This document shows positions 1-64,000 of a DNA stretch of 64,000 nt, in pieces. The position numbers and the translations under genes are program-made. The stretch spans positions 74,953 to 138,952 of the forward strand of contig CALVIX010000003.1 of assembly GCA_944331895.1 (NCBI GenBank). The letters are read 5' to 3'. The notes beneath the pieces are model-generated. The model worked only from the letters and a program-made list of their open reading frames with translations, made no database searches and was not told where the DNA came from. Within the stretch, counting starts at the first letter, position 1. The number at the start of each line of letters is the position of its first letter. Origin of the DNA: an uncultured Bacilli bacterium (lineage in GTDB: Bacteria; Bacillota_I; Bacilli_A; RF39; UBA660).

Positions 1-605
1 AAAAAGACATCACTAATAGCATCGTTAATTTTCTTTTGTTTTCTAAAATAGCGGATAAATTGAATATCATTATAGTTAATATAAATATAGTAGATAAACC
101 CTGAGAATGACAGCAATAATCCAATCCAAAAATTTACTCGCACCATGATAAACATAAGCACAATGATTTTTATGGAAGAATTGATCACCTCAAAAATAGC
201 GTCAATATAAAGTGGAACATCTACAGTATCTGAATTGACCACATTGTAAAGCCGCCCATGCGATACTTTATCCGTAAAATGTTCATCGACGATTGCTAGT
301 TTCTTTAAAAATTTTCGATATAAATTTTCACAAAAATATAACCCATTTTGCGTATAAGCTCGATAATTTTCCCACCAAAAAAGAGAGATGAAAAAATAAT
401 TCAAACCTAGAATACCACACCATAAAAAAGCTTCATCCGGCTGATTTTCAGTTGCGTATTTAATAATCATAGAAACTGCAAAAGGTACGACTAATTCTAG
501 TAAGTGTGCCAAAATAGAACATACATATTCTATCGATAAAACACTCCATTTTACTTTTGATACTTTAAAAGGTGCAGTAAAAAAATCAATCACTTGATGT
601 ACCAT
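1..605 (-). CDS. ABC exporter, N-terminal transmembrane domain (5' part only; gene runs off the window start)
   Basis: Absent from the ORF track because it has no in-window stop. My translation from ATG at 605 gives MVHQVIDFFTAPFKVSKVKWSVLSIEYVCSILAHLLELVVPFAVSMIIKY...DKVSHGRLYNVVNSDTVDV..., with several hydrophobic spans and the G-x-L-x-x-x-x-x-D loop typical of MsbA-type ABC membrane domains. Confidence 0.5.
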   Translation of the reverse strand, partial: MVHQVIDFFTAPFKVSKVKWSVLSIEYVCSILAHLLELVVPFAVSMIIKYATENQPDEAFLWCGILGLNYFFISLFWWENYRAYTQNGLYFCENLYRKFLKKLAIVDEHFTDKVSHGRLYNVVNSDTVDVPLYIDAIFEVINSSIKIIVLMFIMVRVNFWIGLLLSFSGFIYYIYINYNDIQFIRYFRKQKKINDAISDVF

Positions 606-684
606 CTCACACACCCCTATTCTATATAATATAGTATATCAAAACTCATATTGAAAAACAATAAAAAAGGATGATTTCTCACCC

Positions 685-1710
685 TTAGTCACCAGCTGCT
701 GAACTATTTGTACTGAATTGTAAATCGAATGAAATGTTTCCACCAGATGCATTGTTTTCACAGTCTACATCCTGTCCTTCAATCCACATATAGATTCTAA
801 CTTTTGTAATACCTTTACTCAATGTAATCAATTGTTGATATTCAGCAAAACCATCATCAGTTTTAATTTTTGGTATTACTGTTTGGAATTTATCATTTGC
901 CTGCGTTGCATTCGCATTTCCTAATGTAATATTAGCATCTGAATTAAACTCAGCTTTGATTCCATCATATGGTACTGGATCGTTTCCAGTTCCTGCAGTA
1001 ATATCATCAATTCCATAAGTGTCACGTGCGTTTGCTACACCAAATGATGTATGTGAATCTGCATTTGGTTCCCAGATCGTCACAGCTGACCCTACACCGT
1101 TATTCAAACCTTGAATATTAGGGATTGTATCATCACTTGTCGTATTTCCTAATACTACGAATGCAACTCTCGTAGCATTTTTAATTCCGGTATCAGCGGC
1201 ATCCTTGAAAGAAACTCCTGAATTCGTCGTTAAATAGATTGGTGCTTCAGATTCTGTACGTAAGAAAATATCGTATGCTACATAAGAACCATTTGCTCCA
1301 TCCGCATCTATTTGTTTCGTTGAACTTAATACCCAGTCTCCAGTATCATTAGAAGTAACTTCTCCTAGATACATATTCATCGTACCACCGGCATCCATAA
1401 CACCTGCACTTGATACTGGTTCTAGCATCGCAGGTAATTGGTTCTTTGCTGCTGTATAATTTCCCTTTGCTCCCGTGATATCTGTCGTCGTCAAAATAGA
1501 TTTCCAATTTTGACCATCAGCAGAAATTTGTAGACCACTTTTTGCAGCTACGTTAACATCAATTGGATTTACTGAAACAGTCTTATTTGCTGTAAACCAT
1601 GCGTAAGTTGCAGTACCTAAGAAAATTCCAGTTCCAACGAGTAGTAACAATGACAAAAGTAATCTTCTCTGTTTTCTTTGATTTCTCTTCTTTTTCTTAT
1701 TACTATTCAT
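685..1710 (-). CDS. Secreted TasA-like protein, family A (SipW-cognate-type signal; EGQDVDC C-terminal motif)
   Basis: 341-aa ORF with RBS GGGAGAG upstream. Basic n-region KKKKRNQRKQRR, one hydrophobic span, then GTATYAWFTANKTV. Paralogue of 12881-13870 (shared NATRxAF, IWEPNxDxHT, PYDGxxAE, ITKVRIYMWxEGQDVDCE). Confidence 0.6.
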   Translation of the reverse strand: MNSNKKKKRNQRKQRRLLLSLLLLVGTGIFLGTATYAWFTANKTVSVNPIDVNVAAKSGLQISADGQNWKSILTTTDITGAKGNYTAAKNQLPAMLEPVSSAGVMDAGGTMNMYLGEVTSNDTGDWVLSSTKQIDADGANGSYVAYDIFLRTESEAPIYLTTNSGVSFKDAADTGIKNATRVAFVVLGNTTSDDTIPNIQGLNNGVGSAVTIWEPNADSHTSFGVANARDTYGIDDITAGTGNDPVPYDGIKAEFNSDANITLGNANATQANDKFQTVIPKIKTDDGFAEYQQLITLSKGITKVRIYMWIEGQDVDCENNASGGNISFDLQFSTNSSAAGD

Positions 1711-1797
1711 AAATCAATCTCTCCCTATTCTTAACATCTTAATTTTATCAAAATTTTTTTCATAAAGCAACATGTTTTTGACACTAATTGACAAATT

Positions 1798-2364
1798 TTA
1801 CACTTGCGTTGCAGTAATTGTTACTTCTACATGATCTATTAAATCTTGATACACTTCTTCATTATAATTAGTTGGAAAATTTACGATCAATTGATAGTGA
1901 TTCGTCATCTCTTTTTCTTTTTCAAACCTCTGCTTTGGAGTTGAAAATTTAAAGAAATACATTCCGTCTTCATCCTGTATAATTTCTTTATTCTGAAAAT
2001 CATTGACCGTGGCATCATTCAGATAGATTTTATAATCGACAGGAATATTCGTCGTAGTTTCCAATTCTAATGTATATTCCAAATCAACTTCGCTGACATT
2101 ATCATCTTTAAAATTAGAAACATCTATATTGAAAATATAATCTTTTCCATCCGGTTTTACATCGAACATTTTTAATGTTTGCGATTCCGTCGTCGGATGA
2201 ATGATGTAAAATGCGATATCTCCGACAGCTGTTCCCGAACCATCTGTAAAAAATCTCGCAAATACAACCCTCATTCCGAGTAATAATAATAGAATACCAA
2301 CGATCGCAATCGTAATCTTTTGAAATTGCCAGAATTTCTTTTTATCAATCATCTTTACCACCAT
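1798..2364 (-). CDS. Membrane-anchored or secreted protein, family B (paralogous to the N-domain of 20558-21487)
   Basis: 188-aa ORF with one N-terminal span followed by VVFARFFTDG. YIFNIDVSNFKDDNVSEVDLEYTLEL aligns with YNIVINLNSFKNNHLKSNSDIDYEVSL of the 309-aa ORF. An alternative start at 2352 (ATG overlapping the sipW stop) is possible. Confidence 0.5.
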   Translation of the reverse strand: MVVKMIDKKKFWQFQKITIAIVGILLLLLGMRVVFARFFTDGSGTAVGDIAFYIIHPTTESQTLKMFDVKPDGKDYIFNIDVSNFKDDNVSEVDLEYTLELETTTNIPVDYKIYLNDATVNDFQNKEIIQDEDGMYFFKFSTPKQRFEKEKEMTNHYQLIVNFPTNYNEEVYQDLIDHVEVTITATQV

Positions 2365-2920
2365 TTTTCATCTGAATACCAGAATAATAAATAGCAAAGT
2401 CGGCATTGTCTGGCAGATGCTTCTTCCCAGTATACGCAAAAGCAATAGAGAACAAAAACAAAGTCACGCAGATCATAGCGATAATTTTAGGTGTCGATAG
2501 CACCTTAAACCATACGCCAAACTGAGGCAATATCTTGACCACTTTTCCCACTACTTGTTCTTTTAAAATAACTTTATCTTGTTCCATATTTGCATCACCT
2601 TTAGTGACATATCCCGTTTGGGTTACCTGCTGTACACGGTGCGTAATGAGAGTATCTCCATCCTTGTAAGTAATAATATCTCCTACTTTAATATTTTCAT
2701 CTGATAATTTTACGATAATTAAATCATTCGTCGTAATCGCAGGAGCCATACTGTTACTTCCAATCTGAAAAAACGTATAGGAAAAGAAATTAACATACTT
2801 ATTGGAAAGTACTTTTATACTTACGAAAGAGTATAGACAAAGAACAAGCACGATTCCTAATATGACAAATAGGATATTGCTGATTACTTTCATAGATCTA
2901 TACACGATCTCACTCTTCAT
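2345..2920 (-). CDS. sipW: Signal peptidase I, SipW (ER/archaeal) type, catalytic residues present
   Basis: 191 aa with N- and C-terminal membrane spans. Ser box IGSNSMAPAI, GDIITY, His box ITHRV, TKGDANMEQD; this matches the SGSMEP / THR / GDNN layout of B. subtilis SipW. Confidence 0.8.
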   Translation of the reverse strand: MKSEIVYRSMKVISNILFVILGIVLVLCLYSFVSIKVLSNKYVNFFSYTFFQIGSNSMAPAITTNDLIIVKLSDENIKVGDIITYKDGDTLITHRVQQVTQTGYVTKGDANMEQDKVILKEQVVGKVVKILPQFGVWFKVLSTPKIIAMICVTLFLFSIAFAYTGKKHLPDNADFAIYYSGIQMKNGGKDD

Positions 2921-2939
2921 GCGATCACCACCTTTGATT

Positions 2940-3515
2940 TTATTCTTTTATATACTGTTCAAACTGAATCGTTATTGGAATCAAAAACTGACTATCAGGA
3001 TCTTGTCCTAGCTCAGAATCTGTCTCGTTATATTGATCATCCCACACCCAATGGAACGTCACCTGAATCGTATCTGTTTTACCAGCTTCGATATCATCTA
3101 ATGTTACAACGCGACGATATACGCCATTTTCTTCTATTAACTGTGTACCGTTGACACCAACAACTTCATCTACTGTAATCTGATCATATTCTTGCTTTTC
3201 TAAGTCCAACTTCAATTGATATTGAAACGAAACCTCCGTATCCTTAGGATCGATTTCGATCAAAAACTTTCCTGTTACACCAGGCGCGAACTTCGAAACA
3301 GGATTTCCATTTCGATCGACATAGGAAATCTCATCGATGTAAAATGTTCGATCTGTCTGATTTAAATCGCTATCATTTACGGTAATATGCCATTTCGCAA
3401 CTGTGAGTTCACTTTCGTCATCGATACTAGTTTCAAATAATCCAAAGCTTTTCGTTATTTGAAATATCGTAAGACAACAAAAGAGAATACTTATTACTAT
3501 GAGTATTTTCTTCAT
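2940..3515 (-). CDS. Secreted TasA/camelysin-like protein, family C
   Basis: 191 aa with signal-like N-terminus ending ITKSFGLFETS. VAKWHITVNDSDL, APGVTGKFLIEIDPKDTEVSFQYQL and VTFHWVWDD are all mirrored in the plus-strand ORF 15144-15734. Confidence 0.55.
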   Translation of the reverse strand: MKKILIVISILFCCLTIFQITKSFGLFETSIDDESELTVAKWHITVNDSDLNQTDRTFYIDEISYVDRNGNPVSKFAPGVTGKFLIEIDPKDTEVSFQYQLKLDLEKQEYDQITVDEVVGVNGTQLIEENGVYRRVVTLDDIEAGKTDTIQVTFHWVWDDQYNETDSELGQDPDSQFLIPITIQFEQYIKE

Positions 3516-4042
3516 TCATCCTCGTCTTCGATTGGCGCCTTAATCTCGATAATCACACGGTATAGTTCATATAAGAACAATAGTAAAGTTGGTAAAATAA
3601 CTAAAATGAGAAATCCAAAACGAGATTCTAATATAGATAGGATTTGTCCAAGTTCTGGATAAACCTTCGCAGATTCCGTTCTTCCAATTAAACTAGAACT
3701 TGAAATGTCATGATTATCGTTAATCGTAAATGTACGTTCATCTTCATCTACTGGCAACACCTCTGTTACAGTTCCATAATGAATACTTGGTATTCCATTC
3801 GTTACCTCGTAGAAGAAAATCTCGTCGTTTTCTTTTACTTTTTCCATTTCTCCTTGGCGAAATAATACTAAATCACCATCGTTATATTTATCAGAATCAT
3901 CATCGATGATAATAAAACTATAGCCTAACATCTCTGTTACTTTATAATCATTGTAGCAAAGTAAACATGATGTGACTAAAATAATCACTGCCAAATAACA
4001 TACTCCGATGACTCCTAATATTCCTTTTAAAACTAATTTCAT
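3512..4042 (-). CDS. SipW-like pseudo-peptidase (nucleophile Ser replaced)
   Basis: 176 aa with the same N-TM / beta core / C-TM layout as SipW. NDGDLVLF aligns with NTGSLILV of SipW, which puts IIIDDDSDKY where GSMxP should be (Ser to Asp). Acidic C-terminal tail. Confidence 0.5.
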   Translation of the reverse strand: MKLVLKGILGVIGVCYLAVIILVTSCLLCYNDYKVTEMLGYSFIIIDDDSDKYNDGDLVLFRQGEMEKVKENDEIFFYEVTNGIPSIHYGTVTEVLPVDEDERTFTINDNHDISSSSLIGRTESAKVYPELGQILSILESRFGFLILVILPTLLLFLYELYRVIIEIKAPIEDEDE

Positions 4043-4086
4043 ATCCCTACTCCTTCATGTTTCTATTTTATCACAAAAACAATTCA

Positions 4087-5634
4087 TTACCTAGCGATTT
4101 CTTTTTTTTCCATGATTTTCTGAACTTTCTTTACTCTTATTAAATCATCGATAGATATATGAAGTTTTTGTAGTTGATAATATATAATTATCTTTTTTAA
4201 ATCTGTCTTACACTGTTTTAACTGTTCTGTTGCTAACATATCTTCTTTTAGATCAACGCCTAGTAATCGATAGTTAGAAATCAACATAGAAGCGACATTT
4301 CCTTCTTCCGATATCGTCAAATTATTGATCATTGTATTGTTCGGATTTAAAACGAATTGATAAAGATTTTGATGTTCTTCATCTACTTTTTCATATGTCG
4401 TTTGTGGATCTTTTTCAAAACACATATCAGCTAAGAATGCATAATATTGACTCACGAGCAATAATGATTTAAAAATCGTTGAATTGTCTTTCATGTGCTC
4501 TTTGACAGTATAGTGAAACATCACCTGATCCACTTCGTGATATTGTGCTTCTATCTCGCTGATCACCTGATTGATTTCTGGTGTGATTTTGTCTACTTTT
4601 GTCTTAGAAAAAGTCCCCCGAGATTTTTTATTTAATTTTGTTAACTTCTTTTCTAATTCTTTGATCTTCTTAAAATGTTTTTGCAATACATTACGGTCTA
4701 AATCTTCTTTGTATAACGATCTGATTTTGGCAATCAACGCTTCATATTTCTGATAATTTTCGTATTCTTCTAACGAGTGTAATAATTTGAAAGCAACATT
4801 TTCTAACTCGGATTCTTTTCCTTCAAAAGAGTTTCCAAAATACGTATTTATTAAATTTTTAATTTTTTCTTCCGTATAATCATCTACATTATAAGCTCCT
4901 GACACAAAACAATATAATAGATGTTCCTTCTTCCCAAGCTTTTCCATCTCTAACTTATGACATAGATAACTATAGTCATCGATCAAACTTTTTTCTCCAT
5001 GTTGAAAACGCGATAACATCTCTGCATTCGTACGAGTGATGTATTGTTCGAATTTCTTCTTGTGTTTTAAATATAGATGGCGAAGATTCAATTCAATTTC
5101 TAAAATTAAATATGGATCTTTCCAATAGAGTTCTTCAAATACTTTTTCTAACGTTCCACTATTGATATAGTTTTGATAGGAAAAGAAGGATTCCATATAT
5201 TGGTGTGAGAACTTCGTATAGTTAAAATCGGATGCCTGCAAAGATATCCCTACTTTGTTAAATACAGATATCACTCTTTTTAAAACGTGATTATTATCGT
5301 TTAAACGATTCATCTTATAGCGTGAAAGTTGATACATATTTTTATCTAGTCTTAATTTTTCATACGCCGTTGCTAAATTATTCGTATAGGATAATGCTTT
5401 AGAAAGTTGCATCAGCGCATCATGGTATTCTTGAAAAGACTGTGGCTGTAAAGATAAATATGGTTTTTCACGGTTCACAAGTTCCGTATAAATCATATTT
5501 ACCTTTTCTTGATAAGTTGCAATTTCACGCTCTATTTCATTTAAAAACTTCGTTTGGTTTTTTAAATTGTTCGTCGGTAAACTTTGAAATACTTCACGGC
5601 TTAATGCGATTTCTTTTTCAATTCTTTCCTTCAT
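4087..5634 (-). CDS. Cytoplasmic K/E/L-rich helical protein, unknown function
   Basis: 515-aa ORF with no hydrophobic span and no motif I recognise. Its start is overlapped by the small ORF 5618-5746. Confidence 0.6.
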   Translation of the reverse strand: MKERIEKEIALSREVFQSLPTNNLKNQTKFLNEIEREIATYQEKVNMIYTELVNREKPYLSLQPQSFQEYHDALMQLSKALSYTNNLATAYEKLRLDKNMYQLSRYKMNRLNDNNHVLKRVISVFNKVGISLQASDFNYTKFSHQYMESFFSYQNYINSGTLEKVFEELYWKDPYLILEIELNLRHLYLKHKKKFEQYITRTNAEMLSRFQHGEKSLIDDYSYLCHKLEMEKLGKKEHLLYCFVSGAYNVDDYTEEKIKNLINTYFGNSFEGKESELENVAFKLLHSLEEYENYQKYEALIAKIRSLYKEDLDRNVLQKHFKKIKELEKKLTKLNKKSRGTFSKTKVDKITPEINQVISEIEAQYHEVDQVMFHYTVKEHMKDNSTIFKSLLLVSQYYAFLADMCFEKDPQTTYEKVDEEHQNLYQFVLNPNNTMINNLTISEEGNVASMLISNYRLLGVDLKEDMLATEQLKQCKTDLKKIIIYYQLQKLHISIDDLIRVKKVQKIMEKKEIAR

Positions 5635-5746
5635 TTTCTACACTCTTTTCCACTTCTTTTTTCTTCGTTTCTAATTCTTTTAAATAATCATTTATCACTT
5701 GATAACACTCGATCAATTCATCTGTATTTACTGTTTCTAAATCCAT
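5618..5746 (-). CDS. Small acidic coiled-coil ORF (42 aa), not in the ORF track
   Basis: AGGAGG (5753-5758) sits 6 nt upstream of ATG at 5746. Translation: MDLETVNTDELIECYQVINDYLKELETKKKEVEKSVENEGKN. The RBS abuts the stop codon of the giant ORF (5757-5759), and the ORF's stop overlaps the 515-aa ORF start by 17 nt, suggesting translational coupling. Confidence 0.4.
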   Translation of the reverse strand: MDLETVNTDELIECYQVINDYLKELETKKKEVEKSVENEGKN

Positions 5747-5756
5747 ATGGTTCCTC

Positions 5757-8700
5757 CTATTTTATTATAACATATTCTGTACAATCTCCTATCAAAGTAT
5801 CTCCGTCGTATAATCGAAATACAAACCGATATGTACCACTTTTTAAATTTGATTTTAAATATAAATTCTTATCGCTTTCCGCAGCCGGCATTTCTGAAAG
5901 TAAATATTCATTTTCATTTTTCTGCTGCATATTGTTTGAAACATAATCTAACAAGTTGACTTGAGAGTATGTCGTATCGTAAATCTCATCGTAATTTCTT
6001 CTAAACAAGCTAACGCGTATATTTGGATTAGATAAATTAGAAGAGTACTTTACGTGGAAAATAAGGGCGTTATTTCCTAGTGTCGTATACCCTGTTTCTT
6101 TATCTACGATCGTCTGTCTCTCATCTAAAGAAACGTCTAATCCATAACGACTATTGATAATCTCAAATGGAATTGTAATCTGATCCGATGAATTCGTTCC
6201 AAAATAGATCCCATCTGGCGAACCAAACGATTCGATTTTCATCGTGTAATTTCCACTAGCCAAGTTAACGTTATTCGTATGAATTTTAATACGACTCAAT
6301 ACATTGGCAACCTTATCTGCAAGTGGAATACGAATACTTCCATCCATACGTGGATAATAAGTAACTCCATCCAACTCGTAAGTAAGTCCAAGTAAGCTAC
6401 TATTGTTCAATTGATTTTGATTCGCATCAAAGATCGTAATGTAAACACCAAGACGCTTATCTAGATATGTCGTATCTACAACAGTTGCTCCACTTGCCGT
6501 CGATTGAGTGAAGTTCGTCGTCAATGTCAAATCGCTATCTTCACCGATATAAATTGGATTTTTACTTAAAGTTCCTTCGACATCGATCACTGCGTCTCGA
6601 TTATCATATAAGTTATAAGTTAGGTTCGCATGTTGAATTCCGAGAACGCTAATCAAAGTTTGATCTTGCGCGTTTCGAAGTTCCATGAGTAAACTCTTTC
6701 CAATCTGATCCCCTTCGATCGTGGTATCTCCAAAATCGACGATAAAGATAAATTCTTCTTCGATAATTCCCATCTCTTCGTCATAGTAAAGTTCCATATT
6801 TTTTTGTTCGTTATAATTATTGTCTGCACTCGTCGATCCCATGGCAATAAAATCACTTAAATAATAAGAACTTTCTCCATATAACGCATGTTCTGCTGTT
6901 GCATTTCGATAATCTTCTTCATCGATGACATGATAATAGTATGTTGGCATCGTCGCAAAGTCGATCATCGTTATCTTTGTTCCAACTGGCAATACGTAAC
7001 TAGATACAAGTGCATGCTGATATCCCGTTTGATAATATGGTTTATCTGTTTCCATATAAAGAGAATAATAAGCACTCAAGGATGATTTCGTTGTAATGTT
7101 CGTCTGTGTCGATGCGAATAAATCGTATTTTTCCCCTGTCGTCATCGCACCTTCATATTCGTTATTTGCATATAATGCAGAATTGATCGTTACGTTGATA
7201 TTGACACGAGTTACCTCGTTATTTAATTCATCGATCGGTGTTATCTCCAAAAGGGAAATGACAACGGTACCAATTTCTCTTGCCTGTGTTAAATTTTTAG
7301 AATGGTACAAATAGAAGATGAAACTAGGTACAGCACTTGAATTCTCCGATTGATAATTGGTTGTCCCAACGACGGAAGATCCTTCTTCGGTTCTAAAGTT
7401 TGTAGATCCTTTCGTAACGAAACCTGTATTAGATGCCTCCATCGAAAGCCCCATGATGTCATCTGCTTTTCCATCTCGATTGACTCTTTCAATCGTATCT
7501 GGATCGACAAGTTCAAACCCTTCTTCGAGATTCTGATAGTTAAATCCTAAAATCTCAAACTGCGTATTCGCTCCACCAGATGTTACTAAAGGTAACTCGT
7601 ACGTACCTAACGTCGCATACTTAGATGCCGTTAAAGTAAGTTCGTACGTTTCAACGGTCTCTCCAATTACCCACATATAATAACTAGCATCGCTCGGTGT
7701 AGGTTCAATATACTTCACTTCTACTGTTCCTTCGACATCTTCATTTTCATAGTTACTATAAAAACCATCTTTCGTAATATCGTGATTTGTATTGTGTAAT
7801 CCTAAGACGTAGCTTCCTGATGTGAATGCATAGAACTCTCCAGAAGCAACAGTATCCCCTGCATCGTATTTTTGATGGTAAAATGCAGTTAATACGCGAT
7901 CGTTACGATCTAATTGATACATTCCAAAGAACGTCATTCCACTCACTTCTCCATAGCTCGTGACGGCTTCGTTTGTCGCGATATTCATGTTTTTGCCTTC
8001 TAACATATAAACGCGATTATCGACATTTTTCGTGACACTTCCGCCTTCAGTAATCGTAACACTTGCCTCAGTCTCATTCTCTCCATCGATCTTTAAACTA
8101 TTAAATTTTTGTAATAAGTTCGTTCCGTTATCTAAAAATAGAGTACTATTATTTGCTAACTTTAATTCCTTGACACGACTAATACTAAATTTTGTCGTCG
8201 AAAATTCATTCGTACGGTCTGTCGTTCCTTCTAATTTAATTGCAGAATTTTTAAGAGTTACAATATCTGCTCTTTGAATAGAAATATTTTCCTGGTACTG
8301 ATCAAAAGTACCATAATTTGAAATATCGATATAACTATAACCTTCTGTACTAGATGCGTTTCCAGAACCAAAGATAGAACCTTTGATATAAAATTGATCA
8401 TATCCATCTCCATCGATTGTAATTTGGATTCCTTCTGTTACACTGATAAAAGAATAGTCGTAGTTTGGATCTCCTTCGGCATTGGCTTCTCCTCCTCCAA
8501 AGACAGTTCCATCGATCATGATATCGCTCTTCGTTAAATTTTCATTCGATCCGATATTTAATTCTACCGTTCCATAAAGTACGGCTGTATTGGCTCCCCC
8601 ATATACATTTCCATGGATCGCAGCTCCAGCTATATTGACGTGACTGACAGAACGATTGACTTCCTTCGTTCCCGTATTTGCGGCGTTTCCTCCACCAAAA

Positions 8701-11700
8701 ACATGTTGATCCACTATCGTATTTTGATCTACGTTGAGTGTCGTCGAACCATGGACGATTGCACTTTGTCCATTGCCACCAGCGTAGATACTACTTTGGA
8801 TATGAGAATTTGAAATGTTTACCTCGGTATCTCCCGATACAATTCCAAGATTTCCTCCACCAAACAAATCTCCAGCGATCGATGAATTTTTAAAAACTAC
8901 TTTCGTATCATAATTAACGGCAGCTTGATTTCCTCCACCGAAGAATTCTCCGTTCATCGTAATAGAGTCTACTTGAACATTGGTCTGATCTGTCGGTGCC
9001 ATATTTCCGCCACCATATAAATTGGTATAACTTCCTCCATTTAACGTAACATTAGCGTCTTTGGTAACACCACCTTGATTATTTCCACCATATACATTTC
9101 CGACAGTCAAATTAGATGGATTTTCAGCTTTCACATTTGAAGTTTCTACTGTTCCTGCTTGATTACTTCCACCAAATGCATAAGTAGCTTGTCCGGATTT
9201 CAAATCGACGTTCGTCGTCGTAACACCAGCTTGGTTTCCACCACCATAAATACTTCCGACGGTAGATCCAGATAGAGTCAGATTCGATGTCGTCGTAGAA
9301 GTTTTATTTCCTCCGCCATAGGCGTTCGTAATCGTTCCTCCGCTTAATAATATATTCGTCGTCGCAGTAATTCCACCTTGGTTATTTCCACCATATACGT
9401 TCGTTAAATTACCACCCGTAATACGAATATCTGACTGTGGAACATTTCCTAGGATGTTAGAACCACCATATAATTCTCCAATCGTCGCATTTTCTACCAT
9501 AATCAAGGTAGATTGTGACATGTTCGCTTGTTCTCCGCCACCGTAGACGGTATCTACTGTTCCATTTTTGATCGTAAGTGTACTTGTATTGCTATCGGTT
9601 AGTTTTCCACCACCATACATCGTACCAACGGTACCACCAGTCATTGTAATATTCGTCGTAGTCGTTTTCCCACCGACATTATTTCCACCATATATGTTGG
9701 TTGCCGATCCTCCTGAAATAGTAATCTGGGCATTTTCAACATCGCCACTTTGATTACTTCCACCAAATAAATTCGTAACCTGACTACCATTTTGAAAAAC
9801 ATTTGTCTCCGATACTAAAGTGTTATTTCCACCACCGTAGGCATTTGTAATCGTTCCTCCGTTTAAGGTAACAACAACACTTCCGTTTGGCTCTCCTTTA
9901 GCGTCATTCCCGCCAAATAGATTGGTGATCACTCCTCCTGTCGTCGTAACAGAGACATCTCCTGCTACATATGGTGTAATCGTCTGATTTCCCTTTCCAC
10001 CACCAAATACTTGATTGATAGTTCCTGCATTGACGATAACACTCGTAGAATATGCACTTTGTGTCGTCGTTTTCTGTCCCGAATTGACTACACCAAAGGC
10101 ACTTCCTCCGTAAACTGAACCTGTTACGTTTAAATTTCTCGTACGAGCTGTACCTACAGTCATATCGATATTTTGAGTTACGTAAGTATCTTCTCCAAGT
10201 CCACCACCATAGGCGTCTTTTAAAGATCCATTTACAAGAGTAACTGCACTACTTCCATAAACTGTTCCTTCCTGATTACTTCCACCATAGATAGAATCTA
10301 ATACGGATCCTCCATCCATCGTAATCTCGATCGTGGATGTAACTCTTCCACTTCTTCCAGAACCACTGTGGTTTCCACTTCCAAAAACGGATCCATTTAC
10401 AGTCCCACCGACTAATTGGATGGATGTTGTAGAACTATTAGAAGCACTATAACCAACTGTACCATAGTTCCCACTACCATATACGTTCTTCTTTACGACT
10501 GCTTGATCGGCAATCACAATGTTAGAATGATTTACCGAACCGATGGTTGCATATCTTGAATTTCCGTTTCCACTTCCAAAGACAGAACCAGCTTCAGATC
10601 CCCATATCGTAGAACCATTATTGATATATGTATCATTTCCTATGGTTGCGGTTCCACCAATATAAACATAAGAGTCCCCCGTAAGCGTTCCATCACTACT
10701 ACTACCATCATATCCATTACTTCCCCCAAAGATACTATAATTTACAGTACCTCCAGTAACTTGCAAAATACGATTTCCATATGTAGTTGAAGTTCCTGCT
10801 CCACCAGTGATCGTATCCGCTTCTCCACCTGTCATATAAATATAGGTATCGTTCGTAGACCCCTTCGAACTTGCTGTCAACGGACCCCCGATAAGATTTG
10901 CGATATACCCGCCTTCTATTTTAGCAAGACGTGGTGCATAATGTGTCCCACCTTGACGACCACCTACATAAATACCAGAAGTATGATCGATATCGTGCGT
11001 TCCAAAACGTCCGCTTTTTACAATCGTATTCAGTGCAGGTGTCAGATCGTTATTCGACGAGTAAATTCGTCCTCCCCAACTACCAGATGCACAAAAGTAA
11101 ACAAGTAAGTTATCGTTATTGACAGTAACCCTATCATAATCATTTCCATATACTCCATACGTTTCTGTATATAACTGCGTCCCACTCGTTCCAGTCGATG
11201 ATCCCATCGTTAAAGATACAGAATTATAATCACCAGATTCTATTACAAGTTCATATCGTTCCGGATTGGAAGATGACCCAAAGGTTCCTCCACCCCAAAA
11301 ACTGTCGGAGTTTCTCCCACCTAAAATAGATGTAAAGTTAACATAATTTCCATTTTGTTTAATATTTCTTCCAAATTTTACGTTAAAATAATTACCATAA
11401 AACGTAGCGCTCGCACTATTTCTACTGGAAGGATCTACTTCCCTATGAGAAGTGGTTGTCGAAATAGTCATATTTTCTATTCTAAGATCCGAATAAGCTG
11501 TGACGCTTAAATTGTTAACATTCCATGTTGGATTATAATCAATACTATTATGTATACCAGTCAGCGTAAAAGGTTTCGTGCTTGATTCACTCCATCCCCT
11601 CGACATATTTCCATTCATAACTAAAATGTTCGTATCGCGCGTCGTCAGGTAGTAATAATCTGCGTCTGGATCGAGCTTTTCTTCTGTCCCGTCTGCTTTA

Positions 11701-12863
11701 TAGAATTGAATTAGTTCATATACGTTACAACCATTTCGATTTCCACAATTACCGCTTTCGATCTCTCCTGCCTCACTATAATATCCAGTAATTGATTGTC
11801 CATAACCTACATGGCTTTGTCTATAATATCCCGACATATTACTCTCTGCATTAAATAGATCACTTTCTTCAGTACCAATAATTGTCGGTTGCAAATTTGC
11901 CTCGATGAAACCTCTTCCACTTCGTTCATAATAGGTTGTACCCATTTCATACTCATCATTTTCGTCCTGTAAAAAATAAACGTTACAAGTGTTCGTTTTC
12001 GTCCCTGTTTCTAAAAAGCCAAAAGATGGTGCCGGGCATTGATAAGAACTATGATAATTGGCACTATCATCGTAGCAATCTGTACATGATCCATATTCGA
12101 CATCCGTTCCACCAAAAAGACTTTTCGTCGCTGTCGTCGTAATCGTACTTCCTTTATAATATCCAGCTACTTCTGGATATTCATAAATGTAATTGATCGT
12201 ACTAATTTGATTCATTCCCTTTGATTTCAACTGCGACTGTGCACTATCGATCGTTACTCCACTATTTACATACGCAACCGTTGCATTTGTCCAAGAAGCA
12301 TACATGTGAATTTCAATTTCACCTGCATTTCCAACTGGAACACTTACGTACCTTTTATAATAAGTATCATCATACGAAATCTCGGCACCTTGATAGTTGG
12401 TCATCCATCCATTGAATGCTAGATCGTTGGGGTGATCAGCAAATGGATTATCGATCAACTCTATCTCGATGGCACCGTTTTTCTTCGGATAATATTTATA
12501 GTAGACAAAAGTGTTTTGCCTTTCTGTAAGAGAGACATATCCCGTATGTTGTCCATCGTAGCTAGTACCATGATAGACAACTGTCGTCTTTACTAAATTA
12601 TTATCACCATACAAGTTTTTGTTTGCGAGTGTCGGTAAAGCTCCATCACTACTATATGTATAATTCTGACCCAAATAATAATAATAATCACTATCGGAAT
12701 CATCTATGTAAACTGTATTGCCAACAATCCCACGTGAAACTGTTGCTTTTGGATTTGCTGTTTTCCACGCTCCGTAGGAAAAGGCAATCGTCGTAATAGG
12801 GATAATACACGCTAAAAGAATCAAGAAATATACTTGACGATTCTTCTTGAACTTTTTTCTCAT
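5757..12863 (-). CDS. Giant secreted beta-solenoid protein (2368 aa) with a SipW-cognate-like N-terminus
   Basis: N-terminus MRKKFKKNRQ plus one hydrophobic span, then AFSYGAWKTANPKATV. Aa ~40-490 is a Tyr/Cys-containing region. Aa ~490-1510 is Gly/Asn/Thr-rich with at least 24 [YF]GG[GSN]N units at ~25-aa spacing. Aa ~1520-2368 is beta-rich. No LPXTG or other C-terminal anchor. Confidence 0.75.
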   Translation of the reverse strand: MRKKFKKNRQVYFLILLACIIPITTIAFSYGAWKTANPKATVSRGIVGNTVYIDDSDSDYYYYLGQNYTYSSDGALPTLANKNLYGDNNLVKTTVVYHGTSYDGQHTGYVSLTERQNTFVYYKYYPKKNGAIEIELIDNPFADHPNDLAFNGWMTNYQGAEISYDDTYYKRYVSVPVGNAGEIEIHMYASWTNATVAYVNSGVTIDSAQSQLKSKGMNQISTINYIYEYPEVAGYYKGSTITTTATKSLFGGTDVEYGSCTDCYDDSANYHSSYQCPAPSFGFLETGTKTNTCNVYFLQDENDEYEMGTTYYERSGRGFIEANLQPTIIGTEESDLFNAESNMSGYYRQSHVGYGQSITGYYSEAGEIESGNCGNRNGCNVYELIQFYKADGTEEKLDPDADYYYLTTRDTNILVMNGNMSRGWSESSTKPFTLTGIHNSIDYNPTWNVNNLSVTAYSDLRIENMTISTTTSHREVDPSSRNSASATFYGNYFNVKFGRNIKQNGNYVNFTSILGGRNSDSFWGGGTFGSSSNPERYELVIESGDYNSVSLTMGSSTGTSGTQLYTETYGVYGNDYDRVTVNNDNLLVYFCASGSWGGRIYSSNNDLTPALNTIVKSGRFGTHDIDHTSGIYVGGRQGGTHYAPRLAKIEGGYIANLIGGPLTASSKGSTNDTYIYMTGGEADTITGGAGTSTTYGNRILQVTGGTVNYSIFGGSNGYDGSSSDGTLTGDSYVYIGGTATIGNDTYINNGSTIWGSEAGSVFGSGNGNSRYATIGSVNHSNIVIADQAVVKKNVYGSGNYGTVGYSASNSSTTSIQLVGGTVNGSVFGSGNHSGSGRSGRVTSTIEITMDGGSVLDSIYGGSNQEGTVYGSSAVTLVNGSLKDAYGGGLGEDTYVTQNIDMTVGTARTRNLNVTGSVYGGSAFGVVNSGQKTTTQSAYSTSVIVNAGTINQVFGGGKGNQTITPYVAGDVSVTTTGGVITNLFGGNDAKGEPNGSVVVTLNGGTITNAYGGGNNTLVSETNVFQNGSQVTNLFGGSNQSGDVENAQITISGGSATNIYGGNNVGGKTTTTNITMTGGTVGTMYGGGKLTDSNTSTLTIKNGTVDTVYGGGEQANMSQSTLIMVENATIGELYGGSNILGNVPQSDIRITGGNLTNVYGGNNQGGITATTNILLSGGTITNAYGGGNKTSTTTSNLTLSGSTVGSIYGGGNQAGVTTTNVDLKSGQATYAFGGSNQAGTVETSNVKAENPSNLTVGNVYGGNNQGGVTKDANVTLNGGSYTNLYGGGNMAPTDQTNVQVDSITMNGEFFGGGNQAAVNYDTKVVFKNSSIAGDLFGGGNLGIVSGDTEVNISNSHIQSSIYAGGNGQSAIVHGSTTLNVDQNTIVDQHVFGGGNAANTGTKEVNRSVSHVNIAGAAIHGNVYGGANTAVLYGTVELNIGSNENLTKSDIMIDGTVFGGGEANAEGDPNYDYSFISVTEGIQITIDGDGYDQFYIKGSIFGSGNASSTEGYSYIDISNYGTFDQYQENISIQRADIVTLKNSAIKLEGTTDRTNEFSTTKFSISRVKELKLANNSTLFLDNGTNLLQKFNSLKIDGENETEASVTITEGGSVTKNVDNRVYMLEGKNMNIATNEAVTSYGEVSGMTFFGMYQLDRNDRVLTAFYHQKYDAGDTVASGEFYAFTSGSYVLGLHNTNHDITKDGFYSNYENEDVEGTVEVKYIEPTPSDASYYMWVIGETVETYELTLTASKYATLGTYELPLVTSGGANTQFEILGFNYQNLEEGFELVDPDTIERVNRDGKADDIMGLSMEASNTGFVTKGSTNFRTEEGSSVVGTTNYQSENSSAVPSFIFYLYHSKNLTQAREIGTVVISLLEITPIDELNNEVTRVNINVTINSALYANNEYEGAMTTGEKYDLFASTQTNITTKSSLSAYYSLYMETDKPYYQTGYQHALVSSYVLPVGTKITMIDFATMPTYYYHVIDEEDYRNATAEHALYGESSYYLSDFIAMGSTSADNNYNEQKNMELYYDEEMGIIEEEFIFIVDFGDTTIEGDQIGKSLLMELRNAQDQTLISVLGIQHANLTYNLYDNRDAVIDVEGTLSKNPIYIGEDSDLTLTTNFTQSTASGATVVDTTYLDKRLGVYITIFDANQNQLNNSSLLGLTYELDGVTYYPRMDGSIRIPLADKVANVLSRIKIHTNNVNLASGNYTMKIESFGSPDGIYFGTNSSDQITIPFEIINSRYGLDVSLDERQTIVDKETGYTTLGNNALIFHVKYSSNLSNPNIRVSLFRRNYDEIYDTTYSQVNLLDYVSNNMQQKNENEYLLSEMPAAESDKNLYLKSNLKSGTYRFVFRLYDGDTLIGDCTEYVIIK
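8469..10301 (-). repeat. Coding tandem repeats (~75 nt / ~25 aa) of the beta-solenoid core
   Basis: Repeated xVYGGGNxxGxVxxTNVTLxGGTVxN pattern (IYGGSN, AYGGGN, LFGGSN, IYGGNN, MYGGGK, VYGGGE ...). Degenerate at the DNA level. Confidence 0.6.
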
Positions 12864-12880
12864 ATGATCCCTCCTTTTCT

Positions 12881-13870
12881 CTACGATGGATTTGTCGTAA
12901 ATTCTAATTTAAAACTAATATCTCCATAAGAAGCATTATCTTCGCAATCTACATCCTGACCTTCTAACCACATGTAAATTCTAACTTTTGTAATCGAAGG
13001 CTCTAAATCAAATATTTTAAAATTGTTCATACCACTTTTAGGAGTCGAACTATCCACATTGACTCTTCGAAATAACGATGGATAGGTAGCACTATTGGCA
13101 TTTTGAATTAAAACGTTATTCGCGCTTCCAATCTCTGCAATTACCCCATCGTATGGTAATACCGCACCACCTACTTGCGAAGTTGTAATTCCATATACAC
13201 TCTGTGCATTTTGAACGCCATACTGTGTATGAGTATCATAATTCGGTTCCCAAATAAATGCATTTCTCGCACCAGTTAATCCTTGTGCTAAAGAAGCATT
13301 ATCTGCAGAAGTTCCTTCATTTAGAAAAGCAATTCTCGTTGCATTTTCGATTCCTTTACTCTCTTCTCCTAGATATGTTACAGATGAATTATTAGAAACA
13401 TAAAGTTCTTTCGGAGCAGTCGTACGAAAAAATAAATCAAATGCGATAAAATTTCCTTCGCTATCTTCTCCAAAACTTTCCGTTTCTTCACTTTTTTCCG
13501 TCACCAATACAAAATCTGTCGAATCCGTATTCGTTGCATCTCCACGGAACAATTCCAATTTCCCTGCTCCATCCACTGTACCTCCTGTAGAAACCGGATA
13601 AAATTGAGCTGGTATCTGATTGACACTTCTTCCATAGTTGTCTCTTGCATTCATAATATCTTGCACTGTCACAACCTGTTTCCAGTTTACCGCATCCGTA
13701 CTCACTTCGAGTCCTCCATCAGCCTGTACATGTACATCCAAAGCATCAATACTTACAACTCGATTGCTCGTAAACCAAGCATAAGATGTTGCGACGAATA
13801 GCAAGAAACTAAATAACAGTGGCAACAATAACATTTTTCTTCTCTTTTCCCTCTTTTTACTTCTTTCCAT
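12881..13870 (-). CDS. Secreted TasA-like protein, family A (paralogue of 685-1710)
   Basis: The track ORF starts at 13879, but GGAGGAG (13881-13887) is spaced correctly for the ATG at 13870 (MERSKKREKRRK...). ATSYAWFTSNRVV follows the membrane span. C-terminal ITKVRIYMWLEGQDVDCEDNASYGDISFKLEF. Confidence 0.6.
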   Translation of the reverse strand: MERSKKREKRRKMLLLPLLFSFLLFVATSYAWFTSNRVVSIDALDVHVQADGGLEVSTDAVNWKQVVTVQDIMNARDNYGRSVNQIPAQFYPVSTGGTVDGAGKLELFRGDATNTDSTDFVLVTEKSEETESFGEDSEGNFIAFDLFFRTTAPKELYVSNNSSVTYLGEESKGIENATRIAFLNEGTSADNASLAQGLTGARNAFIWEPNYDTHTQYGVQNAQSVYGITTSQVGGAVLPYDGVIAEIGSANNVLIQNANSATYPSLFRRVNVDSSTPKSGMNNFKIFDLEPSITKVRIYMWLEGQDVDCEDNASYGDISFKLEFTTNPS

Positions 13871-14567
13871 TGTCGACATGCTCCTCCATAATTTCCATAT
13901 TTAATTTGATTTCTCCACCGATAATCGCATCGACACAATCCGGATCATCCCCCTCTAAATAGATGACGATCGTATATTTATCGATATCATTCGGTTTAAA
14001 ATTCTTACGTTCTTTCAAAACAGCGACATCATCAGAATAAAATGGCGTCGTATTATATTCAATCTCGTTTGTCAAACTATTCCTCTTCGCGTAGATCGTC
14101 TGTTTGCCATTTTCATAAACCATAATTCTGATCGCTTCATCTACATTTTTTATGACATCTAATACATTGATCTGATACCAATAATGAATCGTACGCTCTC
14201 CTTCGTTTCCTACGTAAAACGTATAAGCAATATAATTATCCCCATTATGCGCTCCATCTTTTTCATCATTTAAATTATCCGGTAACCAATTGACAGAGAT
14301 ATTATCCATAAATTCTATTTCCTCTGCATATAATTTATTTCGCGTTACCTTGTTGTCTTTGCTTTCGTAAAGTACGATTCCACTATCTAAAGCAAAGTTC
14401 GGATCTAACGTCACAGTGAAGTTTCCACCTTGATATACGACCATCAATACAAAAAAAAGAGCAAGCAAAAAAAGGAAAAGAAAGATTGCTATTCTCTTCG
14501 CATACTTTAATCGTTTCTTGCGCCCTTGTAAATTTTTTGCAGTGACCTTTACCGTACTTACTGCCAT
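13857..14567 (-). CDS. Membrane-anchored or secreted protein sharing the family A C-terminal motif
   Basis: 236 aa with basic n-region RKKRLKYAKR and one span. C-terminus DKYTIVIYLEGDDPDCVDAIIGGEIKLNMEI parallels YMWxEGQDVDCExNASxGxISFxLxF. Confidence 0.55.
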   Translation of the reverse strand: MAVSTVKVTAKNLQGRKKRLKYAKRIAIFLFLFLLALFFVLMVVYQGGNFTVTLDPNFALDSGIVLYESKDNKVTRNKLYAEEIEFMDNISVNWLPDNLNDEKDGAHNGDNYIAYTFYVGNEGERTIHYWYQINVLDVIKNVDEAIRIMVYENGKQTIYAKRNSLTNEIEYNTTPFYSDDVAVLKERKNFKPNDIDKYTIVIYLEGDDPDCVDAIIGGEIKLNMEIMEEHVDNGKK

Positions 14568-14595
14568 ACCACCACGATCCTTTATTATTACTTTA

Positions 14596-14625
14596 ATTTT
14601 ATCATATCTTGTCGCATTTTGTAAA
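14596..14625 (-). promoter_or_regulatory. Sigma-A-like promoter for the 236-aa ORF and downstream cassette
   Basis: On the minus strand: TTTACA, 18 nt, TGaTAAAAT (extended -10). Lies immediately downstream of the terminator at 14661-14689. Confidence 0.4.
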
Positions 14626-14660
14626 CCTAGAAAACACTTTTAAAACAAGTAAGATACGTT

Positions 14661-14689
14661 CAAAAAAAAGAAAGATCTAGTCTTTCTTT
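14661..14689 (-). terminator. Rho-independent terminator of the 95-aa ORF
   Basis: Minus strand AAAGAAAGA-ctaga-TCTTTCTTT followed by TTTTT. The stop codon lies in the loop. Confidence 0.55.
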
Positions 14690-14964
14690 CTCTGTAAGCC
14701 AAAATCAAAATTCGGATCGTCCTTTAATACGTGTATCGACATCGTCTTAAATAGATCATCTAAATCCAGTGTATCATCACTGACGTTATCTTTTTTCTCT
14801 ACCTGTGGAGTCGTTTCATCCAATTCGACAATTTCAATTTCTTCCTCTGGAATTTCCCTTCTATTTTGAGTCTTCCCCTTCTTATTCTGTCTCATCAAAA
14901 GTGCAAAGATCGCAATGAGAGCAATAACAAGTATCAATCCAGCAATCAACATAATCCACAACAT
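14677..14964 (-). CDS. Small single-span membrane protein with acidic tail (95 aa)
   Basis: MLWIMLIAGLILVIALIAIFALLM then K/R, then a D/E-rich tail. RBS GGAGGGG. Has its own promoter and terminator. Confidence 0.55.
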   Translation of the reverse strand: MLWIMLIAGLILVIALIAIFALLMRQNKKGKTQNRREIPEEEIEIVELDETTPQVEKKDNVSDDTLDLDDLFKTMSIHVLKDDPNFDFGLQRKKD

Positions 14965-14990
14965 TACGACCCCTCCTATCTTACTCTAAT

Positions 14991-15019
14991 ATTTTACCAT
15001 ATCTTTTCTATTACCTCAA
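14991..15019 (-). promoter_or_regulatory. Sigma-A-like promoter of the 95-aa ORF
   Basis: Minus strand TTGAGG, 17 nt, TGgTAAAAT. Confidence 0.45.
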
Positions 15020-15143
15020 TCTATTTTTCTGAAATTGTTCTATTTATCACTTTACACCTATTGACATACGTCAAACCTTTTGTTTACATATCCTACTCTG
15101 TTTCATGATATAATGATCTCAAGATGGAAAGGTGTGATCTCAA

Positions 15144-15734
15144 TTGATTAAAGTGAAAAAATGGAAATTATTGATCGCTATTTGTGCTTTGATCTTTTGC
15201 GTCACACAAATACAACAAACTTATGCGAAATATCTAGATACGAAAGAAGGCGATACAGATTTTACCATTGCTCAATGGAAAATCCTCGTCAACGATCAAG
15301 ATATTACAGAAGCTGCAACAATGTCTTCTCTAGTTAACCCAGTATATCTCGAAAACGAGCATGTAAAAGACGGAGTCATCGCTCCTGGACAAAATGGATA
15401 TTTTGATCTGACGATCGATTCAAGCAAGACGGAAGTATCCTTTTCCTATGCGATTCAAATCGCGACATCCGATCAAAGTTCTGTCTCTGATCTTGCAATT
15501 ACTGGATATCAAGTGAACGATAGTGGTCTCGTATCTGTCGATCAAGCAGTCAATACAATTCAAAATAATATATATTACAATGATCCGACCAAAGAAAATA
15601 AAATTCGCGTATACTTCCAGTGGAAAGATGGTGTAGGAGAAACGATGGATAACGCTGCCGATACCAACGCATCGTTAAGTGGAGAGAGCGCTAAACTGAA
15701 AGTTAATATTACGTTTACACAAATTGCAAATTAA
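15144..15734 (+). CDS. Secreted TasA/camelysin-like protein, family C (paralogue of 2940-3515); one of only two plus-strand genes called
   Basis: 196 aa with a TTG start in the track. Signal-like N-terminus ending IQQTYAKYLDT. IAQWKILVNDQDI, APGQNGYFDLTIDSSKTEVSFSYAI, VYFQWKDG. Confidence 0.55.
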   Translation: MIKVKKWKLLIAICALIFCVTQIQQTYAKYLDTKEGDTDFTIAQWKILVNDQDITEAATMSSLVNPVYLENEHVKDGVIAPGQNGYFDLTIDSSKTEVSFSYAIQIATSDQSSVSDLAITGYQVNDSGLVSVDQAVNTIQNNIYYNDPTKENKIRVYFQWKDGVGETMDNAADTNASLSGESAKLKVNITFTQIAN

Positions 15735-15762
15735 AACCACAGTTAATTCTGTGGTCTTTTTT
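15733..15762. terminator. Bidirectional terminator between convergent ORFs
   Basis: ACCACAG-ttaatt-CTGTGGT is followed by CTTTTTT on plus. The reverse orientation is followed by TTTTAATTT. It overlaps the last codons of the 204-aa ORF. Confidence 0.6.
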
Positions 15763-16345
15763 GACTTGCTGTCAATTTAACGATAATTTCAATTTGTTTT
15801 TCTCCTGGATAGTCTTGCTTATAACTATAGCTCTTTTTTCCCCAATAAGTATCTAATTCATCATTTCCGGACTCATACGGCCAATCTAACCCTACTCGAA
15901 AGCTCGCTTTCGCACCGATATCAATTTCCGATTGATCGACTCCCAGAGTTAATTTAAAAGGATAGTTATTCTGTAACATTTCAATTAACTCATCACTTGT
16001 ATAATCCGCATCCGTATATACTTCATCCATAATCTTGATCGATTTTACTTCGTATGTAATATAAGCCAACATCTCTCCAGAATTGCTAATTTCGATAAAT
16101 TCCTCGAAAGATTCCATTCCCGGATAGATCGAATCAATCTCGAAAGTAACATCTTCCTCTAGATCATTTCCATCTTGTTCAAATGTTACCTTCCATGATT
16201 TTACCCCAGTAGTGATACTGTTGGATACTTTATTGCTATAGATAAACCATGCAAAAGAATTTGCCATAAAAGCAAAAATTAGAAAAAATAATGTACTTCT
16301 ACGTATTCTTCGTTTCGTCTTTTTCATGAGTGTTTTCTTCTTCAT
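15743..16345 (-). CDS. Secreted TasA/camelysin-like protein with SipW-cognate-type signal
   Basis: MKKKTLMKKTKRRIRR, one span, then ANSFAWFIYSNKV. IYPGMESFEEFIEISNSGEMLAYITYEV resembles the TasA LKPGD...NNGSL segment. Start uncertain: GTG 16357, ATG 16345 or ATG 16327. Confidence 0.55.
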   Translation of the reverse strand: MKKKTLMKKTKRRIRRSTLFFLIFAFMANSFAWFIYSNKVSNSITTGVKSWKVTFEQDGNDLEEDVTFEIDSIYPGMESFEEFIEISNSGEMLAYITYEVKSIKIMDEVYTDADYTSDELIEMLQNNYPFKLTLGVDQSEIDIGAKASFRVGLDWPYESGNDELDTYWGKKSYSYKQDYPGEKQIEIIVKLTASQKRPQN

Positions 16346-16907
16346 CGGACAACTCACTTTCTTTCTCTTTGATATAATCGAGTATTTCTAAGAAAATTAA
16401 AATTGCAATCGGAACAAACACAAGAAAATATAATCCGTAGGAATTATTTAAAATATGACTTAACCAACTTAATACTTGCGGTCTATAAACGACAACTCCA
16501 TACATTTGATCTTCTCGAATTTCCGGATCAGGTGTATTATTTGCTGTTCCTTGCGTCGTATAATAATAAGTTCCATTCTCTTCTCTTACTTTCTTTACTC
16601 TATGCGTAATGACCCTATCTTTATAATCTCCTGTTTTGCCAAGATAAGTTAAATCATCTCCCACCTGAATTTCATCTGGTTTTTTTTCTTTGATGATAAT
16701 CACATCGTAAATATCGTATTCTGGCATCATACTACCTGTTACAACTGTAAACATGCGATAACTACCAATACTGACTTGATTGTTGAATAATCTTTGAATT
16801 CCAATAACTAATACGATCAAAATCACAAAAATCCAAATCATCACTTTTATAAACCCAAACAGAAACTTAAGAAAAGGATTATTCAGTATTTTTTTCATCA
16901 TCTTCAT
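16299..16907 (-). CDS. sipW: Signal peptidase I, SipW type (Ser and His boxes present; GDNN box reads GTANN)
   Basis: 202 aa with VVTGSMMPEYDIYDVIIIK, GDDLTY, ITHRV, TTQGTANNTPD, a C-terminal span and an acidic tail. Its start overlaps the stop of the upstream 379-aa ORF. Confidence 0.7.
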   Translation of the reverse strand: MKMMKKILNNPFLKFLFGFIKVMIWIFVILIVLVIGIQRLFNNQVSIGSYRMFTVVTGSMMPEYDIYDVIIIKEKKPDEIQVGDDLTYLGKTGDYKDRVITHRVKKVREENGTYYYTTQGTANNTPDPEIREDQMYGVVVYRPQVLSWLSHILNNSYGLYFLVFVPIAILIFLEILDYIKEKESELSDEEENTHEKDETKNT

Positions 16908-18018
16908 TTTTTTTCACCTTCAAATGATCTGTCTTATCGATGTATTCACTCATCGCTTTTTTGTAGATCTTTTCAATTTCACTCGTATCTACAACCTTTT
17001 TATATTTTACTTTTACATATTCTTTTCCAATCAACTTCATCACTTCATCTAAAGATAGTTGATCACTGATATTCATAAGTTGATTGATAGACTGACTTAC
17101 GACACGAGCCTGTAAATTTTCTTTTTCTTCCTCTGTTACCTCTTTTTTATGTAAGGTATCCATGATCAAGCAATTTAACAAAAATGATTCATCCATCATA
17201 TCTTTCAACTTACCTTGATCTTTATAATCTTTATTCGAATGATCCTTTTTTACACTAGGTTCCATATGTGTTTGAAGATAATTCCATAAAGTTAAGGCAT
17301 ATTGGAAATTAACATTTTTCAAAATCAAATTTGTCTTTTTAATCGGAGATGTTACCATAGCTACGTGTAATTTAGCAATACTACGGTATACTTCTGAAGA
17401 ACATAGATCACGAATCTGTTCTTCTACTTTCGTAATTCTTTCAGCAAGTGTTCCTTTATCTCCCTTTTTTTGATCGCTTTCAATCTTACCCGTCAGATGA
17501 ACAGAGATCTCCACCCTTTCATTGTCGATCTTTCCCTTTCCCTGATATTTCAATTCTTTGAGCGAAGAAAAAGATTGCTCGACAAGTTCTTCTTGTTTTT
17601 TTCTCTCGATATACATCTTCATATGATTGATCAACGTATAGATAAAACGATTTTCATAGGTATTAAATGTCTCTTCTTTATTGATATTTAATATTTTAGA
17701 TGGTTTTACTTCCCCAGTCTTAGGATCGATTTCTTGAATCAAATTCGTATTCTTTGACAAATGTTTAATACTATCCACAGTAATTCGACGTGCCAACTCA
17801 ATTTTTACGATCTCTTCTTCGTTGATGATAAAACGATTAGGACTGCGCAAAATATTATCTAAATATCGGATTGTCTCTTCCATTTTTACGAGCCATTCGT
17901 CGTCGTACTCGGATTGATCCATTTTATCTTTCACCTGTAACTCGGAACTTAACGACTGTTTGAATTTCTCTTTCGTCCGATCCGTCGTTTTTCCGTAAAG
18001 TTCTATAATTCCATCCAT
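16879..18018 (-). CDS. Cytoplasmic partner of the McrB-like GTPase (McrC position; no nuclease motif seen)
   Basis: 379 aa starting 13 nt after the GTPase stop. The TYENRFIYTLINHM segment and overall N-terminal region recall the McrC/DUF2357 N-domain (from memory, weak). The C-terminal half is K/E-rich and helical. Confidence 0.45.
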   Translation of the reverse strand: MDGIIELYGKTTDRTKEKFKQSLSSELQVKDKMDQSEYDDEWLVKMEETIRYLDNILRSPNRFIINEEEIVKIELARRITVDSIKHLSKNTNLIQEIDPKTGEVKPSKILNINKEETFNTYENRFIYTLINHMKMYIERKKQEELVEQSFSSLKELKYQGKGKIDNERVEISVHLTGKIESDQKKGDKGTLAERITKVEEQIRDLCSSEVYRSIAKLHVAMVTSPIKKTNLILKNVNFQYALTLWNYLQTHMEPSVKKDHSNKDYKDQGKLKDMMDESFLLNCLIMDTLHKKEVTEEEKENLQARVVSQSINQLMNISDQLSLDEVMKLIGKEYVKVKYKKVVDTSEIEKIYKKAMSEYIDKTDHLKVKKNEDDEKNTE

Positions 18019-18031
18019 ACTCTCACCTACA

Positions 18032-19555
18032 CTATGTTAATTTTTTCAATCTTAATAAGTACTCTTCACACTCTTTCATTTTCCCTTGACCAAACGTCTG
18101 GTCTAAAAATTCGATAAACCCGTCGATTTCATCGCGAATGTAAGATACGTTTAACTGTTCAAACTTACGAAGGATTTTACGTGCCACAAAGTAATCTACT
18201 CCACTGACTTCATCTCCACCACAAGCAATATAAACCGGAACAAATTTTCTCATATGTGCGACAATACGGTTACCAAACGCAATACGGAAATGTTTGATTA
18301 CATAGTTATCCATCTCTTCTATTTTATTTAAAATGTCCGCACTCATTTCGTTTTGATTCATAGCTTCCGCAAAGATACGCTCTAAATAAGAATAATTGAT
18401 ATCCTGTGATGGGGTATCGATCGGTTCGAACACCTCACCTTTGTCATTGATGTCAATTGGCATCGCACGGTCATATACTTTATCTGTTACCATGAAAGTA
18501 GAGTCGTCATTATTGATCGTTCCGATATACCAAGTATTTGGACTAATCTTTAATTTCCCGTCGATCAATTTTTTAGGATCGTTCGGCCAACTACTAGAAA
18601 CTAGTTCGACAATCCATTCATCTTTGTTTGGCATTTCCAAAATAGATAACATCTCTGCAAAGTAATACTCTACTCTGGCGATGTTCATCTCATCTAGAAT
18701 CACGGTATATACATCGTCCGTATATCCAGCTTCATAGATCGTCTTTAACACTTCTGTCTCATTAAACTTCTTCGTAAATTCGTTAAAGTATCCAAATAAT
18801 TCAGTACGATCACGCCATGATGGCTGAACAGATGCGATACAAGAATCATGCTTTAAAAATTTTCCCCAAGCATATGCTAGAGATGTTTTTCCGGTACCAG
18901 AAATACCTTGTAAAATAATGAGCTTCGTAGACGCTAAAGCAGCGATAAAAATACGAATCATCTCTGACTTATAATAAAGATGTAATTGACTTGCTGCAAA
19001 ATTTCGAAACAACTCCACTAGTTCTTCCAAAGTAAACGTATTGTTGTAATTCTTTTTTGTATAGCTTTGATATGCGAGATCCACTTCGTTTAACTTAGCA
19101 AATCTAATTCCATCTGCATTTACATTCTCCTCTTCTGGATCAGTTGGTTCTTCTACTTCACTCTCATTCGGTTTCAACCCTAAATGCGATACCTTCATTG
19201 CCAAAATATCTTCTTTTTCTTTGACTAAACTAGATACCTCGTCATTTAATTTTGCAACTTCCTCCAAAAGCTCTTCTTGTTCTACTAAGGTCTTGCGAAA
19301 GCGAATATACTTTCGAACCAAGAAAACGATCAAGAATACAAATGCCACTACAATCAAGATTAAAAAGACAATGACAAGAGCGACAAAGATCCATTCCGGA
19401 CCATTAAAATCTTCTTTGTAGAAATTTAAAATACGTAGATAAGCTTTGAAATCGAACATGTGCTTAATTCCCTCGATCGCAGCGAGCGCTATTTGTAATA
19501 AACTACCAAAAAACTGGCTTAAAAATTCATATAAAAATCGAAATACTGTATCCAT
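18032..19555 (-). CDS. Membrane-tethered McrB-family AAA+ GTPase
   Basis: TM span at aa 55-80, coiled-coil at aa ~88-120, Walker A GISGTGKTS (nt 18884-18907), VQPSWRDRTELFGYF, VILDEMNIARVEYYFAEMLSILE, IGTINNDDSTFMVTDKVYDRAMPI (NxxD at the McrB NTAD position). Confidence 0.75.
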   Translation of the reverse strand: MDTVFRFLYEFLSQFFGSLLQIALAAIEGIKHMFDFKAYLRILNFYKEDFNGPEWIFVALVIVFLILIVVAFVFLIVFLVRKYIRFRKTLVEQEELLEEVAKLNDEVSSLVKEKEDILAMKVSHLGLKPNESEVEEPTDPEEENVNADGIRFAKLNEVDLAYQSYTKKNYNNTFTLEELVELFRNFAASQLHLYYKSEMIRIFIAALASTKLIILQGISGTGKTSLAYAWGKFLKHDSCIASVQPSWRDRTELFGYFNEFTKKFNETEVLKTIYEAGYTDDVYTVILDEMNIARVEYYFAEMLSILEMPNKDEWIVELVSSSWPNDPKKLIDGKLKISPNTWYIGTINNDDSTFMVTDKVYDRAMPIDINDKGEVFEPIDTPSQDINYSYLERIFAEAMNQNEMSADILNKIEEMDNYVIKHFRIAFGNRIVAHMRKFVPVYIACGGDEVSGVDYFVARKILRKFEQLNVSYIRDEIDGFIEFLDQTFGQGKMKECEEYLLRLKKLT

Positions 19556-19565
19556 TCATTCACCT

Positions 19566-20546
19566 CTATTTTGGAATATATAACACTTGAAAATAATCTT
19601 TTAAAGTATCATATAATTTTTCATCATCTGTAATAATATATGTAAATACACGAAGTAAAACATAAGCTTCTTCGTTCCATACAAAGTGGTCATCTAGACA
19701 AATAGCAATATGAAATCCTTCCCTCGTCAAGCGATAGACTTCCTCTTTGTTCTCTAGATACTCTGTATAAGAAATTTTAAATGCTAGTTTTTCTTTGGTA
19801 ATATCATTATCGATTATATTTAAGAGTCTCTTTTGTTTCTTCGGTTTATCCTTTAATGCTAGAATATAATCCACTAAATAATATTTTTGATATATTCCCT
19901 TGATAATATCTTGTAAAATTTTAACACCGACGTAAGAATATAATATAAATAACTTTTGTTCTTCGATATCTTTATTGTGGAATACCTTTTGAATCGCATA
20001 CTCACTATATAACTTTGAAAATTTTAAATTATGTTCTAATTCACAATCAAAGATTCGATCGTTATTTACCTTAATATAGTTAATGCTAAAGTTTTTATCT
20101 TTAAATTTATCTATAAATTCTTGTTTTGCAAGCAAATCATCTTTTAGCTGATTATAAAACTTCACCTCGAACTCGTCGTCTTGAAGTCCCAATTCATTCT
20201 CTCGAAACTTTGCTACTTTCGCGATAATAGCGCGTACAGAATCACACTCACAAACGCCATCAAAATACAAAATATATTGAAACATCGAAAACATGTACTT
20301 TGCTTTTTTCCGATATTTTGAATCATCTTTGACATTTTCAAGTGACTTTTTTAAATAGTAGACCAAGTTCTTTTCAAATCTTTGATCTACCATTGGATAC
20401 ATATGATAATATCTCGTATTGATATATGCATTGATCAAATCATCATAGATATCCTGATCGAAATAATGTCCCAGAATCATCTGCAAATATTTCTTGATTG
20501 CCTTTTGCGAAAACGAAACATATTCTTTTACAATATTACAGCTCAC
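19566..20546 (-). CDS. Cytoplasmic protein, unknown function (326 aa)
   Basis: Long ORF tightly packed in the operon (10-11 nt gaps on both sides) with no hydrophobic span. Confidence 0.55.
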   Translation of the reverse strand: MSCNIVKEYVSFSQKAIKKYLQMILGHYFDQDIYDDLINAYINTRYYHMYPMVDQRFEKNLVYYLKKSLENVKDDSKYRKKAKYMFSMFQYILYFDGVCECDSVRAIIAKVAKFRENELGLQDDEFEVKFYNQLKDDLLAKQEFIDKFKDKNFSINYIKVNNDRIFDCELEHNLKFSKLYSEYAIQKVFHNKDIEEQKLFILYSYVGVKILQDIIKGIYQKYYLVDYILALKDKPKKQKRLLNIIDNDITKEKLAFKISYTEYLENKEEVYRLTREGFHIAICLDDHFVWNEEAYVLLRVFTYIITDDEKLYDTLKDYFQVLYIPK

Positions 20547-20557
20547 AATACCAACTC

Positions 20558-21487
20558 CTAGTAATTATATTCGACCGTTACAATTCCACTACCACTTCCA
20601 TCGTTCGAATAATCTTTTGTTACATCCTTTTTATAAAATCTCATCACACTACTACTCGATGCGGGCATATCAAACGTAAATTGATTGATATAATCATACC
20701 CATTTATCTTTTCTGTTTGAATGTTATATCCCCGTAAAAATGTCGTACTATTATTATCTACATATACGATATTTGGATCGAAGGATAATGTGATGCTTGC
20801 AGAAACACATTTATTCTTCTCCTCTTGCGTCAACGCATTATATTGCGCGATCGACAATTGATCGCCTACTGCATGCGTTCCAAATGCTTCCTGGACTGTA
20901 TAATATAATAGTGTATTTGTCACCTTCACCTCAAGATAAACATCGTTTTCATGATCGATAATCTCATGACTTAATCCATACGTACCTACCACTAATTTAA
21001 ACTGTGCCGACAATTTTTTATGATAAGGACTTACAGATTCTGCGACAATTTCCGCAACGACACTATCTCCATCCTGAAACGTCTGTGTCGGAGTAATCGT
21101 AACGATAAATTGATCATTATTACTGTCGTGATAGATCGTTCCTTTTTCTTTTGTCGTATTACAGATTACTGTTTCAGAACAATTGAGAGAAACCTCATAA
21201 TCGATGTCACTATTACTCTTCAAATGATTATTTTTAAAACTATTCAAGTTGATGACAATATTATATGGATCCACTCCGTTCCAATAATCAAGTGAATAAC
21301 TCGCACCATCTTGCGTTAACTTGTCACTTTCAAAATAAAAGTTCTGCGTACGAAAATAGAAATTCAACACTTGATGATAAACAAACCGTCCCAACGTAAA
21401 TCCGACTGTCATAAATGCAAAAATTGCAACTACTAATACAACTCCACGCTGAAACTTATTAAGACGTCGTACTCTAATTTTTGGCAT
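20558..21487 (-). CDS. Membrane-anchored or secreted protein, family B (309 aa)
   Basis: Basic n-region RVRRLNKFQR, one span, then FTLGRFVYHQ. The N-domain is paralogous to 1798-2364. Confidence 0.55.
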   Translation of the reverse strand: MPKIRVRRLNKFQRGVVLVVAIFAFMTVGFTLGRFVYHQVLNFYFRTQNFYFESDKLTQDGASYSLDYWNGVDPYNIVINLNSFKNNHLKSNSDIDYEVSLNCSETVICNTTKEKGTIYHDSNNDQFIVTITPTQTFQDGDSVVAEIVAESVSPYHKKLSAQFKLVVGTYGLSHEIIDHENDVYLEVKVTNTLLYYTVQEAFGTHAVGDQLSIAQYNALTQEEKNKCVSASITLSFDPNIVYVDNNSTTFLRGYNIQTEKINGYDYINQFTFDMPASSSSVMRFYKKDVTKDYSNDGSGSGIVTVEYNY

Positions 21488-21977
21488 AACTTAACGACTT
21501 TCTATATTTTCGTACCAGTATAATAAAAGCGATCATAATTGGTAACATCACAATTAGAAAATATCCTAATTGACTTGTCAAAACCCGATACGGATACCCT
21601 AACATCGGAATTTGTCGCACATCTTTTATATTTCCTATCAAATATTCGCTCGACAAAAATAAGCCATCTTGAATCACGTAAGTATACTCTTTCTCGTTTG
21701 TCTTCATGACGTCTTCTACTTTTGTTACGTCGATCTTTCTTTTTCCGTTTTTCGTATTGTAATAGATAATTTCATCCCCTTTTTGGATCGATGATATATC
21801 CTTCTTACTCACGATTAAATTACCTGCTTTCAACTCTTCCGAATTTTCAGTTATCCCAACGATCATCGTATCCCCAATGACGCTATCCGAAAATTGATTA
21901 CAGGTAAACAAGAAAAAAGTTGCTACTAGTACTAATACTGTGTAACATATGATTCCAATATACTTTGCGATTCTCAT
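21474..21977 (-). CDS. SipW-like pseudo-peptidase (Ser and His boxes both lost)
   Basis: 167 aa with N-TM and C-TM as in SipW. KAGNLIVSKK aligns with NTGSLILVK, which puts ITENSEEL where GSMEPEF should be. VTKVEDV replaces THR. Confidence 0.5.
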   Translation of the reverse strand: MRIAKYIGIICYTVLVLVATFFLFTCNQFSDSVIGDTMIVGITENSEELKAGNLIVSKKDISSIQKGDEIIYYNTKNGKRKIDVTKVEDVMKTNEKEYTYVIQDGLFLSSEYLIGNIKDVRQIPMLGYPYRVLTSQLGYFLIVMLPIMIAFIILVRKYRKSLSYAKN

Positions 21978-21994
21978 CTACTATCACCATAATT

Positions 21995-22022
21995 ATTGTA
22001 TCATAAAACCCTTCCATTGCAA
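21995..22022 (-). promoter_or_regulatory. Sigma-A-like promoter of the SipW/TasA-like locus
   Basis: Minus strand TTGCAA, 16 nt, TGaTACAAT. Located after two terminators and 18 nt before the first ORF. Confidence 0.4.
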
Positions 22023-22029
22023 AGATACT

Positions 22030-22051
22030 AAAAAGAAGAACTTTCGTTCTT
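22030..22051 (-). terminator. Second terminator downstream of rpoC
   Basis: Minus strand AAGAAC-gaaa-GTTCTT followed by CTTTTT. Confidence 0.45.
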
Positions 22052-22096
22052 TTATAGTGTGTTATGATATTTATCACATTCCTCATAACAATCCAC

Positions 22097-22125
22097 AAAA
22101 AAAAGAAAGCTAAAAATGAGCTTTC
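22097..22125 (-). terminator. rpoC rho-independent terminator
   Basis: Minus strand GAAAGCT-cattttt-AGCTTTC followed by T8. Confidence 0.75.
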
Positions 22126-22129
22126 CTTT

Positions 22130-25100
22130 TTAATCCATCAATTCTTGTTCTAAAGCTTCCAATGGTTCTTCGTTAAGTAAATCATTTTCTAACGTGAACT
22201 CAGAGTTTCTATATTGTCTTGCTCCTGTTCCTGCAGGAATTAACTTACCAATGATAACATTTTCTTTTAATCCTGTTAAATGATCTACTTTACCATGAAT
22301 TGCAGCATCCGTTAAGATTCTTGTCGTTTCTTGGAATGATGCAGCTGATAAGAAGGAATCAGTTTCCAAAGAAGCTTTTGTAATTCCTAGCAATACTGGT
22401 CGACCAGTTGCCGGCGTTTTTCCTTCTAAGATAAGTTCTTTGTTGACTTCTGTAAATTCATTGATGTTAACCATCGTACCTGGTAAGAATAAAGAACTTC
22501 CAGAATTGATGATCTTAATTTTAGAAATCATACGTTTTGCCATGATCTCTACGTGCTTATCAGAAATATCTACACCTTGACTACGGTAAACTTTTTGGAT
22601 TTCCATCAAAATATATTGTTGTACTGTAATTGGATCTGTTACAACGAGTAACTCTTTTGGATTGATTGCTCCGAGTGTTAACCGTTGTCCAGCTTTTACT
22701 TCTTCGCCTTTTTCAACAGCAAGTTTTACTCCATAATTACTTGTGTGTTGTTTTGTCTCTACATCGTTTTTAACACTGATGATAAATTTACCATTCTCTT
22801 CTTCGATATTAGATACGACACCATTGATTTCAGAGATGGTTGCCTTTCCTTTTGGATTACGTGCTTCAAATACTTCTTCGACACGAGGAAGACCTTGTGT
22901 AATATCGTCTCCACCAGCAACTCCACCTGTGTTGAAGTTTCTCATTGTAAGCTGTGTTCCTGGCTCTCCGATAGATTGTGCTGCCATGATTCCAACCGCT
23001 TCCCCTGTTTCAACAACAGAACCAGTTGCAAGGTTACGTCCATAACATTTTTGACATACACCTTGATGTGTCTTACATGTAAGAACTGTACGAATTGGAA
23101 CTTTCGTAATTCCTGCAGCCATGATCTTATCTGCAATTTGCTCAGTAATATACGTATTTCTGTCTACGATCATCTCTTTCGTCTCTGGGTGAATGACTTT
23201 CTTGCTCGTATAACGTCCTACGATACGGTCTTGTAATGATTCGATGACTGTACCATCGTTTTCATTGATGAATGCTTCTGCAAGGACACCATCTTCTGTA
23301 CCACAGTCTTCTTCTTTTACGATGATATCTTGTACAACGTCAACTAAACGACGTGTTAAGTATCCAGCTTCAGCTGTTTTTAAAGCGGTATCTACGGCTC
23401 CTTTACGGGCACCATGTGTAGATAAGAAGAACTCAGAGATCTGCATTCCTTCACTGAAGGAAGAAGTAACTGGAATCTCTACTTGTCCTCCACTTGGTTT
23501 TGCGAAAAGTCCACGCATACCAACAAGCTGAGTATAACTTCCAAGATCTCCACGCGCTTTTGAACTAATCATCGTCGCAATAGAGTTATCTGGATGTTCT
23601 TTCAACCATTTTTCAAGTCCATCTTGTACTTTCAATTTTGCTTTTGTCCAGATATCTACAACTTTTTCATAACGTTCATTATCCGTAATTAAACCACGTT
23701 TAAATTGTTTATTTACTTGGTCTACCATCGCTTGGCTTTCCTCTAGAATTTCTTTTTTATCTTCGCTTTCTACAACGTCTGAAATAGAAATAGAAATACC
23801 AGATAATGTAGAATACTTAAATCCTAAGTCTTTTAATTTATCGAGCATTACTGATGTTTCAGTTGTTTGATAACGCTTGTAAATCTGTGCGATTACCTTA
23901 CCAAGTGCACCTTTATTTAAAGGTGTAACCAGTGGCATTTCACTAATTGCTTTTTTAATGTCGGTTCCCATCGGTAAGAAATATTTACTTGGTGTAACTT
24001 TCTCAAAATTTTCTTGTGATCCATCGTTGATATATTGGAATGTATCAGGGAAAATCTCATTGAAAATTAGTTTACCTGGGGTTGTTACTAAATATTTATC
24101 TAGGCAGTTATCAGGGAAGATTTTATGTTTGAAACTACGTGCTGGAATCGCAACACGAGTATGAAGTGTAATCTCTCTTCTCTCGTACGCCATCAAGGCT
24201 TCGTTCTCGTCTTTGAAAACGCGTCCTTCTCCTTCTAATCCAGCTTTTTCCATCGTTAAATAATAATTTCCAAGTACCATATCCTGTCCAGGAGTTACGA
24301 TCGGTTTTCCATCCTTAGGTGACAAGATATTGTTCGCACCAAGCATTAAGATTCTAGCTTCTGCTTGTGCTTCTTCTGTAATTGGAACGTGAACGGCCAT
24401 TTGGTCTCCATCGAAGTCGGCGTTAAATGCCGCACATACAAGTGGATGCAAACGAATTGCGCGTCCATCGATTAGTTTTGGTTCGAATGCTTGAATACCA
24501 AGTCTGTGAAGTGTTGGAGCACGGTTTAACATAACTGGATGCTCTTTGATCACTTCTTCGACGATATCCCATACACGTTCATCTTGATTTTCAATCATGC
24601 GTTTTGCAGCTTTGATATTGCTTGCTATCTCTTTAGATACCAATCCGTGGATGACATGTGGTTTAAATAACTCAAGCGCCATCTCTTTTGGAATACCACA
24701 TTGATACATCTTAAGCGTTGGTCCAACGACGATAACGGAACGTCCTGAATAATCGACACGCTTTCCAAGTAAGTTTTGACGGAAACGTCCTTGTTTTCCT
24801 TTTAACATACTAGAAAGTGATTTTAAAGGTCTATTTCCAGGTCCTGTGATATTACGTCCACGACGACCATTATCGAATAATGCATCGACAGCTTCCTGTA
24901 ACATACGTTTTTCATTTTGAATGATGATGCTTGGTGCTCCAAGTTCCATCAATTTTTTCAAACGATTGTTACGATTGATTACACGACGGTATAAATCGTT
25001 TAAGTCACTTGTCGCAAAACGTCCTCCGTCTAATTGAATCATCGGACGAATTTCAGGTGGAATGACTGGAAGTGCATCCAAAATCATCCACTCTGGTTTA

Positions 25101-25768
25101 TTTCCAGATGCGACGAATGCATTTAATACATCCAAACGTTTAATTAAACGAATACGTCTTTGACTTTGACTATCTTTAATCTCGTCGATTTCTTTTTTAA
25201 GAGCTGCAGCTTCCTCTTCGACATTGACATCGGCGAGTAATTCTTTAATTGCCTCTGCTCCCATTCCAACGCGGAATGTATTTCCATATTTTTCATAGTA
25301 AGCACGATATTCTTTATCGGAAATCGTCTGCTTTTTCTCTAGAGGTGCTGCTCCTGGATCAAGTACCACGTAAGATACGAAGTATAATACTTCCTCTAAA
25401 TCACGTGGTGACATGTCAAGGACAAGCCCCATACGAGATGGTACTCCTTTAAAGAACCAAATGTGGCTTACTGGTGTTGCAAGTTCTATGTGTCCCATAC
25501 GTTCACGACGTACTTTACTCTTCGTAACTTCGACACCACAGCGGTCACAAACGATGTTTTTATAACGTAAACGTTTGTATTTTCCACAGGCACATTCGTA
25601 ATCTTTCGTCGGTCCGAAGATTCTCTCGCAGAATAATCCATCTCGCTCTGGCTTTAACGTACGATAGTTAATCGTCTCAGCTTTTTTCACTTCACCATAA
25701 GACCATGATCTGATTTTTTCAGGTGAGGCAATCGCAATTCTTAAACCTTCAAAGTTATCTACGTTCAT
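22130..25768 (-). CDS. rpoC: DNA-directed RNA polymerase subunit beta'
   Basis: 1212 aa with [12 protein letters not shown] catalytic motif and an N-terminal zinc-binding Cys cluster. ATG overlaps the rpoB stop by 1 nt (TAATG). Confidence 0.97.
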
Positions 25769-28700
25769 TAATCCTCATCCTCCTCTATCATATCATTTTC
25801 TAAGGCATCGATTTCATCTTCTGTAGGTTCGATATCTTCATCGTCCATTTCATCTAATTGATCTTCAAATTCATTTTCTTCGTCATCTGTAGCTTCCGTA
25901 TCCTCACTCGGTTCTTCCACTACTTCTTCCGTTTTATTTTTCTCGATCTCATCTGTTGATAAATATGGTTCGTCATCTTCTTCTTCGAGTTCTTTCAATT
26001 CTTTATAATTTCCGTCCTGGTCAAGAACTGTAATATCGAGTCCTAATGCTTGGAACTCTTTAATGAGTACTCGGAACGATTCTGGAATTCCTGATTTTGG
26101 AATCGGCGTTCCTTTTACTAATGCCTCATACACTTTGACACGTCCTACAACGTCGTCAGATTTAATTGTCATCATTTCTTTCAAGACGTGAGCTGCACCG
26201 TAAGCATAAAGTGCCCAAACTTCCATCTCTCCAAAACGTTGACCACCAAATTGTGCTTTTCCTCCAAGAGGTTGTTGTGTTACAAGTGAGTATGGTCCAG
26301 TAGAACGAGCATGTAATTTATCGTCAACCATGTGGTGAAGTTTAATCATGTACATAACTCCGACACTGATACGGTTGTCGAATAATTCTCCAGTACGTCC
26401 ATCGTGCAACCATTCTTTTCCATCTTCTGGAAGTCCTGCTTCACGAAGTGCATCGATAATTTCTTCACGATTTGCTCCATCGAATACTGGTGTTGCCATA
26501 TAACAATCTAACGTTTGTGCAGCATATCCTAGATGCATCTCTAGAATCTGACCAATGTTCATTCGCGATGGTACTCCAAGTGGATTTAATAAGATATCAA
26601 CTGGTCTACCATCTGGCAAGTATGGCATGTCTTCCTCTGGTAAGATAAGTGAAATAACACCTTTGTTACCATGGCGTCCTGCCATTTTATCTCCAACGCT
26701 AATCTTACGTTTTTGAACAATGTATACACGGACGATCTTAGATACACCTGCTGGAAGTTCATCGCTATCTTCTTTCGTAAAGATCTTGATATCGTGAACG
26801 ATTCCTTCTCCACCATGTGGTACACGTAGAGATGTATCACGTACTTCACGTGTCTTTTCTCCAAAGATTGCATGTAATAATTTCTCTTCGCTCGTAAGTT
26901 CTGCCATTCCTTTTGGCGTTACTTTACCAACTAAGATATCGTCATCTTTGACTTCTGTTCCGATACGGATAATACCATTTTCATCCAAGTTTTTACGTGC
27001 TTCCTCGCTTACGTTTGGAATATCTCTCGTAAACTCTTCTGGTCCTAACTTCGTATCGCGACATTCAATTTGATAATCTTGAATGTGAATAGATGTATAA
27101 ACATCATCTTTTACTAAACGTTCATTTAAGATTACAGCATCCTCGTAGTTGTATCCATTGTAGTTCATGAATGCGACTGTAACGTTTTTACCAAGGGCAA
27201 TTTCTCCTTTATCCGTACTTGGTCCATCGGCAATTACCATTCCCTTAGTTACTTTTTCTCCTGTTTTTACAATTGGTACTTGATGATAACAAGTTCCATT
27301 GTTAGAACGTTCAAATCCATTTAAATAATATGTATCTGTTCCACCCATCGTCTTTACGACAATTTTACGAGCATCTACATAGTCAACGACTCCGTCTGCT
27401 TTTGCCATAACGACAGCACCAGAGTCTCTTGCAGCAATCGCTTCTACTCCCGTACCTACACGAGGTGCTTCCGTTTTCAAAAGCGGAATTGCTTGACGTT
27501 GCATGTTAGATCCCATGAGGGCACGCTTTCCATCGTCGTGCTCCAAGAATGGAATCGCACTCGTCGTAATAGAGACAACTTGTTGTGGTGATACGTCCAT
27601 GTAGTCTACTTCTTCTGCATTTACCATGATATTTTCACCACGGTAACGAACTGGAACTCGTTTTTCAACGATCTTTCCGTCCTCTACTTTGACTGTTGCG
27701 GTTGCAATATTATAATCCAACTCTTCATCTGCAGTCATATACACGATATCGTCTGTCAATGTTAAATGATCTACACGACGATATGGCGTCATGATAAATC
27801 CATATTCATTTACTTTCGCATAACTTGAAAGTGATGTAATTAGTCCAATGTTTGGTCCTTCTGGTGACTCGATTGGACAAAGACGTCCATAGTGAGATGG
27901 GTTAACGTCACGCACTTCCATTCCAGCACGATCTCGAGAAAGTCCACCAGGTCCTAAACTAGATAAACGACGTTTATTTGTAAGCTCTGCTACTGGGTTT
28001 GTTTGATCCATGAATTGTGATAACTGGCTACTACCAAAGAACTCTTTAATACTAGCAGTTAATGGTCGAATGTTAATCAAAGATTTCGGAGTTACCTCTT
28101 CGATATCTTGCGTTGACATTCTATCGCGGATCACTCTTTCAATACGACTAATTCCAATACGGAATTGGTTTTGTAAAAGTTCTCCTACTTGACGTACGCG
28201 ACGATTTGACAAGTGGTCGATCTCATCAAAAGATCCAATACCTTCAAGTAAATTTAAATAGTATGACACAGATGCGTATACATCTGAAATTGTTAAACGT
28301 TTTACGTCGATCGTCTGATCATTACCGATGATACGAACGACCTTCTCTGGATTCTTCTTAGAGTAAACTTCTACGATTTGTACCTTATTATAAGTATCTA
28401 AATCTTCGTTGATTGTAACTTCTTTTACTCCATATCCAGCACTCATGATACCACGTAATTCAGCAAGTACTTCCTTTGTAACAAGTGTACCTTTTTCGAA
28501 TTTCGTCTTTCCGTCTACGATGATATCTTGCGCTAATTTACATCCGAGTAAACGGTCGCATACATCTAACTTACGATTGAACTTATAACGTCCAACACGT
28601 GCTAAATCGTAACGGAAAGAATCGAAGAAACGACTGATCAATTGGTTCTTCGCACTATCTAATGTAGATGGCTCTCCTGGGCGTAATTTTGAGTGAATAT

Positions 28701-29403
28701 CAAGTAACGCTTCGTCTTTATTCTTGTTTGCATCTTTTTCTAAAGTTCTTTCAAGATATGGATCTTCTCCATATAAAGCGATAATATCTTCGTCGTTTGA
28801 AAGTCCTAATGCACGAAGCAGCGTCGTGATCGGAACTTTTCTCGTACGGTCGATACGAACGTAGATGACATCTCTCGCATCTGTTTCGTACTCCAACCAT
28901 GTTCCTCTCGTTGGAATAATCTGACTTGTAACGACAACGCGTTCGTTCTTGTCGATTTCACGTCCATAGTATGCACTTGGACTACGTACTAATTGAGAGA
29001 CGATAACACGTTCTGCACCATTGATAATGAACGTACCACTCTCCGTCATAATCGGCATATCTCCCAAGTAGATTTCTTGTTCTTTGACCTCTCCTGTTTC
29101 CTGATTGAAAAGTCTTGCCTGTACCTTTAAAGGTGCAGCATAAGTTGCGTATCTTTCCTTGCAACCTTTCATTGAATATCTTGGTTCTTCGAAAGAATAC
29201 TCTCCAAATTCAAGCGAAAGATTCCCAGTAAAACTCTCCACTGGAAAAATATCGTCGAATACTTCTTGAATTCCCTTCGTAATAAACCAATCATAAGATT
29301 TTTTTTGAATTTCTAGCAAATTACCGAGTTCAATTGCGTTTTTAGTTTTTGCGTAATTTCTTCTTTCACGGTGATCACCATATTTTTGTACTGTGTAAGC
29401 CAT
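25768..29403 (-). CDS. rpoB: DNA-directed RNA polymerase subunit beta
   Basis: 1211 aa with canonical beta-subunit blocks ([27 protein letters not shown]) and a ~75-aa acidic C-terminal tail. Confidence 0.97.
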
Positions 29404-29475
29404 TTATTCACCCCTATACCTATCGTAAAACACAAATTACATATACTCTTCATAAGTACATGTCGCCAATTTATA

Positions 29476-29504
29476 ATTTTAGCAGAACACGTGCAAATTG
29501 TCAA
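29476..29504 (-). promoter_or_regulatory. Consensus sigma-A promoter upstream of rpoB
   Basis: Minus strand TTGACA, 17 nt, TAAAAT. It overlaps the 3' end of the methyltransferase gene. Confidence 0.6.
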
Positions 29505-30091
29505 CGCTTCACTGCCCGAATTATAAAAAAACCACGCGATTTATTTCTTATTTCCACTTCATATTCTTTTTCTAACGCTTTCGCGGTACTTTTCGCTCCT
29601 TGATCCTTATGAATCACGATCCATAACTCGCCACGTTCTTTCAGATGTTCCTTCGCTCCAAACAATAACTGATAAAGAATTTCTTTTCCTACCCGAATCG
29701 GTGGATTACTTACGATCACATCGTACTTCTTCTCAATGTTCTTATATCCATCGCTTTTAAAGATATTTACATCTACATCATTTGCTTGGGCATTTTCTAA
29801 AGCGAGCGATAAAGCTCTTTCATTCACATCCGACATATCCACTATAAAACTAGGTCGTTCTTTTTTGATGCAGATTCCGATTGGACCATATCCGCACCCC
29901 AAATCTAAAATATCCCCACTCCACTTTTCCAGTGGAATTGTATCTAGTAAAATATGTGTTCCTAAATCCAACCCTTTTTTAGCAAACACACCCGCATCTG
30001 TATAAAATGTATATTCTAGATTTCGAATTCGAATTTTCGTCTTTCGTTTGTCACTTTTCAAGGCTGCATCATTTTCAAAATAATGTCCCAT
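29501..30091 (-). CDS. Class I SAM-dependent methyltransferase (RsmC/YbxB-like)
   Basis: ILDLGCGYGPIG (motif I) and VSNPPIRVG (motif IV). Sits in the conserved slot between rplL and rpoB, as ybxB does in Bacillus. The track start is TTG at 30124; ATG at 30091 (MGHYFEN) is more likely. Confidence 0.75.
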   Translation of the reverse strand: MGHYFENDAALKSDKRKTKIRIRNLEYTFYTDAGVFAKKGLDLGTHILLDTIPLEKWSGDILDLGCGYGPIGICIKKERPSFIVDMSDVNERALSLALENAQANDVDVNIFKSDGYKNIEKKYDVIVSNPPIRVGKEILYQLLFGAKEHLKERGELWIVIHKDQGAKSTAKALEKEYEVEIRNKSRGFFIIRAVKR

Positions 30092-30227
30092 ATCATCCCT
30101 ACTTATCATCTGATTCAAAGGCAAAAAAGCGGTCTATCGCCACATGACAATATCCCATTTAACACCCTTTCATAAACGGTGAAAGCCCATACTAAAAATC
30201 TTAGTACAGGCCTACCCATAAATATCA

Positions 30228-30599
30228 TTATTGTAATTCTACAGTAGCTCCAGCTTCTTCGAATTTTGCTTTTAATTCGTTAGCTTCGTCAGTAGAAACA
30301 TTTTCTTTAACAGCTCCACCATTATCAGCGATTGCTTTAGCTTCTTTTAATCCTAAACCAGTGATGTCACGAACAATCTTGATAACAGCAATTTTATTAG
30401 CACCAGCTGAAGTCAATACTACGTTAACTGTGCTTGGTCCTTCAGTTGCAGCTTCACCAGCAGCAGGAGCTGCAGCAACTGCTACCGCACTTGGATCTAC
30501 ACCAAATTCCTCTTTCATTGCATCTACTAATTCTTTTACTTCAAGAATTGTCATTTCTTTTAAGCTGTTAATAAAATCTTCTTTTGTAATTTTTGCCAT
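30228..30599 (-). CDS. rplL: 50S ribosomal protein L7/L12
   Basis: 123 aa; MAKITKEDFINSLKEMTILEVKELV... with an Ala/Pro hinge and LKEAK. Confidence 0.95.
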   Translation of the reverse strand: MAKITKEDFINSLKEMTILEVKELVDAMKEEFGVDPSAVAVAAAPAAGEAATEGPSTVNVVLTSAGANKIAVIKIVRDITGLGLKEAKAIADNGGAVKENVSTDEANELKAKFEEAGATVELQ

Positions 30600-30633
30600 T
30601 TTCTTTCCTCCTCTTTCTTAATTTACTCATTTA

Positions 30634-31128
30634 TTATTTTTCTTCTAACTGTTGACTATATAAGTCTAAACAAATTGATAAATCGCGTACTGTTCCCATA
30701 AGACCACCTGCAAGCATTGTAAGTAATCCTTCTCTTGATGGGACAGAAGCAAGCTCTTTTAACATTGCAAGATCTGCGATTTCTCCATCGACGATTCCCA
30801 CCTTTAATTGTAGTGCTTCGTTCGTCTTTGCAAAGTCATTTAAAACTTTAATTGGCGCTACTGCATCGCTACCAAACGCGATTGCTTTTGGACCAACTAA
30901 TTCATCATCGATGTGGATATCTAACGTATCTAATGCTCTTTTTGTCAAAGTATTTTTATAAATCTTTAACTCAGAATCACATTCGCGCAATTTTCTACGA
31001 ATCGCTTTCATATCTGCATCTGTTAATTTTGCATATTCAAAGAATACGACAGATGAAGCATTTTTTACATTTTCTGCGATTTCCTCAACGATCTTTTGTT
31101 TCTGCTCTAAAATCTTTTGATTTGCCAT
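30634..31128 (-). CDS. rplJ: 50S ribosomal protein L10
   Basis: 164 aa. Sequence and position (upstream of rplL) are typical. Confidence 0.93.
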   Translation of the reverse strand: MANQKILEQKQKIVEEIAENVKNASSVVFFEYAKLTDADMKAIRRKLRECDSELKIYKNTLTKRALDTLDIHIDDELVGPKAIAFGSDAVAPIKVLNDFAKTNEALQLKVGIVDGEIADLAMLKELASVPSREGLLTMLAGGLMGTVRDLSICLDLYSQQLEEK

Positions 31129-31273
31129 ACTACACCTCTCTTTCTCAAGTGTAGCACCGTATAAAAACTCCCACGAGTTACCGCAGGAGTTCCAAAGACT
31201 TAATCTTAAGTTCCTCGGTAGGAAAATTTTAAGCTTTCGCTCCCACTGTCTACGGTACTAATATTTCTCACAT
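31129..31273 (-). promoter_or_regulatory. rplJ leader (L10-leader-like) with a putative attenuator hairpin
   Basis: A ~145-nt 5' UTR lies between a consensus promoter and rplJ. AACTCC-14 nt-GGAGTT followed by TTTAT is at 31161-31191. Firmicute rplJL operons carry an L10(L12)4-responsive leader. Confidence 0.45.
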
Positions 31274-31279
31274 GTATTC

Positions 31280-31308
31280 ATTATAACAGATAATATCTTA
31301 GTTGTCAA
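31280..31308 (-). promoter_or_regulatory. Consensus sigma-A promoter of rplJ-rplL
   Basis: Minus strand TTGACA, 17 nt, TATAAT. The -35 overlaps the rplA stop. Confidence 0.65.
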
Positions 31309-31993
31309 AACTATTTAAATCAATTTTAATTCCAGGCCCCATTGTTGAAGATACACTAATGTTTTTAATGTATGTTCCTTTCACAGCAGCTGGTTTTAAT
31401 TTTGTAATTAAAGATACAAAGCTTGTTAAATTTTCTAGTAATTGTTCATCTGTGAATGAAACCTTACCGATGATAACTGCAACATTTCCGAATGAATCAG
31501 CACGGTATTCTACACGTCCTTTTTTAACATCCTCTACAGCTTTTTTCGTATCCATCGTTACAGTTCCAGTCTTAGGGTTTGGCATTAAACCTTTTGGTCC
31601 TAACACCTTACCAATTTTACCTAAAGCAGGCATCATATCTGGAGTAGCAATCATCGTATCAAATTCAAACCAGTTTTCGTTTACGATCTTGTCTAAGTAA
31701 TCTTGATCTCCAACGTAGTCAGCTCCAGCTTCTTTTGCAGCTTTCGCAGCTTCTCCTTTCGCAATTACTAATACTCTTTTTGTCTTACCAGTTCCATTTG
31801 GAAGCACTGTTGCTCCTCTTAACTGTTGATCAGCTTTCTTTGTATCGAGATTTAATCTCATTACTAATTCTACTGAAGCATCAAAACTTGTCGTAGAAGT
31901 TTCTTTGACTAATTTTACTGCTTCTTCTTTTGTGTAAGCTTTTCCTTTTTCAAGTTTTTTACAAGCTTCTACATACTTTTTACTTTTTTTCAT
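31298..31993 (-). CDS. rplA: 50S ribosomal protein L1
   Basis: 231 aa; [10 protein letters not shown]...[16 protein letters not shown]. Confidence 0.95.
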
Positions 31994-32065
31994 TTTTTAC
32001 CTCCTTATGTGGTGATTGACGGAAGAATGCGGACATTTTCCTCCCACTAGGTTCACCTATTTTTC

Positions 32066-32491
32066 TTAGTCTTCTACCTTGATTCCCATGTTACGAGCTG
32101 TACCTTCCACAATTTTCATTGCTTCTTCTACAGTGTATGCATTTAAATCAGGTAATTTAATCTCAGCAATTTCTCTCAATTGCTCTTTTGTAATTGTAGC
32201 AACGATTTCTTTTGATCCTTTTCCAGAACCAGATTTAATCTTAGCAACTTTCTTAAGTAAGAATGCTGCTGGTGGAGTTTTGATTACAAAGTCGAATGTT
32301 CTATCTTCGTAAATAGTGATTTCAACTGGTAATACATCTCCCATCTTATCTTTCGTTGCATCGTTATATTTTGTACAGAACTCCTGTAAGTTGATTCCAG
32401 CAGGTCCTAAAACCGTACCAACTGGTGGTGCTGGTGTTGCCTTTCCAGCAGGAATTTGTAATTTAATCTTTTTTGTTACTTGATTTGCCAC
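32066..32491 (-). CDS. rplK: 50S ribosomal protein L11
   Basis: [28 protein letters not shown] at 32491 lies 6 nt downstream of AGGAGGTG. The track start at 32500 lies inside the RBS. Confidence 0.93.
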
Positions 32492-32636
32492 GAAAAACAC
32501 CTCCTATTATTTTTTTCGCGAGTGGTCCTAATGCATCCGCTTACATATGCTCCCACTTGTCAATTTCTATATATAAAATCAAATATATAGCTAGTACATA
32601 ATAACATATTTCTCTTTATTTGTAAATATGTCTTTT

Positions 32637-33170
32637 CTAAGCTCTTTCGATCTCTGTTAATTTCAATTCGACAATCGTCTCTTGACCGAATAAATCGAGT
32701 GCAACTTCGACTTCTTGATTTTCCATATTGATCTTTTTCACTTTACCGAACATTCCAGAAAATGGTCCACTGATTACCTTTACCATATCATCGATATTTA
32801 ATTCGTTTCCAATTTCAAGGCGACTCATTCCCATGCTTCCTAAAATCTTATCGACTTCTTGCGGTGTTAACGGGAAAGGTTTTGCCCCACGACCAGAAGA
32901 TCCGATAAATCCTGTAACTCCCGGCGTATTACGAACGATAAACCATGCTTCATCACTCATTACCATCTCAACTAAGATGTAACCAGGAAACATCTTCTTT
33001 ACTTTCTCTTTCTTCTCTCCATCTTTTACTTCTATTTCTTTTTGTTCTGGAACGACAACACGATAGATGTAGTCTTCCATCCCCATCGTGCTCGCACGCA
33101 TCTCTAACTTTTCTTTTACCTTATTCTCATGTCCTGAATAAGTATTCACTACATACCATTCTTTTTGCAT
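32637..33170 (-). CDS. nusG: Transcription termination/antitermination factor NusG
   Basis: 177 aa; WYVVNTYSGHENKV, KOW-type C-terminus. Confidence 0.93.
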   Translation of the reverse strand: MQKEWYVVNTYSGHENKVKEKLEMRASTMGMEDYIYRVVVPEQKEIEVKDGEKKEKVKKMFPGYILVEMVMSDEAWFIVRNTPGVTGFIGSSGRGAKPFPLTPQEVDKILGSMGMSRLEIGNELNIDDMVKVISGPFSGMFGKVKKINMENQEVEVALDLFGQETIVELKLTEIERA

Positions 33171-33171
33171 A

Positions 33172-33351
33172 TTATCCCACCAACGTCCTAATTCCAGCTA
33201 AAATAAAATCAGTTAAAGAAAAGAAGATCCCAAAGAAGATGACATATCCAATTGTCGCCGTTGAATATGTAATCATCTCTTTCTTGTTTGGAAAGCGAAC
33301 TTTTTTCATCTCACGTTTTACACTCATGAAAAATTTACCAATCTTTTTCAT
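33172..33351 (-). CDS. secE: Preprotein translocase subunit SecE (59 aa; below the track cutoff)
   Basis: My translation: MKKIGKFFMSVKREMKKVRFPNKKEMITYSTATIGYVIFFGIFFSLTDFILAGIRTLVG. The stop is 1 nt before the nusG start. Confidence 0.85.
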   Translation of the reverse strand: MKKIGKFFMSVKREMKKVRFPNKKEMITYSTATIGYVIFFGIFFSLTDFILAGIRTLVG

Positions 33352-33542
33352 ATTTTCACCTACGATTCATTTTATGTGTTTTCCAAAATAAAAACACTAT
33401 CAACGTGTCTACATATAATGTAACACGAGCTAGTGCTTTTGTCAATTCATTCTGTTATCTTTTTCAAAAAAGATAGGTTTTAAGAAAAGCACATACAAAT
33501 CACGTATATGCTTGATACTTCTTTGAGGTCATCGGTATCATT

Positions 33543-34049
33543 TTACTTCGTGTATTGTTTAGCTTTTTCTTCTGTATTCCTTAAACTGTCACTCTTAATA
33601 CGTTCAATAATTTCAACGACATCTTCATCAGCAAACTCACTCTTTAACAAATCTTCCTTCGTCAAGTAAGTCGAAATCGGTTTTTTTTGTTCAACATCAA
33701 TAGAAAAAACCCCAACTTCCGCAATACTACACTTCTCATCTTCCATCGTCTTTTCATGATAACAATTATTAGATAAAACATCTATATAGTGGTTAGCATG
33801 ATTATCTTTATCTAAACGTGTTTCAAATTTGTAATCTCCATAAGTCACCGTAGGACGGACAATCAAAATATCATCATTCGAATCTGTAATCACATAAGCA
33901 TCTTCTAAAACAGTCCCCTCTAATAAACTAGGCGTACTAACAACTTCTTCACTATTATTAGAAGAACATCCAACGATACCACTACTAGCTAAAACTACTG
34001 CACTTCCAAATAATACTCTTTTCATTCCACGATATAAATTTAATTTCAT
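33543..34049 (-). CDS. Lipoprotein, unknown function
   Basis: Lipobox GIVGC after a signal sequence. RBS AAGGAG. Confidence 0.6.
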   Translation of the reverse strand: MKLNLYRGMKRVLFGSAVVLASSGIVGCSSNNSEEVVSTPSLLEGTVLEDAYVITDSNDDILIVRPTVTYGDYKFETRLDKDNHANHYIDVLSNNCYHEKTMEDEKCSIAEVGVFSIDVEQKKPISTYLTKEDLLKSEFADEDVVEIIERIKSDSLRNTEEKAKQYTK

Positions 34050-34165
34050 AAATAACTCCTTAAAAAAATTTTTATCTATAATAGCACAAAAAAATAAAAA
34101 GTCAACTTCTGATCATAACGTGTTTTTGCATTATTGTACGTTGCGACAAGGCGACCTCATTCATA

Positions 34166-34198
34166 TAGAAAAAGAAGCTTATGCTTATGCCCAGCTTC
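34166..34198 (-). terminator. Terminator of the pilin pair
   Basis: Minus strand GAAGCT-13 nt-AGCTTC followed by TTTTTC. Confidence 0.5.
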
Positions 34199-34245
34199 CT
34201 TATTTCCTTATTTCCTTACTTCCTTGCTTCTTTCATGTTTTTAAC

Positions 34246-35172
34246 TCAATACCCTATAATTTGATTTCCACTTCCGAGTGACGATGTCCAAGCCGCCTGA
34301 TAATTTGCAAGCGATTCTTGTGGTACGCGAATCGTAACATCTGATTTTAAGTTTTTAAAGGTTCCATTCGTCCCCTCGATAATCGTCGGAACTTCCGTAG
34401 ACGTAAATGTGATCGTCTGCAGAGCAGTCGCTCCTTCAAAAACCCAATTATCCAATATCACGACAGATGGTGGGAATGTAATAAAGTTTAGTTGCGTCTC
34501 ATCTTTGAATGCATACGTATTGATCTTTTGAATTCCATCTGGCATATAGATCGTCGCAAGTGGTAGTGGCGTTCCATCTGGTTTGGAAACAAAACTATAT
34601 TCCCATAAAGGTGTTCCTGCGATGCTAGACGGTAAAATCAAATCTTGGCTAGTTCCATTATAAATAATTCCTGACGTAGTCTCATCTAACGCTAATGTCA
34701 CATCGGTTTCTAACTGCCTTGTTCCATCGATTAACGCCTGTTGAATATCTGGAACATATGCATACTCTGGATATGTTAAATCCGCACTCGTCGAACATTC
34801 TCCGTCTTGAATCGATACTTTAGAATCATCATATTCTTTCGAAATACACCAATCTTCCGTTTGGACCAATACTTTAATTTGACCTTTCGCATTCACGACG
34901 ATCGTTCCATCTCCTTCGAGTTCTCCGTCATAATCAACGTCCGGACTCAAAGTACCTTCTCGTACGACGTACATCTTAGAAAAATTGATCGTATCATACG
35001 ATTTATTCATATCGATCGCCTTTAATAAACTTTGATAACTATTTCGCATCGTACTCTTCCTACTCTCATTTACCGAATCCATCACGATTGGAACGGCAAT
35101 CAAGCTGATGATGGCAAGCACTATCATAACGCCCAATAGTTCTAACAACGTAAATCCTTTATTTGATCTCAT
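34246..35172 (-). CDS. Type IV pilin-like protein fused to BspA-type leucine-rich repeats
   Basis: MRSNKG|FTLLELLGVMIVLAIISLIAVPIV (prepilin cleavage/methylation motif). A pilin module ending WCISKEYDDSKVSIQDGECS. C-terminal repeats of the IxxxAFxxCxxL type (INTYAFKDETQLNFITFP, LDNWVFEGATALQTITF). Confidence 0.65.
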   Translation of the reverse strand: MRSNKGFTLLELLGVMIVLAIISLIAVPIVMDSVNESRKSTMRNSYQSLLKAIDMNKSYDTINFSKMYVVREGTLSPDVDYDGELEGDGTIVVNAKGQIKVLVQTEDWCISKEYDDSKVSIQDGECSTSADLTYPEYAYVPDIQQALIDGTRQLETDVTLALDETTSGIIYNGTSQDLILPSSIAGTPLWEYSFVSKPDGTPLPLATIYMPDGIQKINTYAFKDETQLNFITFPPSVVILDNWVFEGATALQTITFTSTEVPTIIEGTNGTFKNLKSDVTIRVPQESLANYQAAWTSSLGSGNQIIGY

Positions 35173-35190
35173 TCTACACTCTCCTAACCC

Positions 35191-35565
35191 CTAAGAACAA
35201 GTTCCATCTTCTACTATGATCTTTTTATCATCTTTTCCTTTTTTGGCACAATATTTTCCATTCGTGATAGAAATTGTAATTTCTCCTTCTTCTGTCACTG
35301 CGATCGTACCTTCTCCTTCGATCTTTCCTTTTACGGATAGTGCTGGTGTCACTTTGCCATCTTTCACAGTATAAGTCTGCGCAACACCATATTCCCTTTC
35401 TACGTTAACTGCTCTTAATAATCCATTCACACTCGAACCAAAAGACTCTTTTCGTGCCTTTTCAATACTACTATACACAATTGGTGTCACCATCACTGCA
35501 ATAAGTGCCAGCAAAATAACAACTACTAATAATTCTATCAGCGTAAAACCATTTTTTCTTTTCAT
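35191..35565 (-). CDS. Type IV pilin / pseudopilin (124 aa, minimal module)
   Basis: MKRKNG|FTLIELLVVVILLALIAVMVTPIV. C-terminal Cys pair (YCAKKG...DGTCS). Confidence 0.7.
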   Translation of the reverse strand: MKRKNGFTLIELLVVVILLALIAVMVTPIVYSSIEKARKESFGSSVNGLLRAVNVEREYGVAQTYTVKDGKVTPALSVKGKIEGEGTIAVTEEGEITISITNGKYCAKKGKDDKKIIVEDGTCS

Positions 35566-35636
35566 ATTATCCCTACTTTACTATTTCTAATCTATCATAA
35601 TTTCTATTATTTTTCAATCATTCGTTTCTTTTTTTC

Positions 35637-35665
35637 AAAACAAAAAGCGATTTTAGATCGCTTTT
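35637..35665 (-). terminator. Terminator after the YihY-family gene (palindromic, possibly bidirectional)
   Basis: AAAAGCGAT-tttag-ATCGCTTTT; on the minus strand it is followed by TTTTTGTTTTG. Confidence 0.6.
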
Positions 35666-35794
35666 ACGTTTCATTGATACGTCTCGTTTCCATTCAAAGG
35701 AGATATTACCAAAATTGTATACTTACTAGTTCACAGTTAAACTATTCACCTACACAGTAGCCTGTAACCAATACATATTGGTAATCGATATGTA

Positions 35795-36652
35795 TCATTC
35801 CTTAGTCTTCTCAAGCTCTTCCGTATTATCCGGACCACTTTTTTCCATCGCTTGATAATACTCTGTATTGATTGCTATTCCAATTACGATACCATATGCC
35901 AAAATGTAGATCCAAATCATCATGACAATCAAACTAGACATACCGCCATAAAAAATATCATAATTGACGAAATGGCTGACATAATATGAATAGATTGCCG
36001 TTGCTAGCACCCAACTTAATGTCGTAAACCATGCTCCACGATTTACATATTTACTTGGAACATGATGCGATGGTGCCATCGTATATAATAGCTTAATCAT
36101 AAAGAAAATCACAACGATGGAAATCGGCCACTTAGCGAGACGGAAAATCGAATATAAATTATACCCAATATCTTGAAAGATACCAAGATCTAAAATAGAT
36201 TTTACAATCACATTACCAAACGCTAAAACAATAATGATAAAGAAAAATAACATCACTAAATTTACAGTTAGAAATAACGCTTTTACTCTTCCGTATAAAT
36301 AACTTTTTTGCTTCATCTCATATAACGTATCTGATGCGACTGTAATCGAATAAGCACCATTACTTGCGATTAAAAAACCGATAATAATGAAAAACCAAAC
36401 ATTAGAGTCGATCGTTCTTCCATTGACAAATGGCAATAACAATTCCGTCACTTCGGATGGCAACGTATTTTCCATCGCTTCCATGATCGTATGTAAATCA
36501 AACGAAAAAAGAGATGCGATGAATCCGATAATCGTAATAATTGGTACGACTGAAAGTACCAAGAAGAACGCTAAATGTCCTGGTAATATCGTCATCGACG
36601 GTCTTCTAATAATTGCGATTAACTTTTTCATGATCTCTTTTATTCTGTTCAT
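35795..36652 (-). CDS. YihY/BrkB family membrane protein
   Basis: 285 aa, polytopic. N-terminus ...MTILPGHLAFFLVLSVVPII is typical of the family. Confidence 0.65.
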   Translation of the reverse strand: MNRIKEIMKKLIAIIRRPSMTILPGHLAFFLVLSVVPIITIIGFIASLFSFDLHTIMEAMENTLPSEVTELLLPFVNGRTIDSNVWFFIIIGFLIASNGAYSITVASDTLYEMKQKSYLYGRVKALFLTVNLVMLFFFIIIVLAFGNVIVKSILDLGIFQDIGYNLYSIFRLAKWPISIVVIFFMIKLLYTMAPSHHVPSKYVNRGAWFTTLSWVLATAIYSYYVSHFVNYDIFYGGMSSLIVMMIWIYILAYGIVIGIAINTEYYQAMEKSGPDNTEELEKTKE

Positions 36653-36680
36653 ATTATCCCTCTTTATACTACATTTATCA

Positions 36681-38738
36681 CTAATTTGAAATTTCTTCTT
36701 TATTGCTTCTCATATCAAGTGTCGCTTCGTTGACTGCATCATCGATCGTTTTAATAGCATCGTGAATCATGCTATAACCAATCGCTGCTCCAAATCCGTG
36801 AGATAAATCTTTCAATTCCTTATTTAATTTTCGAATGTAAGATACAACTTGTTTTTCGTCGTAACCTACCATGTAGATCAAAAATTCATTTCCATTGGTA
36901 CGAACAATATCCGTATTTTCAATCTGCGTCGTAATCAATTTGTTAGCCGCTTCTTTGATGACTTTATCTCCCTCTTCATGTCCATAATTATCGTTGATAT
37001 AAGCAATATTGTTTAAATCGATGATGATAATTGTCTGCGGATATACTTCTGATTCATCCCAAATAGAAATATTATCATTCAAATAATTTCGATTTTTTAA
37101 AGATGTCAACATGTCGATATATTTGATCTTTTCTCCCTTTGGAATTGTAATCTTTTTCTTCGTATCTCTTGTCTTCCACTTATTGAAACCATAAATAACG
37201 GCAAGTACGATTAAAACAGCTCCAATGAGAACACTTATGATTCCTGTTAAAATTGGTTTTGTTCGAAGCGCTAATAGATCTTCATATCCTACATACAAAC
37301 TATTTTGTTCTTGAATGAATGACAAATAGAAATTGAAGAAATCATAAAATATTTTATTAGCCTTAATATCTCGTACAACGTATGTATACGGCGTTTCTAA
37401 GTAAAATTGATAATTTACTTTATAGTCTGATAATTGATCATTCTTATAGTACTGATAAGCATCTGAATCGATCACGACAACGCCATTTGCGATTGGATGT
37501 TCTAATAAACTAGTTATGTTTTCATACTCTTCACATTCGATTCCTTTTTCTTTTAAATATGATGCAATTTTCGTTCCCTCTACTACCTGTACTTTACGAT
37601 TTTTTAAAGATGCAAGTGAGGTAATCACTGTATGATCACTTGCAGGTGTTGCAACTGTTACCTGTTCTGAACCGATAGAAACAGTATTCAATACATCCAT
37701 CTTATAGTTTGTATCTTGGTTTGTTCCATAGAAGAAATCTAAATTATTCGCATTGAAATCTTCTAATAGATTTCCAAGATTTTCATAAGATTTGTATGTG
37801 ATTTCAATTCCTGTCATATTGGAAAATGATTTTAAAATCTGAGCATTCATTCCATACAATCGACCACTAGATAATTGATCGTATGGTGCTTGTTCGATAA
37901 AACCATATAAATATCTTTTACCAACAAAAGTAGCTTTTTCTTTTTCCCCTACTTCTGCAGCAGTATAATATGCATTGGTAAAATTTTCGTTATAAGAATC
38001 TTGAAAACGATCGTCCATCCATTTTTTCGTATATTTTTTCAAAATCGTATTTAATTTTCCAGTATCTCCTAAACGCAAAACGTAATTTTGTTCTAAATCA
38101 CTAAACGTATATGCGATATTCATCTCGTCACTTTCGACAATTTCAGACATGTAAGCCACTTTCGGAATGACGATCGCATCAATCGTCGTCTGTGTTCCTG
38201 TCGCTGTGATCGCCTTAATTAACTCGTCGTTCGATTGGAACGTCTGATATTTAATATTACTTGCACCTTCTAACACCGTTCCAATCTTCTCTAGATCACT
38301 TGTCAATACACCGATCGTCAAATCTTTAATATCGTGTAGATCGTAATATTTTACAGCCGCTTTCGTCACGAGAGCATAAGCATCTTGATAAAACAAAATA
38401 TCGTTTTTCCCTACTTTATCTACCACTTGGAAAGAATAATCGCTCGTATTGTTATTAGCATTTTCATAAGGTGATCGATTAAATTCTAATCCCGTATCAT
38501 TTTCTAAGTCATTCAAATAATCGAAGAAAACACCTGTTCCATCAGAAGAGAAAATTGGGGTGTAATTCATCACTCCAAAATCGATCAACTTATTTTTATT
38601 ATTCTCAATCCATTGCTTTTCTATTAACGTCAAAGTAGAGTTTTTTTCCTCGCGGAAAAATACAAAATACACTCCATAGAAAACGAAAAGAAAAGCGATG
38701 GCAATTACGATCCCAACGATCCATTGTTTCTTTTTCAT
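36681..38738 (-). CDS. Membrane sensor with extracytoplasmic solute-binding-like region and a degenerate GGDEF domain
   Basis: N-TM, a ~480-aa external region, a second TM, then DMLTSLKNRNYL, IDLNNIAYINDNYGHEEGD, and RTNGNEF (nt 36882-36896) in place of RxGGDEF. Confidence 0.7.
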   Translation of the reverse strand: MKKKQWIVGIVIAIAFLFVFYGVYFVFFREEKNSTLTLIEKQWIENNKNKLIDFGVMNYTPIFSSDGTGVFFDYLNDLENDTGLEFNRSPYENANNNTSDYSFQVVDKVGKNDILFYQDAYALVTKAAVKYYDLHDIKDLTIGVLTSDLEKIGTVLEGASNIKYQTFQSNDELIKAITATGTQTTIDAIVIPKVAYMSEIVESDEMNIAYTFSDLEQNYVLRLGDTGKLNTILKKYTKKWMDDRFQDSYNENFTNAYYTAAEVGEKEKATFVGKRYLYGFIEQAPYDQLSSGRLYGMNAQILKSFSNMTGIEITYKSYENLGNLLEDFNANNLDFFYGTNQDTNYKMDVLNTVSIGSEQVTVATPASDHTVITSLASLKNRKVQVVEGTKIASYLKEKGIECEEYENITSLLEHPIANGVVVIDSDAYQYYKNDQLSDYKVNYQFYLETPYTYVVRDIKANKIFYDFFNFYLSFIQEQNSLYVGYEDLLALRTKPILTGIISVLIGAVLIVLAVIYGFNKWKTRDTKKKITIPKGEKIKYIDMLTSLKNRNYLNDNISIWDESEVYPQTIIIIDLNNIAYINDNYGHEEGDKVIKEAANKLITTQIENTDIVRTNGNEFLIYMVGYDEKQVVSYIRKLNKELKDLSHGFGAAIGYSMIHDAIKTIDDAVNEATLDMRSNKEEISN

Positions 38739-38749
38739 CTTTTACCACC

Positions 38750-39229
38750 TTACTGATTGTTCGTCCAGAAAAAATCACTTTCCGTACGATGTTTATATCC
38801 TATATATGGATAGCTTGATTCACTATTACCTTCATTTGTCAAATATACTTGCGTATCGTAAAAGGCAAGTTCATCTTCCGAAAAATTACTTTTTACAACT
38901 TCGGTAAGAGCTTTTGCGGAAGCAACATCCGTCCCATCATTGACATCGATCATTACATTGATAATGCGTCCTGTAATATAGGCATCCGCACTTTTTACGA
39001 AATCATGACCTTCTAATTCAGTTTCTAATTTTTTTAACTTGTCATCGGAAATTTTCACCTTTTCGATTCCATCCAAGCGATTTCCATACTCGCTCTTACT
39101 TCCATCTGGAAATAAAAACCCCCAAACAAAGATACATAGAATAACAAATATCAACAAAATGATACCTGCAATCGCAAGACCTTTTTTATGACTCATGATA
39201 AATCCCTTCATATTCAATCTCCTTCTCAA
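38750..39229 (-). CDS. Membrane-anchored protein, unknown function
   Basis: 159-aa ORF with one N-terminal span. The start is probably an internal Met (MSHKKG). Confidence 0.5.
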   Translation of the reverse strand: MRRRLNMKGFIMSHKKGLAIAGIILLIFVILCIFVWGFLFPDGSKSEYGNRLDGIEKVKISDDKLKKLETELEGHDFVKSADAYITGRIINVMIDVNDGTDVASAKALTEVVKSNFSEDELAFYDTQVYLTNEGNSESSYPYIGYKHRTESDFFWTNNQ

Positions 39230-39268
39230 TCGTCATTCATTATACTATAATTTTGACGTTTTCGCAAA

Positions 39269-40687
39269 TTACATCTGTTTTAAAAGCTCTGTTAATAACT
39301 CCGTTACAAGCTTTGGATTTGCTTGCCCCTTTGATGCTTTCATGATCTGTCCCATCAAATACTTTTGAGCTCGATCTTTCCCAGCTTTGTAATCATTTAC
39401 TGATTCTGGATTTTCAGAAAGCACTTTTTGAATCATTTCCGTAAGCTCTTTCGTATCACTAATCTGCTCCATTCCAAGCGTCTTCATCCATTCTAAAGCA
39501 CTACCACCATTCTCCAAAAGAACAGATAAAATTTGTTTCCCCTGCTTTGAAGAAATCTTCTCGCTTTCCAAAAGCTCGACAAGTTCTGTAAAATTCTCTG
39601 CATCGATCTTTAACTCGTCTAAACTTAATTTTTCTTTATTCATGTAAGAAAGTACATCCCCAGTTAATAAATTAGCTGCAATCACTGGATTACACTCTTC
39701 CAAAATAGATTGTAAAAACATACAAATTTCCTTGTTAGCAAGAAGTGTCTTAATATTATTTTCATTGATTCCAAGTTCTACAAACTTTTCCTTCATCTCG
39801 TCCGGCATCATTGGCATCGAATTTTTTACTTCTTCAATCCATGCATCGCTAATTGTTACAAACGGTAAATCCGGCTCTGGAAAATAACGGTAATCATTTC
39901 CTGTTTCCTTTTCTCTCATGAGGACTGTCGTATTCGTATTTTCATCGAAACGCCTCGTCTGTTCTCTTTCGATCTTATCTCCTCGTTCTAAGATTTCTGT
40001 CTGACGTTTGATTTCGTACTCTAAACTAACTCCTACGCATCGAATCGATCCAATATTTTTAATCTCACATTTTGTCCCAAATGGTTTTCCTTCCTCGTGC
40101 ATCGAAATATTCGCATCGCAACGCATACTTCCCTCTTCGATCTTTACGTCGCTAATTCCAAGATATAGTAACGTTTCACGAAGTTTTTCCAGATAGAGCA
40201 TCGCCTCTTTTGGTGATTCAATCACAGGTTTAGAAACGATCTCGATCAAAGGAACTCCGGCACGATTAAAGTTTAATAACGTTCCTCTTTCTCCGTGAAT
40301 ACTCTTGCAAGTATCCTCTTCGATGTGCATGCGTTCGATCTCGATTTTCTTCTTCTTTCCATCCACTTCGATTTCTAAATATCCATCGTACCCAATCGGC
40401 GTATCTTGCTGTGTAATCTGATACCCCTTTGGTAAATCTGGGTAAAAATAATTCTTACGGTCGAAGTGCATATGCTTATTGATGTGAAAATGCATCGCAT
40501 GACATGCTTTCAACGCCATGTGGATGACTTCTTGATTCAATTTTGGAAGTGTTCCTGGATATCCTAAATCGATCAAAGTCATATTGGTGTTCGCAGGAGA
40601 TTTGAAATCATTTTTTCCTGTAGAATACACCTTCGCATTACTCTTTAATTCGACGTGTACTTCGATTCCTATCGTTGGCTTTAACAT
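39269..40687 (-). CDS. gatB: Asp/Glu-tRNA amidotransferase subunit B
   Basis: 472 aa; IGIEVHVEL, full-length match in form and position. Confidence 0.95.
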   Translation of the reverse strand: MLKPTIGIEVHVELKSNAKVYSTGKNDFKSPANTNMTLIDLGYPGTLPKLNQEVIHMALKACHAMHFHINKHMHFDRKNYFYPDLPKGYQITQQDTPIGYDGYLEIEVDGKKKKIEIERMHIEEDTCKSIHGERGTLLNFNRAGVPLIEIVSKPVIESPKEAMLYLEKLRETLLYLGISDVKIEEGSMRCDANISMHEEGKPFGTKCEIKNIGSIRCVGVSLEYEIKRQTEILERGDKIEREQTRRFDENTNTTVLMREKETGNDYRYFPEPDLPFVTISDAWIEEVKNSMPMMPDEMKEKFVELGINENNIKTLLANKEICMFLQSILEECNPVIAANLLTGDVLSYMNKEKLSLDELKIDAENFTELVELLESEKISSKQGKQILSVLLENGGSALEWMKTLGMEQISDTKELTEMIQKVLSENPESVNDYKAGKDRAQKYLMGQIMKASKGQANPKLVTELLTELLKQM

Positions 40688-42135
40688 GAAGCACCTCCTT
40701 TAGGTGTTAAATCTAAATTTAATTTTGCTTCGATAAAACTTGCCAATTGGTAAATTTTCTTCTCCTCAAAATAATTTCCAATGATATGCATTCCTATTGG
40801 AAGACTATCACAATTAAAACCAACTGGTAAGCTCATCGCAGGAAGTCCTGACATATTTACTGGAATCGTTAAAATATCATCGTAGAAGCATTTAAGAGCA
40901 TCATCTTGTCTTGTCCCAAACGGATAGGCGACATTCGTATTTGTAGGTCCTAACATTAAATCATATGTTTCAAACTGCTTTTTAAATTCCTCTACCATCG
41001 CATGACGAATTTGAAGTGCTTTACGATAATATATATTGGCATTTTCTCCAGATAGTACATAAGAGCCAATCATAATACGACGTTTTACTTCATCTCCAAA
41101 TCCCTCTGCTCTCGTATTTTTATATAGTTCCTCAATATTGTGATAATCATCTGTTCTATGTCCATATCGAATTCCATCGAAACGAGCTAAATTACTACTA
41201 GCCTCTCCTAGAGCGATAACTTGATAAAGAGGTATCGCATATTTTAGGTAATCCATCTCGACGAGATCCACTTGACAACCATGTGCTTTCAACATATCCA
41301 TAACATCAGAGACTTTTTCTCTTACATCCGTGTCAATTTGATCGCTCATATAATAAGTTGGAACAGCAATCTTAAGGCTACTTACATCGGTACCAATTAA
41401 ACTTGTATAATCATCTACAGTTTTTTTACTTGAGGTGTAATCATTATCGTCATACCCAGCTAAAATATTTAAAAGAAGTGCATTATCGTAGACATTTTTC
41501 GTCATCGGTCCAATCGCATCCAAACTAGACGCAAATGCGATGAGTCCATGTCTCGATACACGACCATACGTTGGTTTTAATCCGACAATTCCGCAAAAGC
41601 TAGATGGTTGGCGAATACTTCCTCCAGTATCACTACCTAGGGCACATGAGACAAGTCTAGCAGAAACACTGCAAGCACTTCCACTGCTACTTCCTCCTGT
41701 TACCATCGAATGATCCCATGGATTCAACGTATTTCCAAAATAACTCGTCTCTCCCGTTGATCCCATTGCAAACTCATCCATATTCGTCTTTCCAATGATA
41801 ATCATATTTGCCTTTTTGATTCTCTCTACCACAGTTGCATCGTAGATCGGATTAAAATCAGCAAGCATTTTAGAAGCACAAGTCGTCGTTAAATTTTTAG
41901 TTACAATATTATCTTTAACAGCAATCGGAATTCCAAACAAAACATTATCCGGTTCGATTTCTTCTAACTCTTTTGCTCTTTTGATCGCCCCTTCCTTATC
42001 TAGGGTAATAAAAGCATTTAAATCGCTATTTTCAATTTTTGAAAAAGCTTCCTCTACCAAATCGATCGGTTTAATTTGACGCGTTTTCAATAGTTCATGA
42101 AGTCTTGTAATCGGTAAATTAAGATAATTATTCAT
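40681..42135 (-). CDS. gatA: Glu-tRNA(Gln) amidotransferase subunit A
   Basis: 484 aa; amidase signature GGSSSGSA, GSDTGGSIRQP. Confidence 0.95.
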   Translation of the reverse strand: MNNYLNLPITRLHELLKTRQIKPIDLVEEAFSKIENSDLNAFITLDKEGAIKRAKELEEIEPDNVLFGIPIAVKDNIVTKNLTTTCASKMLADFNPIYDATVVERIKKANMIIIGKTNMDEFAMGSTGETSYFGNTLNPWDHSMVTGGSSSGSACSVSARLVSCALGSDTGGSIRQPSSFCGIVGLKPTYGRVSRHGLIAFASSLDAIGPMTKNVYDNALLLNILAGYDDNDYTSSKKTVDDYTSLIGTDVSSLKIAVPTYYMSDQIDTDVREKVSDVMDMLKAHGCQVDLVEMDYLKYAIPLYQVIALGEASSNLARFDGIRYGHRTDDYHNIEELYKNTRAEGFGDEVKRRIMIGSYVLSGENANIYYRKALQIRHAMVEEFKKQFETYDLMLGPTNTNVAYPFGTRQDDALKCFYDDILTIPVNMSGLPAMSLPVGFNCDSLPIGMHIIGNYFEEKKIYQLASFIEAKLNLDLTPKGGASC

Positions 42136-42424
42136 TGACTACCTTCGGTACAACAATGTACATTCCATTTGAATTTTTACTATTTGAAAATGCGTCTTCT
42201 CTTGTGATCATATCTTTTACCTCATCGCTATTATAAAAATTTTCATTTGTCGTAGGACAAATTAACATCTCTTCGTCCTCGCTCACTTCTGCCTGATTGA
42301 TCTTTTCGATCTCCGTCAAAATCTGCCCTAACTCCTTTTGATATTTCATAACCTCTTCTTCTTTTAACGTAAGTCGAGCTAGGTGTGCTACATCTCTTAC
42401 TTGGTTTATACTTAACTTTTTCAT
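42128..42424 (-). CDS. gatC: Asp/Glu-tRNA amidotransferase subunit C
   Basis: 98 aa; VAHLARLTL; precedes gatA with overlap. Confidence 0.9.
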   Translation of the reverse strand: MKKLSINQVRDVAHLARLTLKEEEVMKYQKELGQILTEIEKINQAEVSEDEEMLICPTTNENFYNSDEVKDMITREDAFSNSKNSNGMYIVVPKVVNE

Positions 42425-42427
42425 ACG

Positions 42428-43474
42428 CTATCCTTTCATTATGTAGATTCTCGCACTAGAGCTTGTTTTCTCCTTGCTGATAAAACCTACCATATCATTA
42501 TTTTCCTTTAAATAAACTTTTATTTGAATTCCTCCCGGAAATGTATTAGAAAGTTCCGTGCTAATCAGTTGACTCACTTTTAATAACTCACTTTTGTTCA
42601 TATACGTACTATGAACATCGATTTCTAAATTTTGCAGCCTTCCACTGACGTAAAGACCCTCTGCTACCATGTACGTTGTCGGAAACAATTCAGTCAACTT
42701 CTTTTTTAAATTTTGAAATGCTGTATACGAATTCATATCTTTCTCTTGTACCCAACTAGATTCTAAGAGTTGATACTGATAGTCGACACTTTGAAAACTA
42801 ATATCCTGTGAAGAAGTGATGCCTACCTGTTTAAAACTTCCAGGTAATACCTCATCCGGACTATTTTGAACATATAATCCCATCAAAACTTTTACGTCCT
42901 TTAAATCTTTTTCTTCTCGTAAATACGTTAGTAACTCTTGCGCTCGCTTCTTTCCAAATTCCAGTACCGTCGTCTCGTCAACCTTTTTATATTGATAAGC
43001 TCCATACTGGTTTTGATATTGTTGATACGGATTTAAAACGACCGCAATACTAATTCCTTTTAGTTTTCCCTCGCTAGATAAATAATTCTGTTCATAAATG
43101 TAAGAAATATATTCTGGAGAAATTGAAATTCCATCGATCGTTACATTGTCTGCCTGATTTAATTTTTCTCTCGATAATAGGCTTGTCAAATCTTTTTCAC
43201 TCAGATACTGTCCAGCCTGATAATAGGTATTATCAGTCGGAAAATAAGAGGTGGAAATATCCATAAGCGAGCTTTCCACTTCTTCGCGATCATAGTGATT
43301 CAAAATGTGACTGACAACATAATCGTTCGAAACTCCACTTTTGTATGGTTCATAAATAGAATAACTATCTTCGTCGAACTTCAAATCTGTCTTTACTTCC
43401 TCCTCTTTTTTATCGCATCCACACAATAATAAAAGAGTACATAGCACTAATACATACTTTTTCATACACATCAC
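42428..43474 (-). CDS. CamS/YerH-like lipoprotein
   Basis: Lipobox LLCGC, ~340 aa. Sits in the conserved position immediately upstream of gatC, as in Bacillus and Enterococcus. Start probably at 43465 (MKKYVL). Confidence 0.5.
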   Translation of the reverse strand: MMCMKKYVLVLCTLLLLCGCDKKEEEVKTDLKFDEDSYSIYEPYKSGVSNDYVVSHILNHYDREEVESSLMDISTSYFPTDNTYYQAGQYLSEKDLTSLLSREKLNQADNVTIDGISISPEYISYIYEQNYLSSEGKLKGISIAVVLNPYQQYQNQYGAYQYKKVDETTVLEFGKKRAQELLTYLREEKDLKDVKVLMGLYVQNSPDEVLPGSFKQVGITSSQDISFQSVDYQYQLLESSWVQEKDMNSYTAFQNLKKKLTELFPTTYMVAEGLYVSGRLQNLEIDVHSTYMNKSELLKVSQLISTELSNTFPGGIQIKVYLKENNDMVGFISKEKTSSSARIYIMKG

Positions 43475-43510
43475 CTGGATAAAATAATTATACCACGATT
43501 ACATATTAGA

Positions 43511-43542
43511 AAAAAGAAAAAACATGGCAAAACCATGTTTTT
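43511..43542 (-). terminator. Strong palindromic terminator
   Basis: AAAAACATGG-caaaa-CCATGTTTTT; on the minus strand followed by a T-rich tract. Confidence 0.7.
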
Positions 43543-43548
43543 CTACAA

Positions 43549-43962
43549 TTACCTATTGATAGAATATTCTACTGCTGTTGCTCCTACAAGCTCTTGATCC
43601 CAACTACTCGTAATCGTTCTCGATGTTCCATTTGGAATCACTTCACCTACATATCCAAAATTCTCAGCAATGATATTTCCATCTTTATCTTTGATGTATA
43701 TGTTGAATGAAAGTAAATATTCATCTTTTCCTGTATCATTACTTACCTCTGTTACAAGTGTCGCCATTCCATTTTGACTAGATAGTGACGTATTTGTAAG
43801 TTTCAATCCTTCCACTACTTGATCTTTCACGATATCCTCACTTGTATTTACTTTTACTTCATCCTCTTTTTTCTCTACTTTTTCTTCTTTCTTATCACAG
43901 CCACATCCTGTTGCAAACATTGCTAAACAAGCAACTAATATTATTCCTATTTTCTTTTTCAT
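43549..43962 (-). CDS. Lipoprotein, unknown function
   Basis: Lipobox FATGC; 137 aa. Confidence 0.6.
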   Translation of the reverse strand: MKKKIGIILVACLAMFATGCGCDKKEEKVEKKEDEVKVNTSEDIVKDQVVEGLKLTNTSLSSQNGMATLVTEVSNDTGKDEYLLSFNIYIKDKDGNIIAENFGYVGEVIPNGTSRTITSSWDQELVGATAVEYSINR

Positions 43963-44035
43963 ATATTTCCTCCTATAATTTATCCTATCATTTATGACTC
44001 TCTAACAAAAATTACGATACAGGAATTTTTCTCGT

Positions 44036-44839
44036 TTAATCAAAATCCAAAGGATTTGACGGATCATAATACCCCTTTTTAATTGCGTCTTGATAAATTT
44101 GTTCTAGTCTTATATTGCTTTGATTAATGAATGCCTGTCCGTATGTACTTTGCCCAGGCTCGACAACTCGAGGGCTATTCATCCCTATGAGCTCATTATA
44201 AACAGAATCTCCATTCACAATCTCTCCATTTTTCTTTATGATAGTAATATCTCGCTCTTCTTCTTCCTTATATTGATCAGCATAGTGTAATATAACATCT
44301 ATCGCTTTCATATAACATCTTCCAAAATAGTCAATCATCTGCTCCTTATTTAATGTGTTAATATCTAGAGTAGCAGCGATTTCGTTTTGAATTTTAGCTG
44401 ATAAATTACCAACATCAAACTGGAACATAAATAAATTGACTCCTTTATATTTGTAAATTATAACTTCCTCTCCGACAGTTCCTAGCGATTCACTTTCTAA
44501 AACGAACTCATCATCGCTTGCCAACGACGTTTCCATTCGGTTACTTAACTCTGTTTTCAACTCAGAATATTGTTCCCCAGGAATTAAATTTAACTGCCAT
44601 GCTTGATCACTTAAAGGATATTGATCTTCATATAATGTTGTTCCTTCTGTATTCTTTTTAAATTCTGAAATACTAAAATCAGATGTCCCATAATCTTCTA
44701 ATGCGGGTTCTATTTTCTGTTCTTTTGGTTTTGTATCTTTCTTCCATGGATGGATAACCAAAAGCAAAATAGCCAATATAAGAACAACCAAAACAACAAA
44801 TAATATTATTAATCTTTTTTTGCTCGATTTATTTTCCAT
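44036..44839 (-). CDS. Single-span membrane protein, unknown function
   Basis: 267 aa. Starts 15 nt after the giant pilin stop. Confidence 0.55.
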   Translation of the reverse strand: MENKSSKKRLIILFVVLVVLILAILLLVIHPWKKDTKPKEQKIEPALEDYGTSDFSISEFKKNTEGTTLYEDQYPLSDQAWQLNLIPGEQYSELKTELSNRMETSLASDDEFVLESESLGTVGEEVIIYKYKGVNLFMFQFDVGNLSAKIQNEIAATLDINTLNKEQMIDYFGRCYMKAIDVILHYADQYKEEEERDITIIKKNGEIVNGDSVYNELIGMNSPRVVEPGQSTYGQAFINQSNIRLEQIYQDAIKKGYYDPSNPLDFD

Positions 44840-44854
44840 TTTGCTTTCCTCCTA

Positions 44855-47800
44855 TTATCCCCATCCGGTTGTATTTCCGGCTCTATCTTGATCGTAGTAC
44901 TGCATATACAGGAATGCGTGTTGCCCACCACATAGTGTTGAATGTTTACAATGTACATACCACGTATCTACGCCATAATCTCCCCAACGAATACTATAGT
45001 TAGCAAATTGTCCATTCTGTTGACCATAATATGCATAGTAAAGAGTCCCTGACATGTTTGAATTCCATGAAGCTCTAATTCCTTGAGTTCTAACTCCTGC
45101 ATATCCTTGGAATGCATCGTTACCACGATAAATTAAGTATCTAGCATCATAACTACTTGCTCCCCAAGATCCTGCTCCAGGAGACCAAACTTGGAAATTC
45201 ACATAACGTTTTACTGGTGCAACATTATCGGCTCCAACCCATGCAGCTTTTGCTACCGAACAACGATTAGATCCATCGTAATTTTTCGTATTCGTACAAA
45301 CTTTATAACAAATATATTTAGAAGCAGTGCGAGTTGATGTTCGACCGCCACCATGGTTTTCTAAGTATCCAGTTGGCCATTGATTTGCACCAGCATAAGA
45401 ACAACTTGTATCCGTATCATCTAACGTATAATATTTTACTCCACTTGCGGCAGAAGCATTTACGGAGAATGTTCTCGTCTTTGCCCAACCACTAAATGAG
45501 GTTGCTCCTGGGTTCACAAGCGTCCAATTTGAACGAATCGTAACCGTTCCTATTGCTTTTGCAGTAATCGTATTACCACTGACTGTTGCTAAGCTTGTAT
45601 TTGTCGACGACCAACTCTTTCTCGTATAACCGCTTGCTGTCATATTTGGTGCGGTTGTAGACTTTCCAACATCCACAGTTACTTTTTGTTGTGCCCCAGT
45701 AATATCATTATTAAATACTACTGTTGTAACAGCTTGCCAGTGTGCATAAATTGTTACGTTCGATGCTGGCATTACGGTTGAGCTTGATACTTTCGTTCCT
45801 CCACTTGCAGCGGTATACCATCCTAAGAATCTATAATTTGCCTTTGTTGGTGTTGGTAAAGTCCCATAAGTTGAACCCGCTGTTACCTTTTTACTTGTTG
45901 GACTAACACTTCCTCCGTTTGCATTGTAAGTAAGTGTAAATTGATTTTGAATTAACTTACTTACCGCAGCAGATTGAGTTTGTAATCCAACTCCGTTCGT
46001 ACACCTTGCACGGAAATTGTATGTTCCGGTTGCTAAACTTCCAAACGTATATGTTGTTTTTGTACCATTTGCTACATAGCTTGCTCCATTGTCTTTGCTA
46101 AATTCAACCTTCGTAATTCCAGATTGTGCATCTGTACAGGTTGCTTTTAATGTTGCACTATTATATGTTGTTGAACTTACTGCAACTGTTGCTGATGGTG
46201 CGGAAGTATCAATTTGTGTTACTGAGAATGAGCTTGCCGTTACATAGTTCGTACCGTCTGTAATTCTTGCAATAATCGTTCCATTTGCTGTAAATGTTAC
46301 TTGTTTTGTCGTCGCTGGACTTGCAACTGTCGTCCAAGACTTTCCACCATCTAAACTATACTGATATGTAAAGTTAGATTGTCTTGCTGGATATGTAATC
46401 GTTACGACTTTCTTCGTTTGCCATCCCGTTTTATCTACTGCATACGTTGGCGTTCCGATTGAGTTTGTCGTTCCACTTACTGCAGTTGACGCTGTTTTCA
46501 CTCCTGCTCCATTCGTACATCTTATTTTAAAGTTATACGTTCCTGTCTTTAAACTACCGAAAGTATAAGTTGTACTCGTTCCACCAGAAACATATGTGCT
46601 TCCATTATCCTTACTGTACTCTATTTTTGTAATTCCCGATTGTGCATCCGTACATGTCGCTTTTATAGCAATGGAATTGGTCGTCTTTGTAGATACCGCT
46701 GCAATTGCTGTTGGTCCAGTCGAATCGACTTGTGTTACCGCAAAACTACTTGCTGTTACATAGTTTGTTCCATCATGTACTCTTGCAATGACTGTTCCAT
46801 TTGATGTAAATGTCACTTGTTGTGTCGTTGCCGGACTTGCGACAGTCTTCCAAGATTTTCCACCATCTGTACTATATTGATATGTAAAGTTAGACTGTCT
46901 TGTTGGATACGTAATCGTAACAATTTTCTTCGTCTGCCATCCTGTTTTATCTACTTTATAGGTTGGTGCGGAAATTGCATTTGTCGTTGCACTTACCGCA
47001 CTTGAAGTTCCTACCGTTCCAGATCCACTCGTACATCTTACTTTGAAGTTATACGTTCCTGTCTTTAGTCCACTAAACGTGTAAGTTTTGCTCGTTCCTG
47101 CATCGACAAATGATCCTCCATTATCTTTACTGTATGCGTATTTTGCAATTCCGGAATCACCAGTCGTACACGTTGCTGAAAGTGTGACACTATTACTCGT
47201 TTTTCCCGTTACCGCAAGTGCTGCTGATACTTTCGTCGTATCAATTTGTGTTACCGCAAAACTACTTGCCGTCACATAGTTCGTTCCGTCGGTCACTCTT
47301 GCAATGACTGTTCCAGTTGCCGTAAATGTAAGTTGTTTTGTCGTTGCTGGCGCAGCAACTGTCGTCCAAGATCTTCCACCATCTAAACTATATTGATATG
47401 TGAAATTAGATTGACGAGCTGGATACGTAATCGTAACTACTTTACTTGTTGCCCATCCTGTTTTATTGACTGCATATGTTGGCGTACCAATCGTATTTGT
47501 CGCCCCTCCAACAGAAGCAGATACTGTTTTTAATCCTGATCCGTTCGTACATCTTACCTTGAAGTTGTAATTTCCAGTTTTTAATCCACCAAATGTGTAA
47601 GTCGTACTCGTATTTCCATTTTCATAACTTGAACCGTTATCTTTACTATATTCAATTTTCGTAATTCCAGATTCATTATCTGTACATGTTGCTTTCAATG
47701 TTACGCTATTACTTGTCTTTGATGCGATACTTGCCACTGCACTTGGTCCAGTCGGATCGACTTGTGTAACTGCAAATGAACTTGCCGTTACATAGTTCGT

Positions 47801-50488
47801 TCCATCGTAAATTCGTGCAATAACTGTTCCATTTGCTGTAAATGTAACATTTTGCGTCGTAGCTGGACTCGCAACAGTTTTCCAACTAGAGCCACCGTCT
47901 AAACTATATTGATATACAAATTGACTCTCTCGCTCAGGATATGTAATCGTTACAACTTTCTTTGATTGCCATCCTGTTTTATCTACTTTATACGTTGGTG
48001 GATTTATCACATTTGTTGCAACACTTAATGTACTTGTCGTCGTCTGCAGTCCTGATCCATTTGTACACCTTGCTTTAAAATTGTATGTACCAGCTTTTAA
48101 TCCACTAAATGTATAATTTGCGTTGACTCCACTACTTACATAACTTGAACCGTTATCTTTACTAAATTCAATTTTTGTAATTCCTGATTGTGCATCTGTA
48201 CATGTTGCCTTTAATGACACAGAATTGCTTTTCTTAGATGTACTTGCGAGTGTCGCTGTTGGTGCAGTCGTATCAATTTGTGTCACCGCAAAGCTACTTG
48301 CCGTTACATAGTTTGTTCCATCCGTTACTCTTGCGATAACTGTTCCATTTGCTGTAAAAGTTAGTTGTTTTGTCGTTGCCGGAGCTGCAACCGTCGTCCA
48401 ACTTCTTCCTCCATCTAAACTATATTGATATGTGAAATTAGACTGACGTGCCGGGTATGTAATCGTCACAACCTTCTTCGTTTGCCATCCTGTTTTATCT
48501 ACTGCATATGTTGGTGTACCTATTGCATTTGTTGCACTATTAACTGTCGTAGACACTGTTTGAAGTCCCGAACCATTCGTACATCTTACCTTGAAATTGT
48601 ATGTTCCTGTTTTCAAACCCGTAAAACTATACGTCGTTTTCGTTCCCCCAGAAACATAGCTACTTCCATTATCTTTGCTATATTCTATCTTCGTGATACC
48701 CGATTCGTTATCTACACACGATGCCGATAGGTTAGCTGAATTACTTGTCTTGCTAGCTACTGACACAGTTGCACTCGGCGCTGATGAATCGACTTGTGTG
48801 ATAGATAAACTGCTCGCTGTCTTATAGTTGACACCATCTGTTACCCTTGCAATTAACGTTCCATTGGTTGTAAATGTTACTTGTTGTTGTGTAAGCGGTG
48901 CAGGTACCGTCGTCCAACTTCTTCCTCCATCCAAACTATATTGATATACATAATTAGATTCTCTTGCTTGGAATGTAATCGTTACAACCTTCTTTGGCTG
49001 CCATCCTGTTTTATCGATTGCATAAGTTGGTGTAATCAACTCTAGTGGATTTCCTGACAATGTTGCACTCTCACTCTTTAACCCTGCTCCGTTAGTACAT
49101 CTCGCCTTAAAGTAATATGATCCTTCCGATAAATTATTGAAAGTATAAGTGTCTTTTGTGCCTCCATTGACATATGTCTTTCCGTTATCTTTGCTGTATT
49201 CTATCTTGCTAATACCAGACTTATCATCCGTACAAGTCGCTTTTAATGTAATTGAATTACTCGTTCGACCACCCATTGCAATTACTGATGTCGGTGGTGT
49301 CGTATCGATTTGTGTAACTGCAAAGCTACTTGCTGTCTTATAGTTGACACCATCTGTAATTCTTGCAATGACTGTTCCGTTTGCTGTAAATGTAATTTGT
49401 TGTTTTGTTCCAGGGCTTGCGACTTCTTTCCAAGATTTACCACCATCTAAGCTATACTGATATACAAAATCTTCTTCTCTTGCTGGATATGTAATCGTTA
49501 CAATCTTCTTTGGTTGCCATCCTGTCTTATCTACTGCGTATGTTGGTGGAATAATATCATTTGTCGTAGCACTAACTACATTACTTGCCGTCTCTAAGCC
49601 GGCACCATTTACAACCCGTGCTTTTAATTGGTAACTACCAGTTTTTAATTTTTTAAAAGTATACGTCTTACCAGCGCCAGCATTTTCCCAAGTTTTTCCG
49701 TTATCTTTACTATAATAAATGGTTCCAATTCCACTTTCTTTGTCCTCTCCTGTTGTAGTCACAGTAATACTATTAGTTGTTTTTTTCGTTACTGCTATAG
49801 CAACGTCTTCTGGTGGAGTTGAATCAATTTGCGTTACTGAGAACGTACTTGCTGTCTGATAAGACAAGCCATCATAAACTCTCGCCACAATTGTACCAGG
49901 TTGTGTAAATTCTATTTTCTTTTCATTTCCTGTTTTGACGACAATCCATGTTTTTCCACCATCTAAACTATAATCAAAAATTAGCCCTTCTTCTCGTTCT
50001 GGATATGTAATTGTCACTGTCTTCTTTGGTGCCCATCCTACTTTGTCAATTTTATATGTCGGCAATAATGGATTAGCAACTTCGCTACATTTTCCTTTTT
50101 CAATCCGATAGTTTTTATTCGTTCCAAAGACACACCAAGTATTATTTTCTACTTGTAATCTAACAAGTCCAGATTTATTTAAAGATATCAGCCCACTTCC
50201 ATCAAATTCTCCTTTTACCGGAATCATTTTTGTATCGAACTCTCTATCTTCTATATATTGAATATCGGTTTGATTGACTACGTATTGTCCTATCGCTTTC
50301 ATATCATGTTCACTATTATATTGCTCTACTGAAGCAACAACTGACTTAACATTTTCTAAAAAGCGATCCTTCCTCGTCTCCTCGATAATTCCCATCACAA
50401 TAGGAATCGTAATTACGGCAAGTACCGCCAAAATAACAATTACCGCTAATATTTCTATTAACGTAAACCCTCTTTTATTTACTTTCAT
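44855..50488 (-). CDS. Giant modular type IV pilin-like protein (1877 aa from ATG 50488)
   Basis: GGAG RBS then MKVNKRG|FTLIEILAVIVILAVLAVITIPIV. A pilin module to ~aa 145. Eight ~172-aa tandem units (xDKTGWQxKKVVTITYPxR ... CTNGSGL). A Listeria-Bacteroides-type repeat (FTLTYNANGG...YRFLGWY...IYAHW), a Big_2-like segment, and a ~220-aa Cys/Trp/Tyr/Gly-rich end. Confidence 0.75.
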   Translation of the reverse strand: MKVNKRGFTLIEILAVIVILAVLAVITIPIVMGIIEETRKDRFLENVKSVVASVEQYNSEHDMKAIGQYVVNQTDIQYIEDREFDTKMIPVKGEFDGSGLISLNKSGLVRLQVENNTWCVFGTNKNYRIEKGKCSEVANPLLPTYKIDKVGWAPKKTVTITYPEREEGLIFDYSLDGGKTWIVVKTGNEKKIEFTQPGTIVARVYDGLSYQTASTFSVTQIDSTPPEDVAIAVTKKTTNSITVTTTGEDKESGIGTIYYSKDNGKTWENAGAGKTYTFKKLKTGSYQLKARVVNGAGLETASNVVSATTNDIIPPTYAVDKTGWQPKKIVTITYPAREEDFVYQYSLDGGKSWKEVASPGTKQQITFTANGTVIARITDGVNYKTASSFAVTQIDTTPPTSVIAMGGRTSNSITLKATCTDDKSGISKIEYSKDNGKTYVNGGTKDTYTFNNLSEGSYYFKARCTNGAGLKSESATLSGNPLELITPTYAIDKTGWQPKKVVTITFQARESNYVYQYSLDGGRSWTTVPAPLTQQQVTFTTNGTLIARVTDGVNYKTASSLSITQVDSSAPSATVSVASKTSNSANLSASCVDNESGITKIEYSKDNGSSYVSGGTKTTYSFTGLKTGTYNFKVRCTNGSGLQTVSTTVNSATNAIGTPTYAVDKTGWQTKKVVTITYPARQSNFTYQYSLDGGRSWTTVAAPATTKQLTFTANGTVIARVTDGTNYVTASSFAVTQIDTTAPTATLASTSKKSNSVSLKATCTDAQSGITKIEFSKDNGSSYVSSGVNANYTFSGLKAGTYNFKARCTNGSGLQTTTSTLSVATNVINPPTYKVDKTGWQSKKVVTITYPERESQFVYQYSLDGGSSWKTVASPATTQNVTFTANGTVIARIYDGTNYVTASSFAVTQVDPTGPSAVASIASKTSNSVTLKATCTDNESGITKIEYSKDNGSSYENGNTSTTYTFGGLKTGNYNFKVRCTNGSGLKTVSASVGGATNTIGTPTYAVNKTGWATSKVVTITYPARQSNFTYQYSLDGGRSWTTVAAPATTKQLTFTATGTVIARVTDGTNYVTASSFAVTQIDTTKVSAALAVTGKTSNSVTLSATCTTGDSGIAKYAYSKDNGGSFVDAGTSKTYTFSGLKTGTYNFKVRCTSGSGTVGTSSAVSATTNAISAPTYKVDKTGWQTKKIVTITYPTRQSNFTYQYSTDGGKSWKTVASPATTQQVTFTSNGTVIARVHDGTNYVTASSFAVTQVDSTGPTAIAAVSTKTTNSIAIKATCTDAQSGITKIEYSKDNGSTYVSGGTSTTYTFGSLKTGTYNFKIRCTNGAGVKTASTAVSGTTNSIGTPTYAVDKTGWQTKKVVTITYPARQSNFTYQYSLDGGKSWTTVASPATTKQVTFTANGTIIARITDGTNYVTASSFSVTQIDTSAPSATVAVSSTTYNSATLKATCTDAQSGITKVEFSKDNGASYVANGTKTTYTFGSLATGTYNFRARCTNGVGLQTQSAAVSKLIQNQFTLTYNANGGSVSPTSKKVTAGSTYGTLPTPTKANYRFLGWYTAASGGTKVSSSTVMPASNVTIYAHWQAVTTVVFNNDITGAQQKVTVDVGKSTTAPNMTASGYTRKSWSSTNTSLATVSGNTITAKAIGTVTIRSNWTLVNPGATSFSGWAKTRTFSVNASAASGVKYYTLDDTDTSCSYAGANQWPTGYLENHGGGRTSTRTASKYICYKVCTNTKNYDGSNRCSVAKAAWVGADNVAPVKRYVNFQVWSPGAGSWGASSYDARYLIYRGNDAFQGYAGVRTQGIRASWNSNMSGTLYYAYYGQQNGQFANYSIRWGDYGVDTWYVHCKHSTLCGGQHAFLYMQYYDQDRAGNTTGWG
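45956..50059 (-). repeat. Eight in-frame tandem repeats of ~515-518 bp
   Basis: The anchor motif (ccatcctgttttatctactgcatatgttgg and variants) recurs near 46440, 46955, 47470, 47985, 48503, 49018, 49535 and 50050. Confidence 0.8.
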
Positions 50489-50521
50489 CGCAATCACTCC
50501 GTACTAGTCTATCATATTTCA

Positions 50522-50550
50522 AGTATACTATATGGTAGAAGTTTCGTCAA
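50522..50550 (-). promoter_or_regulatory. Sigma-A-like promoter of the giant pilin gene
   Basis: Minus strand TTGACG, 17 nt, TATACT. Confidence 0.5.
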
Positions 50551-50569
50551 TAAAATCGATTTGATTTCA

Positions 50570-50593
50570 AATAAAAAGTCCCTCACGGGACTA
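50570..50593 (-). terminator. topA terminator
   Basis: Minus strand AGTCCC-gtga-GGGACT followed by TTTTATTT. It overlaps the stop codon. Confidence 0.65.
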
Positions 50594-52618
50594 TTTTTCG
50601 TAATCGCAATTGCTACATTTAATTTTATCTTTCTTCTCCGTCAACATACTTCCACACTCTGGACATTTCTCTCCTGTAGGACGATCCCAATAGGCAGTTT
50701 TACATTTCGGAAAATTGTTACAACCATAGAAAAGTTTACCACGTTTGCTTTTACGTTCGATAATTTTTCCATCGCAATTTGGACAATCACAAACGACAAC
50801 TTCTTCTTTTGGCTGTGCCTTGATATATTTACATTCTGGGTAATTACTACAAGCTACAAACTCTCCATAACGTCCTTTACGTACGACTAAATCACTTCCA
50901 CATTCTGGACAAACTTCTCCCGTTTTTTCAGGGGCTTTCTTCTCCATTTGATCAAACGCTTCTTTTACGGCAGGTTCAAAATCTTTGTAAAATTCTTCCA
51001 ACGTTTGATACCAAACTTTTTTACCTTCTGCAATTTCATCTAAATCTTCTTCCATTGCAGCAGTATATTTTACATTAATAATATGCGAGAAGTGTTCTTG
51101 TAATCGATCCGTTACTTCAAAACCAATCTCTGTCGGTTTAAATTTTTTCTCTTCTAAAACGACATACCCTCTCGTTTTAATGTTATCCATAATCGTCGCA
51201 TAAGTACTTGGACGACCAATTCCTAATTCTTCCATCGCTTTTACTAGCTTGGCTTCCGTATAGCGAGCTGGTGGTTTTGTAAAGTGTTGTTCTTTCGTAA
51301 TATCGTTTGATACGATCACATTTGATTGATATTCGTCTAATGGTGGCAACGTATTTTCTTTCGTATCTTCATAGTCTTGATATACCTTTAAATATCCGTC
51401 GAAGACAATCACTTGACCGGTTGCCTTAAATTGATAATCATTGTTGTCTAAAATTACAGTCGTATTTTCCGTTTTTGCATCTTTCATGAGGGATGCTAAA
51501 GCACGATAATAAATCATACGATATAATTTAAATTCATCATCAGATAGGTATGGTCTTACATTTTCTGGTGTTCTTTCGATGCTCGTTGGTCGAATCGCTT
51601 CGTGTGCATCCTGAACGTTTTCCGTCTTCTTTGCCATTTTGACATATCCTAAATATTCTTTTCCATACTTCGCTTCAATCCACTGATAAGTACTACCGAT
51701 AAATTCGTTCGATAAACGAGTTGAATCTGTACGCATATAAGTAATGAGTCCGACTGTCTCATCGGCTAGTTCTATTCCCTCGTATAACTTCTGTGCAACA
51801 CTCATCGTCTTTTTTGCACTCATATTTAATTTATTTGAAGCATCTTGTTGGAGCGTACTTGTCGTAAAAGGTAATTTTGACTTCTTATTCTTTACTTTTT
51901 TATCGACTGATTCTATCTTAAATGCATTGGAAAGTTGATCCAACACCTCGTTTGCTTCTACCTCGTTATGAATTTCAAAGTCTTTGTGGTTCTTTTGAAA
52001 TAAATCCGCATCAAATTCTTTAAAGTGTGCATGAATCGTCCAGTATTCTTCCGCTTGGAATGCCTCGATTTCACGTTCGCGATCGACGATTAGTTTAAGT
52101 GCGACAGACTGTACTCTTCCTGCTGACTTTCCACCAGTTTTCGCCTGCATTAACTTACTCAAACGAAATCCGATGATACGGTCTAAAATACGACGTGTCT
52201 CTTGTGAATTTACAAGATTTTGATCGATTTTACGTGCATGTTGAAATGCATCTAATACCGCATTTTTCGTAATCTCGTGAAATACGACACGATCGTAATT
52301 GTTCTCTTTTAATCCCAACGTGTCATATAAATGCCAACTGATCGCTTCTCCCTCGCGGTCGGGGTCGGTTGCAAGATATACAAAACTTGCATTTTTTACA
52401 TCTTTCTTTAATTCATCAATCGTCTTTTTCTTTCCTTTGATCGTCGTATACTTCGGTTTAAAATGGTCTTCGATATCGACACCTAATCCATATTTTCCAC
52501 TCGTTGAAAGATCTCTAATATGACCTTTACTCGATACGACTTTATAATCTTTTCCTAAGTATTTTTCAATTGTCTTAGACTTACTAGGAGACTCCACAAT
52601 CACTAAATTCTTTGCCAC
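50591..52618 (-). CDS. topA: DNA topoisomerase I
   Basis: 675 aa; TOPRIM N-terminus LVIVESPSKSKTI, C-terminal CxxC zinc ribbons, GTG start. Confidence 0.95.
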   Translation of the reverse strand: MAKNLVIVESPSKSKTIEKYLGKDYKVVSSKGHIRDLSTSGKYGLGVDIEDHFKPKYTTIKGKKKTIDELKKDVKNASFVYLATDPDREGEAISWHLYDTLGLKENNYDRVVFHEITKNAVLDAFQHARKIDQNLVNSQETRRILDRIIGFRLSKLMQAKTGGKSAGRVQSVALKLIVDREREIEAFQAEEYWTIHAHFKEFDADLFQKNHKDFEIHNEVEANEVLDQLSNAFKIESVDKKVKNKKSKLPFTTSTLQQDASNKLNMSAKKTMSVAQKLYEGIELADETVGLITYMRTDSTRLSNEFIGSTYQWIEAKYGKEYLGYVKMAKKTENVQDAHEAIRPTSIERTPENVRPYLSDDEFKLYRMIYYRALASLMKDAKTENTTVILDNNDYQFKATGQVIVFDGYLKVYQDYEDTKENTLPPLDEYQSNVIVSNDITKEQHFTKPPARYTEAKLVKAMEELGIGRPSTYATIMDNIKTRGYVVLEEKKFKPTEIGFEVTDRLQEHFSHIINVKYTAAMEEDLDEIAEGKKVWYQTLEEFYKDFEPAVKEAFDQMEKKAPEKTGEVCPECGSDLVVRKGRYGEFVACSNYPECKYIKAQPKEEVVVCDCPNCDGKIIERKSKRGKLFYGCNNFPKCKTAYWDRPTGEKCPECGSMLTEKKDKIKCSNCDYEK

Positions 52619-52647
52619 CTAATCACTTCCTTTTTTTATACCACTCA

Positions 52648-52676
52648 TTTATACACTATAAATTTTGCTTTGTCAA
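52648..52676 (-). promoter_or_regulatory. Sigma-A-like promoter of topA
   Basis: Minus strand TTGACA, 17 nt, TATAAA. Confidence 0.5.
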
Positions 52677-52715
52677 CTCTATTATTATGATTCTACAATC
52701 TTCTTTTCTTTCCTT

Positions 52716-53660
52716 TTATTCTCTCAATCCGGCCTCACATTTATTTCCCCACGTATCGACGAGTGTATGATTTTTATAGATATTTAAAACTTCACAATGG
52801 TTTGGACATTTCTTACACTCACGTCCAATCGTTTCGAATGAAACATCGCGCATATCTAAAGAAAATACTTGGTCACTTTTCTCTCTCATCGCAAGTTCCG
52901 CAATACCAATCGCTCCCATGAGATGACTATCTGAATCGACGATCACAGGCATACCTAAAATTTCTTCAAATTGTTTTACAACGCCTATATTTTTAGAAAC
53001 TCCTCCCTGAAAGATAACAGGTCCTACAATCTTTTTTCCTTTTCCGACATTGTTCAGATAATTTAAGACGATACTCCGACATAAGCCAGCAACGATATCT
53101 TCTTTCGCATATCCGATCTGCGCTTTATGAATCAGGTCCGACTCAGCGAACACTGTACACCTTGCAGCAATCTTGACAGGATTTTTCGAACGTAATGCCA
53201 TCTTGCCAAATTCGTTAATATCGATACCGAGTCTTTTCGCTTGGCTCGATAAAAAGGATCCTGTCCCTGCTGCACATAACGTATTCATAGCATAGTCGAC
53301 AAGCCTTCCATTCGACAACAAGATAATCTTAGAATCCTGCCCACCAATTTCTAAAATCGTCCGTGCATCTGGATATCGTGATAACGTTCCCTTCGCATGG
53401 GCTGTAATTTCGTTTTTCACGACGTTCGCATTCATCAAAAGACCGATCAATTTTCGTGCGCTCCCTGTCGTTCCAATTCCATGAATCTCATAATCTTTTG
53501 GCAATTCATTTTGAATCAACTTCATCAGCTTTCTAACTGCTTCTGTAGGATTTCCCTCCGTCCATATATAGGAAGATGCAACAACTTTATGATTTTCATC
53601 GATTACGACAGCTTTCGTAGAAATGCTTCCAATATCTATCCCTAAATATCCCTTTCTCAT
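52716..53660 (-). CDS. BcrAD/BadFG-type ATPase (acyl-CoA dehydratase activase-like)
   Basis: 314 aa; LGIDIGSISTK, GIGTTGSAR, EIGGQDSK, CAAGTGSF. Confidence 0.75.
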   Translation of the reverse strand: MRKGYLGIDIGSISTKAVVIDENHKVVASSYIWTEGNPTEAVRKLMKLIQNELPKDYEIHGIGTTGSARKLIGLLMNANVVKNEITAHAKGTLSRYPDARTILEIGGQDSKIILLSNGRLVDYAMNTLCAAGTGSFLSSQAKRLGIDINEFGKMALRSKNPVKIAARCTVFAESDLIHKAQIGYAKEDIVAGLCRSIVLNYLNNVGKGKKIVGPVIFQGGVSKNIGVVKQFEEILGMPVIVDSDSHLMGAIGIAELAMREKSDQVFSLDMRDVSFETIGRECKKCPNHCEVLNIYKNHTLVDTWGNKCEAGLRE

Positions 53661-54733
53661 TTTTCCTTCCTCTTTTCTTTCAACATGTCATAAAAAGCTT
53701 CTAACCTCGTTTCAATTCCTACTTCCGTCGTTCCCGCATCAAAGGTAAAAAAGATGACAGGTACATCGTAATCATGACATACTTTCTGAATAATCGGCAT
53801 CGCACCAATCTCTGGTGTACAAAACGATGACTTAATATGTATGATTCCATCGTACCCTTCTTCACATAGATACTTTGTCCACGCGATATTATCTGCGGCA
53901 TCTGCTCCCATCTTATATTTAATATATCGAGATACATAACGTAACAAATATTTTATATGGTGTTTCTTTTGAAACAATAAGTAATTTACATTCGTAAATC
54001 GTTTGATAGAAATATGATACTGCGCTAATGCTTTTTCTAAATAATAATTAGAGAATGGTTCCATCAAAGTATAAAGTTCTCCGATCACACCAACACGAAT
54101 CGGATGTTGTTCTTCTTTTAATGGAAGTGCATACATCTTCTTCATATATTCTTTATATCTTTGTTTTAATTGTGTCATATTTTTTACCTTCATGAATTTA
54201 TGCAGCATCTCTCGCTCTAAATTTTCAAAACTTCCCTCTTCTCTTTCAAACCCGATTCTCTTGCGTACCTCATCTTCAAAGTGGTCCATATATGCAACCA
54301 TACGTTTTGTAATCCGCGCATACTTCAAAAACTTACGGATCTGAAACTTGGGATCGATCTCTTTTACCATACGATACATGCGGCTTATATTCATCTTTCC
54401 CTTGCTTACTAAATTTACATACTCAAATTGATATCCTAAACTTTTTAATATTTCAATCTGTAATTCACTATAGTAACCATACTTACAACCACCACCTGCT
54501 TGCAACAAAATATTAGCCCCATTTTCTAAGCTTTCGATTAAAGTTCCTAAAGTATATTTAAATGGAGTGCAAACAAAGTCTGGACTATATTTCGTACCTA
54601 ACTCAATCGTACGACTCGTAATTTTAGGAGCGACTAAAATCTTACAATGGAATACATGTGAAAGTAAGTACTTCACAGGAACATAATAATTTCCCATATG
54701 TGGAAATGAAATCACTTTTTTCTTATCTTTCAT
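53657..54733 (-). CDS. Activase-associated protein (CoA enzyme activase uncharacterised domain-like)
   Basis: 358 aa, overlaps both neighbours. FPHMGNYY...SPDFVCTPFK pattern typical of partners of these activases. Confidence 0.5.
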   Translation of the reverse strand: MKDKKKVISFPHMGNYYVPVKYLLSHVFHCKILVAPKITSRTIELGTKYSPDFVCTPFKYTLGTLIESLENGANILLQAGGGCKYGYYSELQIEILKSLGYQFEYVNLVSKGKMNISRMYRMVKEIDPKFQIRKFLKYARITKRMVAYMDHFEDEVRKRIGFEREEGSFENLEREMLHKFMKVKNMTQLKQRYKEYMKKMYALPLKEEQHPIRVGVIGELYTLMEPFSNYYLEKALAQYHISIKRFTNVNYLLFQKKHHIKYLLRYVSRYIKYKMGADAADNIAWTKYLCEEGYDGIIHIKSSFCTPEIGAMPIIQKVCHDYDVPVIFFTFDAGTTEVGIETRLEAFYDMLKEKRKEK

Positions 54734-55637
54734 ACAACATATCCATAAAACTTTCTATTCTAGTTTCTATTCCTGCTGTCGCATCCATATCATCGATCAC
54801 TAAATTTAAATGTGGCAAATGAATTTTTCGCATGACAAGTTCATTCACCAATGAGTCTGGTCCACATGGAAAAGTTGAAATAAATATCACCCCATCAATC
54901 TGATTTTCTAATAGTGCGATCGATCCAATCGCCTCTTTTTGATATTTCCAATAAAGTTCTCGACTATATTTTTTTGAAGCTTTTCTCGTAACACTTTCAT
55001 CAAACTCATCACTATAAATCAGTACACCACTATTTTTTTCAATTTGATCAGCTATTGGTTTCATGAAATAATCATCGTGAATCGTATAAGAATGTCCAAC
55101 GACTAACACTTTAAATCCACTGCTACTCATACGATTATAATTCTTAGAAATTTGTTTATTCCGAATCATCTCATCCATTTTACAAGCAAGAGAATATGCC
55201 TTTCTGATTTCAGAATAACTTTTAGATAGCTGTCTTCCCATTTTGAAAAATCCTTTTTTCTCCGTTTCGTGATTTTCATAATCTATATTGTAATTTAACA
55301 AAGGAACGTCAATTAGATTCTTAACAATATCGTAGGCTGCTAAAAAATTCGTACACGTCTGTAAATCAGTGCCATAATTATCGATTCGTGGAACGATGAT
55401 ATAATCTACCTTTCCTTTTAATGTGGCTACATGTCCTAGGTAAGTTTGAAAAGATAGACACATTTCATCATTTGCAAGTCGTTTGCCATTTTTGATCACT
55501 TGTTGATTGGTCTTTTCACTCTCTATCACTTCACACCCGAGATGCTCGAAGAAATATCGCCATTTCGTATGAAACTCTTGATAGAATAATCCTCTTGGGA
55601 TGCCAACTCGAATCTTGTCCATATCATCACCTATCAT
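54723..55637 (-). CDS. Activase-associated protein (DUF2229-like)
   Basis: IRVGIPRGLFYQEF...WRYFFEHLGCEV...MCLSFQTYLGHV. An alternative start at 55622 (MDKIRVG) has a GGTGA RBS. Confidence 0.5.
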   Translation of the reverse strand: MIGDDMDKIRVGIPRGLFYQEFHTKWRYFFEHLGCEVIESEKTNQQVIKNGKRLANDEMCLSFQTYLGHVATLKGKVDYIIVPRIDNYGTDLQTCTNFLAAYDIVKNLIDVPLLNYNIDYENHETEKKGFFKMGRQLSKSYSEIRKAYSLACKMDEMIRNKQISKNYNRMSSSGFKVLVVGHSYTIHDDYFMKPIADQIEKNSGVLIYSDEFDESVTRKASKKYSRELYWKYQKEAIGSIALLENQIDGVIFISTFPCGPDSLVNELVMRKIHLPHLNLVIDDMDATAGIETRIESFMDMLYER

Positions 55638-55710
55638 GATCCTATGAATACAAAAAACAATTTATGTATATTTTTTTGAAACTCTCTCACAATAAAAATG
55701 GGAGGTTCTT

Positions 55711-55884
55711 ATGAAACAAGATACAAATAAACATATTCACTGTGATGTACAAGATTGTAAATACAATCATTGTGACAGTAACTATTGCAAATTAAATGAA
55801 ATTAAAGTTTGCAGTTGCGCTCCACAAGAGGAAAAAGAAGCTACGATGTGTGATAGTTACGTAAGAAAAGAAGACGAGCAATAA
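55711..55884 (+). CDS. DUF1540-like Cys-rich small protein (57 aa; below the track cutoff)
   Basis: GGAGG at 55701-55705, then MKQDTNKHIHCDVQDCKYNHCDSNYCKLNEIKVCSCAPQEEKEATMCDSYVRKEDEQ. Confidence 0.6.
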   Translation: MKQDTNKHIHCDVQDCKYNHCDSNYCKLNEIKVCSCAPQEEKEATMCDSYVRKEDEQ

Positions 55885-55898
55885 CTCGTCTTCTTTTT
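55871..55898. terminator. Bidirectional terminator between convergent genes
   Basis: AAGACGAG-caataa-CTCGTCTT, followed by CTTTTT on plus and T-rich sequence on minus. Confidence 0.6.
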
Positions 55899-56421
55899 AA
55901 AAGTATAAATTTTCTCGTTTTTCACTTCCTAATAAAGTTCTAGGTCCGTGGCCTGGATATAACGTAATATCATCTGGATATTGTTTTAATCTTTCGATAC
56001 TCTTTTGCATCTCTTTCATACTACCTGTTTCTAAATCTGTTCTACCGATACTTCTATAAAATACGAAATCTCCTACCATCATCACTTTTTCTTCTTCGAA
56101 ATAATACGTAACAGAATCACTAGAATGTCCAGGTGTAAACATTACTTGAAACTTAAATGGCCCAATCTGGTACTGTTTTTCTTCTAAAGATGCCCGATCA
56201 TATACTGGAACATGATATTTTGATACAAGATCCTCCAATGCACCTACGTGATCGAAATGGCGATGTGTAATGAGAATCGCATGTACATTCCTCTTTCCAA
56301 TCGCATCGATAATCTTACCTGCTTCATCTCCAGGATCGACGATCAAAAGATCCTCACCCTGTTCTAATAGATAACAATTTTCCTCTAAAATTCCAACGAC
56401 AACAGAATTAATTTTCATCAT
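55897..56421 (-). CDS. MBL-fold metallo-hydrolase
   Basis: 174 aa; ILITHRHFDHVGA, GHS...D, PGHG. Confidence 0.8.
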   Translation of the reverse strand: MMKINSVVVGILEENCYLLEQGEDLLIVDPGDEAGKIIDAIGKRNVHAILITHRHFDHVGALEDLVSKYHVPVYDRASLEEKQYQIGPFKFQVMFTPGHSSDSVTYYFEEEKVMMVGDFVFYRSIGRTDLETGSMKEMQKSIERLKQYPDDITLYPGHGPRTLLGSEKRENLYF

Positions 56422-57373
56422 TCTCTTTTAACCTCTCTATCTTTTCAATACCTGGGAAAGTTTTTTCTAGTAATGATATTCTAGCTAATTCTGGTACTTC
56501 ACACCCACTCGCACGTTTGTGTCCGCCACCACCATATTTTTTAGCTAATTTTCCTAGATCTACTTTATCGTTACAACTGCGGAAACTTACTCCTCCACCT
56601 GCATTTACAATTGCGATAAAATCAACTTCTTTTTCATACTGTAATGCAAGTTCATTACCTAATTCACTGCGATATTTTTCGGCAAAGACGATACCAACTG
56701 GATGTCCATCGATCGTTGCCTTCCACATTTCTTTTGCCTTTTTTGCCACGTAGTTCTGAATCCGTAACTCTTCTATTTCTAAAAGTTGCTCTTCAAACTC
56801 ACTGAAGTAGAAATGATGTACTTGTTTTAATCTTTCCGTGTAGCATTCGATATATTTTTCCTTCCCATATAAATCGAATAATTGTCCTAACTGTTTTGCT
56901 CTAACTTCTCCATTTTTAAACCAACACCACGTATCTAACTGTCTTACCAGTTCAACGTATTCTTCTAGCGCTGTATTATGTAAAAAAGCATCTGGAAACT
57001 TTCTTTTCAAATATTGATAGAATAAAGTCGTTCCACACTGCTCTACTCCATTTGCATCCGTCACAACAACAGTTGCAAAATCATATTCTCCAACGAACAA
57101 GTTACTCGCATGATGGTCAAACACGCGTACTTTATGTTTCCACTCTTTATGATTTTGTAATAACTCGCAAGTCTCTTTTGGAAGCCCTAAATCAGTAATA
57201 TACAACATATCGTACTGTTGACTTTCCGGGTTTTCTAAAAAAGACTTCACACATTCAGCAACTTCCGATACTTCTACTAATGCATGATCCACATGTCCAA
57301 ACACCATATTACATAATATGACAGGACTTGCTCCATCGATATCTCCTCCGTGCGATATGATAAAAGGTTTCAT
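56408..57373 (-). CDS. DHH/DHHA1 family phosphoesterase
   Basis: 321 aa; HGGDIDG, FDHH, GGGGHKRASG. Confidence 0.75.
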   Translation of the reverse strand: MKPFIISHGGDIDGASPVILCNMVFGHVDHALVEVSEVAECVKSFLENPESQQYDMLYITDLGLPKETCELLQNHKEWKHKVRVFDHHASNLFVGEYDFATVVVTDANGVEQCGTTLFYQYLKRKFPDAFLHNTALEEYVELVRQLDTWCWFKNGEVRAKQLGQLFDLYGKEKYIECYTERLKQVHHFYFSEFEEQLLEIEELRIQNYVAKKAKEMWKATIDGHPVGIVFAEKYRSELGNELALQYEKEVDFIAIVNAGGGVSFRSCNDKVDLGKLAKKYGGGGHKRASGCEVPELARISLLEKTFPGIEKIERLKENDEN

Positions 57374-57999
57374 TTTCCCCCTCCTTCCAATATTTTCTTT
57401 ACTGGTCCATATGTCTTTCTATATCCTTCGATTAACCCATATGTTTCAATTGCTTCTAAGTGTTGTTTCGTCGGGTATCCTTTGTGCTTTCCAAACCCAT
57501 ACATCGGATATTTATGGTCTAGTTCTATCATCATGCGATCCCGTGTCACTTTGGCTATGACACTTGCTGCAGCAATCGTAATACTTTTCGCATCTCCTTT
57601 GATGATCGATGTGGTATCGATATCGATATCCAGTGGCATCGCATCGACTAAGACATGTTCTAAAGGTATTTCTCTTGCAACTTTTTCAATCGCCTCGATC
57701 ATCGCTTCTTTGCTTGCCTGATAAATGTTGATCTCATCAATTCTCTCTGGAGAACACATGCCAATTTTAACACATACTGCATGTTCCATAATATAATCGT
57801 AAAATTGTTCTCTTTTTTTCTCTGTTAATTTTTTAGAATCGGTAAGTCCTTCTAATTCGAAATCATGTGTTAGCACAACACACGCTGTAACTACTGGTCC
57901 AATCAATGGACCTCTTCCTACTTCATCAACTCCACCTACATATTCAATTCCCTTGTTCCACAATTCTTTTTCATACGCATATAAATCTATTTTGTCCAT
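57370..57999 (-). CDS. rnhB: Ribonuclease HII
   Basis: 209 aa; GVDEVGRGPLIGPVV, DSKKL. Confidence 0.92.
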   Translation of the reverse strand: MDKIDLYAYEKELWNKGIEYVGGVDEVGRGPLIGPVVTACVVLTHDFELEGLTDSKKLTEKKREQFYDYIMEHAVCVKIGMCSPERIDEINIYQASKEAMIEAIEKVAREIPLEHVLVDAMPLDIDIDTTSIIKGDAKSITIAAASVIAKVTRDRMMIELDHKYPMYGFGKHKGYPTKQHLEAIETYGLIEGYRKTYGPVKKILEGGGK

Positions 58000-58742
58000 G
58001 CTATTTCTCCTTGCTTTTTCTCTTCTTTTTGTTTCAAATATACGGGAATATATGCAATCAACACCATGACAATTCCGGTAATTTCTAATATCAAAAGTGG
58101 ATAGTTAAAATACTTTAAAAACGGATATAACTGAAATACGTGCGAAGGAATTTCACTCGAGAAAATATAATTTGTTTTAAAGATCATATTAAATCCAGTT
58201 GCAAATAATAATATTATGTTCGCTACGATCAATACTTTCCATAAATCCTTCTTCTCTATGTGAAAATCATATGCGTAATATAAAAAGAAACTACCAAGTA
58301 AAAAAACATGATGACTAATAATCCATTGATAAAAGATAAACGAATCAAAACTACTCACCATCTTAGGCCAAATAATTGCTGGCAATGGTCCTATAAAAGC
58401 TAAAAAATAAATCACATGATACCAACTTCTCTTTCGTAGCAAGCAAGCGATCATAAAAGAAAAACTTGCGATATAACAAAAGTGAATTGGCAGATGATTT
58501 TTCCAAGTATAAATGCCATAATAAGCAAATCCATTATAGTAGATTAACATATTGAGATAAAGGATGATTACCAAGGTATACTTGATCACTTCCTTCGTTC
58601 GGTCACTCAAATGATAAATTTGATGTCTATAATGATAAATGAGCCCAAGCCCAATTATGACAAGTAAGATTAACATAATATGAAGTGGTCCAAATAACGT
58701 AAATGTAGTTCCAGCCACCTCATCTACAAAAAATTCCCTCAT
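57987..58742 (-). CDS. Polytopic membrane protein (YwaF/TMEM164-like)
   Basis: 251 aa with ~7 spans. HLPIHFCYI resembles the family's LPLHLC motif (from memory). Confidence 0.45.
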   Translation of the reverse strand: MREFFVDEVAGTTFTLFGPLHIMLILLVIIGLGLIYHYRHQIYHLSDRTKEVIKYTLVIILYLNMLIYYNGFAYYGIYTWKNHLPIHFCYIASFSFMIACLLRKRSWYHVIYFLAFIGPLPAIIWPKMVSSFDSFIFYQWIISHHVFLLGSFFLYYAYDFHIEKKDLWKVLIVANIILLFATGFNMIFKTNYIFSSEIPSHVFQLYPFLKYFNYPLLILEITGIVMVLIAYIPVYLKQKEEKKQGEIAWTK

Positions 58743-58790
58743 ATATATACTCCTTACTTTTTTACATTATATCATAGATCGATCTTTATC

Positions 58791-58826
58791 TACAAAAACA
58801 AAAAGCTAAGTTATTGAAAACTTAGC
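58791..58826 (-). terminator. Second terminator downstream of the tRNA pair
   Basis: Minus strand GCTAAGT-8 nt-ACTTAGC followed by TTTTTGTTTTTG. Confidence 0.55.
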
Positions 58827-58858
58827 GTATGACCCTTATCATTATGATAGTAGTAATT

Positions 58859-58893
58859 AAAAAATGACACTCTCTCATCTCTGATTGAGTGTC
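58859..58893 (-). terminator. First terminator downstream of the tRNA pair
   Basis: Minus strand GACACTC-14 nt-GAGTGTC followed by ATTTTTT. Confidence 0.45.
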
Positions 58894-58909
58894 AACACTA
58901 AATTTTTTA

Positions 58910-58955
58910 GAGGCGACATTCACTTGCAGAATCGAATGTTCCTCTTTTTTATTTT
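58910..58955 (+). terminator. Plus-strand rho-independent terminator with no annotated upstream gene
   Basis: GAGG(C)GACATTC-11 nt-GAATGTTCCTC followed by TTTTTTATTTT. Confidence 0.45.
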
Positions 58956-59053
58956 ATGCAAGTTCTCTTGCTTACATACTAATAATCGCATAAATTATAT
59001 ATATAGTCAAATTATATATATATATATATCTTAAATTCGAGTAATTATTAAAA

Positions 59054-59130
59054 TGGTGGGTGATATAGGACTCGAACCTATGACCTCTTGCACGTCAAGC
59101 AAGCGCTCTAACCAACTGAGCTAATCACCC
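59054..59130 (-). tRNA. tRNA-Val (anticodon GAC), CCA encoded
   Basis: Hand-folded cloverleaf: GGGTGAT/ATCACCC acceptor, GCTC-AGTTGGTTA-GAGC D arm, CTTGC-TTGACGT-GCAAG anticodon arm, ATAGG-TTCGAGT-CCTAT T arm, ACCA. Confidence 0.9.
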
Positions 59131-59131
59131 G

Positions 59132-59208
59132 TGGTGTTCATGGCGGGAGTCGAACCCACGACCTCTTCCTTCGGAGGGAAGCACTCTATCCAGCTGAGCT
59201 ACATGAAC
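59132..59208 (-). tRNA. tRNA-Arg (anticodon CCG), CCA encoded
   Basis: GTTCATG/CATGAAC acceptor, CTTCC-CTCCGAA-GGAAG anticodon arm, GTGGG-TTCGACT-CCCGC T arm, ACCA. Separated from tRNA-Val by 1 nt. Confidence 0.9.
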
Positions 59209-59216
59209 ATAATCTC

Positions 59217-59245
59217 ATTATACCCTACTATTTCTCTTTTGACAA
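59217..59245 (-). promoter_or_regulatory. Sigma-A promoter of the tRNA pair
   Basis: Minus strand TTGTCA, 17 nt, TATAAT. The -10 ends 8 nt before the tRNA-Arg 5' end. Confidence 0.55.
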
Positions 59246-59258
59246 TTTTTTTCACAAC

Positions 59259-59286
59259 AAAAAAAGTAAGCAAACGAATTGCTTAC
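59259..59286 (-). terminator. leuS terminator
   Basis: Minus strand GTAAGCAA-ttcgt-TTGCTTAC followed by T7. It overlaps the stop codon. Confidence 0.75.
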
Positions 59287-61679
59287 TTTACAACTATATT
59301 GACAAGTTTCTTAGGAACGACAATCGTCTTTACGATCTCTTTTCCTTCGATATGTGCTTTTACATTTTCGATTTCTCGAGCCAGTTGTTCCATCTCTTCT
59401 TTCGACGTTTCAGATTTTGTCTCAATCTTTCCACGTACTTTTCCATTCACTTGTACAACCATCGTAAATGTTTCAGATTCACATTTTGCTTCATCGTAAG
59501 TTGGCCAAGAACTTTCGCATAATGGAGTTCCTAGCTTACAAATTTCATTCATCTCTTCTGTGATATGTGGTGCGATTGGATTTAACAAATGAATCAATGT
59601 ACGTAAATCACTTCTCGTAATCGTCTTTGCTTCTTCAAAGCGATTCACTAAGATCATCAAAGCAGATACAGCTGTATTATACTTCATCGTCTCTAAATCA
59701 TTTGTCACTTTACGAATCGTTTGATTGATCAATACTTCATCCGTATAACCATCTTTATCATTAAGACAATCTTGTAATTTCCATACGCGGTCTAAGAAAC
59801 GTTTACATCCTTTTAATCCATTGGTACTCCAAGCAGCTTCTTTCTCGTAATCACCGATAAACATCTCGTAAGTACGAAGGGCATCCGCACCATAATTCTC
59901 GACGATCTCGTTTGGATTTACTACATTTCCTTTCGATTTACTCATCTTTTCTCCATTATCTCCTAAGATCATACCATGAGAAGTACGAATTTCGAATGGT
60001 TCCTTATTAGGAACAAGTCCGATATTATATAAGAATTGATTCCAGAAACGAGCATATAATAAGTGTCTCGTCGCATGTTCCATTCCACCATTATACCAAT
60101 CTACTTTTCCCCAATACTTCATCGCATCCATAGATACGAACTCTTTATCGTTGTGAGCATCCATATAGCGAAGCCAATACCAACTAGAACCAGCCCAGTT
60201 TGGCATCGTATCTGTCTCTCTTCTCGCCATCTTACCACAATGTGGACATGGTGTATTTACCCAATCTGTAATCGCTGCAAGTGGACTTTCACCATTATCC
60301 GTCGGTTCATAATTTGCAACGTCTGGAAGTAATACAGGTAAATCTTTTTCCGGTACTGGTACCCATCCACAGTCTTCACAATAGATCATTGGAATTGGTT
60401 CCCCCCAGAAACGTTGACGAGAAAAAATCCAGTCTTGTAATTTATAATTTACTTTCTTACGACCAATTTTTGTCTCTTCCAAGTATGCAATCATCTTGTC
60501 GATAGAGTCTTTTTTATTTGTCATGCCATTCAAAACTCCAGAGTTGACCATCTCACCATCTCCAGTATAGGCAGCTTCTTCAATGTTCCCACCTTTGATG
60601 ACTTCGATAATTGGAATATCAAATTTACGAGCAAAGGCATAGTCGCGATCATCGTGCGCTGGAACTGCCATAATTGCACCCGTTCCATATCCCATCATAA
60701 CATAGTCTGAAATATAGATTGGAATCTCCGTATCGTTTAATGGATTGATTGCTTTTAATCCTTCTAAGCAAACACCTGTCTTATCTTTTACAAGTTCTGT
60801 ACGTTCAAACGCGCTCTTATGACGAGCTTCTTCTTGATAAGCACGTACTGCATCCATATTTTGAATTCTATCTTTCAACGTTTCGATCATCGGATGTTCA
60901 GGAGCAACAACCATAAATGTAACTCCATATAACGTATCTGGACGAGTCGTAAATACTGTTAAAGTTTCATCTGTGTCTGCAACTTTAAAATCCACTTCTG
61001 CCCCTGTACTCTTTCCAATCCAGTTGCGTTGTGCGATCTTCGTACGCTCTTGGAACTTCGTATCATCAAGCCCATCCAATAATTGTTCTGCATAATCACT
61101 CATGCGAAGCATCCACTGTTCTTTTTCCTTTTGTACGACAGGCGTTCCACAACGTTCACAAACACCTCCACTAGAGTCCTCATTCGAAAGACCAGTCTTA
61201 CACTTTGGACACCAGTTAATTGGTTTTTTTGCTTTATAAGCAAGACCATGTTCATAGAATTTCAAAAATTGCCACTGTGTCCATTTATAGTAATCGGCAT
61301 CAGTTGTTGCAAATTCACGATTCCAATCAAATGAAATTCCAATCGTTTGAATCTGTCCTTTAAATGTTTTAATATTCTCTTGTACGGCATCTTTTGGATG
61401 AATATGATTTGCGATCGCATACTGTTCTGCAGGTGCTCCAAATGCATCCCATCCCATTGGAAATAACACATTATACCCTTCCATACGTCTTTTACGTGCG
61501 AGTGCATCGAGTGCTGTATAACTACGAACGTGTCCTACGTGAAGTCCTGCTCCCGATGGATATGGAAATTCCACTAAGATATAATATTTTTTCTTTTCAC
61601 TTCCGTTCTTAGCCTCGAACGTATTATGTTCTTTCCAATAAGTTTGCCATTTCTGTTCTATTCTTTTAAAATCATACAT
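59283..61679 (-). CDS. leuS: Leucyl-tRNA synthetase
   Basis: HVGH and KMSKS motifs. AGGAGG is spaced 9 nt from the ATG at 61679 (MYDFKRIEQKWQ). The track start at 61736 lies inside the upstream ORF. Confidence 0.95.
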   Translation of the reverse strand: MYDFKRIEQKWQTYWKEHNTFEAKNGSEKKKYYILVEFPYPSGAGLHVGHVRSYTALDALARKRRMEGYNVLFPMGWDAFGAPAEQYAIANHIHPKDAVQENIKTFKGQIQTIGISFDWNREFATTDADYYKWTQWQFLKFYEHGLAYKAKKPINWCPKCKTGLSNEDSSGGVCERCGTPVVQKEKEQWMLRMSDYAEQLLDGLDDTKFQERTKIAQRNWIGKSTGAEVDFKVADTDETLTVFTTRPDTLYGVTFMVVAPEHPMIETLKDRIQNMDAVRAYQEEARHKSAFERTELVKDKTGVCLEGLKAINPLNDTEIPIYISDYVMMGYGTGAIMAVPAHDDRDYAFARKFDIPIIEVIKGGNIEEAAYTGDGEMVNSGVLNGMTNKKDSIDKMIAYLEETKIGRKKVNYKLQDWIFSRQRFWGEPIPMIYCEDCGWVPVPEKDLPVLLPDVANYEPTDNGESPLAAITDWVNTPCPHCGKMARRETDTMPNWAGSSWYWLRYMDAHNDKEFVSMDAMKYWGKVDWYNGGMEHATRHLLYARFWNQFLYNIGLVPNKEPFEIRTSHGMILGDNGEKMSKSKGNVVNPNEIVENYGADALRTYEMFIGDYEKEAAWSTNGLKGCKRFLDRVWKLQDCLNDKDGYTDEVLINQTIRKVTNDLETMKYNTAVSALMILVNRFEEAKTITRSDLRTLIHLLNPIAPHITEEMNEICKLGTPLCESSWPTYDEAKCESETFTMVVQVNGKVRGKIETKSETSKEEMEQLAREIENVKAHIEGKEIVKTIVVPKKLVNIVVK

Positions 61680-61692
61680 ATTTTTCATCCTC

Positions 61693-62043
61693 CTATTTTT
61701 TCTCTCCCAATTTTTTCTGATAATATTTTCCAACAAAGTGATATCCTATTAAGATCAATATAATCAATAAGATAAACCCTACGACTAACTGTAATATCAA
61801 ATTAGGGAGCAAGCTAGCAATCCATGCAGTTAAACTGATAATCACTGCATTCGTAAATGCGAGCGTTCTCGCTAACTTTTGAATTGGAACTTCTTTTAAA
61901 TCGACATGATATCGCATCTCTAAATAGCGTACTTCCGTACTTTGATAGTACTGCTTTAATTTCTTTTTACGAGATATGACAAATAAATAATACATACCAT
62001 ATACCAGTAGAAAGAACAAAATAAATATAATAACTTCTTCCAT
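61693..62043 (-). CDS. Small two-span membrane protein sitting between the T-box leader and leuS
   Basis: 116 aa with RBS GGAGGG. Its stop is 14 nt before the leuS ATG. Confidence 0.55.
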   Translation of the reverse strand: MEEVIIFILFFLLVYGMYYLFVISRKKKLKQYYQSTEVRYLEMRYHVDLKEVPIQKLARTLAFTNAVIISLTAWIASLLPNLILQLVVGFILLIILILIGYHFVGKYYQKKLGEKK

Positions 62044-62264
62044 AAACCCTCCTAAAATAAAAAAGTATCATGTTTAAGGGCGCAAAAGCACGGTACCACC
62101 TTAATTCCATAATACTTTATGATCTCTTTCACTTAACGCGTTCTAACGGCCATAAGGCAACTCCAAAGCGAGTTCATCAAATGGATATGTGATGTTTTCA
62201 CCAGCCACATCATCTCTACGCATTCCAATTTAACTACTACTCTTCTTCCTCGTTTTTCAAAACT
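62044..62264 (-). promoter_or_regulatory. T-box leader, Leu specifier CUC
   Basis: On the minus strand: AGAGTAGTA and GTAGAGA stem I elements; distal GGCTGGTGAAA; specifier loop GAA-CUC-G (CUC at 62170-62172); T-box AATTAAGGTGGTACCGTGC (62088-62106), with UGGUACC as a 7-nt bulge between helices TTAAGG/CCTTAA and GTGC/GCGC; U-tract before the RBS. Confidence 0.8.
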
Positions 62265-62270
62265 AGTATT

Positions 62271-62299
62271 ATTATAATATAGATTTATGTAAGTTTCAA
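62271..62299 (-). promoter_or_regulatory. Sigma-A promoter of the T-box leader
   Basis: Minus strand TTGAAA, 17 nt, TATAAT. Confidence 0.6.
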
Positions 62300-62303
62300 G
62301 CCT

Positions 62304-62744
62304 TTATTTCTGTGATTTTTGATAAACTTTCTGTTTTTCTAGTTCGATTGGCGTTCCAAACCGTGAGTAATCATAATCCTCAATTTCCTCATTATAAACC
62401 GCTGTCACTTCAACCGGCACTGTATTTTGATACCAGACATCAAATGCAGCAGTAACTTCGTGACAGTTTATTACGTTTTCAATATCAAAGACTTCATATC
62501 CATCAGGAATCTCTATCGATCCTCCTATATCCTCATAAGCATCTGGATGAGTATAGCGAACATAAAACATATGCTTTCCAACATCAAATTGTTTCGTCTC
62601 TCCTTCTTGCTCTACCCCATTTTCCATTTCATAAGATGAGCTTTCTTTTGAATCTACCACATCTGCTTCTGGGATCACTAAGCAATTGCTGTTGACAGTA
62701 AAGCAAACGCCAATAAGCTTTTTGGTTTCATACTTTCCTCCCAT
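62304..62744 (-). CDS. Hypothetical protein (146 aa)
   Basis: ORF only; no motif recognised. Confidence 0.45.
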   Translation of the reverse strand: MGGKYETKKLIGVCFTVNSNCLVIPEADVVDSKESSSYEMENGVEQEGETKQFDVGKHMFYVRYTHPDAYEDIGGSIEIPDGYEVFDIENVINCHEVTAAFDVWYQNTVPVEVTAVYNEEIEDYDYSRFGTPIELEKQKVYQKSQK

Positions 62745-62780
62745 GCATATTTCATTTCATAATTCAGATACTGTCAATAT

Positions 62781-63251
62781 TTATTTTTTCTTCTTTAACT
62801 TTTGTATTCCTTCCACCATTTTTTCTTCCGTTAATCCAGTTTTTATACTTGTTAATATAAGGTGGGGCATCAATTCTTCCATATCGCCATCATCATCTAA
62901 AATAATATAGGAAGTTTCTACGTTTAACGTTTGTAAAAATGTTTTAATTTCTTCTCCTCTTTTCTTATTCAAAACCGGTGTATAACCAATGACACGATCT
63001 GCAAGATCATATTGTTTCAAAACATCTTGTAATACTTTTTTCCCTTCTTCTGTTTTTCTCCAAGTAGATGTAACTACAATGTTCGCATTCGTTTGTACCA
63101 CTAGTTTTTTTAAGTATTCTAAGCATTGAGGATCAAATGGATACTCGTATTCAGAATGGGGCTTTCGTGTTTCTTCATACACTTTTTTCGCATAATCGAT
63201 AGAATTCAAAACACCATCAACATCTAAAAAGATAATATTCACTTTTTTCAC
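62781..63251 (-). CDS. HAD-superfamily phosphatase-like protein
   Basis: N-terminal IIFLDVDGVLNS (DxDxV motif I); 156 aa. Confidence 0.6.
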   Translation of the reverse strand: MKKVNIIFLDVDGVLNSIDYAKKVYEETRKPHSEYEYPFDPQCLEYLKKLVVQTNANIVVTSTWRKTEEGKKVLQDVLKQYDLADRVIGYTPVLNKKRGEEIKTFLQTLNVETSYIILDDDGDMEELMPHLILTSIKTGLTEEKMVEGIQKLKKKK

Positions 63252-63323
63252 CTCCTACTTAATATATAATTTTAAACAAAATAGACACGAATTACTTAAG
63301 CAATCCATGTCTAATTTATCTTT

Positions 63324-64000
63324 CTAAACTTCACTTACATATTCTAATAATTTCAAGAATAATTTAATATGTCGCTTTTCTAATCCATGTTTTCCTAGTT
63401 TTCTAACCGCGATTCTCTTCTTCTTAATTGGTTGATCGCCAAATAAAATCGCATCAATTCTCTCCTTCATGTCTGTTTCGATTTGAAGATCGCTAATAAT
63501 CTCTGCGATATCTTCGTTGATCAGACGAACCGCATCTATTTCGATATCGTTTCCTTTACAATTGAAAGTAAGTTGTCCAATTGTTGGAACATTTTCAACT
63601 TCGACAATAAAATCAGGTCCTTCTACATAAGCACTATATTGAATTTTTTGATCGTTGAAATATACGATAACGTCGTTTGCTTGTTTTGTATTACGGAATC
63701 GTATCTTATAGTTTCTACGTTCAGGAATAATCCCACTTTTTCCCTCTACAGACCTAATAATCACAGTATAATTATTTGGTAGATAATTATATTCGATCGA
63801 TGTTAATAAGTAGTAACCTTTGCGATATAAATCACTTACACCATCGTCTTCATATAAGTTGTATTGATTATCTTTTCCAGGAAAGATATGGATTTCCATA
63901 TTTTTAGGTGGTGTTGTATCATTCAAATCGTCCTGATTTCCAAGCGGAATAATTGCCCCTGTTTTTGCAAAGACTGGATAATCTTGGTCCTTAAAAAAGG
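63324..64000 (-). CDS. Glycoside hydrolase family 31-like, C-terminal part (gene continues beyond the window end)
   Basis: The reading frame stays open upstream of the track start (...KDQDYPVFAKTGAIIPLGNQDDLNDTT...). IHIFPGKDNQYNLYEDDG matches the GH31 C-terminal beta-sandwich pattern. Confidence 0.5.
   Translation of the reverse strand, partial: FFKDQDYPVFAKTGAIIPLGNQDDLNDTTPPKNMEIHIFPGKDNQYNLYEDDGVSDLYRKGYYLLTSIEYNYLPNNYTVIIRSVEGKSGIIPERRNYKIRFRNTKQANDVIVYFNDQKIQYSAYVEGPDFIVEVENVPTIGQLTFNCKGNDIEIDAVRLINEDIAEIISDLQIETDMKERIDAILFGDQPIKKKRIAVRKLGKHGLEKRHIKLFLKLLEYVSEV

Follow-up and report, generated by a model that had tools for sequence, protein, structure and literature searches.

The window, a stretch of 64,000 nucleotides, carries on its minus strand a cassette whose central genes encode a 507-aa McrB-like GTPase (18032..19555) and a 379-aa protein in the McrC position (16879..18018), both at the coordinates that a sequence-only reading of this DNA had assigned to them. 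The first cassette gene (21474..21977, minus strand) encodes Sip167, a degenerate signal-peptidase homologue with two transmembrane (TM) helices that matches TIGR02228 below the cut-off (2.9e-5); in the orthologue alignment, it has no conserved SM or TH motif, i.e., it lacks the Ser/His catalytic motifs. It is followed by g309 (20558..21487, minus strand; 73 of 80 loci), a signal-anchored secreted protein with an N-terminal hydrophobic segment, and by g326 (19566..20546, minus strand; 77/80 loci), a cytoplasmic protein of 326 aa that lies directly upstream of the GTPase; in relatives, SipW-fusion proteins carry a homologue of g326 as their C-terminal cytoplasmic domain. Downstream of the partner lies a SipW-type (archaeal/ER-type) signal peptidase I of 202 aa (16299..16907, minus strand).

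The GTPase consists of N-terminal helices (aa 2-49), a TM helix (aa 54-80, encoded by 19316..19396 on the minus strand), a coiled coil (aa 81-121; 19193..19315, minus strand), an acidic linker (residues 126-150, 9 D/E), and an AAA+ domain (approximately 190-507), so that the hydrophobic span, coiled coil, linker and NTPase core noted earlier are all recovered by hydropathy, the AF2 helix, and motifs. Membrane insertion of the N-terminal region is predicted for the segment E54-V80, with a Kyte-Doolittle mean of 3.27 and 3.76 in the best 19-residue window, and the hydrophobic segment is equally placed in all close orthologues and in the relatives with one TM helix. Directly C-terminal of the helix is RKYIRFRK, with 5 K/R in 10 residues; by the positive-inside rule, this flank would place the GTPase domain in the cytoplasm. 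Residues 54-121 form one continuous helix in the AF2 model, and the conserved, heptad-like juxtamembrane pattern (KY.RFRK..VEQE..L.E...LN..V..L..EK..ILAMKV) extends to about residue 121. This coiled-coil region gave weak FtsL-like matches below threshold (E 0.0036 and 0.041). The FtsB/FtsL coiled coil is located outside the cell, a topology opposite to the one required here; therefore, either the homology is architectural only or helix 2-33 is a second TM helix.

The AAA+ core contains Walker A (GISGTGKTS, residues 217-225), Walker B (ILDEMN, with EYYFAE), and GTINNDDST (residues 345-353), each of them invariant or almost invariant across 80 orthologues and 150 distant representatives; N348-x-D350-D351 and R363 are invariant, as are Walker A/B, and the core is 0.9-0.99 identical across 80 species. 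The signature GT[AI]N-x-D-[DE]-ST is the shortened form of the NxD clade as opposed to the canonical NxxD of E. coli McrB, and the block first read as N-x-x-D-x-S has to be revised to this NxD(D/E) variant. E. coli McrB is the sole McrB/AAA+ match in the PDB (E 0.003 for the single sequence and 2.3e-6 for a profile), the only other profile match being a non-significant one to a designed binder (E 0.09); AAA_5 is matched by 25 of 37 relatives. These motifs and matches identify the 507-aa protein as an NxD-clade McrB-type AAA+ GTPase, with intact catalytic motifs, behind a predicted TM helix and a short coiled coil.

The partner has a DUF2357 (McrC N-terminal) domain at aa 26-148 (Pfam E 5.8e-12, 45.8 bits versus a cut-off of 23.3), followed by a hairpin and helical parts, and its C-terminus is all helical in the AF2 model. 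PF09823 is the only domain in all partner homologues listed. No conserved D...(D/E)xK motif, no nuclease family match, and no PDB sequence or fold match was found for the partner, and a nuclease domain is absent both from it and from the nine larger partners examined, in agreement with the initial failure to see a PD-(D/E)xK motif. At 379 aa, it is short compared to most relatives (500-990 aa). Its domain content is that of an McrC N-terminal protein with no nuclease. The two AF2 models are weak (pLDDT 66 and 63) and fold searches were uninformative, so ring formation and plugging, which we consider below, are argued solely from homology.

With E. coli McrBC (PDB 6HZ4, 6UT6, and 7VSR), the pair shares Walker A/B, the sensor-1 Asn, and the Arg finger of the AAA+ core, as well as a DUF2357 partner encoded immediately downstream. 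It differs in having NxD instead of NxxD, a TM helix and coiled coil in place of the DNA-reading N-domain, no PD-(D/E)xK nuclease, no defence-island context, and core-gene-like conservation. CoCoNuT systems (CnuB/CnuC) belong to the same NxD GTPase branch and also have a coiled-coil fusion, and their McrC homologues frequently lack an active nuclease as well (PMC11090510); soluble long-coiled-coil relatives match the window GTPase at E 1e-60 to 1e-80. However, CoCoNuT GTPases are soluble with coiled coils of hundreds of residues, always occur with HEPN or other nucleases, and are found on mobile DNA (e.g., the faecal phage-like contig H1), whereas the window GTPase has a TM anchor and is linked to SipW, with no nuclease.

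The earlier statement that no example had been described does not hold, since Bell et al. (Koonin and co-workers, eLife 2024; PMC11090510) have named the TM-anchored McrB-like GTPase architecture CoCoPALM. In CoCoPALM, an NxD McrB GTPase with N-terminal TM helix and coiled coil is adjacent to a DUF2357 McrC homologue, with associated signal-peptidase-family genes; the window fits on all counts, and the pair is thus of a known kind. The window differs from the published type in that the partner is unusually short, without a long coiled coil, that the peptidase encoded upstream is a degenerate one, and that g309 and g326 are additionally present between peptidase and GTPase. Bell et al. deferred the analysis of CoCoPALM, their published description being one paragraph without functional analysis (PMC11090510), and we found no follow-up to the naming in the literature.

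The SipW downstream of the partner is predicted to be active. It scores 77.6 bits against TIGR02228 (9.4e-22; cut-off 51.85), has TM helices at both termini, and retains the Ser (GSMMP), His (THR), and DP motifs, with SM.P, TH, and DP conserved in 77 orthologues, in support of the active type first proposed. The genes are tightly packed: the spacer between g326 and the GTPase is 10 nt with a ribosome-binding site, the GTPase stop and partner start are separated by exactly the 13 nt reported before, including an AGGTGA ribosome-binding site, and the predicted overlap of partner and SipW amounts to 29 nt, the SipW ATG being located 29 nt before the partner stop and having its own AAGGTGA site. 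This tight spacing is kept across species. The GTPase and its partner are, hence, embedded among, and translationally coupled with, genes for SipW-type peptidases and for secreted proteins with SipW-type N-termini.

Next to SipW, g204 (15743..16357, minus strand; 76/80 loci) encodes a small secreted protein with NSFAWFIYSN after its signal-anchor; AWFIY is conserved, no family match was found, and the protein is a candidate SipW substrate. The small secreted protein g196 (15144..15734; 68/80 loci), which has a QTYAKYLD motif and whose profile (A8) has no PDB or Pfam match, is the sole plus-strand gene of the locus, an inverted orientation mostly kept among those loci. Two further secreted proteins, g236 (13857-14567) and g332 (12881-13879), both on the minus strand, are paralogues with a common C-terminal W(L/I)EGxDxDC motif; theirs are the putative fibre-protein families most widely linked with CoCoPALM GTPases, and g236-like or g332-like genes are neighbours of the GTPase at most of 80 metagenome loci. 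A giant secreted protein of 2368 aa (5757..12863, minus strand; 53/80 loci), with the SipW-type N-terminus AFSYGAWKT, Gly/Asn-rich repeats, and no Pfam match, is probably an adhesin or tip component. A local HMM scan revealed a second gene set in the same locus (685..5634, minus strand; Pfam Peptidase_S24 1.5e-5). It encodes a cytoplasmic, helical protein of 515 aa (4087-5634), a degenerate peptidase (3512-4042), paralogues of g196 (2940-3515) and g332 (685-1710), a SipW of the active type (2345-2920; SNSMAP/THR), and a secreted protein of 188 aa (1798-2364).

A dedicated SipW encoded beside secreted substrates is also found in Bacillus subtilis tapA-sipW-tasA and Clostridium perfringens sipW-bsaA, where the substrates are known fibre formers. 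We know of no McrB-like GTPase or DUF2357 gene described for these operons. A motif of the type (aromatic)-A-(W/K)-(F/Y), located close to the predicted cleavage site of the secreted proteins, recalls the N-termini of TasA and CalY. The label "TasA-like" originally given to the downstream substrate could not be verified, as the downstream secreted proteins have no Peptidase_M73 match and no TasA match with profiles versus the PDB, i.e., no detectable homology. Because they are not demonstrably TasA-like or pilin-like, we infer the fibre itself, from the signal motifs, the paralogy, and the giant protein. A precedent for degenerate Sip167 and the 3512-4042 product as assembly chaperones is Streptococcus pyogenes SipA/LepA, an inactive signal-peptidase-I homologue that has no catalytic residues and is essential in pilus polymerisation (PMC4049620); SipA acts with sortases and LPxTG pilins, whereas the window locus shows no sortase signal.

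Counted over loci with adequate flanks, SipW lies downstream of the GTPase in 48/48 species-representative genome loci and in 30/30 diverse loci from metagenomes, and the GTPase has an McrC-like neighbour in 48/48 and 29/30; the metagenome GTPases are just 40-61% identical to the window protein. The conservation of the pair beside SipW that the sequence-only reading called for is thus borne out. All 80 genome loci have the partner, and 78 of them have SipW. With 70-95% identity across 250 species representatives, the GTPase is the best-conserved cassette gene (its neighbours reach 26-75%), which, together with the core identity, points to purifying selection and vertical inheritance; the genomes carrying the cassette are reduced (about 1.26 Mb). 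In Ruminococcus, the McrC-like partner and an active SipW domain form one protein of about 985 aa, and a 989-aa ORF (locus L163) runs from a DUF2357 domain through a coiled coil and a TM helix to a SipW domain that has GSMEP and THR. The same fusion is seen in at least 120 clusters with both PF09823 and PF10502 (Ruminococcus albus, R. flavefaciens, Oscillospiraceae), and two ORFs (L123 and L166) join SipW-like and g326-like domains (E 1e-37 to 1e-40). As judged from these ORFs, the partner in relatives is covalently fused to active SipW, and g326 to a SipW paralogue. With more than 8000 GTPase and approximately 3900 partner homologues, the observation is far beyond chance.

The phage and plasmid collections contain no TM-anchored form of the GTPase: 2.9 M viral contigs gave 3 weak matches, 50,697 phage records gave 2 core-only matches (one of them, examined further, is soluble and CoCoNuT-like), and no plasmid match spans the TM and coiled-coil part. 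These data bear on the possibility, raised from the start, of a membrane-anchored conflict module, i.e., a CoCoNuT-like anti-phage or anti-plasmid sensor (e.g., for phage using the fibre as receptor) merely embedded in a surface locus. The family does have its ancestry in defence, given descent from type IV restriction, a PADLOC PDC-M26A match (3.6e-35), and one locus (L084) in which a g326-like gene, TM-GTPase, and McrC-like gene directly follow a phage DUF859, holin, and lysis cassette; for its sister clade, CoCoNuT, a role in defence has been predicted (PMC11090510). However, the PADLOC match is confined to the shared core (aa 191-315), no HEPN, nuclease, or other effector was found in the partner or neighbours, and the partner is covalently fused to SipW in relatives. 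Moreover, the fixed syntenic position in every species examined, the high identity, and the reduced genomes are the opposite of the patchy, fast-evolving distribution that is usual for defence genes. Together with the virtual absence from phages and plasmids, this makes a defence role unlikely.

We favour instead a GTPase motor serving SipW-dependent fibre biogenesis. Six GTPase subunits would form a ring hung under the membrane from TM and coiled-coil stalks, the partner DUF2357 domain would plug the ring and stimulate GTP hydrolysis as in E. coli McrBC, and the partner and g326 would physically link the ring to the SipW peptidases. GTP-driven conformational cycles relayed to SipW could then gate or power cleavage of signal-anchored g204, g196, g236, g332, g309, and the giant protein, the cleaved subunits being handed to a growing, membrane-anchored fibre. 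The scheme would resemble the building of type IV filaments, which likewise involves a cytoplasmic hexameric NTPase (PilB/GspE/FlaI), a signal peptidase dedicated to the task, and subunits that an N-terminal hydrophobic segment keeps in the membrane. The analogy is functional only: an AAA+ McrB-type GTPase is unrelated to PilT-class ATPases, as is a Ser/His SipW to the aspartic prepilin peptidase, and the locus has no homologue of the platform protein. Counting against the proposal, TasA-type assembly in Bacillus does not require an NTPase. In addition, an McrC-plugged McrB ring cannot thread polypeptide like Clp or FtsH, so the route by which force or information would reach SipW is speculative. 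A precedent in favour of the proposal is that the oligomers of BsaA, a TasA-family protein from a sipW operon, are membrane-anchored, and their efficient secretion needs some type IV pilus-associated genes (PMC11580942).

Alternatively, the pair could be a sensor of nucleotide state (GTP or, via EAL proteins elsewhere, c-di-GMP) that licenses or blocks SipW, and with it the production of fibres, without mechanical work. This would fit the McrC-like domain tethered to SipW, the EAL (c-di-GMP) genes embedded in 36/80 diverse loci, the established ability of TasA-type fibres to form without energy input outside the cell, and the altered hydrolysis rate predicted for the shortened NxD (PMC11090510). 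We consider it doubtful, since an AAA+ hexamer whose Walker B, sensor-1, and Arg finger are all fully conserved is elaborate for a switch, the extreme conservation across the 320-residue core suits a working enzyme, and the locus lacks an EAL gene in the lineage of the window. As biofilm-type signalling, the EAL genes also count for the favoured motor. It is highly improbable that the ring keeps an ancestral nucleic acid translocase activity and moves DNA or RNA at the fibre base for uptake or export: E. coli McrBC does translocate DNA, CoCoNuT relatives are predicted to bind RNA (PMC11090510), and competence fibres with cytoplasmic NTPases take up DNA (an analogy only), but the GTPase, partner, and g326 showed no DNA- or RNA-binding domain, a TM helix replaces the N-terminal reader domain, no channel protein or ComEC-like gene was found in the locus, and the associated proteins are peptidases rather than nucleases or helicases.

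What is new here is the conserved synteny, the rank of the GTPase as best-conserved gene of its cassette, the partner-SipW and SipW-g326 fusions, the nuclease-less partners, the embedded EAL genes, and the absence from phage and plasmid collections. The original proposal of a repurposed McrBC motor is strengthened by the synteny, the fusions, the nuclease-less partners, and the absence from mobile elements; it stands as regards departure from restriction, membrane anchoring, and linkage to SipW and secreted-protein genes, whereas TasA homology is not demonstrable and the function itself is our inference. With a probability of roughly 0.6, the pair would be no restriction enzyme but a vertically inherited, chromosomal descendant of the McrBC GTPase motor that acts at the cytoplasmic face of the membrane in SipW-dependent surface-fibre biogenesis.

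Both open reading frames proposed by the sequence-only reading are present on the minus strand of the window, a GTPase of 507 aa (18032-19555) and an McrC-like partner of 379 aa (16879-18018), and all features described for the stretch were found there. The GTPase core carries Walker A (GISGTGKTS), Walker B (ILDEMN, with EYYFAE), a sensor-1 block (GTINNDDST) and an arginine, R363, that aligns with the RRR stretch of McrB, all of which are invariant or nearly so among distant relatives. The sensor-1 block had been read as the canonical NxxD signature, and this has to be corrected. An exhaustive search gave 8147 matches, 754 of them below 1e-30, and in the best 150 representatives the block fits GT[AI]N-x-D-[DE]-ST without exception (150/150), with N348, D350, S352 and T353 invariant; the motif is the shortened NxD(D/E) variant. 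Bell et al. (eLife 2024, PMC11090510) define by a shortened NxD, usually followed by D or E, the McrB branch that holds CoCoNuT and its sister clade CoCoPALM. Searched against the PDB, the single GTPase sequence had E. coli McrB as its sole significant match (E 0.003), as did a profile of 37 divergent relatives (E 2.3e-6), whose other match, a designed binder, was non-significant (E 0.09). Pfam AAA_5 was matched by 25 of these 37 relatives. The AlphaFold (AF2) model of the GTPase is weak (pLDDT 63.2, core below 50), and Foldseek searches of the PDB with the weak models of GTPase and partner gave no match at E<0.001.

Ahead of the core, residues E54-V80 are strongly hydrophobic (Kyte-Doolittle 3.3-3.8) and lead into RKYIRFRK, then a helix with a conserved heptad-like pattern and then an acidic linker; in the AF2 model, residues 54-121 form a single unbroken helix, with helices 2-33 and 36-49 ahead of it. 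Family searches matched no DNA-binding family in this N-terminus of helices, transmembrane (TM) segment and coiled coil. The N-terminal module of CoCoPALM has been described as an FtsB homologue (PMC11090510). For the window GTPase, FtsL-type models matched below threshold (NF053549, E 0.0036 and 17 bits, cut-off 55; TIGR02209, E 0.041). In FtsB and FtsL, the coiled coil lies outside the cell. From the positive-inside rule, and because GTP is required, we infer that the GTPase coiled coil is inside, so that the topology would be opposite to that of FtsB/FtsL unless helix 2-33 also crosses the membrane. Either the resemblance is only architectural, or the conserved helix 2-33 spans the membrane a second time, as the N-terminal helix clearly does in the 2-TM relatives of the wider family; whether it crosses decides if the topology matches that of FtsB/FtsL. 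Residues 1-53 (window 19397-19555) also hold sequence-specific conserved motifs, M.T...F.YE.L.QFF and YK.DF...EW, which go beyond mere hydrophobicity.

The partner contains the McrC N-terminal domain DUF2357 (Pfam PF09823, E 5.8e-12, above the gathering score), which is the sole domain of its homologues among the matches listed and of nine larger partners from relatives (494-991 aa). Pfam gave no nuclease family at E<=0.1, the invariant residues of the partner include no D...(D/E)xK motif, a PDB sequence search returned no match, and the C-terminal third is all helical in a weak AF2 model (pLDDT 65.8). The earlier claim that the partner has no PD-(D/E)xK motif is thus borne out by family, motif and PDB searches and by the nine relatives, and the predicted absence of a nuclease fold is well supported at the sequence level. 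The same weak model gives the short partner helices and hairpins without a long coiled coil. McrC-like proteins of relatives, for example at the metagenome locus L163, have charged coiled coils of 200-400 residues, and the CoCoPALM McrC homologue is described as "usually" carrying a coiled coil as well (PMC11090510).

The window pair therefore resembles canonical McrBC in its McrB-type AAA+ GTPase core and differs in three respects: the GTPase is without the N-terminal modified-DNA-binding domain, no C-terminal PD-(D/E)xK nuclease was found in the partner, and NxxD is replaced by NxD(D/E). That such a pair acts as a nucleic-acid translocase strikes us as very improbable. It also departs from CoCoNuT, whose GTPase is soluble with a long coiled coil, whereas that of the window is TM-anchored with a coiled coil of only ~40 residues; family searches found no HEPN domain or nuclease among the proteins of the locus.

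The stop codon of the GTPase (TAG) is followed by 13 nt that contain AGGTGA and then by the ATG of the partner, exactly the gap originally noted, and the same pattern, with a 10-nt spacer, separates the GTPase from the preceding gene, g326 (19566-20546, minus strand). The peptidase gene SipW202 (16299-16907, minus strand; 202 aa) does overlap that of the partner: its ATG lies 29 nt upstream of the partner stop codon, with an AAGGTGA site of its own. SipW202 scores 77.6 bits against TIGR02228 (cut-off 51.85) and conserves the Ser, His and Asp motifs, in line with its designation as a predicted active SipW. Since it reaches only 60.5 with the Bacillus SipW equivalog model (cut-off 190), it is no orthologue of B. 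subtilis SipW.

These genes are part of a putative fibre locus that extends further than first noted, over about 21 kb from 21977 to ~685. A promoter and terminator scan of the window gave no excess over shuffled expectation; one candidate promoter, TTTGCA-17-TACAAT with an extended TG, lies at 22023-21995 on the minus strand, just upstream of the degenerate peptidase Sip167. The locus encodes four signal-peptidase homologues, all on the minus strand, two of which keep the catalytic motifs (16299-16907 and 2345-2920), while two have no Ser/His motifs and keep the two-TM topology (Sip167, 21474-21977, and 3512-4042). The degenerate pair recalls SipA, an inactive peptidase homologue that S. pyogenes cannot do without in assembling its pili (PMC4049620). 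Downstream of a giant secreted protein, a local scan delimited a second gene set (685-5634, minus strand), with a 515-aa cytoplasmic helical protein without a family match, the degenerate peptidase at 3512-4042, a paralogue of the small secreted protein g196 (2940-3515), the active-type SipW at 2345-2920, a 188-aa secreted protein and a paralogue of the secreted protein g332 (685-1710).

The secreted proteins of the whole locus are the two g332 paralogues (the first at 12881-13879, minus strand), the two g196 paralogues, g236 (13857-14567, minus strand), g204 (15743-16357, minus strand), g309 (20558-21487, minus strand), the 188-aa protein and the giant. They have hydrophobic N-terminal anchors followed by aromatic-A-(W/K/R)-(F/Y) motifs, and a C-terminal W(L/I)EGxDxDC, rich in Asp and with one Cys, is common to the families of g236 and g332. 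The locus thus resembles SipW/TasA fibre operons in its SipW-type (archaeal/ER-type, Ser/His) signal peptidase I and differs in its putative substrates, which have no TasA/camelysin (Peptidase_M73) match. The substrate had been called TasA-like, and this label is not supported: g204, g196, g236, g332 and g309 had no Peptidase_M73 match in Pfam or NCBIfam, and three profiles of secreted families (A5, A6 and A8) searched against the PDB did not match TasA. With all these searches empty, homology of the secreted proteins to TasA/camelysin was dropped. The g236 and g332 families (window 12881-14567 and 685-1710; A5 and A6) matched no known family or solved structure; no other proteins are encoded so widely alongside CoCoPALM GTPases. 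Sortase pili are ruled out, because the secreted proteins of the locus have no LPxTG signals. The giant (5757-12863, minus strand; 2368 aa) has a SipW-type N-terminus and long Gly/Asn-rich repeats (GGxN, YGG), and no Pfam match at E<=0.001. The first g196 gene (15144-15734) is the sole plus-strand gene in an otherwise unidirectional locus, and because most related loci have it inverted too, this small secreted protein may be regulated separately.

Among species-representative genomes, we found 250 relatives of the GTPase, all in MAGs of uncultured Bacilli, "Tenericutes" or CAG type, and two of the contigs measure ~1.256 Mb, of which one is entered as a chromosome. In the 80 loci fetched, the McrC-like partner is always present (80/80), followed by SipW (78/80), g326 (77/80), g204 (76/80) and g309 (73/80). 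Identities across these loci are 70-95% for the GTPase, with 0.9-0.99 in its catalytic core, and 26-75% for the neighbours. Adjacency to rpoBC was dropped as a conserved trait, being confined to the closest relative (L001). A further 80 loci, with GTPases 40-61% identical to that of the window, came from a metagenome scan that used a distant relative as its seed; the genes there are commonly in the order g332-like gene(s), g236-like gene, SipW, GTPase, McrC-like gene (500-990 aa) and SipW. When only loci flanked by no less than 3 kb upstream and 6 kb downstream were counted, a SipW-like gene was downstream in 48/48 genome and 30/30 metagenome loci, and an McrC-like gene directly followed the GTPase in 48/48 and 29/30, respectively. 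In 36 of the 80 diverse, Clostridia-type metagenome loci (L090-L169; e.g., L163:7635-8396), EAL (c-di-GMP) genes occur within the cassette or immediately next to it, as they also do in L082/83 (L082:3396-4373); there are none in the window or in the 80 loci of its lineage. The EAL gene beside the GTPase in L082 raised the idea that g326 is a degenerate EAL domain, which was rejected because BLASTP and hhalign showed no relationship.

Two natural fusions are the strongest new evidence for physical coupling to SipW. In L163, a continuous ORF of 989 aa (11610-14579) joins an McrC-like domain (aa 38-329), which the partner HMM matches at E 2e-53 and Pfam as DUF2357, to a SipW domain (aa 762-943; E 2.5e-28, Peptidase_S26 in Pfam) in which the GSMEP and THR motifs are intact; between the two lie ~400 residues of charged coiled coil and a TM helix, and a separate downstream SipW gene is absent. 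This is not an assembly error, because at least 120 protein clusters (P0391-P0510; ~970-1040 aa, PF09823 + PF10502) have the same make-up and align over their full length; carriers include the cultured Ruminococcus albus and R. flavefaciens as well as Oscillospiraceae, in which its annotation reads "signal peptidase I". A supposed partner-SipW fusion in L031 was discarded, as the ORFs there are separate. In the second kind of fusion (L123:5071-6987 and L166:8030-9994; 639-655 aa), an N-terminal SipW-like domain is joined to a C-terminal g326-like domain (E 1e-37 to 1e-40), and by sequence the g326 of the window looks like the split-off cytoplasmic tail of a SipW paralogue. Together with the TM segment of the GTPase, these fusions mean that each of the three cytoplasmic proteins of the window cassette (g326, GTPase and partner) has, in some lineage, a link to the membrane or to SipW.

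Within the wider family, the link to SipW is specific to the clade of the window. Relatives with two TM helices (L081 and L171) form tandems of GTPase, McrC-like gene and GTPase, whose neighbours are LRR, transglutaminase and giant surface proteins and do not include SipW; this is a different membrane-anchored NxD McrBC-like arrangement. Those with four (L086, L173 and L174; 550-840 aa) have a 520-660-aa partner unmatched by the McrC HMM and sit in unrelated metabolic neighbourhoods, and soluble relatives (700-870 aa) are CoCoNuT-like.

The setting bears on the alternative that the pair is a membrane-anchored defence module. In favour of this are its ancestry, the match of the GTPase core to the PADLOC candidate family PDC-M26A (E 3.6e-35) and one locus, L084, directly after a phage holin cassette. 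In L084 (721-8267), a g326-like gene, a TM-GTPase (41% identical, Walker A GSVGSGKTN) and an McrC-like gene come immediately after genes for a phage DUF859 protein, a holin and a 251-aa product; the contig measures 8.7 kb, the case is the only one of its kind, and the genes may either belong to a prophage or simply adjoin one. Mobile DNA is practically free of the TM-anchored form: there were 3 weak matches in 2.9 M viral contigs of IMG/VR, 2 core-only matches in 50,697 phage records of INPHARED and no plasmid match covering the GTPase N-terminal module. A search of PHROGs brought up nothing relevant. The phage-record match that was examined, on a faecal contig labelled "UNVERIFIED Bacteriophage sp." (MT835511.1, 6681-11244), is a soluble NxD GTPase of 831 aa with a coiled coil of ~400 residues and a 691-aa McrC-like partner, i.e., a CoCoNuT-type pair on putatively viral DNA. 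With so few matches, and the examined one soluble, a phage-borne origin was dropped. We consider a defence module improbable and think it likely that the pair serves fibre biogenesis instead.

The system had been thought to be without a described example, which is not the case: Bell et al. named CoCoPALM and postponed its analysis to a forthcoming publication (PMC11090510). In the literature searched, the term was found only in that paper and its preprint, and the bioRxiv text and supplement hold no further detail. The window shares with CoCoPALM an NxD-signature GTPase, the N-terminal TM segment and coiled coil of that GTPase, an adjoining DUF2357 McrC homologue and an association with a signal-peptidase family, SipW202 overlapping the partner, and is very probably a member. 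The window system is hence not categorically new, as the class is already named with its function uncharacterised. The outline of the first interpretation, a repurposed motor linked to SipW, is upheld by synteny and fusions; its NxxD motif, its TasA-like substrate and its novelty are not. CoCoPALM membership, fibre biogenesis and a motor combine into the explanation that we favour, with a probability of roughly 0.6.

McrB hexamers hydrolyse GTP once the N-terminal domain of McrC inserts into the ring, and SipW-type peptidases process dedicated fibre subunits. In the specific motor model, which we put forward tentatively, a GTPase ring would hang under the membrane from six TM and coiled-coil stalks, the partner would plug and activate it and, with g326, bridge it to SipW, GTP-driven cycles would gate or power the cleavage of signal-anchored subunits, and the cleaved subunits would be built into a membrane-anchored fibre. 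A nucleotide-state switch in place of a motor we think unlikely. For comparison, C. perfringens BsaA, which belongs to the TasA family and has its gene in a sipW operon, forms membrane-anchored oligomers whose efficient secretion depends on some type IV pilus-associated genes (PMC11580942). More speculatively still, CoCoPALM as a whole might be a previously unrecognised filament-assembly machine, in which a restriction-derived GTPase ring with a nuclease-less McrC plug is tied mechanically to SipW and GTP hydrolysis drives cleavage-coupled polymerisation of membrane-anchored fibres; it would then be a core, near-universal organelle of a large lineage of uncultured small-genome gut Bacilli, found also in cellulolytic Ruminococcus.

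SipW-type fibres are currently thought to self-assemble outside the cell. If the motor model is true, it would reveal the first NTP-dependent route for such fibres and a clear exaptation of a defence motor, McrBC, into cell-surface biogenesis. The interest of the system lies in the concrete mechanistic hypothesis that fusions and synteny provide, and the question can be tested now, since the fused McrC-SipW occurs in the cultivable R. albus and R. flavefaciens. Annotation of the genes should avoid the terms restriction and defence, and likewise a bare "signal peptidase I", the NCBI label of the fusions. In a very abundant gut lineage, uncultured and with genomes of ~1.26 Mb, the system seems to belong to the conserved core, and the retention of a ~21-kb fibre locus in a genome of that size argues that it matters for life in the host.

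Follow-up and report, generated by a model that had tools for sequence, protein, structure and literature searches.

An intact gene for a giant modular type IV pilin with an Ig-like stalk and a strain-variable tip in an uncultured gut Bacilli bacterium

The window analyzed here is a 64-kb stretch of DNA from an uncultured Bacilli bacterium, and its minus strand carries, at 44855..50488, a coding sequence for a giant modular prepilin of 1877 aa plus a stop codon (ATG at 50488, stop at 44855-44857). A GGAG ribosome binding site lies ∼8 nt 5' of the ATG, and for this reason an alternative in-frame GTG start at 50497 is less likely. An earlier note on this DNA had read the product as a modular type IV pilin in which a class III signal and a pilin head are joined to a long Ig-like stalk and a tip of unknown kind, and this reading is borne out by the HMM and domain evidence described below.

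The pilin module comprises residues 1-142 (50063..50488, minus strand), with a 7-residue leader, MKVNKRG, mature F1, E5 and P22, and a globular head. Translation of the ORF agrees with the N-terminus given in the earlier note, MKVNKRG|FTLIEILAVIVILAVLAVITIPIV with G-1, F+1 and E+5, and places the Cys pair that closes the head at residues 119 and 134. The features of a class III signal are all present (basic leader, G-1, ∼20 hydrophobic residues, Glu at +5), and the N_methyl search that the note had proposed gave a Pfam match of 27.9 bits, above the gathering cut-off of 21.2, accompanied by a TIGR02532 match of 29.1 (cut-off 16.3). When 107 members of the head family were aligned, G-1, F+1, L+3 and E+5 were invariant and mature Pro22 was conserved in at least 90%. 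A disulfide-bonded loop at the C-terminal end of the head is frequent in pilins without being universal, and Cys119/Cys134, which have an equivalent in most aligned heads, are a putative bond of this kind. The charged Glu within the hydrophobic helix is retained in pilins for filament assembly. The best match of the head-family profile was the major pilin PilE1 of Streptococcus sanguinis in its solved type IV pilus (8pfb_G; E=1.5e-14 over profile positions 8-118). AlphaFold2 modeling of residues 1-142 predicted a helix (residues 10-60) and a beta-sheet head of six strands with a pLDDT of 86.7, so that both the model and the PilE1 match conform to the long N-terminal helix and beta-sheet head of a pilin. 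A Foldseek search of the PDB with the head model returned nothing significant; we regard this as uninformative, given the match to solved pilins at the level of the sequence profile.

Other classes of surface protein and pilin were considered for this protein and rejected. The sequence contains neither an LPXTG motif nor a C-terminal anchor, ending instead in DRAGNTTGWG, and its single TM-like segment is N-terminal, which sets aside a sortase-anchored Gram-positive adhesin. Judged by the NCBIfam equivalog cut-offs, the protein is neither a Com pilus pilin (ComGC 27, cut-off 75; ComGD 20, cut-off 70; ComGE 18.6, cut-off 49; ComGF 16.4, cut-off 80) nor a type II secretion pseudopilin (GspG 29.6, cut-off 88.85; GspH 16.1, cut-off 80), and the Com-model matches are restricted to N-terminal stretches, residues 4-76 at most. 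As read from its sequence, the class III signal with the pilin head is the sole membrane or assembly interface of the giant pilin.

The pilin module is followed by eight tandem repeats (residues 143-1518; 45935..50062, minus strand), previously described as ∼172 aa long with two beta-sandwich-like halves. Each is exactly 172 aa, and the halves match Ig-like families (Big_7, fn3, Y_Y_Y, DUF7743 and an OmpL47-type domain in Pfam/NCBIfam), giving a stalk of 16 Ig-like domains in 8 diverged pairs. The Pfam model BNR was also matched within the repeats, whose SxDxGxxW motifs resemble Asp boxes. Two cysteines spaced 45 residues apart are present in each of repeats 2-8, and both are missing from repeat 1; over the whole protein, 22 of 22 cysteines are arranged in a paired pattern, in keeping with an extracytoplasmic, disulfide-bonded protein. 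Tandem Repeats Finder found no repeat in the gene because the 516-bp period is beyond its limit, and repeat identities were taken from a custom alignment in its place; they are 48-77% at the amino acid level and 57-74% at the nucleotide level.

These identities bear on whether the array might be an assembly artefact, as the earlier note had allowed. Since the repeats are only 57-74% nucleotide-identical, too diverged for collapse or expansion during assembly, and since the array has the same length in several independent assemblies, it is not an artefact. The ORF runs for 5.6 kb without interruption, orthologues from independent assemblies are 1877 aa long and 97% identical, and the 1877-aa product recurs in at least six independent assemblies (in one of them on a contig of 1.04 Mb) and in a contig from a human-gut metagenome. 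A decaying pseudogene or misassembled gene with a chance pilin-like N-terminus could be suspected from an in-frame TAA in repeat 1 that is fixed in a related population, and from the contig of the GTDB representative MAG, which is broken at the giant pilin gene, but the unbroken ORF of constant length, the divergence of the repeat units and HMM scores exceeding curated cut-offs make such an origin extremely improbable. The giant modular type IV pilin gene is real and intact. The fixed stop in the related population indicates, therefore, that the giant pilin is dispensable in some lineages.

Beyond the stalk lies a Listeria-Bacteroides-type repeat, as the earlier note had proposed, spanning residues ∼1519-1590 (45719..45934, minus strand), with matches to TIGR02543 and to Flg_new (68.8 bits over residues 1517-1583, cut-off 27). 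The segment that follows, residues 1591-1679 (45452..45718, minus strand), had been called Big_2-like; no HMM backs this label, and what stands is a beta domain, predicted by AlphaFold2 with a pLDDT of ∼90 for residues 1591-1660, which is conserved in the related proteins P0368, P0369 and P0372. The Flp/TadE-type signals (G|xxxxE[FY]) at the N-termini of these three proteins are a likeness seen by eye, without support from a Pfam model. The C-terminus, residues 1680-1877 (44858..45451, minus strand), is an orphan, strain-variable tip of ∼200 aa with a Cys-rich sub-domain (C1696, C1727, C1731 and C1743), the last ∼140 aa of which end in DRAGNTTGWG. Its description as novel holds, since searches of Pfam, NCBIfam and the PDB with the tip gave no match, and only 6 matches were obtained among 1.84 billion representative proteins. 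No ligand-binding domain was recognized in it. In the AlphaFold2 model of the tip, the last 125 residues have a pLDDT below 45, and the model is for this reason too poor for a structure search.

Fifteen nucleotides past the giant pilin stop begins a gene for a 267-aa membrane protein with an N-terminal anchor (44036..44839, minus strand), followed by one for a 137-aa lipoprotein with the lipobox TGC (43549..43962, minus strand). The three genes are bracketed by a promoter-like site, TTGACG-17-TATACT (50522..50550, minus strand), and a terminator-like hairpin after the lipoprotein (43517..43543, minus strand; 12-bp stem, then a T-run), and a further terminator-like hairpin after topA (50577..50592, minus strand; 6-bp stem with 4 G-C pairs, then a T-run; a consensus match only) separates the giant pilin gene from the upstream gene. 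The promoter-like site is one of two 10/12 matches with the top score in 43300-50800, and is weak evidence because the total hits in this region are not above shuffled expectation. A promoter of its own, as suggested earlier, is plausible for the giant pilin gene, and the giant pilin, the membrane protein and the lipoprotein presumably form a three-gene unit. The lipoprotein is a conserved downstream neighbor of giant pilin genes, with copies that are 50-54% identical directly 3' of the giant pilins P0004 (locus L003) and P0017 (L004), copies that are 94-98% identical in L001, L090 and L091, and others in L007/L008.

Comparison of strains of the same species showed that the locus does not evolve evenly. 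Identity is 99% for the head, 96-97% for the repeats, 98% for the lipoprotein, 99% for topA (compared in one strain) and 97-99% for the genes flanking the tip/partner pair, whereas it is 65-68% over the last 140 aa of the tip and 32-56% for the 267-aa partner. A sister taxon, with topA 98% identical, has another tip and another partner in their place, and the last 140 aa are unrelated. A second carrier was found at locus L092, where a homologue of the tip (40% identity, in P0369) adjoins a homologue of the partner (29%, E=4e-26), and this pair lies in a conjugative type IV secretion cluster with T4SS_pilin, PrgI, TraC-like and VirB4-like genes. Searches with the partner gave no match in Pfam, NCBIfam or the PDB, a JGI metagenome scan with the partner family retrieved the same species only, and plasmid and phage collections had no match for either protein. 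Judged from these comparisons, the tip and the 267-aa membrane protein encoded after it are a co-inherited, rapidly diversifying cassette. The earlier note had not mentioned the cassette, which we rate as the most informative feature of the locus.

The CdiA-CT/CdiI, LXG and Rhs systems likewise combine a long conserved body with a C-terminus that varies together with the gene immediately downstream, and the variable C-terminus and co-varying next gene of polymorphic toxin/immunity loci were both observed here. The giant pilin might on these grounds serve contact-dependent competition, with its divergent or replaced C-terminus acting as a polymorphic toxin on a stalk and the downstream membrane protein as the immunity factor, and the movement of the tip/partner pair as a unit between different carrier proteins fits that pattern as well. 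Unlike those systems, however, the locus has no toxin domain and no demarcation motif: searches of Pfam, NCBIfam and the PDB revealed neither a toxin domain nor a pre-toxin motif, and no toxin, peptidase or nuclease was seen in the tip or in six alternatives to it from relatives. An all-beta structure is predicted for the tip, which contains cysteines and has a DxAGN end, as in other Ig-like domains of the family; the partner, an extracytoplasmic membrane protein of 267-290 aa, is large and unlike a small cytosolic immunity protein; and the homologous pair lies among conjugation genes, where adhesion or exclusion functions are expected. We therefore regard a toxin/immunity role as highly unlikely.

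The window encodes two further prepilins of the same head family, which are not in the earlier note. One is a 124-aa protein (35191..35565, minus strand; N_methyl 33.4 bits, TIGR02532), a candidate structural pilin that is conserved in L001, L012 and L090, and the other is a 308-aa modular prepilin that joins the head to a BspA-type LRR (34246..35172, minus strand; N_methyl 28.1 bits, LRR_5 37.5 bits). The uniqueness implied for the giant pilin does not hold, given these two pilins and dozens of relatives of 1000-2700 aa. At least 25 carriers of PF07963 exceed 1000 aa, and those inspected have the same repeat pair. Across 80 genome loci, prepilin ORFs with the giant-pilin head family range from ∼100 to 2674 aa, and in MAGs of related gut Bacilli/Mycoplasmatota, roughly half of the head-family pilins are modular, with cargo that includes LRR, DUF6273, dockerin and Gly-rich modules.

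To look for filament machinery, the window was scanned with Pfam (most ORFs of at least 90 aa, outside rpoB/rpoC and the ribosomal-protein ORFs), and every ORF in it of 60 aa or more was searched by phmmer with PilB/PilT/PilC/PilD as queries. Neither scan detected T2SSE, T2SSF or Peptidase_A24, in agreement with the earlier statement that no gene for an assembly ATPase, platform protein or prepilin peptidase lies in the window. A scan of the genome collection with the head profile retrieved the representative MAG of the species only at the known locus L012. Within 10 kb, machinery was found at none of the five giant-pilin loci (the window and L001-L004) and was absent from ∼75 of the 80 MAG-derived genome loci. 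In related gut Bacilli, head-family pilins do occur inside PilC-PilD, T2SSE and Tad-like operons: L005 combines T2SSF, Peptidase_A24 and a head-family pilin; at L049, T2SSE adjoins six pilin genes; at L045, a modular N_methyl pilin lies between T2SSE and two T2SSF genes in a Tad-like operon; and a cluster similar to the latter is 4 kb from a pilin at L042. With the T2SSF of L005 as query, only close relatives of the L005 lineage were matched. Four Walker-A ORFs near pilins that were considered as T2SSE proved to encode ABC transporters and coupling proteins of the VirD4 type. Because most loci are without machinery within 10 kb, the link of the giant pilin to a filament is inferred from few relatives only.

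This predominance of orphan loci is what would be expected if the giant pilin were a membrane-anchored stalk that never polymerizes, its prepilin helix, cleaved or not, serving as the N-terminal anchor only and the pilin head as a general display handle, comparable with sortase/LPXTG in other Firmicutes or the class III surface binding proteins of archaea. The N-terminal helix is indeed the only anchor of the giant pilin, and the head family, with sizes spread continuously over a very wide range and cargo modules of many kinds, points the same way. However, E+5, G-1 and P22 are kept family-wide and are required for processing and for packing into filaments rather than for anchoring, the similarity of the head to a filament-forming major pilin extends over its full length, and members of the family are found inside the assembly operons of relatives. 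A stalk that is anchored without polymerizing is, in our estimation, a serious alternative that is nonetheless unlikely.

With moderate confidence, we favor the reading that the giant modular pilin is a minor-pilin adhesin displayed at the tip of a type IV filament. Its precursor would be inserted by Sec, with the helix at its N-terminus remaining in the membrane and the rest, ∼1740 residues, exposed outside, and prepilin peptidase would cut after Gly7, with methylation of Phe1 possible. The mature protein would then enter the filament at the tip, like other bulky modular minor pilins, and the filament itself would probably be built of small pilins, for example the 124-aa protein encoded 9 kb away. 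Filament and stalk (∼60-80 nm) would together hold a strain-specific binding domain far from the cell, with a ligand most likely on another cell surface; the homologous pair at L092 belongs to a surface protein of a Gram-positive conjugation cluster. The 267-aa partner may serve the tip as a cognate factor, for folding, docking or self-exclusion. To our knowledge, there is no precedent among pilins for a filament lifting a 1735-residue cargo.

A modular pilin is defined as an N-terminal pilin module joined to at least one domain that is not specific to type IV filament biology (PMC8179133), and in the giant pilin, Big_7, fn3, Y_Y_Y and Flg_new lie downstream of N_methyl. It thus takes the known modular design to an extreme and is not a new type of machine. 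The closest counterparts are the modular minor pilins PilB (vWA module) and PilC (lectin module) of S. sanguinis (Raynaud et al., 2021, PMC8179133; PMC9934059), likewise monoderm proteins with a class III signal, a small head, a short linker and non-pilus adhesive domains, and, like the giant pilin, expected at the filament tip. Compared with them, the giant pilin is ∼4 times longer and carries ∼20 grafted domains instead of one. Its Ig-like stalk is long, its tip is an orphan with a partner gene that co-varies, and it is encoded outside a pil operon. The most extreme multi-domain case named in a global survey of modular pilins has 860 residues (PMC8179133). CofB of ETEC and TcpB of V. cholerae, type IVb tip minor pilins that act as filament adaptors or initiators (PMC8179133), resemble the giant pilin in having a pilin head followed by beta-repeat and beta-sandwich domains, but they are ∼500 aa long, come from diderms and are encoded within the pilus operon, and no sequence similarity to them was found. 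PilC/PilY1 of type IVa pili is a large modular tip adhesin with variable effector modules on a constant carrier (PMC8179133); PilY1, however, is not a pilin and docks on minor pilins through a beta-propeller, whereas the carrier of the giant pilin is its own head.

Long adhesins outside the pilin world provide further comparisons. In SasG/Ebh (LPXTG) and in the RTX adhesins LapA/MpIBP, a tandem Ig-like rod projects a ligand-binding region off the cell, the former type being anchored through sortase/LPXTG and the latter exported by type I secretion with an outer-membrane plug. The giant pilin differs from both in anchoring via an N-terminal prepilin helix. PrgB/PrgA of pCF10 is a Gram-positive conjugation adhesin/exclusion pair, in which an adhesin and a cognate surface factor follow an aggregation/exclusion logic, and it is through the pair at L092 that the tip and partner can be likened to it, without sequence similarity to PrgB or PrgA. 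In contrast to such conjugation pairs, the window locus is chromosomal, lies among housekeeping genes and has no conjugation genes nearby.

It is accepted that simple type IV filaments acquire their many functions through modular pilins. Those characterized have one grafted domain. Lengths of 1000-2700 residues in the giant pilin and its relatives show that ∼20 domains can be borne as a rod on a pilin head, and this raises the question of how such a protein is exported, primed and lifted in a monoderm cell. On a more speculative and rather unlikely reading, the pilin head may have turned into a general surface-protein handle (120 to 2674 aa) in these gut Bacilli/Mycoplasmatota, and the tip/partner pair would be a strain-specific cell-cell recognition module that passes between giant pilins on the chromosome and mating adhesins on conjugative elements. 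If true, the module would consist of an adhesin with a cognate self-exclusion factor, or of a toxin with its immunity protein. The cassette is shared with an adhesin of a conjugation cluster and offers a handle on strain-level cell-cell recognition in these bacteria. Pilins appear to be a large, fast-evolving part of the surface repertoire in these little-known lineages, whose members are uncultured, small-genome gut bacteria from chicken, human (including Hadza), rabbit and ruminant samples.

The giant pilin is encoded on the minus strand, from an ATG at 50488 to a stop codon at 44855-44857, which bears out the 1877-aa ORF that the earlier note had placed at 44855-50488. This ATG is preferred over an in-frame GTG at 50497 because a GGAG ribosome-binding site lies ∼8 nt upstream of it. 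The repeat array is not an assembly artefact, since the repeat units (57-74% nucleotide identity to one another) are far too diverged for collapse or expansion by an assembler, and the identical 1877-aa length was found in at least six independent assemblies, among them contigs of 1.04 Mb and 541 kb. The 1877-aa product is also present on a human gut metagenome contig (ENA ORSK01001319), which carries the whole locus of topA, pilin, 267-aa membrane protein (the partner), lipoprotein and CamS at 99% identity. Therefore, the species, Candidatus Fimihabitans intestinipullorum or a close relative (placed by NCBI in Mycoplasmatota incertae sedis), is not confined to chickens. By consensus match only, terminator-like hairpins lie after topA (50592-50577) and, with a 12-bp stem, after the 137-aa lipoprotein gene (43543-43517), and a promoter-like site, among the two top-scoring in the region, lies at 50550-50522. 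The lipoprotein is a conserved neighbour, with copies of 50-54% identity directly after two giant pilins (P0004, P0017) of distant genomes.

The head of the protein is a type IV pilin. Its N-terminus, MKVNKRG/FTLIEILAVIVILAVLAVITIPIV, had been read as that of a prepilin, and the HMM check agreed, with Pfam N_methyl scoring 27.9 bits against a gathering cut-off of 21.2 and TIGR02532 scoring 29.1 against 16.3. When 107 proteins retrieved with a profile of the pilin head were aligned, G-1, F+1, L+3 and E+5 were invariant, and Pro22 of the mature protein was at least 90% conserved. The profile of this alignment matched solved type IV pilins, with the S. sanguinis major pilin PilE1 in a cryo-EM filament at the top (8pfb_G, E=1.5e-14) and the match spanning almost its entire chain. 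For residues 1-142, AlphaFold2 gave a model (pLDDT 86.7) in which a helix (10-60) precedes six strands; a Foldseek search of the PDB with this model returned nothing informative. Assignment as a Com-pilus pilin or T2SS pseudopilin was rejected, the equivalog models scoring far under their cut-offs and matching N-terminal stretches only. The giant pilin has one TM-like segment, which is N-terminal, and carries no LPXTG motif.

Behind the head, residues 143-1518 form eight repeats of exactly 172 aa, 48-77% identical to one another at the amino acid level. The two-half organization described for them holds, as each half matches Ig-like families (Big_7, fn3, Y_Y_Y, DUF7743, OmpL47-type domain); matches to BNR and Reelin-subrepeat models are due to Asp-box-like SxDxGxxW motifs. 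The expected Listeria-Bacteroides-type repeat was found as Flg_new at residues 1517-1583 (68.8 bits). It is followed by ∼90 residues, previously called Big_2-like, that lack any HMM signature, but in which AlphaFold2 confidently predicts a beta domain. The C-terminal end was rightly considered novel: the last ∼200 residues (the tip) have no match in Pfam, NCBIfam or PDB, and are an orphan with just six matches among 1.84 billion representative proteins. All 22 cysteines follow a strictly paired pattern: the head has two (119/134), the tip six, and every one of repeats 2-8 a single pair with a spacing of 45 residues.

The giant pilin is thus a modular pilin, a known kind of protein in which a pilin module is joined to domains not specific to type IV filament biology (Raynaud et al., 2021), and stands at the extreme of size. 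The survey of modular pilins covered >1,200 proteins in 264 architectures, and the most extreme multi-domain example named there has 860 residues (PMC8179133); our literature search found no paper on pilins as large as the giant pilin. Searching with the full-length sequence yielded at least 25 PF07963-bearing proteins, 1000-2521 aa long, and the six that were read share the head and two-domain repeat and differ in their C-termini. Scanning one genome per species gave 80 loci, nearly all from uncultured gut Bacilli, ‘Tenericutes’, Mycoplasmatota or Erysipelotrichaceae MAGs (GC 22-36%), with prepilin ORFs that range continuously from ∼100 to 2674 aa, about half of them >280 aa. The window itself holds two further pilins, 9 kb from the giant one: a 124-aa pilin (35191-35565) and a 308-aa pilin with a BspA-type LRR module (34246-35172). 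Another strain, the species' representative MAG (L012), has a third modular pilin, of 382 aa with DUF6273 (10122-11270), after two small pilins; the matching position in the window is occupied by a 168-aa lipoprotein gene (33543-34049). Elsewhere (L006, GCA_964018065.1, 10001-11072), a 143-aa pilin of the head family has dnaN on one side and a ComK-family gene on the other, which hints that some members might be tied to competence.

No T2SSE, T2SSF or Peptidase_A24 was detected in the 64-kb window when most ORFs of at least 90 aa were searched with Pfam and every ORF of at least 60 aa with phmmer, using a Bacillaceae PilB/PilT/PilC/PilD set as queries, in agreement with the lack of assembly and peptidase genes noted earlier. 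The giant-pilin genes of the window and of L001-L004 are surrounded by housekeeping genes, and machinery within 10 kb is lacking at about 75 of the 80 genome loci. The orphan positions of nearly all family members favor the main rival explanation, a membrane-anchored stalk that is not polymerised; that G-1, E+5 and P22 are so strictly kept speaks against it. In several relatives, head-family members are physically linked to filament machinery: T2SSF (662 aa), Peptidase_A24 and a pilin occur together in L005, T2SSE (432 bits) adjoins six pilin genes in L049, and an Erysipelotrichaceae MAG (L045, 61-7161) has a Tad-like operon that runs from two TadE-like genes through a ParA-like gene, T2SSE and an N_methyl modular pilin to two T2SSF genes; a cluster of this type in L042 has a pilin 4 kb away. 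The evidence best supports a giant modular minor pilin. It would be exported via Sec, with the prepilin helix holding it in place; after cleavage by a prepilin peptidase it would take up the tip position on a filament made of small pilins, where filament and a rod of ∼20 beta domains would present a strain-specific binding domain. The observation made in the earlier note is confirmed, and its interpretation is supported in part only.

The L045 cluster combines a GFTLIE-type (type IVa-style) pilin signal with Tad-type machinery, an unusual mix. In L005 (6730-10941), T2SSE is absent within 10 kb, and the T2SSF carries a ∼300-residue lysine-rich N-terminal extension; related proteins, 580-606 aa long, abound in gut metagenomes (6671 hits). 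The pilin of this operon (P0165) ends in FTPSDSSWNVNTVEEALNYLYEN, the same end motif as in giant pilin P0004, and two small flanking proteins have a related VEDALNELY motif near their N-termini.

Against two conspecific strains (L090, L091), the window showed 99% identity for the pilin head, 96-97% for the repeats, 98% for the lipoprotein (43549-43962) and, in L090 only, 99% for topA; identity was 65-68% for the last 140 aa of the tip, and 32-56% for the downstream membrane protein (44036-44839; 267 versus 290 and 273 aa). In the sister taxon L001 (topA 98%), unrelated sequences replace both tip and downstream gene. The syntenic pilin gene of a related population (L007/L008, 10001-12967) encodes three repeat pairs and as many Flg_new repeats, ends in a different tip and is not accompanied by a partner gene; an in-frame TAA in its repeat 1, between TQID and TPPED, is fixed and not a sequencing error, because it is present in 15 contigs. 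Three of the six tip matches (P0368, P0369, P0372) cover most or all of the tip; these proteins are ∼1000 aa long and carry the tip C-terminally, along with Flg_new repeats and the beta domain seen in the giant pilin. P0369 (991 aa; L092, 7442-18387) lies inside a Gram-positive conjugation cluster with two T4SS_pilin genes and PrgI, TraC-like and VirB4-like genes, and the gene directly after P0369 encodes a 276-aa protein homologous to the 267-aa partner (29% identity, E=4e-26); therefore, tip and partner travel together between different carriers. Tip and partner form a co-inherited, hypervariable cassette that is new and previously unreported. Neither has a recognisable domain, and the same is true of six alternative tips scanned in relatives. 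A toxin/immunity pair would fit the way in which tip and partner vary, although no toxin signature is present in them. For a binding tip, the homologue in the conjugation cluster points to a ligand on another cell. By eye, the N-termini of P0369 (KKG/FITLEF), P0368 and P0372 resemble a Flp/TadE-type class III signal, with no supporting Pfam model.

Between the two pilin loci of the window lies a 685-aa membrane diguanylate cyclase (GGDEF; 36681-38738), whose position is kept in all syntenic loci, and c-di-GMP may possibly be linked to expression of the giant and small pilin surface proteins. A further minus-strand cluster of ORFs almost without Pfam matches (685-21977) looks like a SipW/TasA-type secreted-fibre locus. 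It includes three ORFs with N-termini of the form KKRRK-LLL...ATYAWFT(A/S)N, three or four small signal peptidase-like membrane proteins, one of which matches Peptidase_S24 at 1.5e-5, and a 2368-aa ORF (5757-12863) with dozens of degenerate GGxNxxG beta-helix-like repeats.
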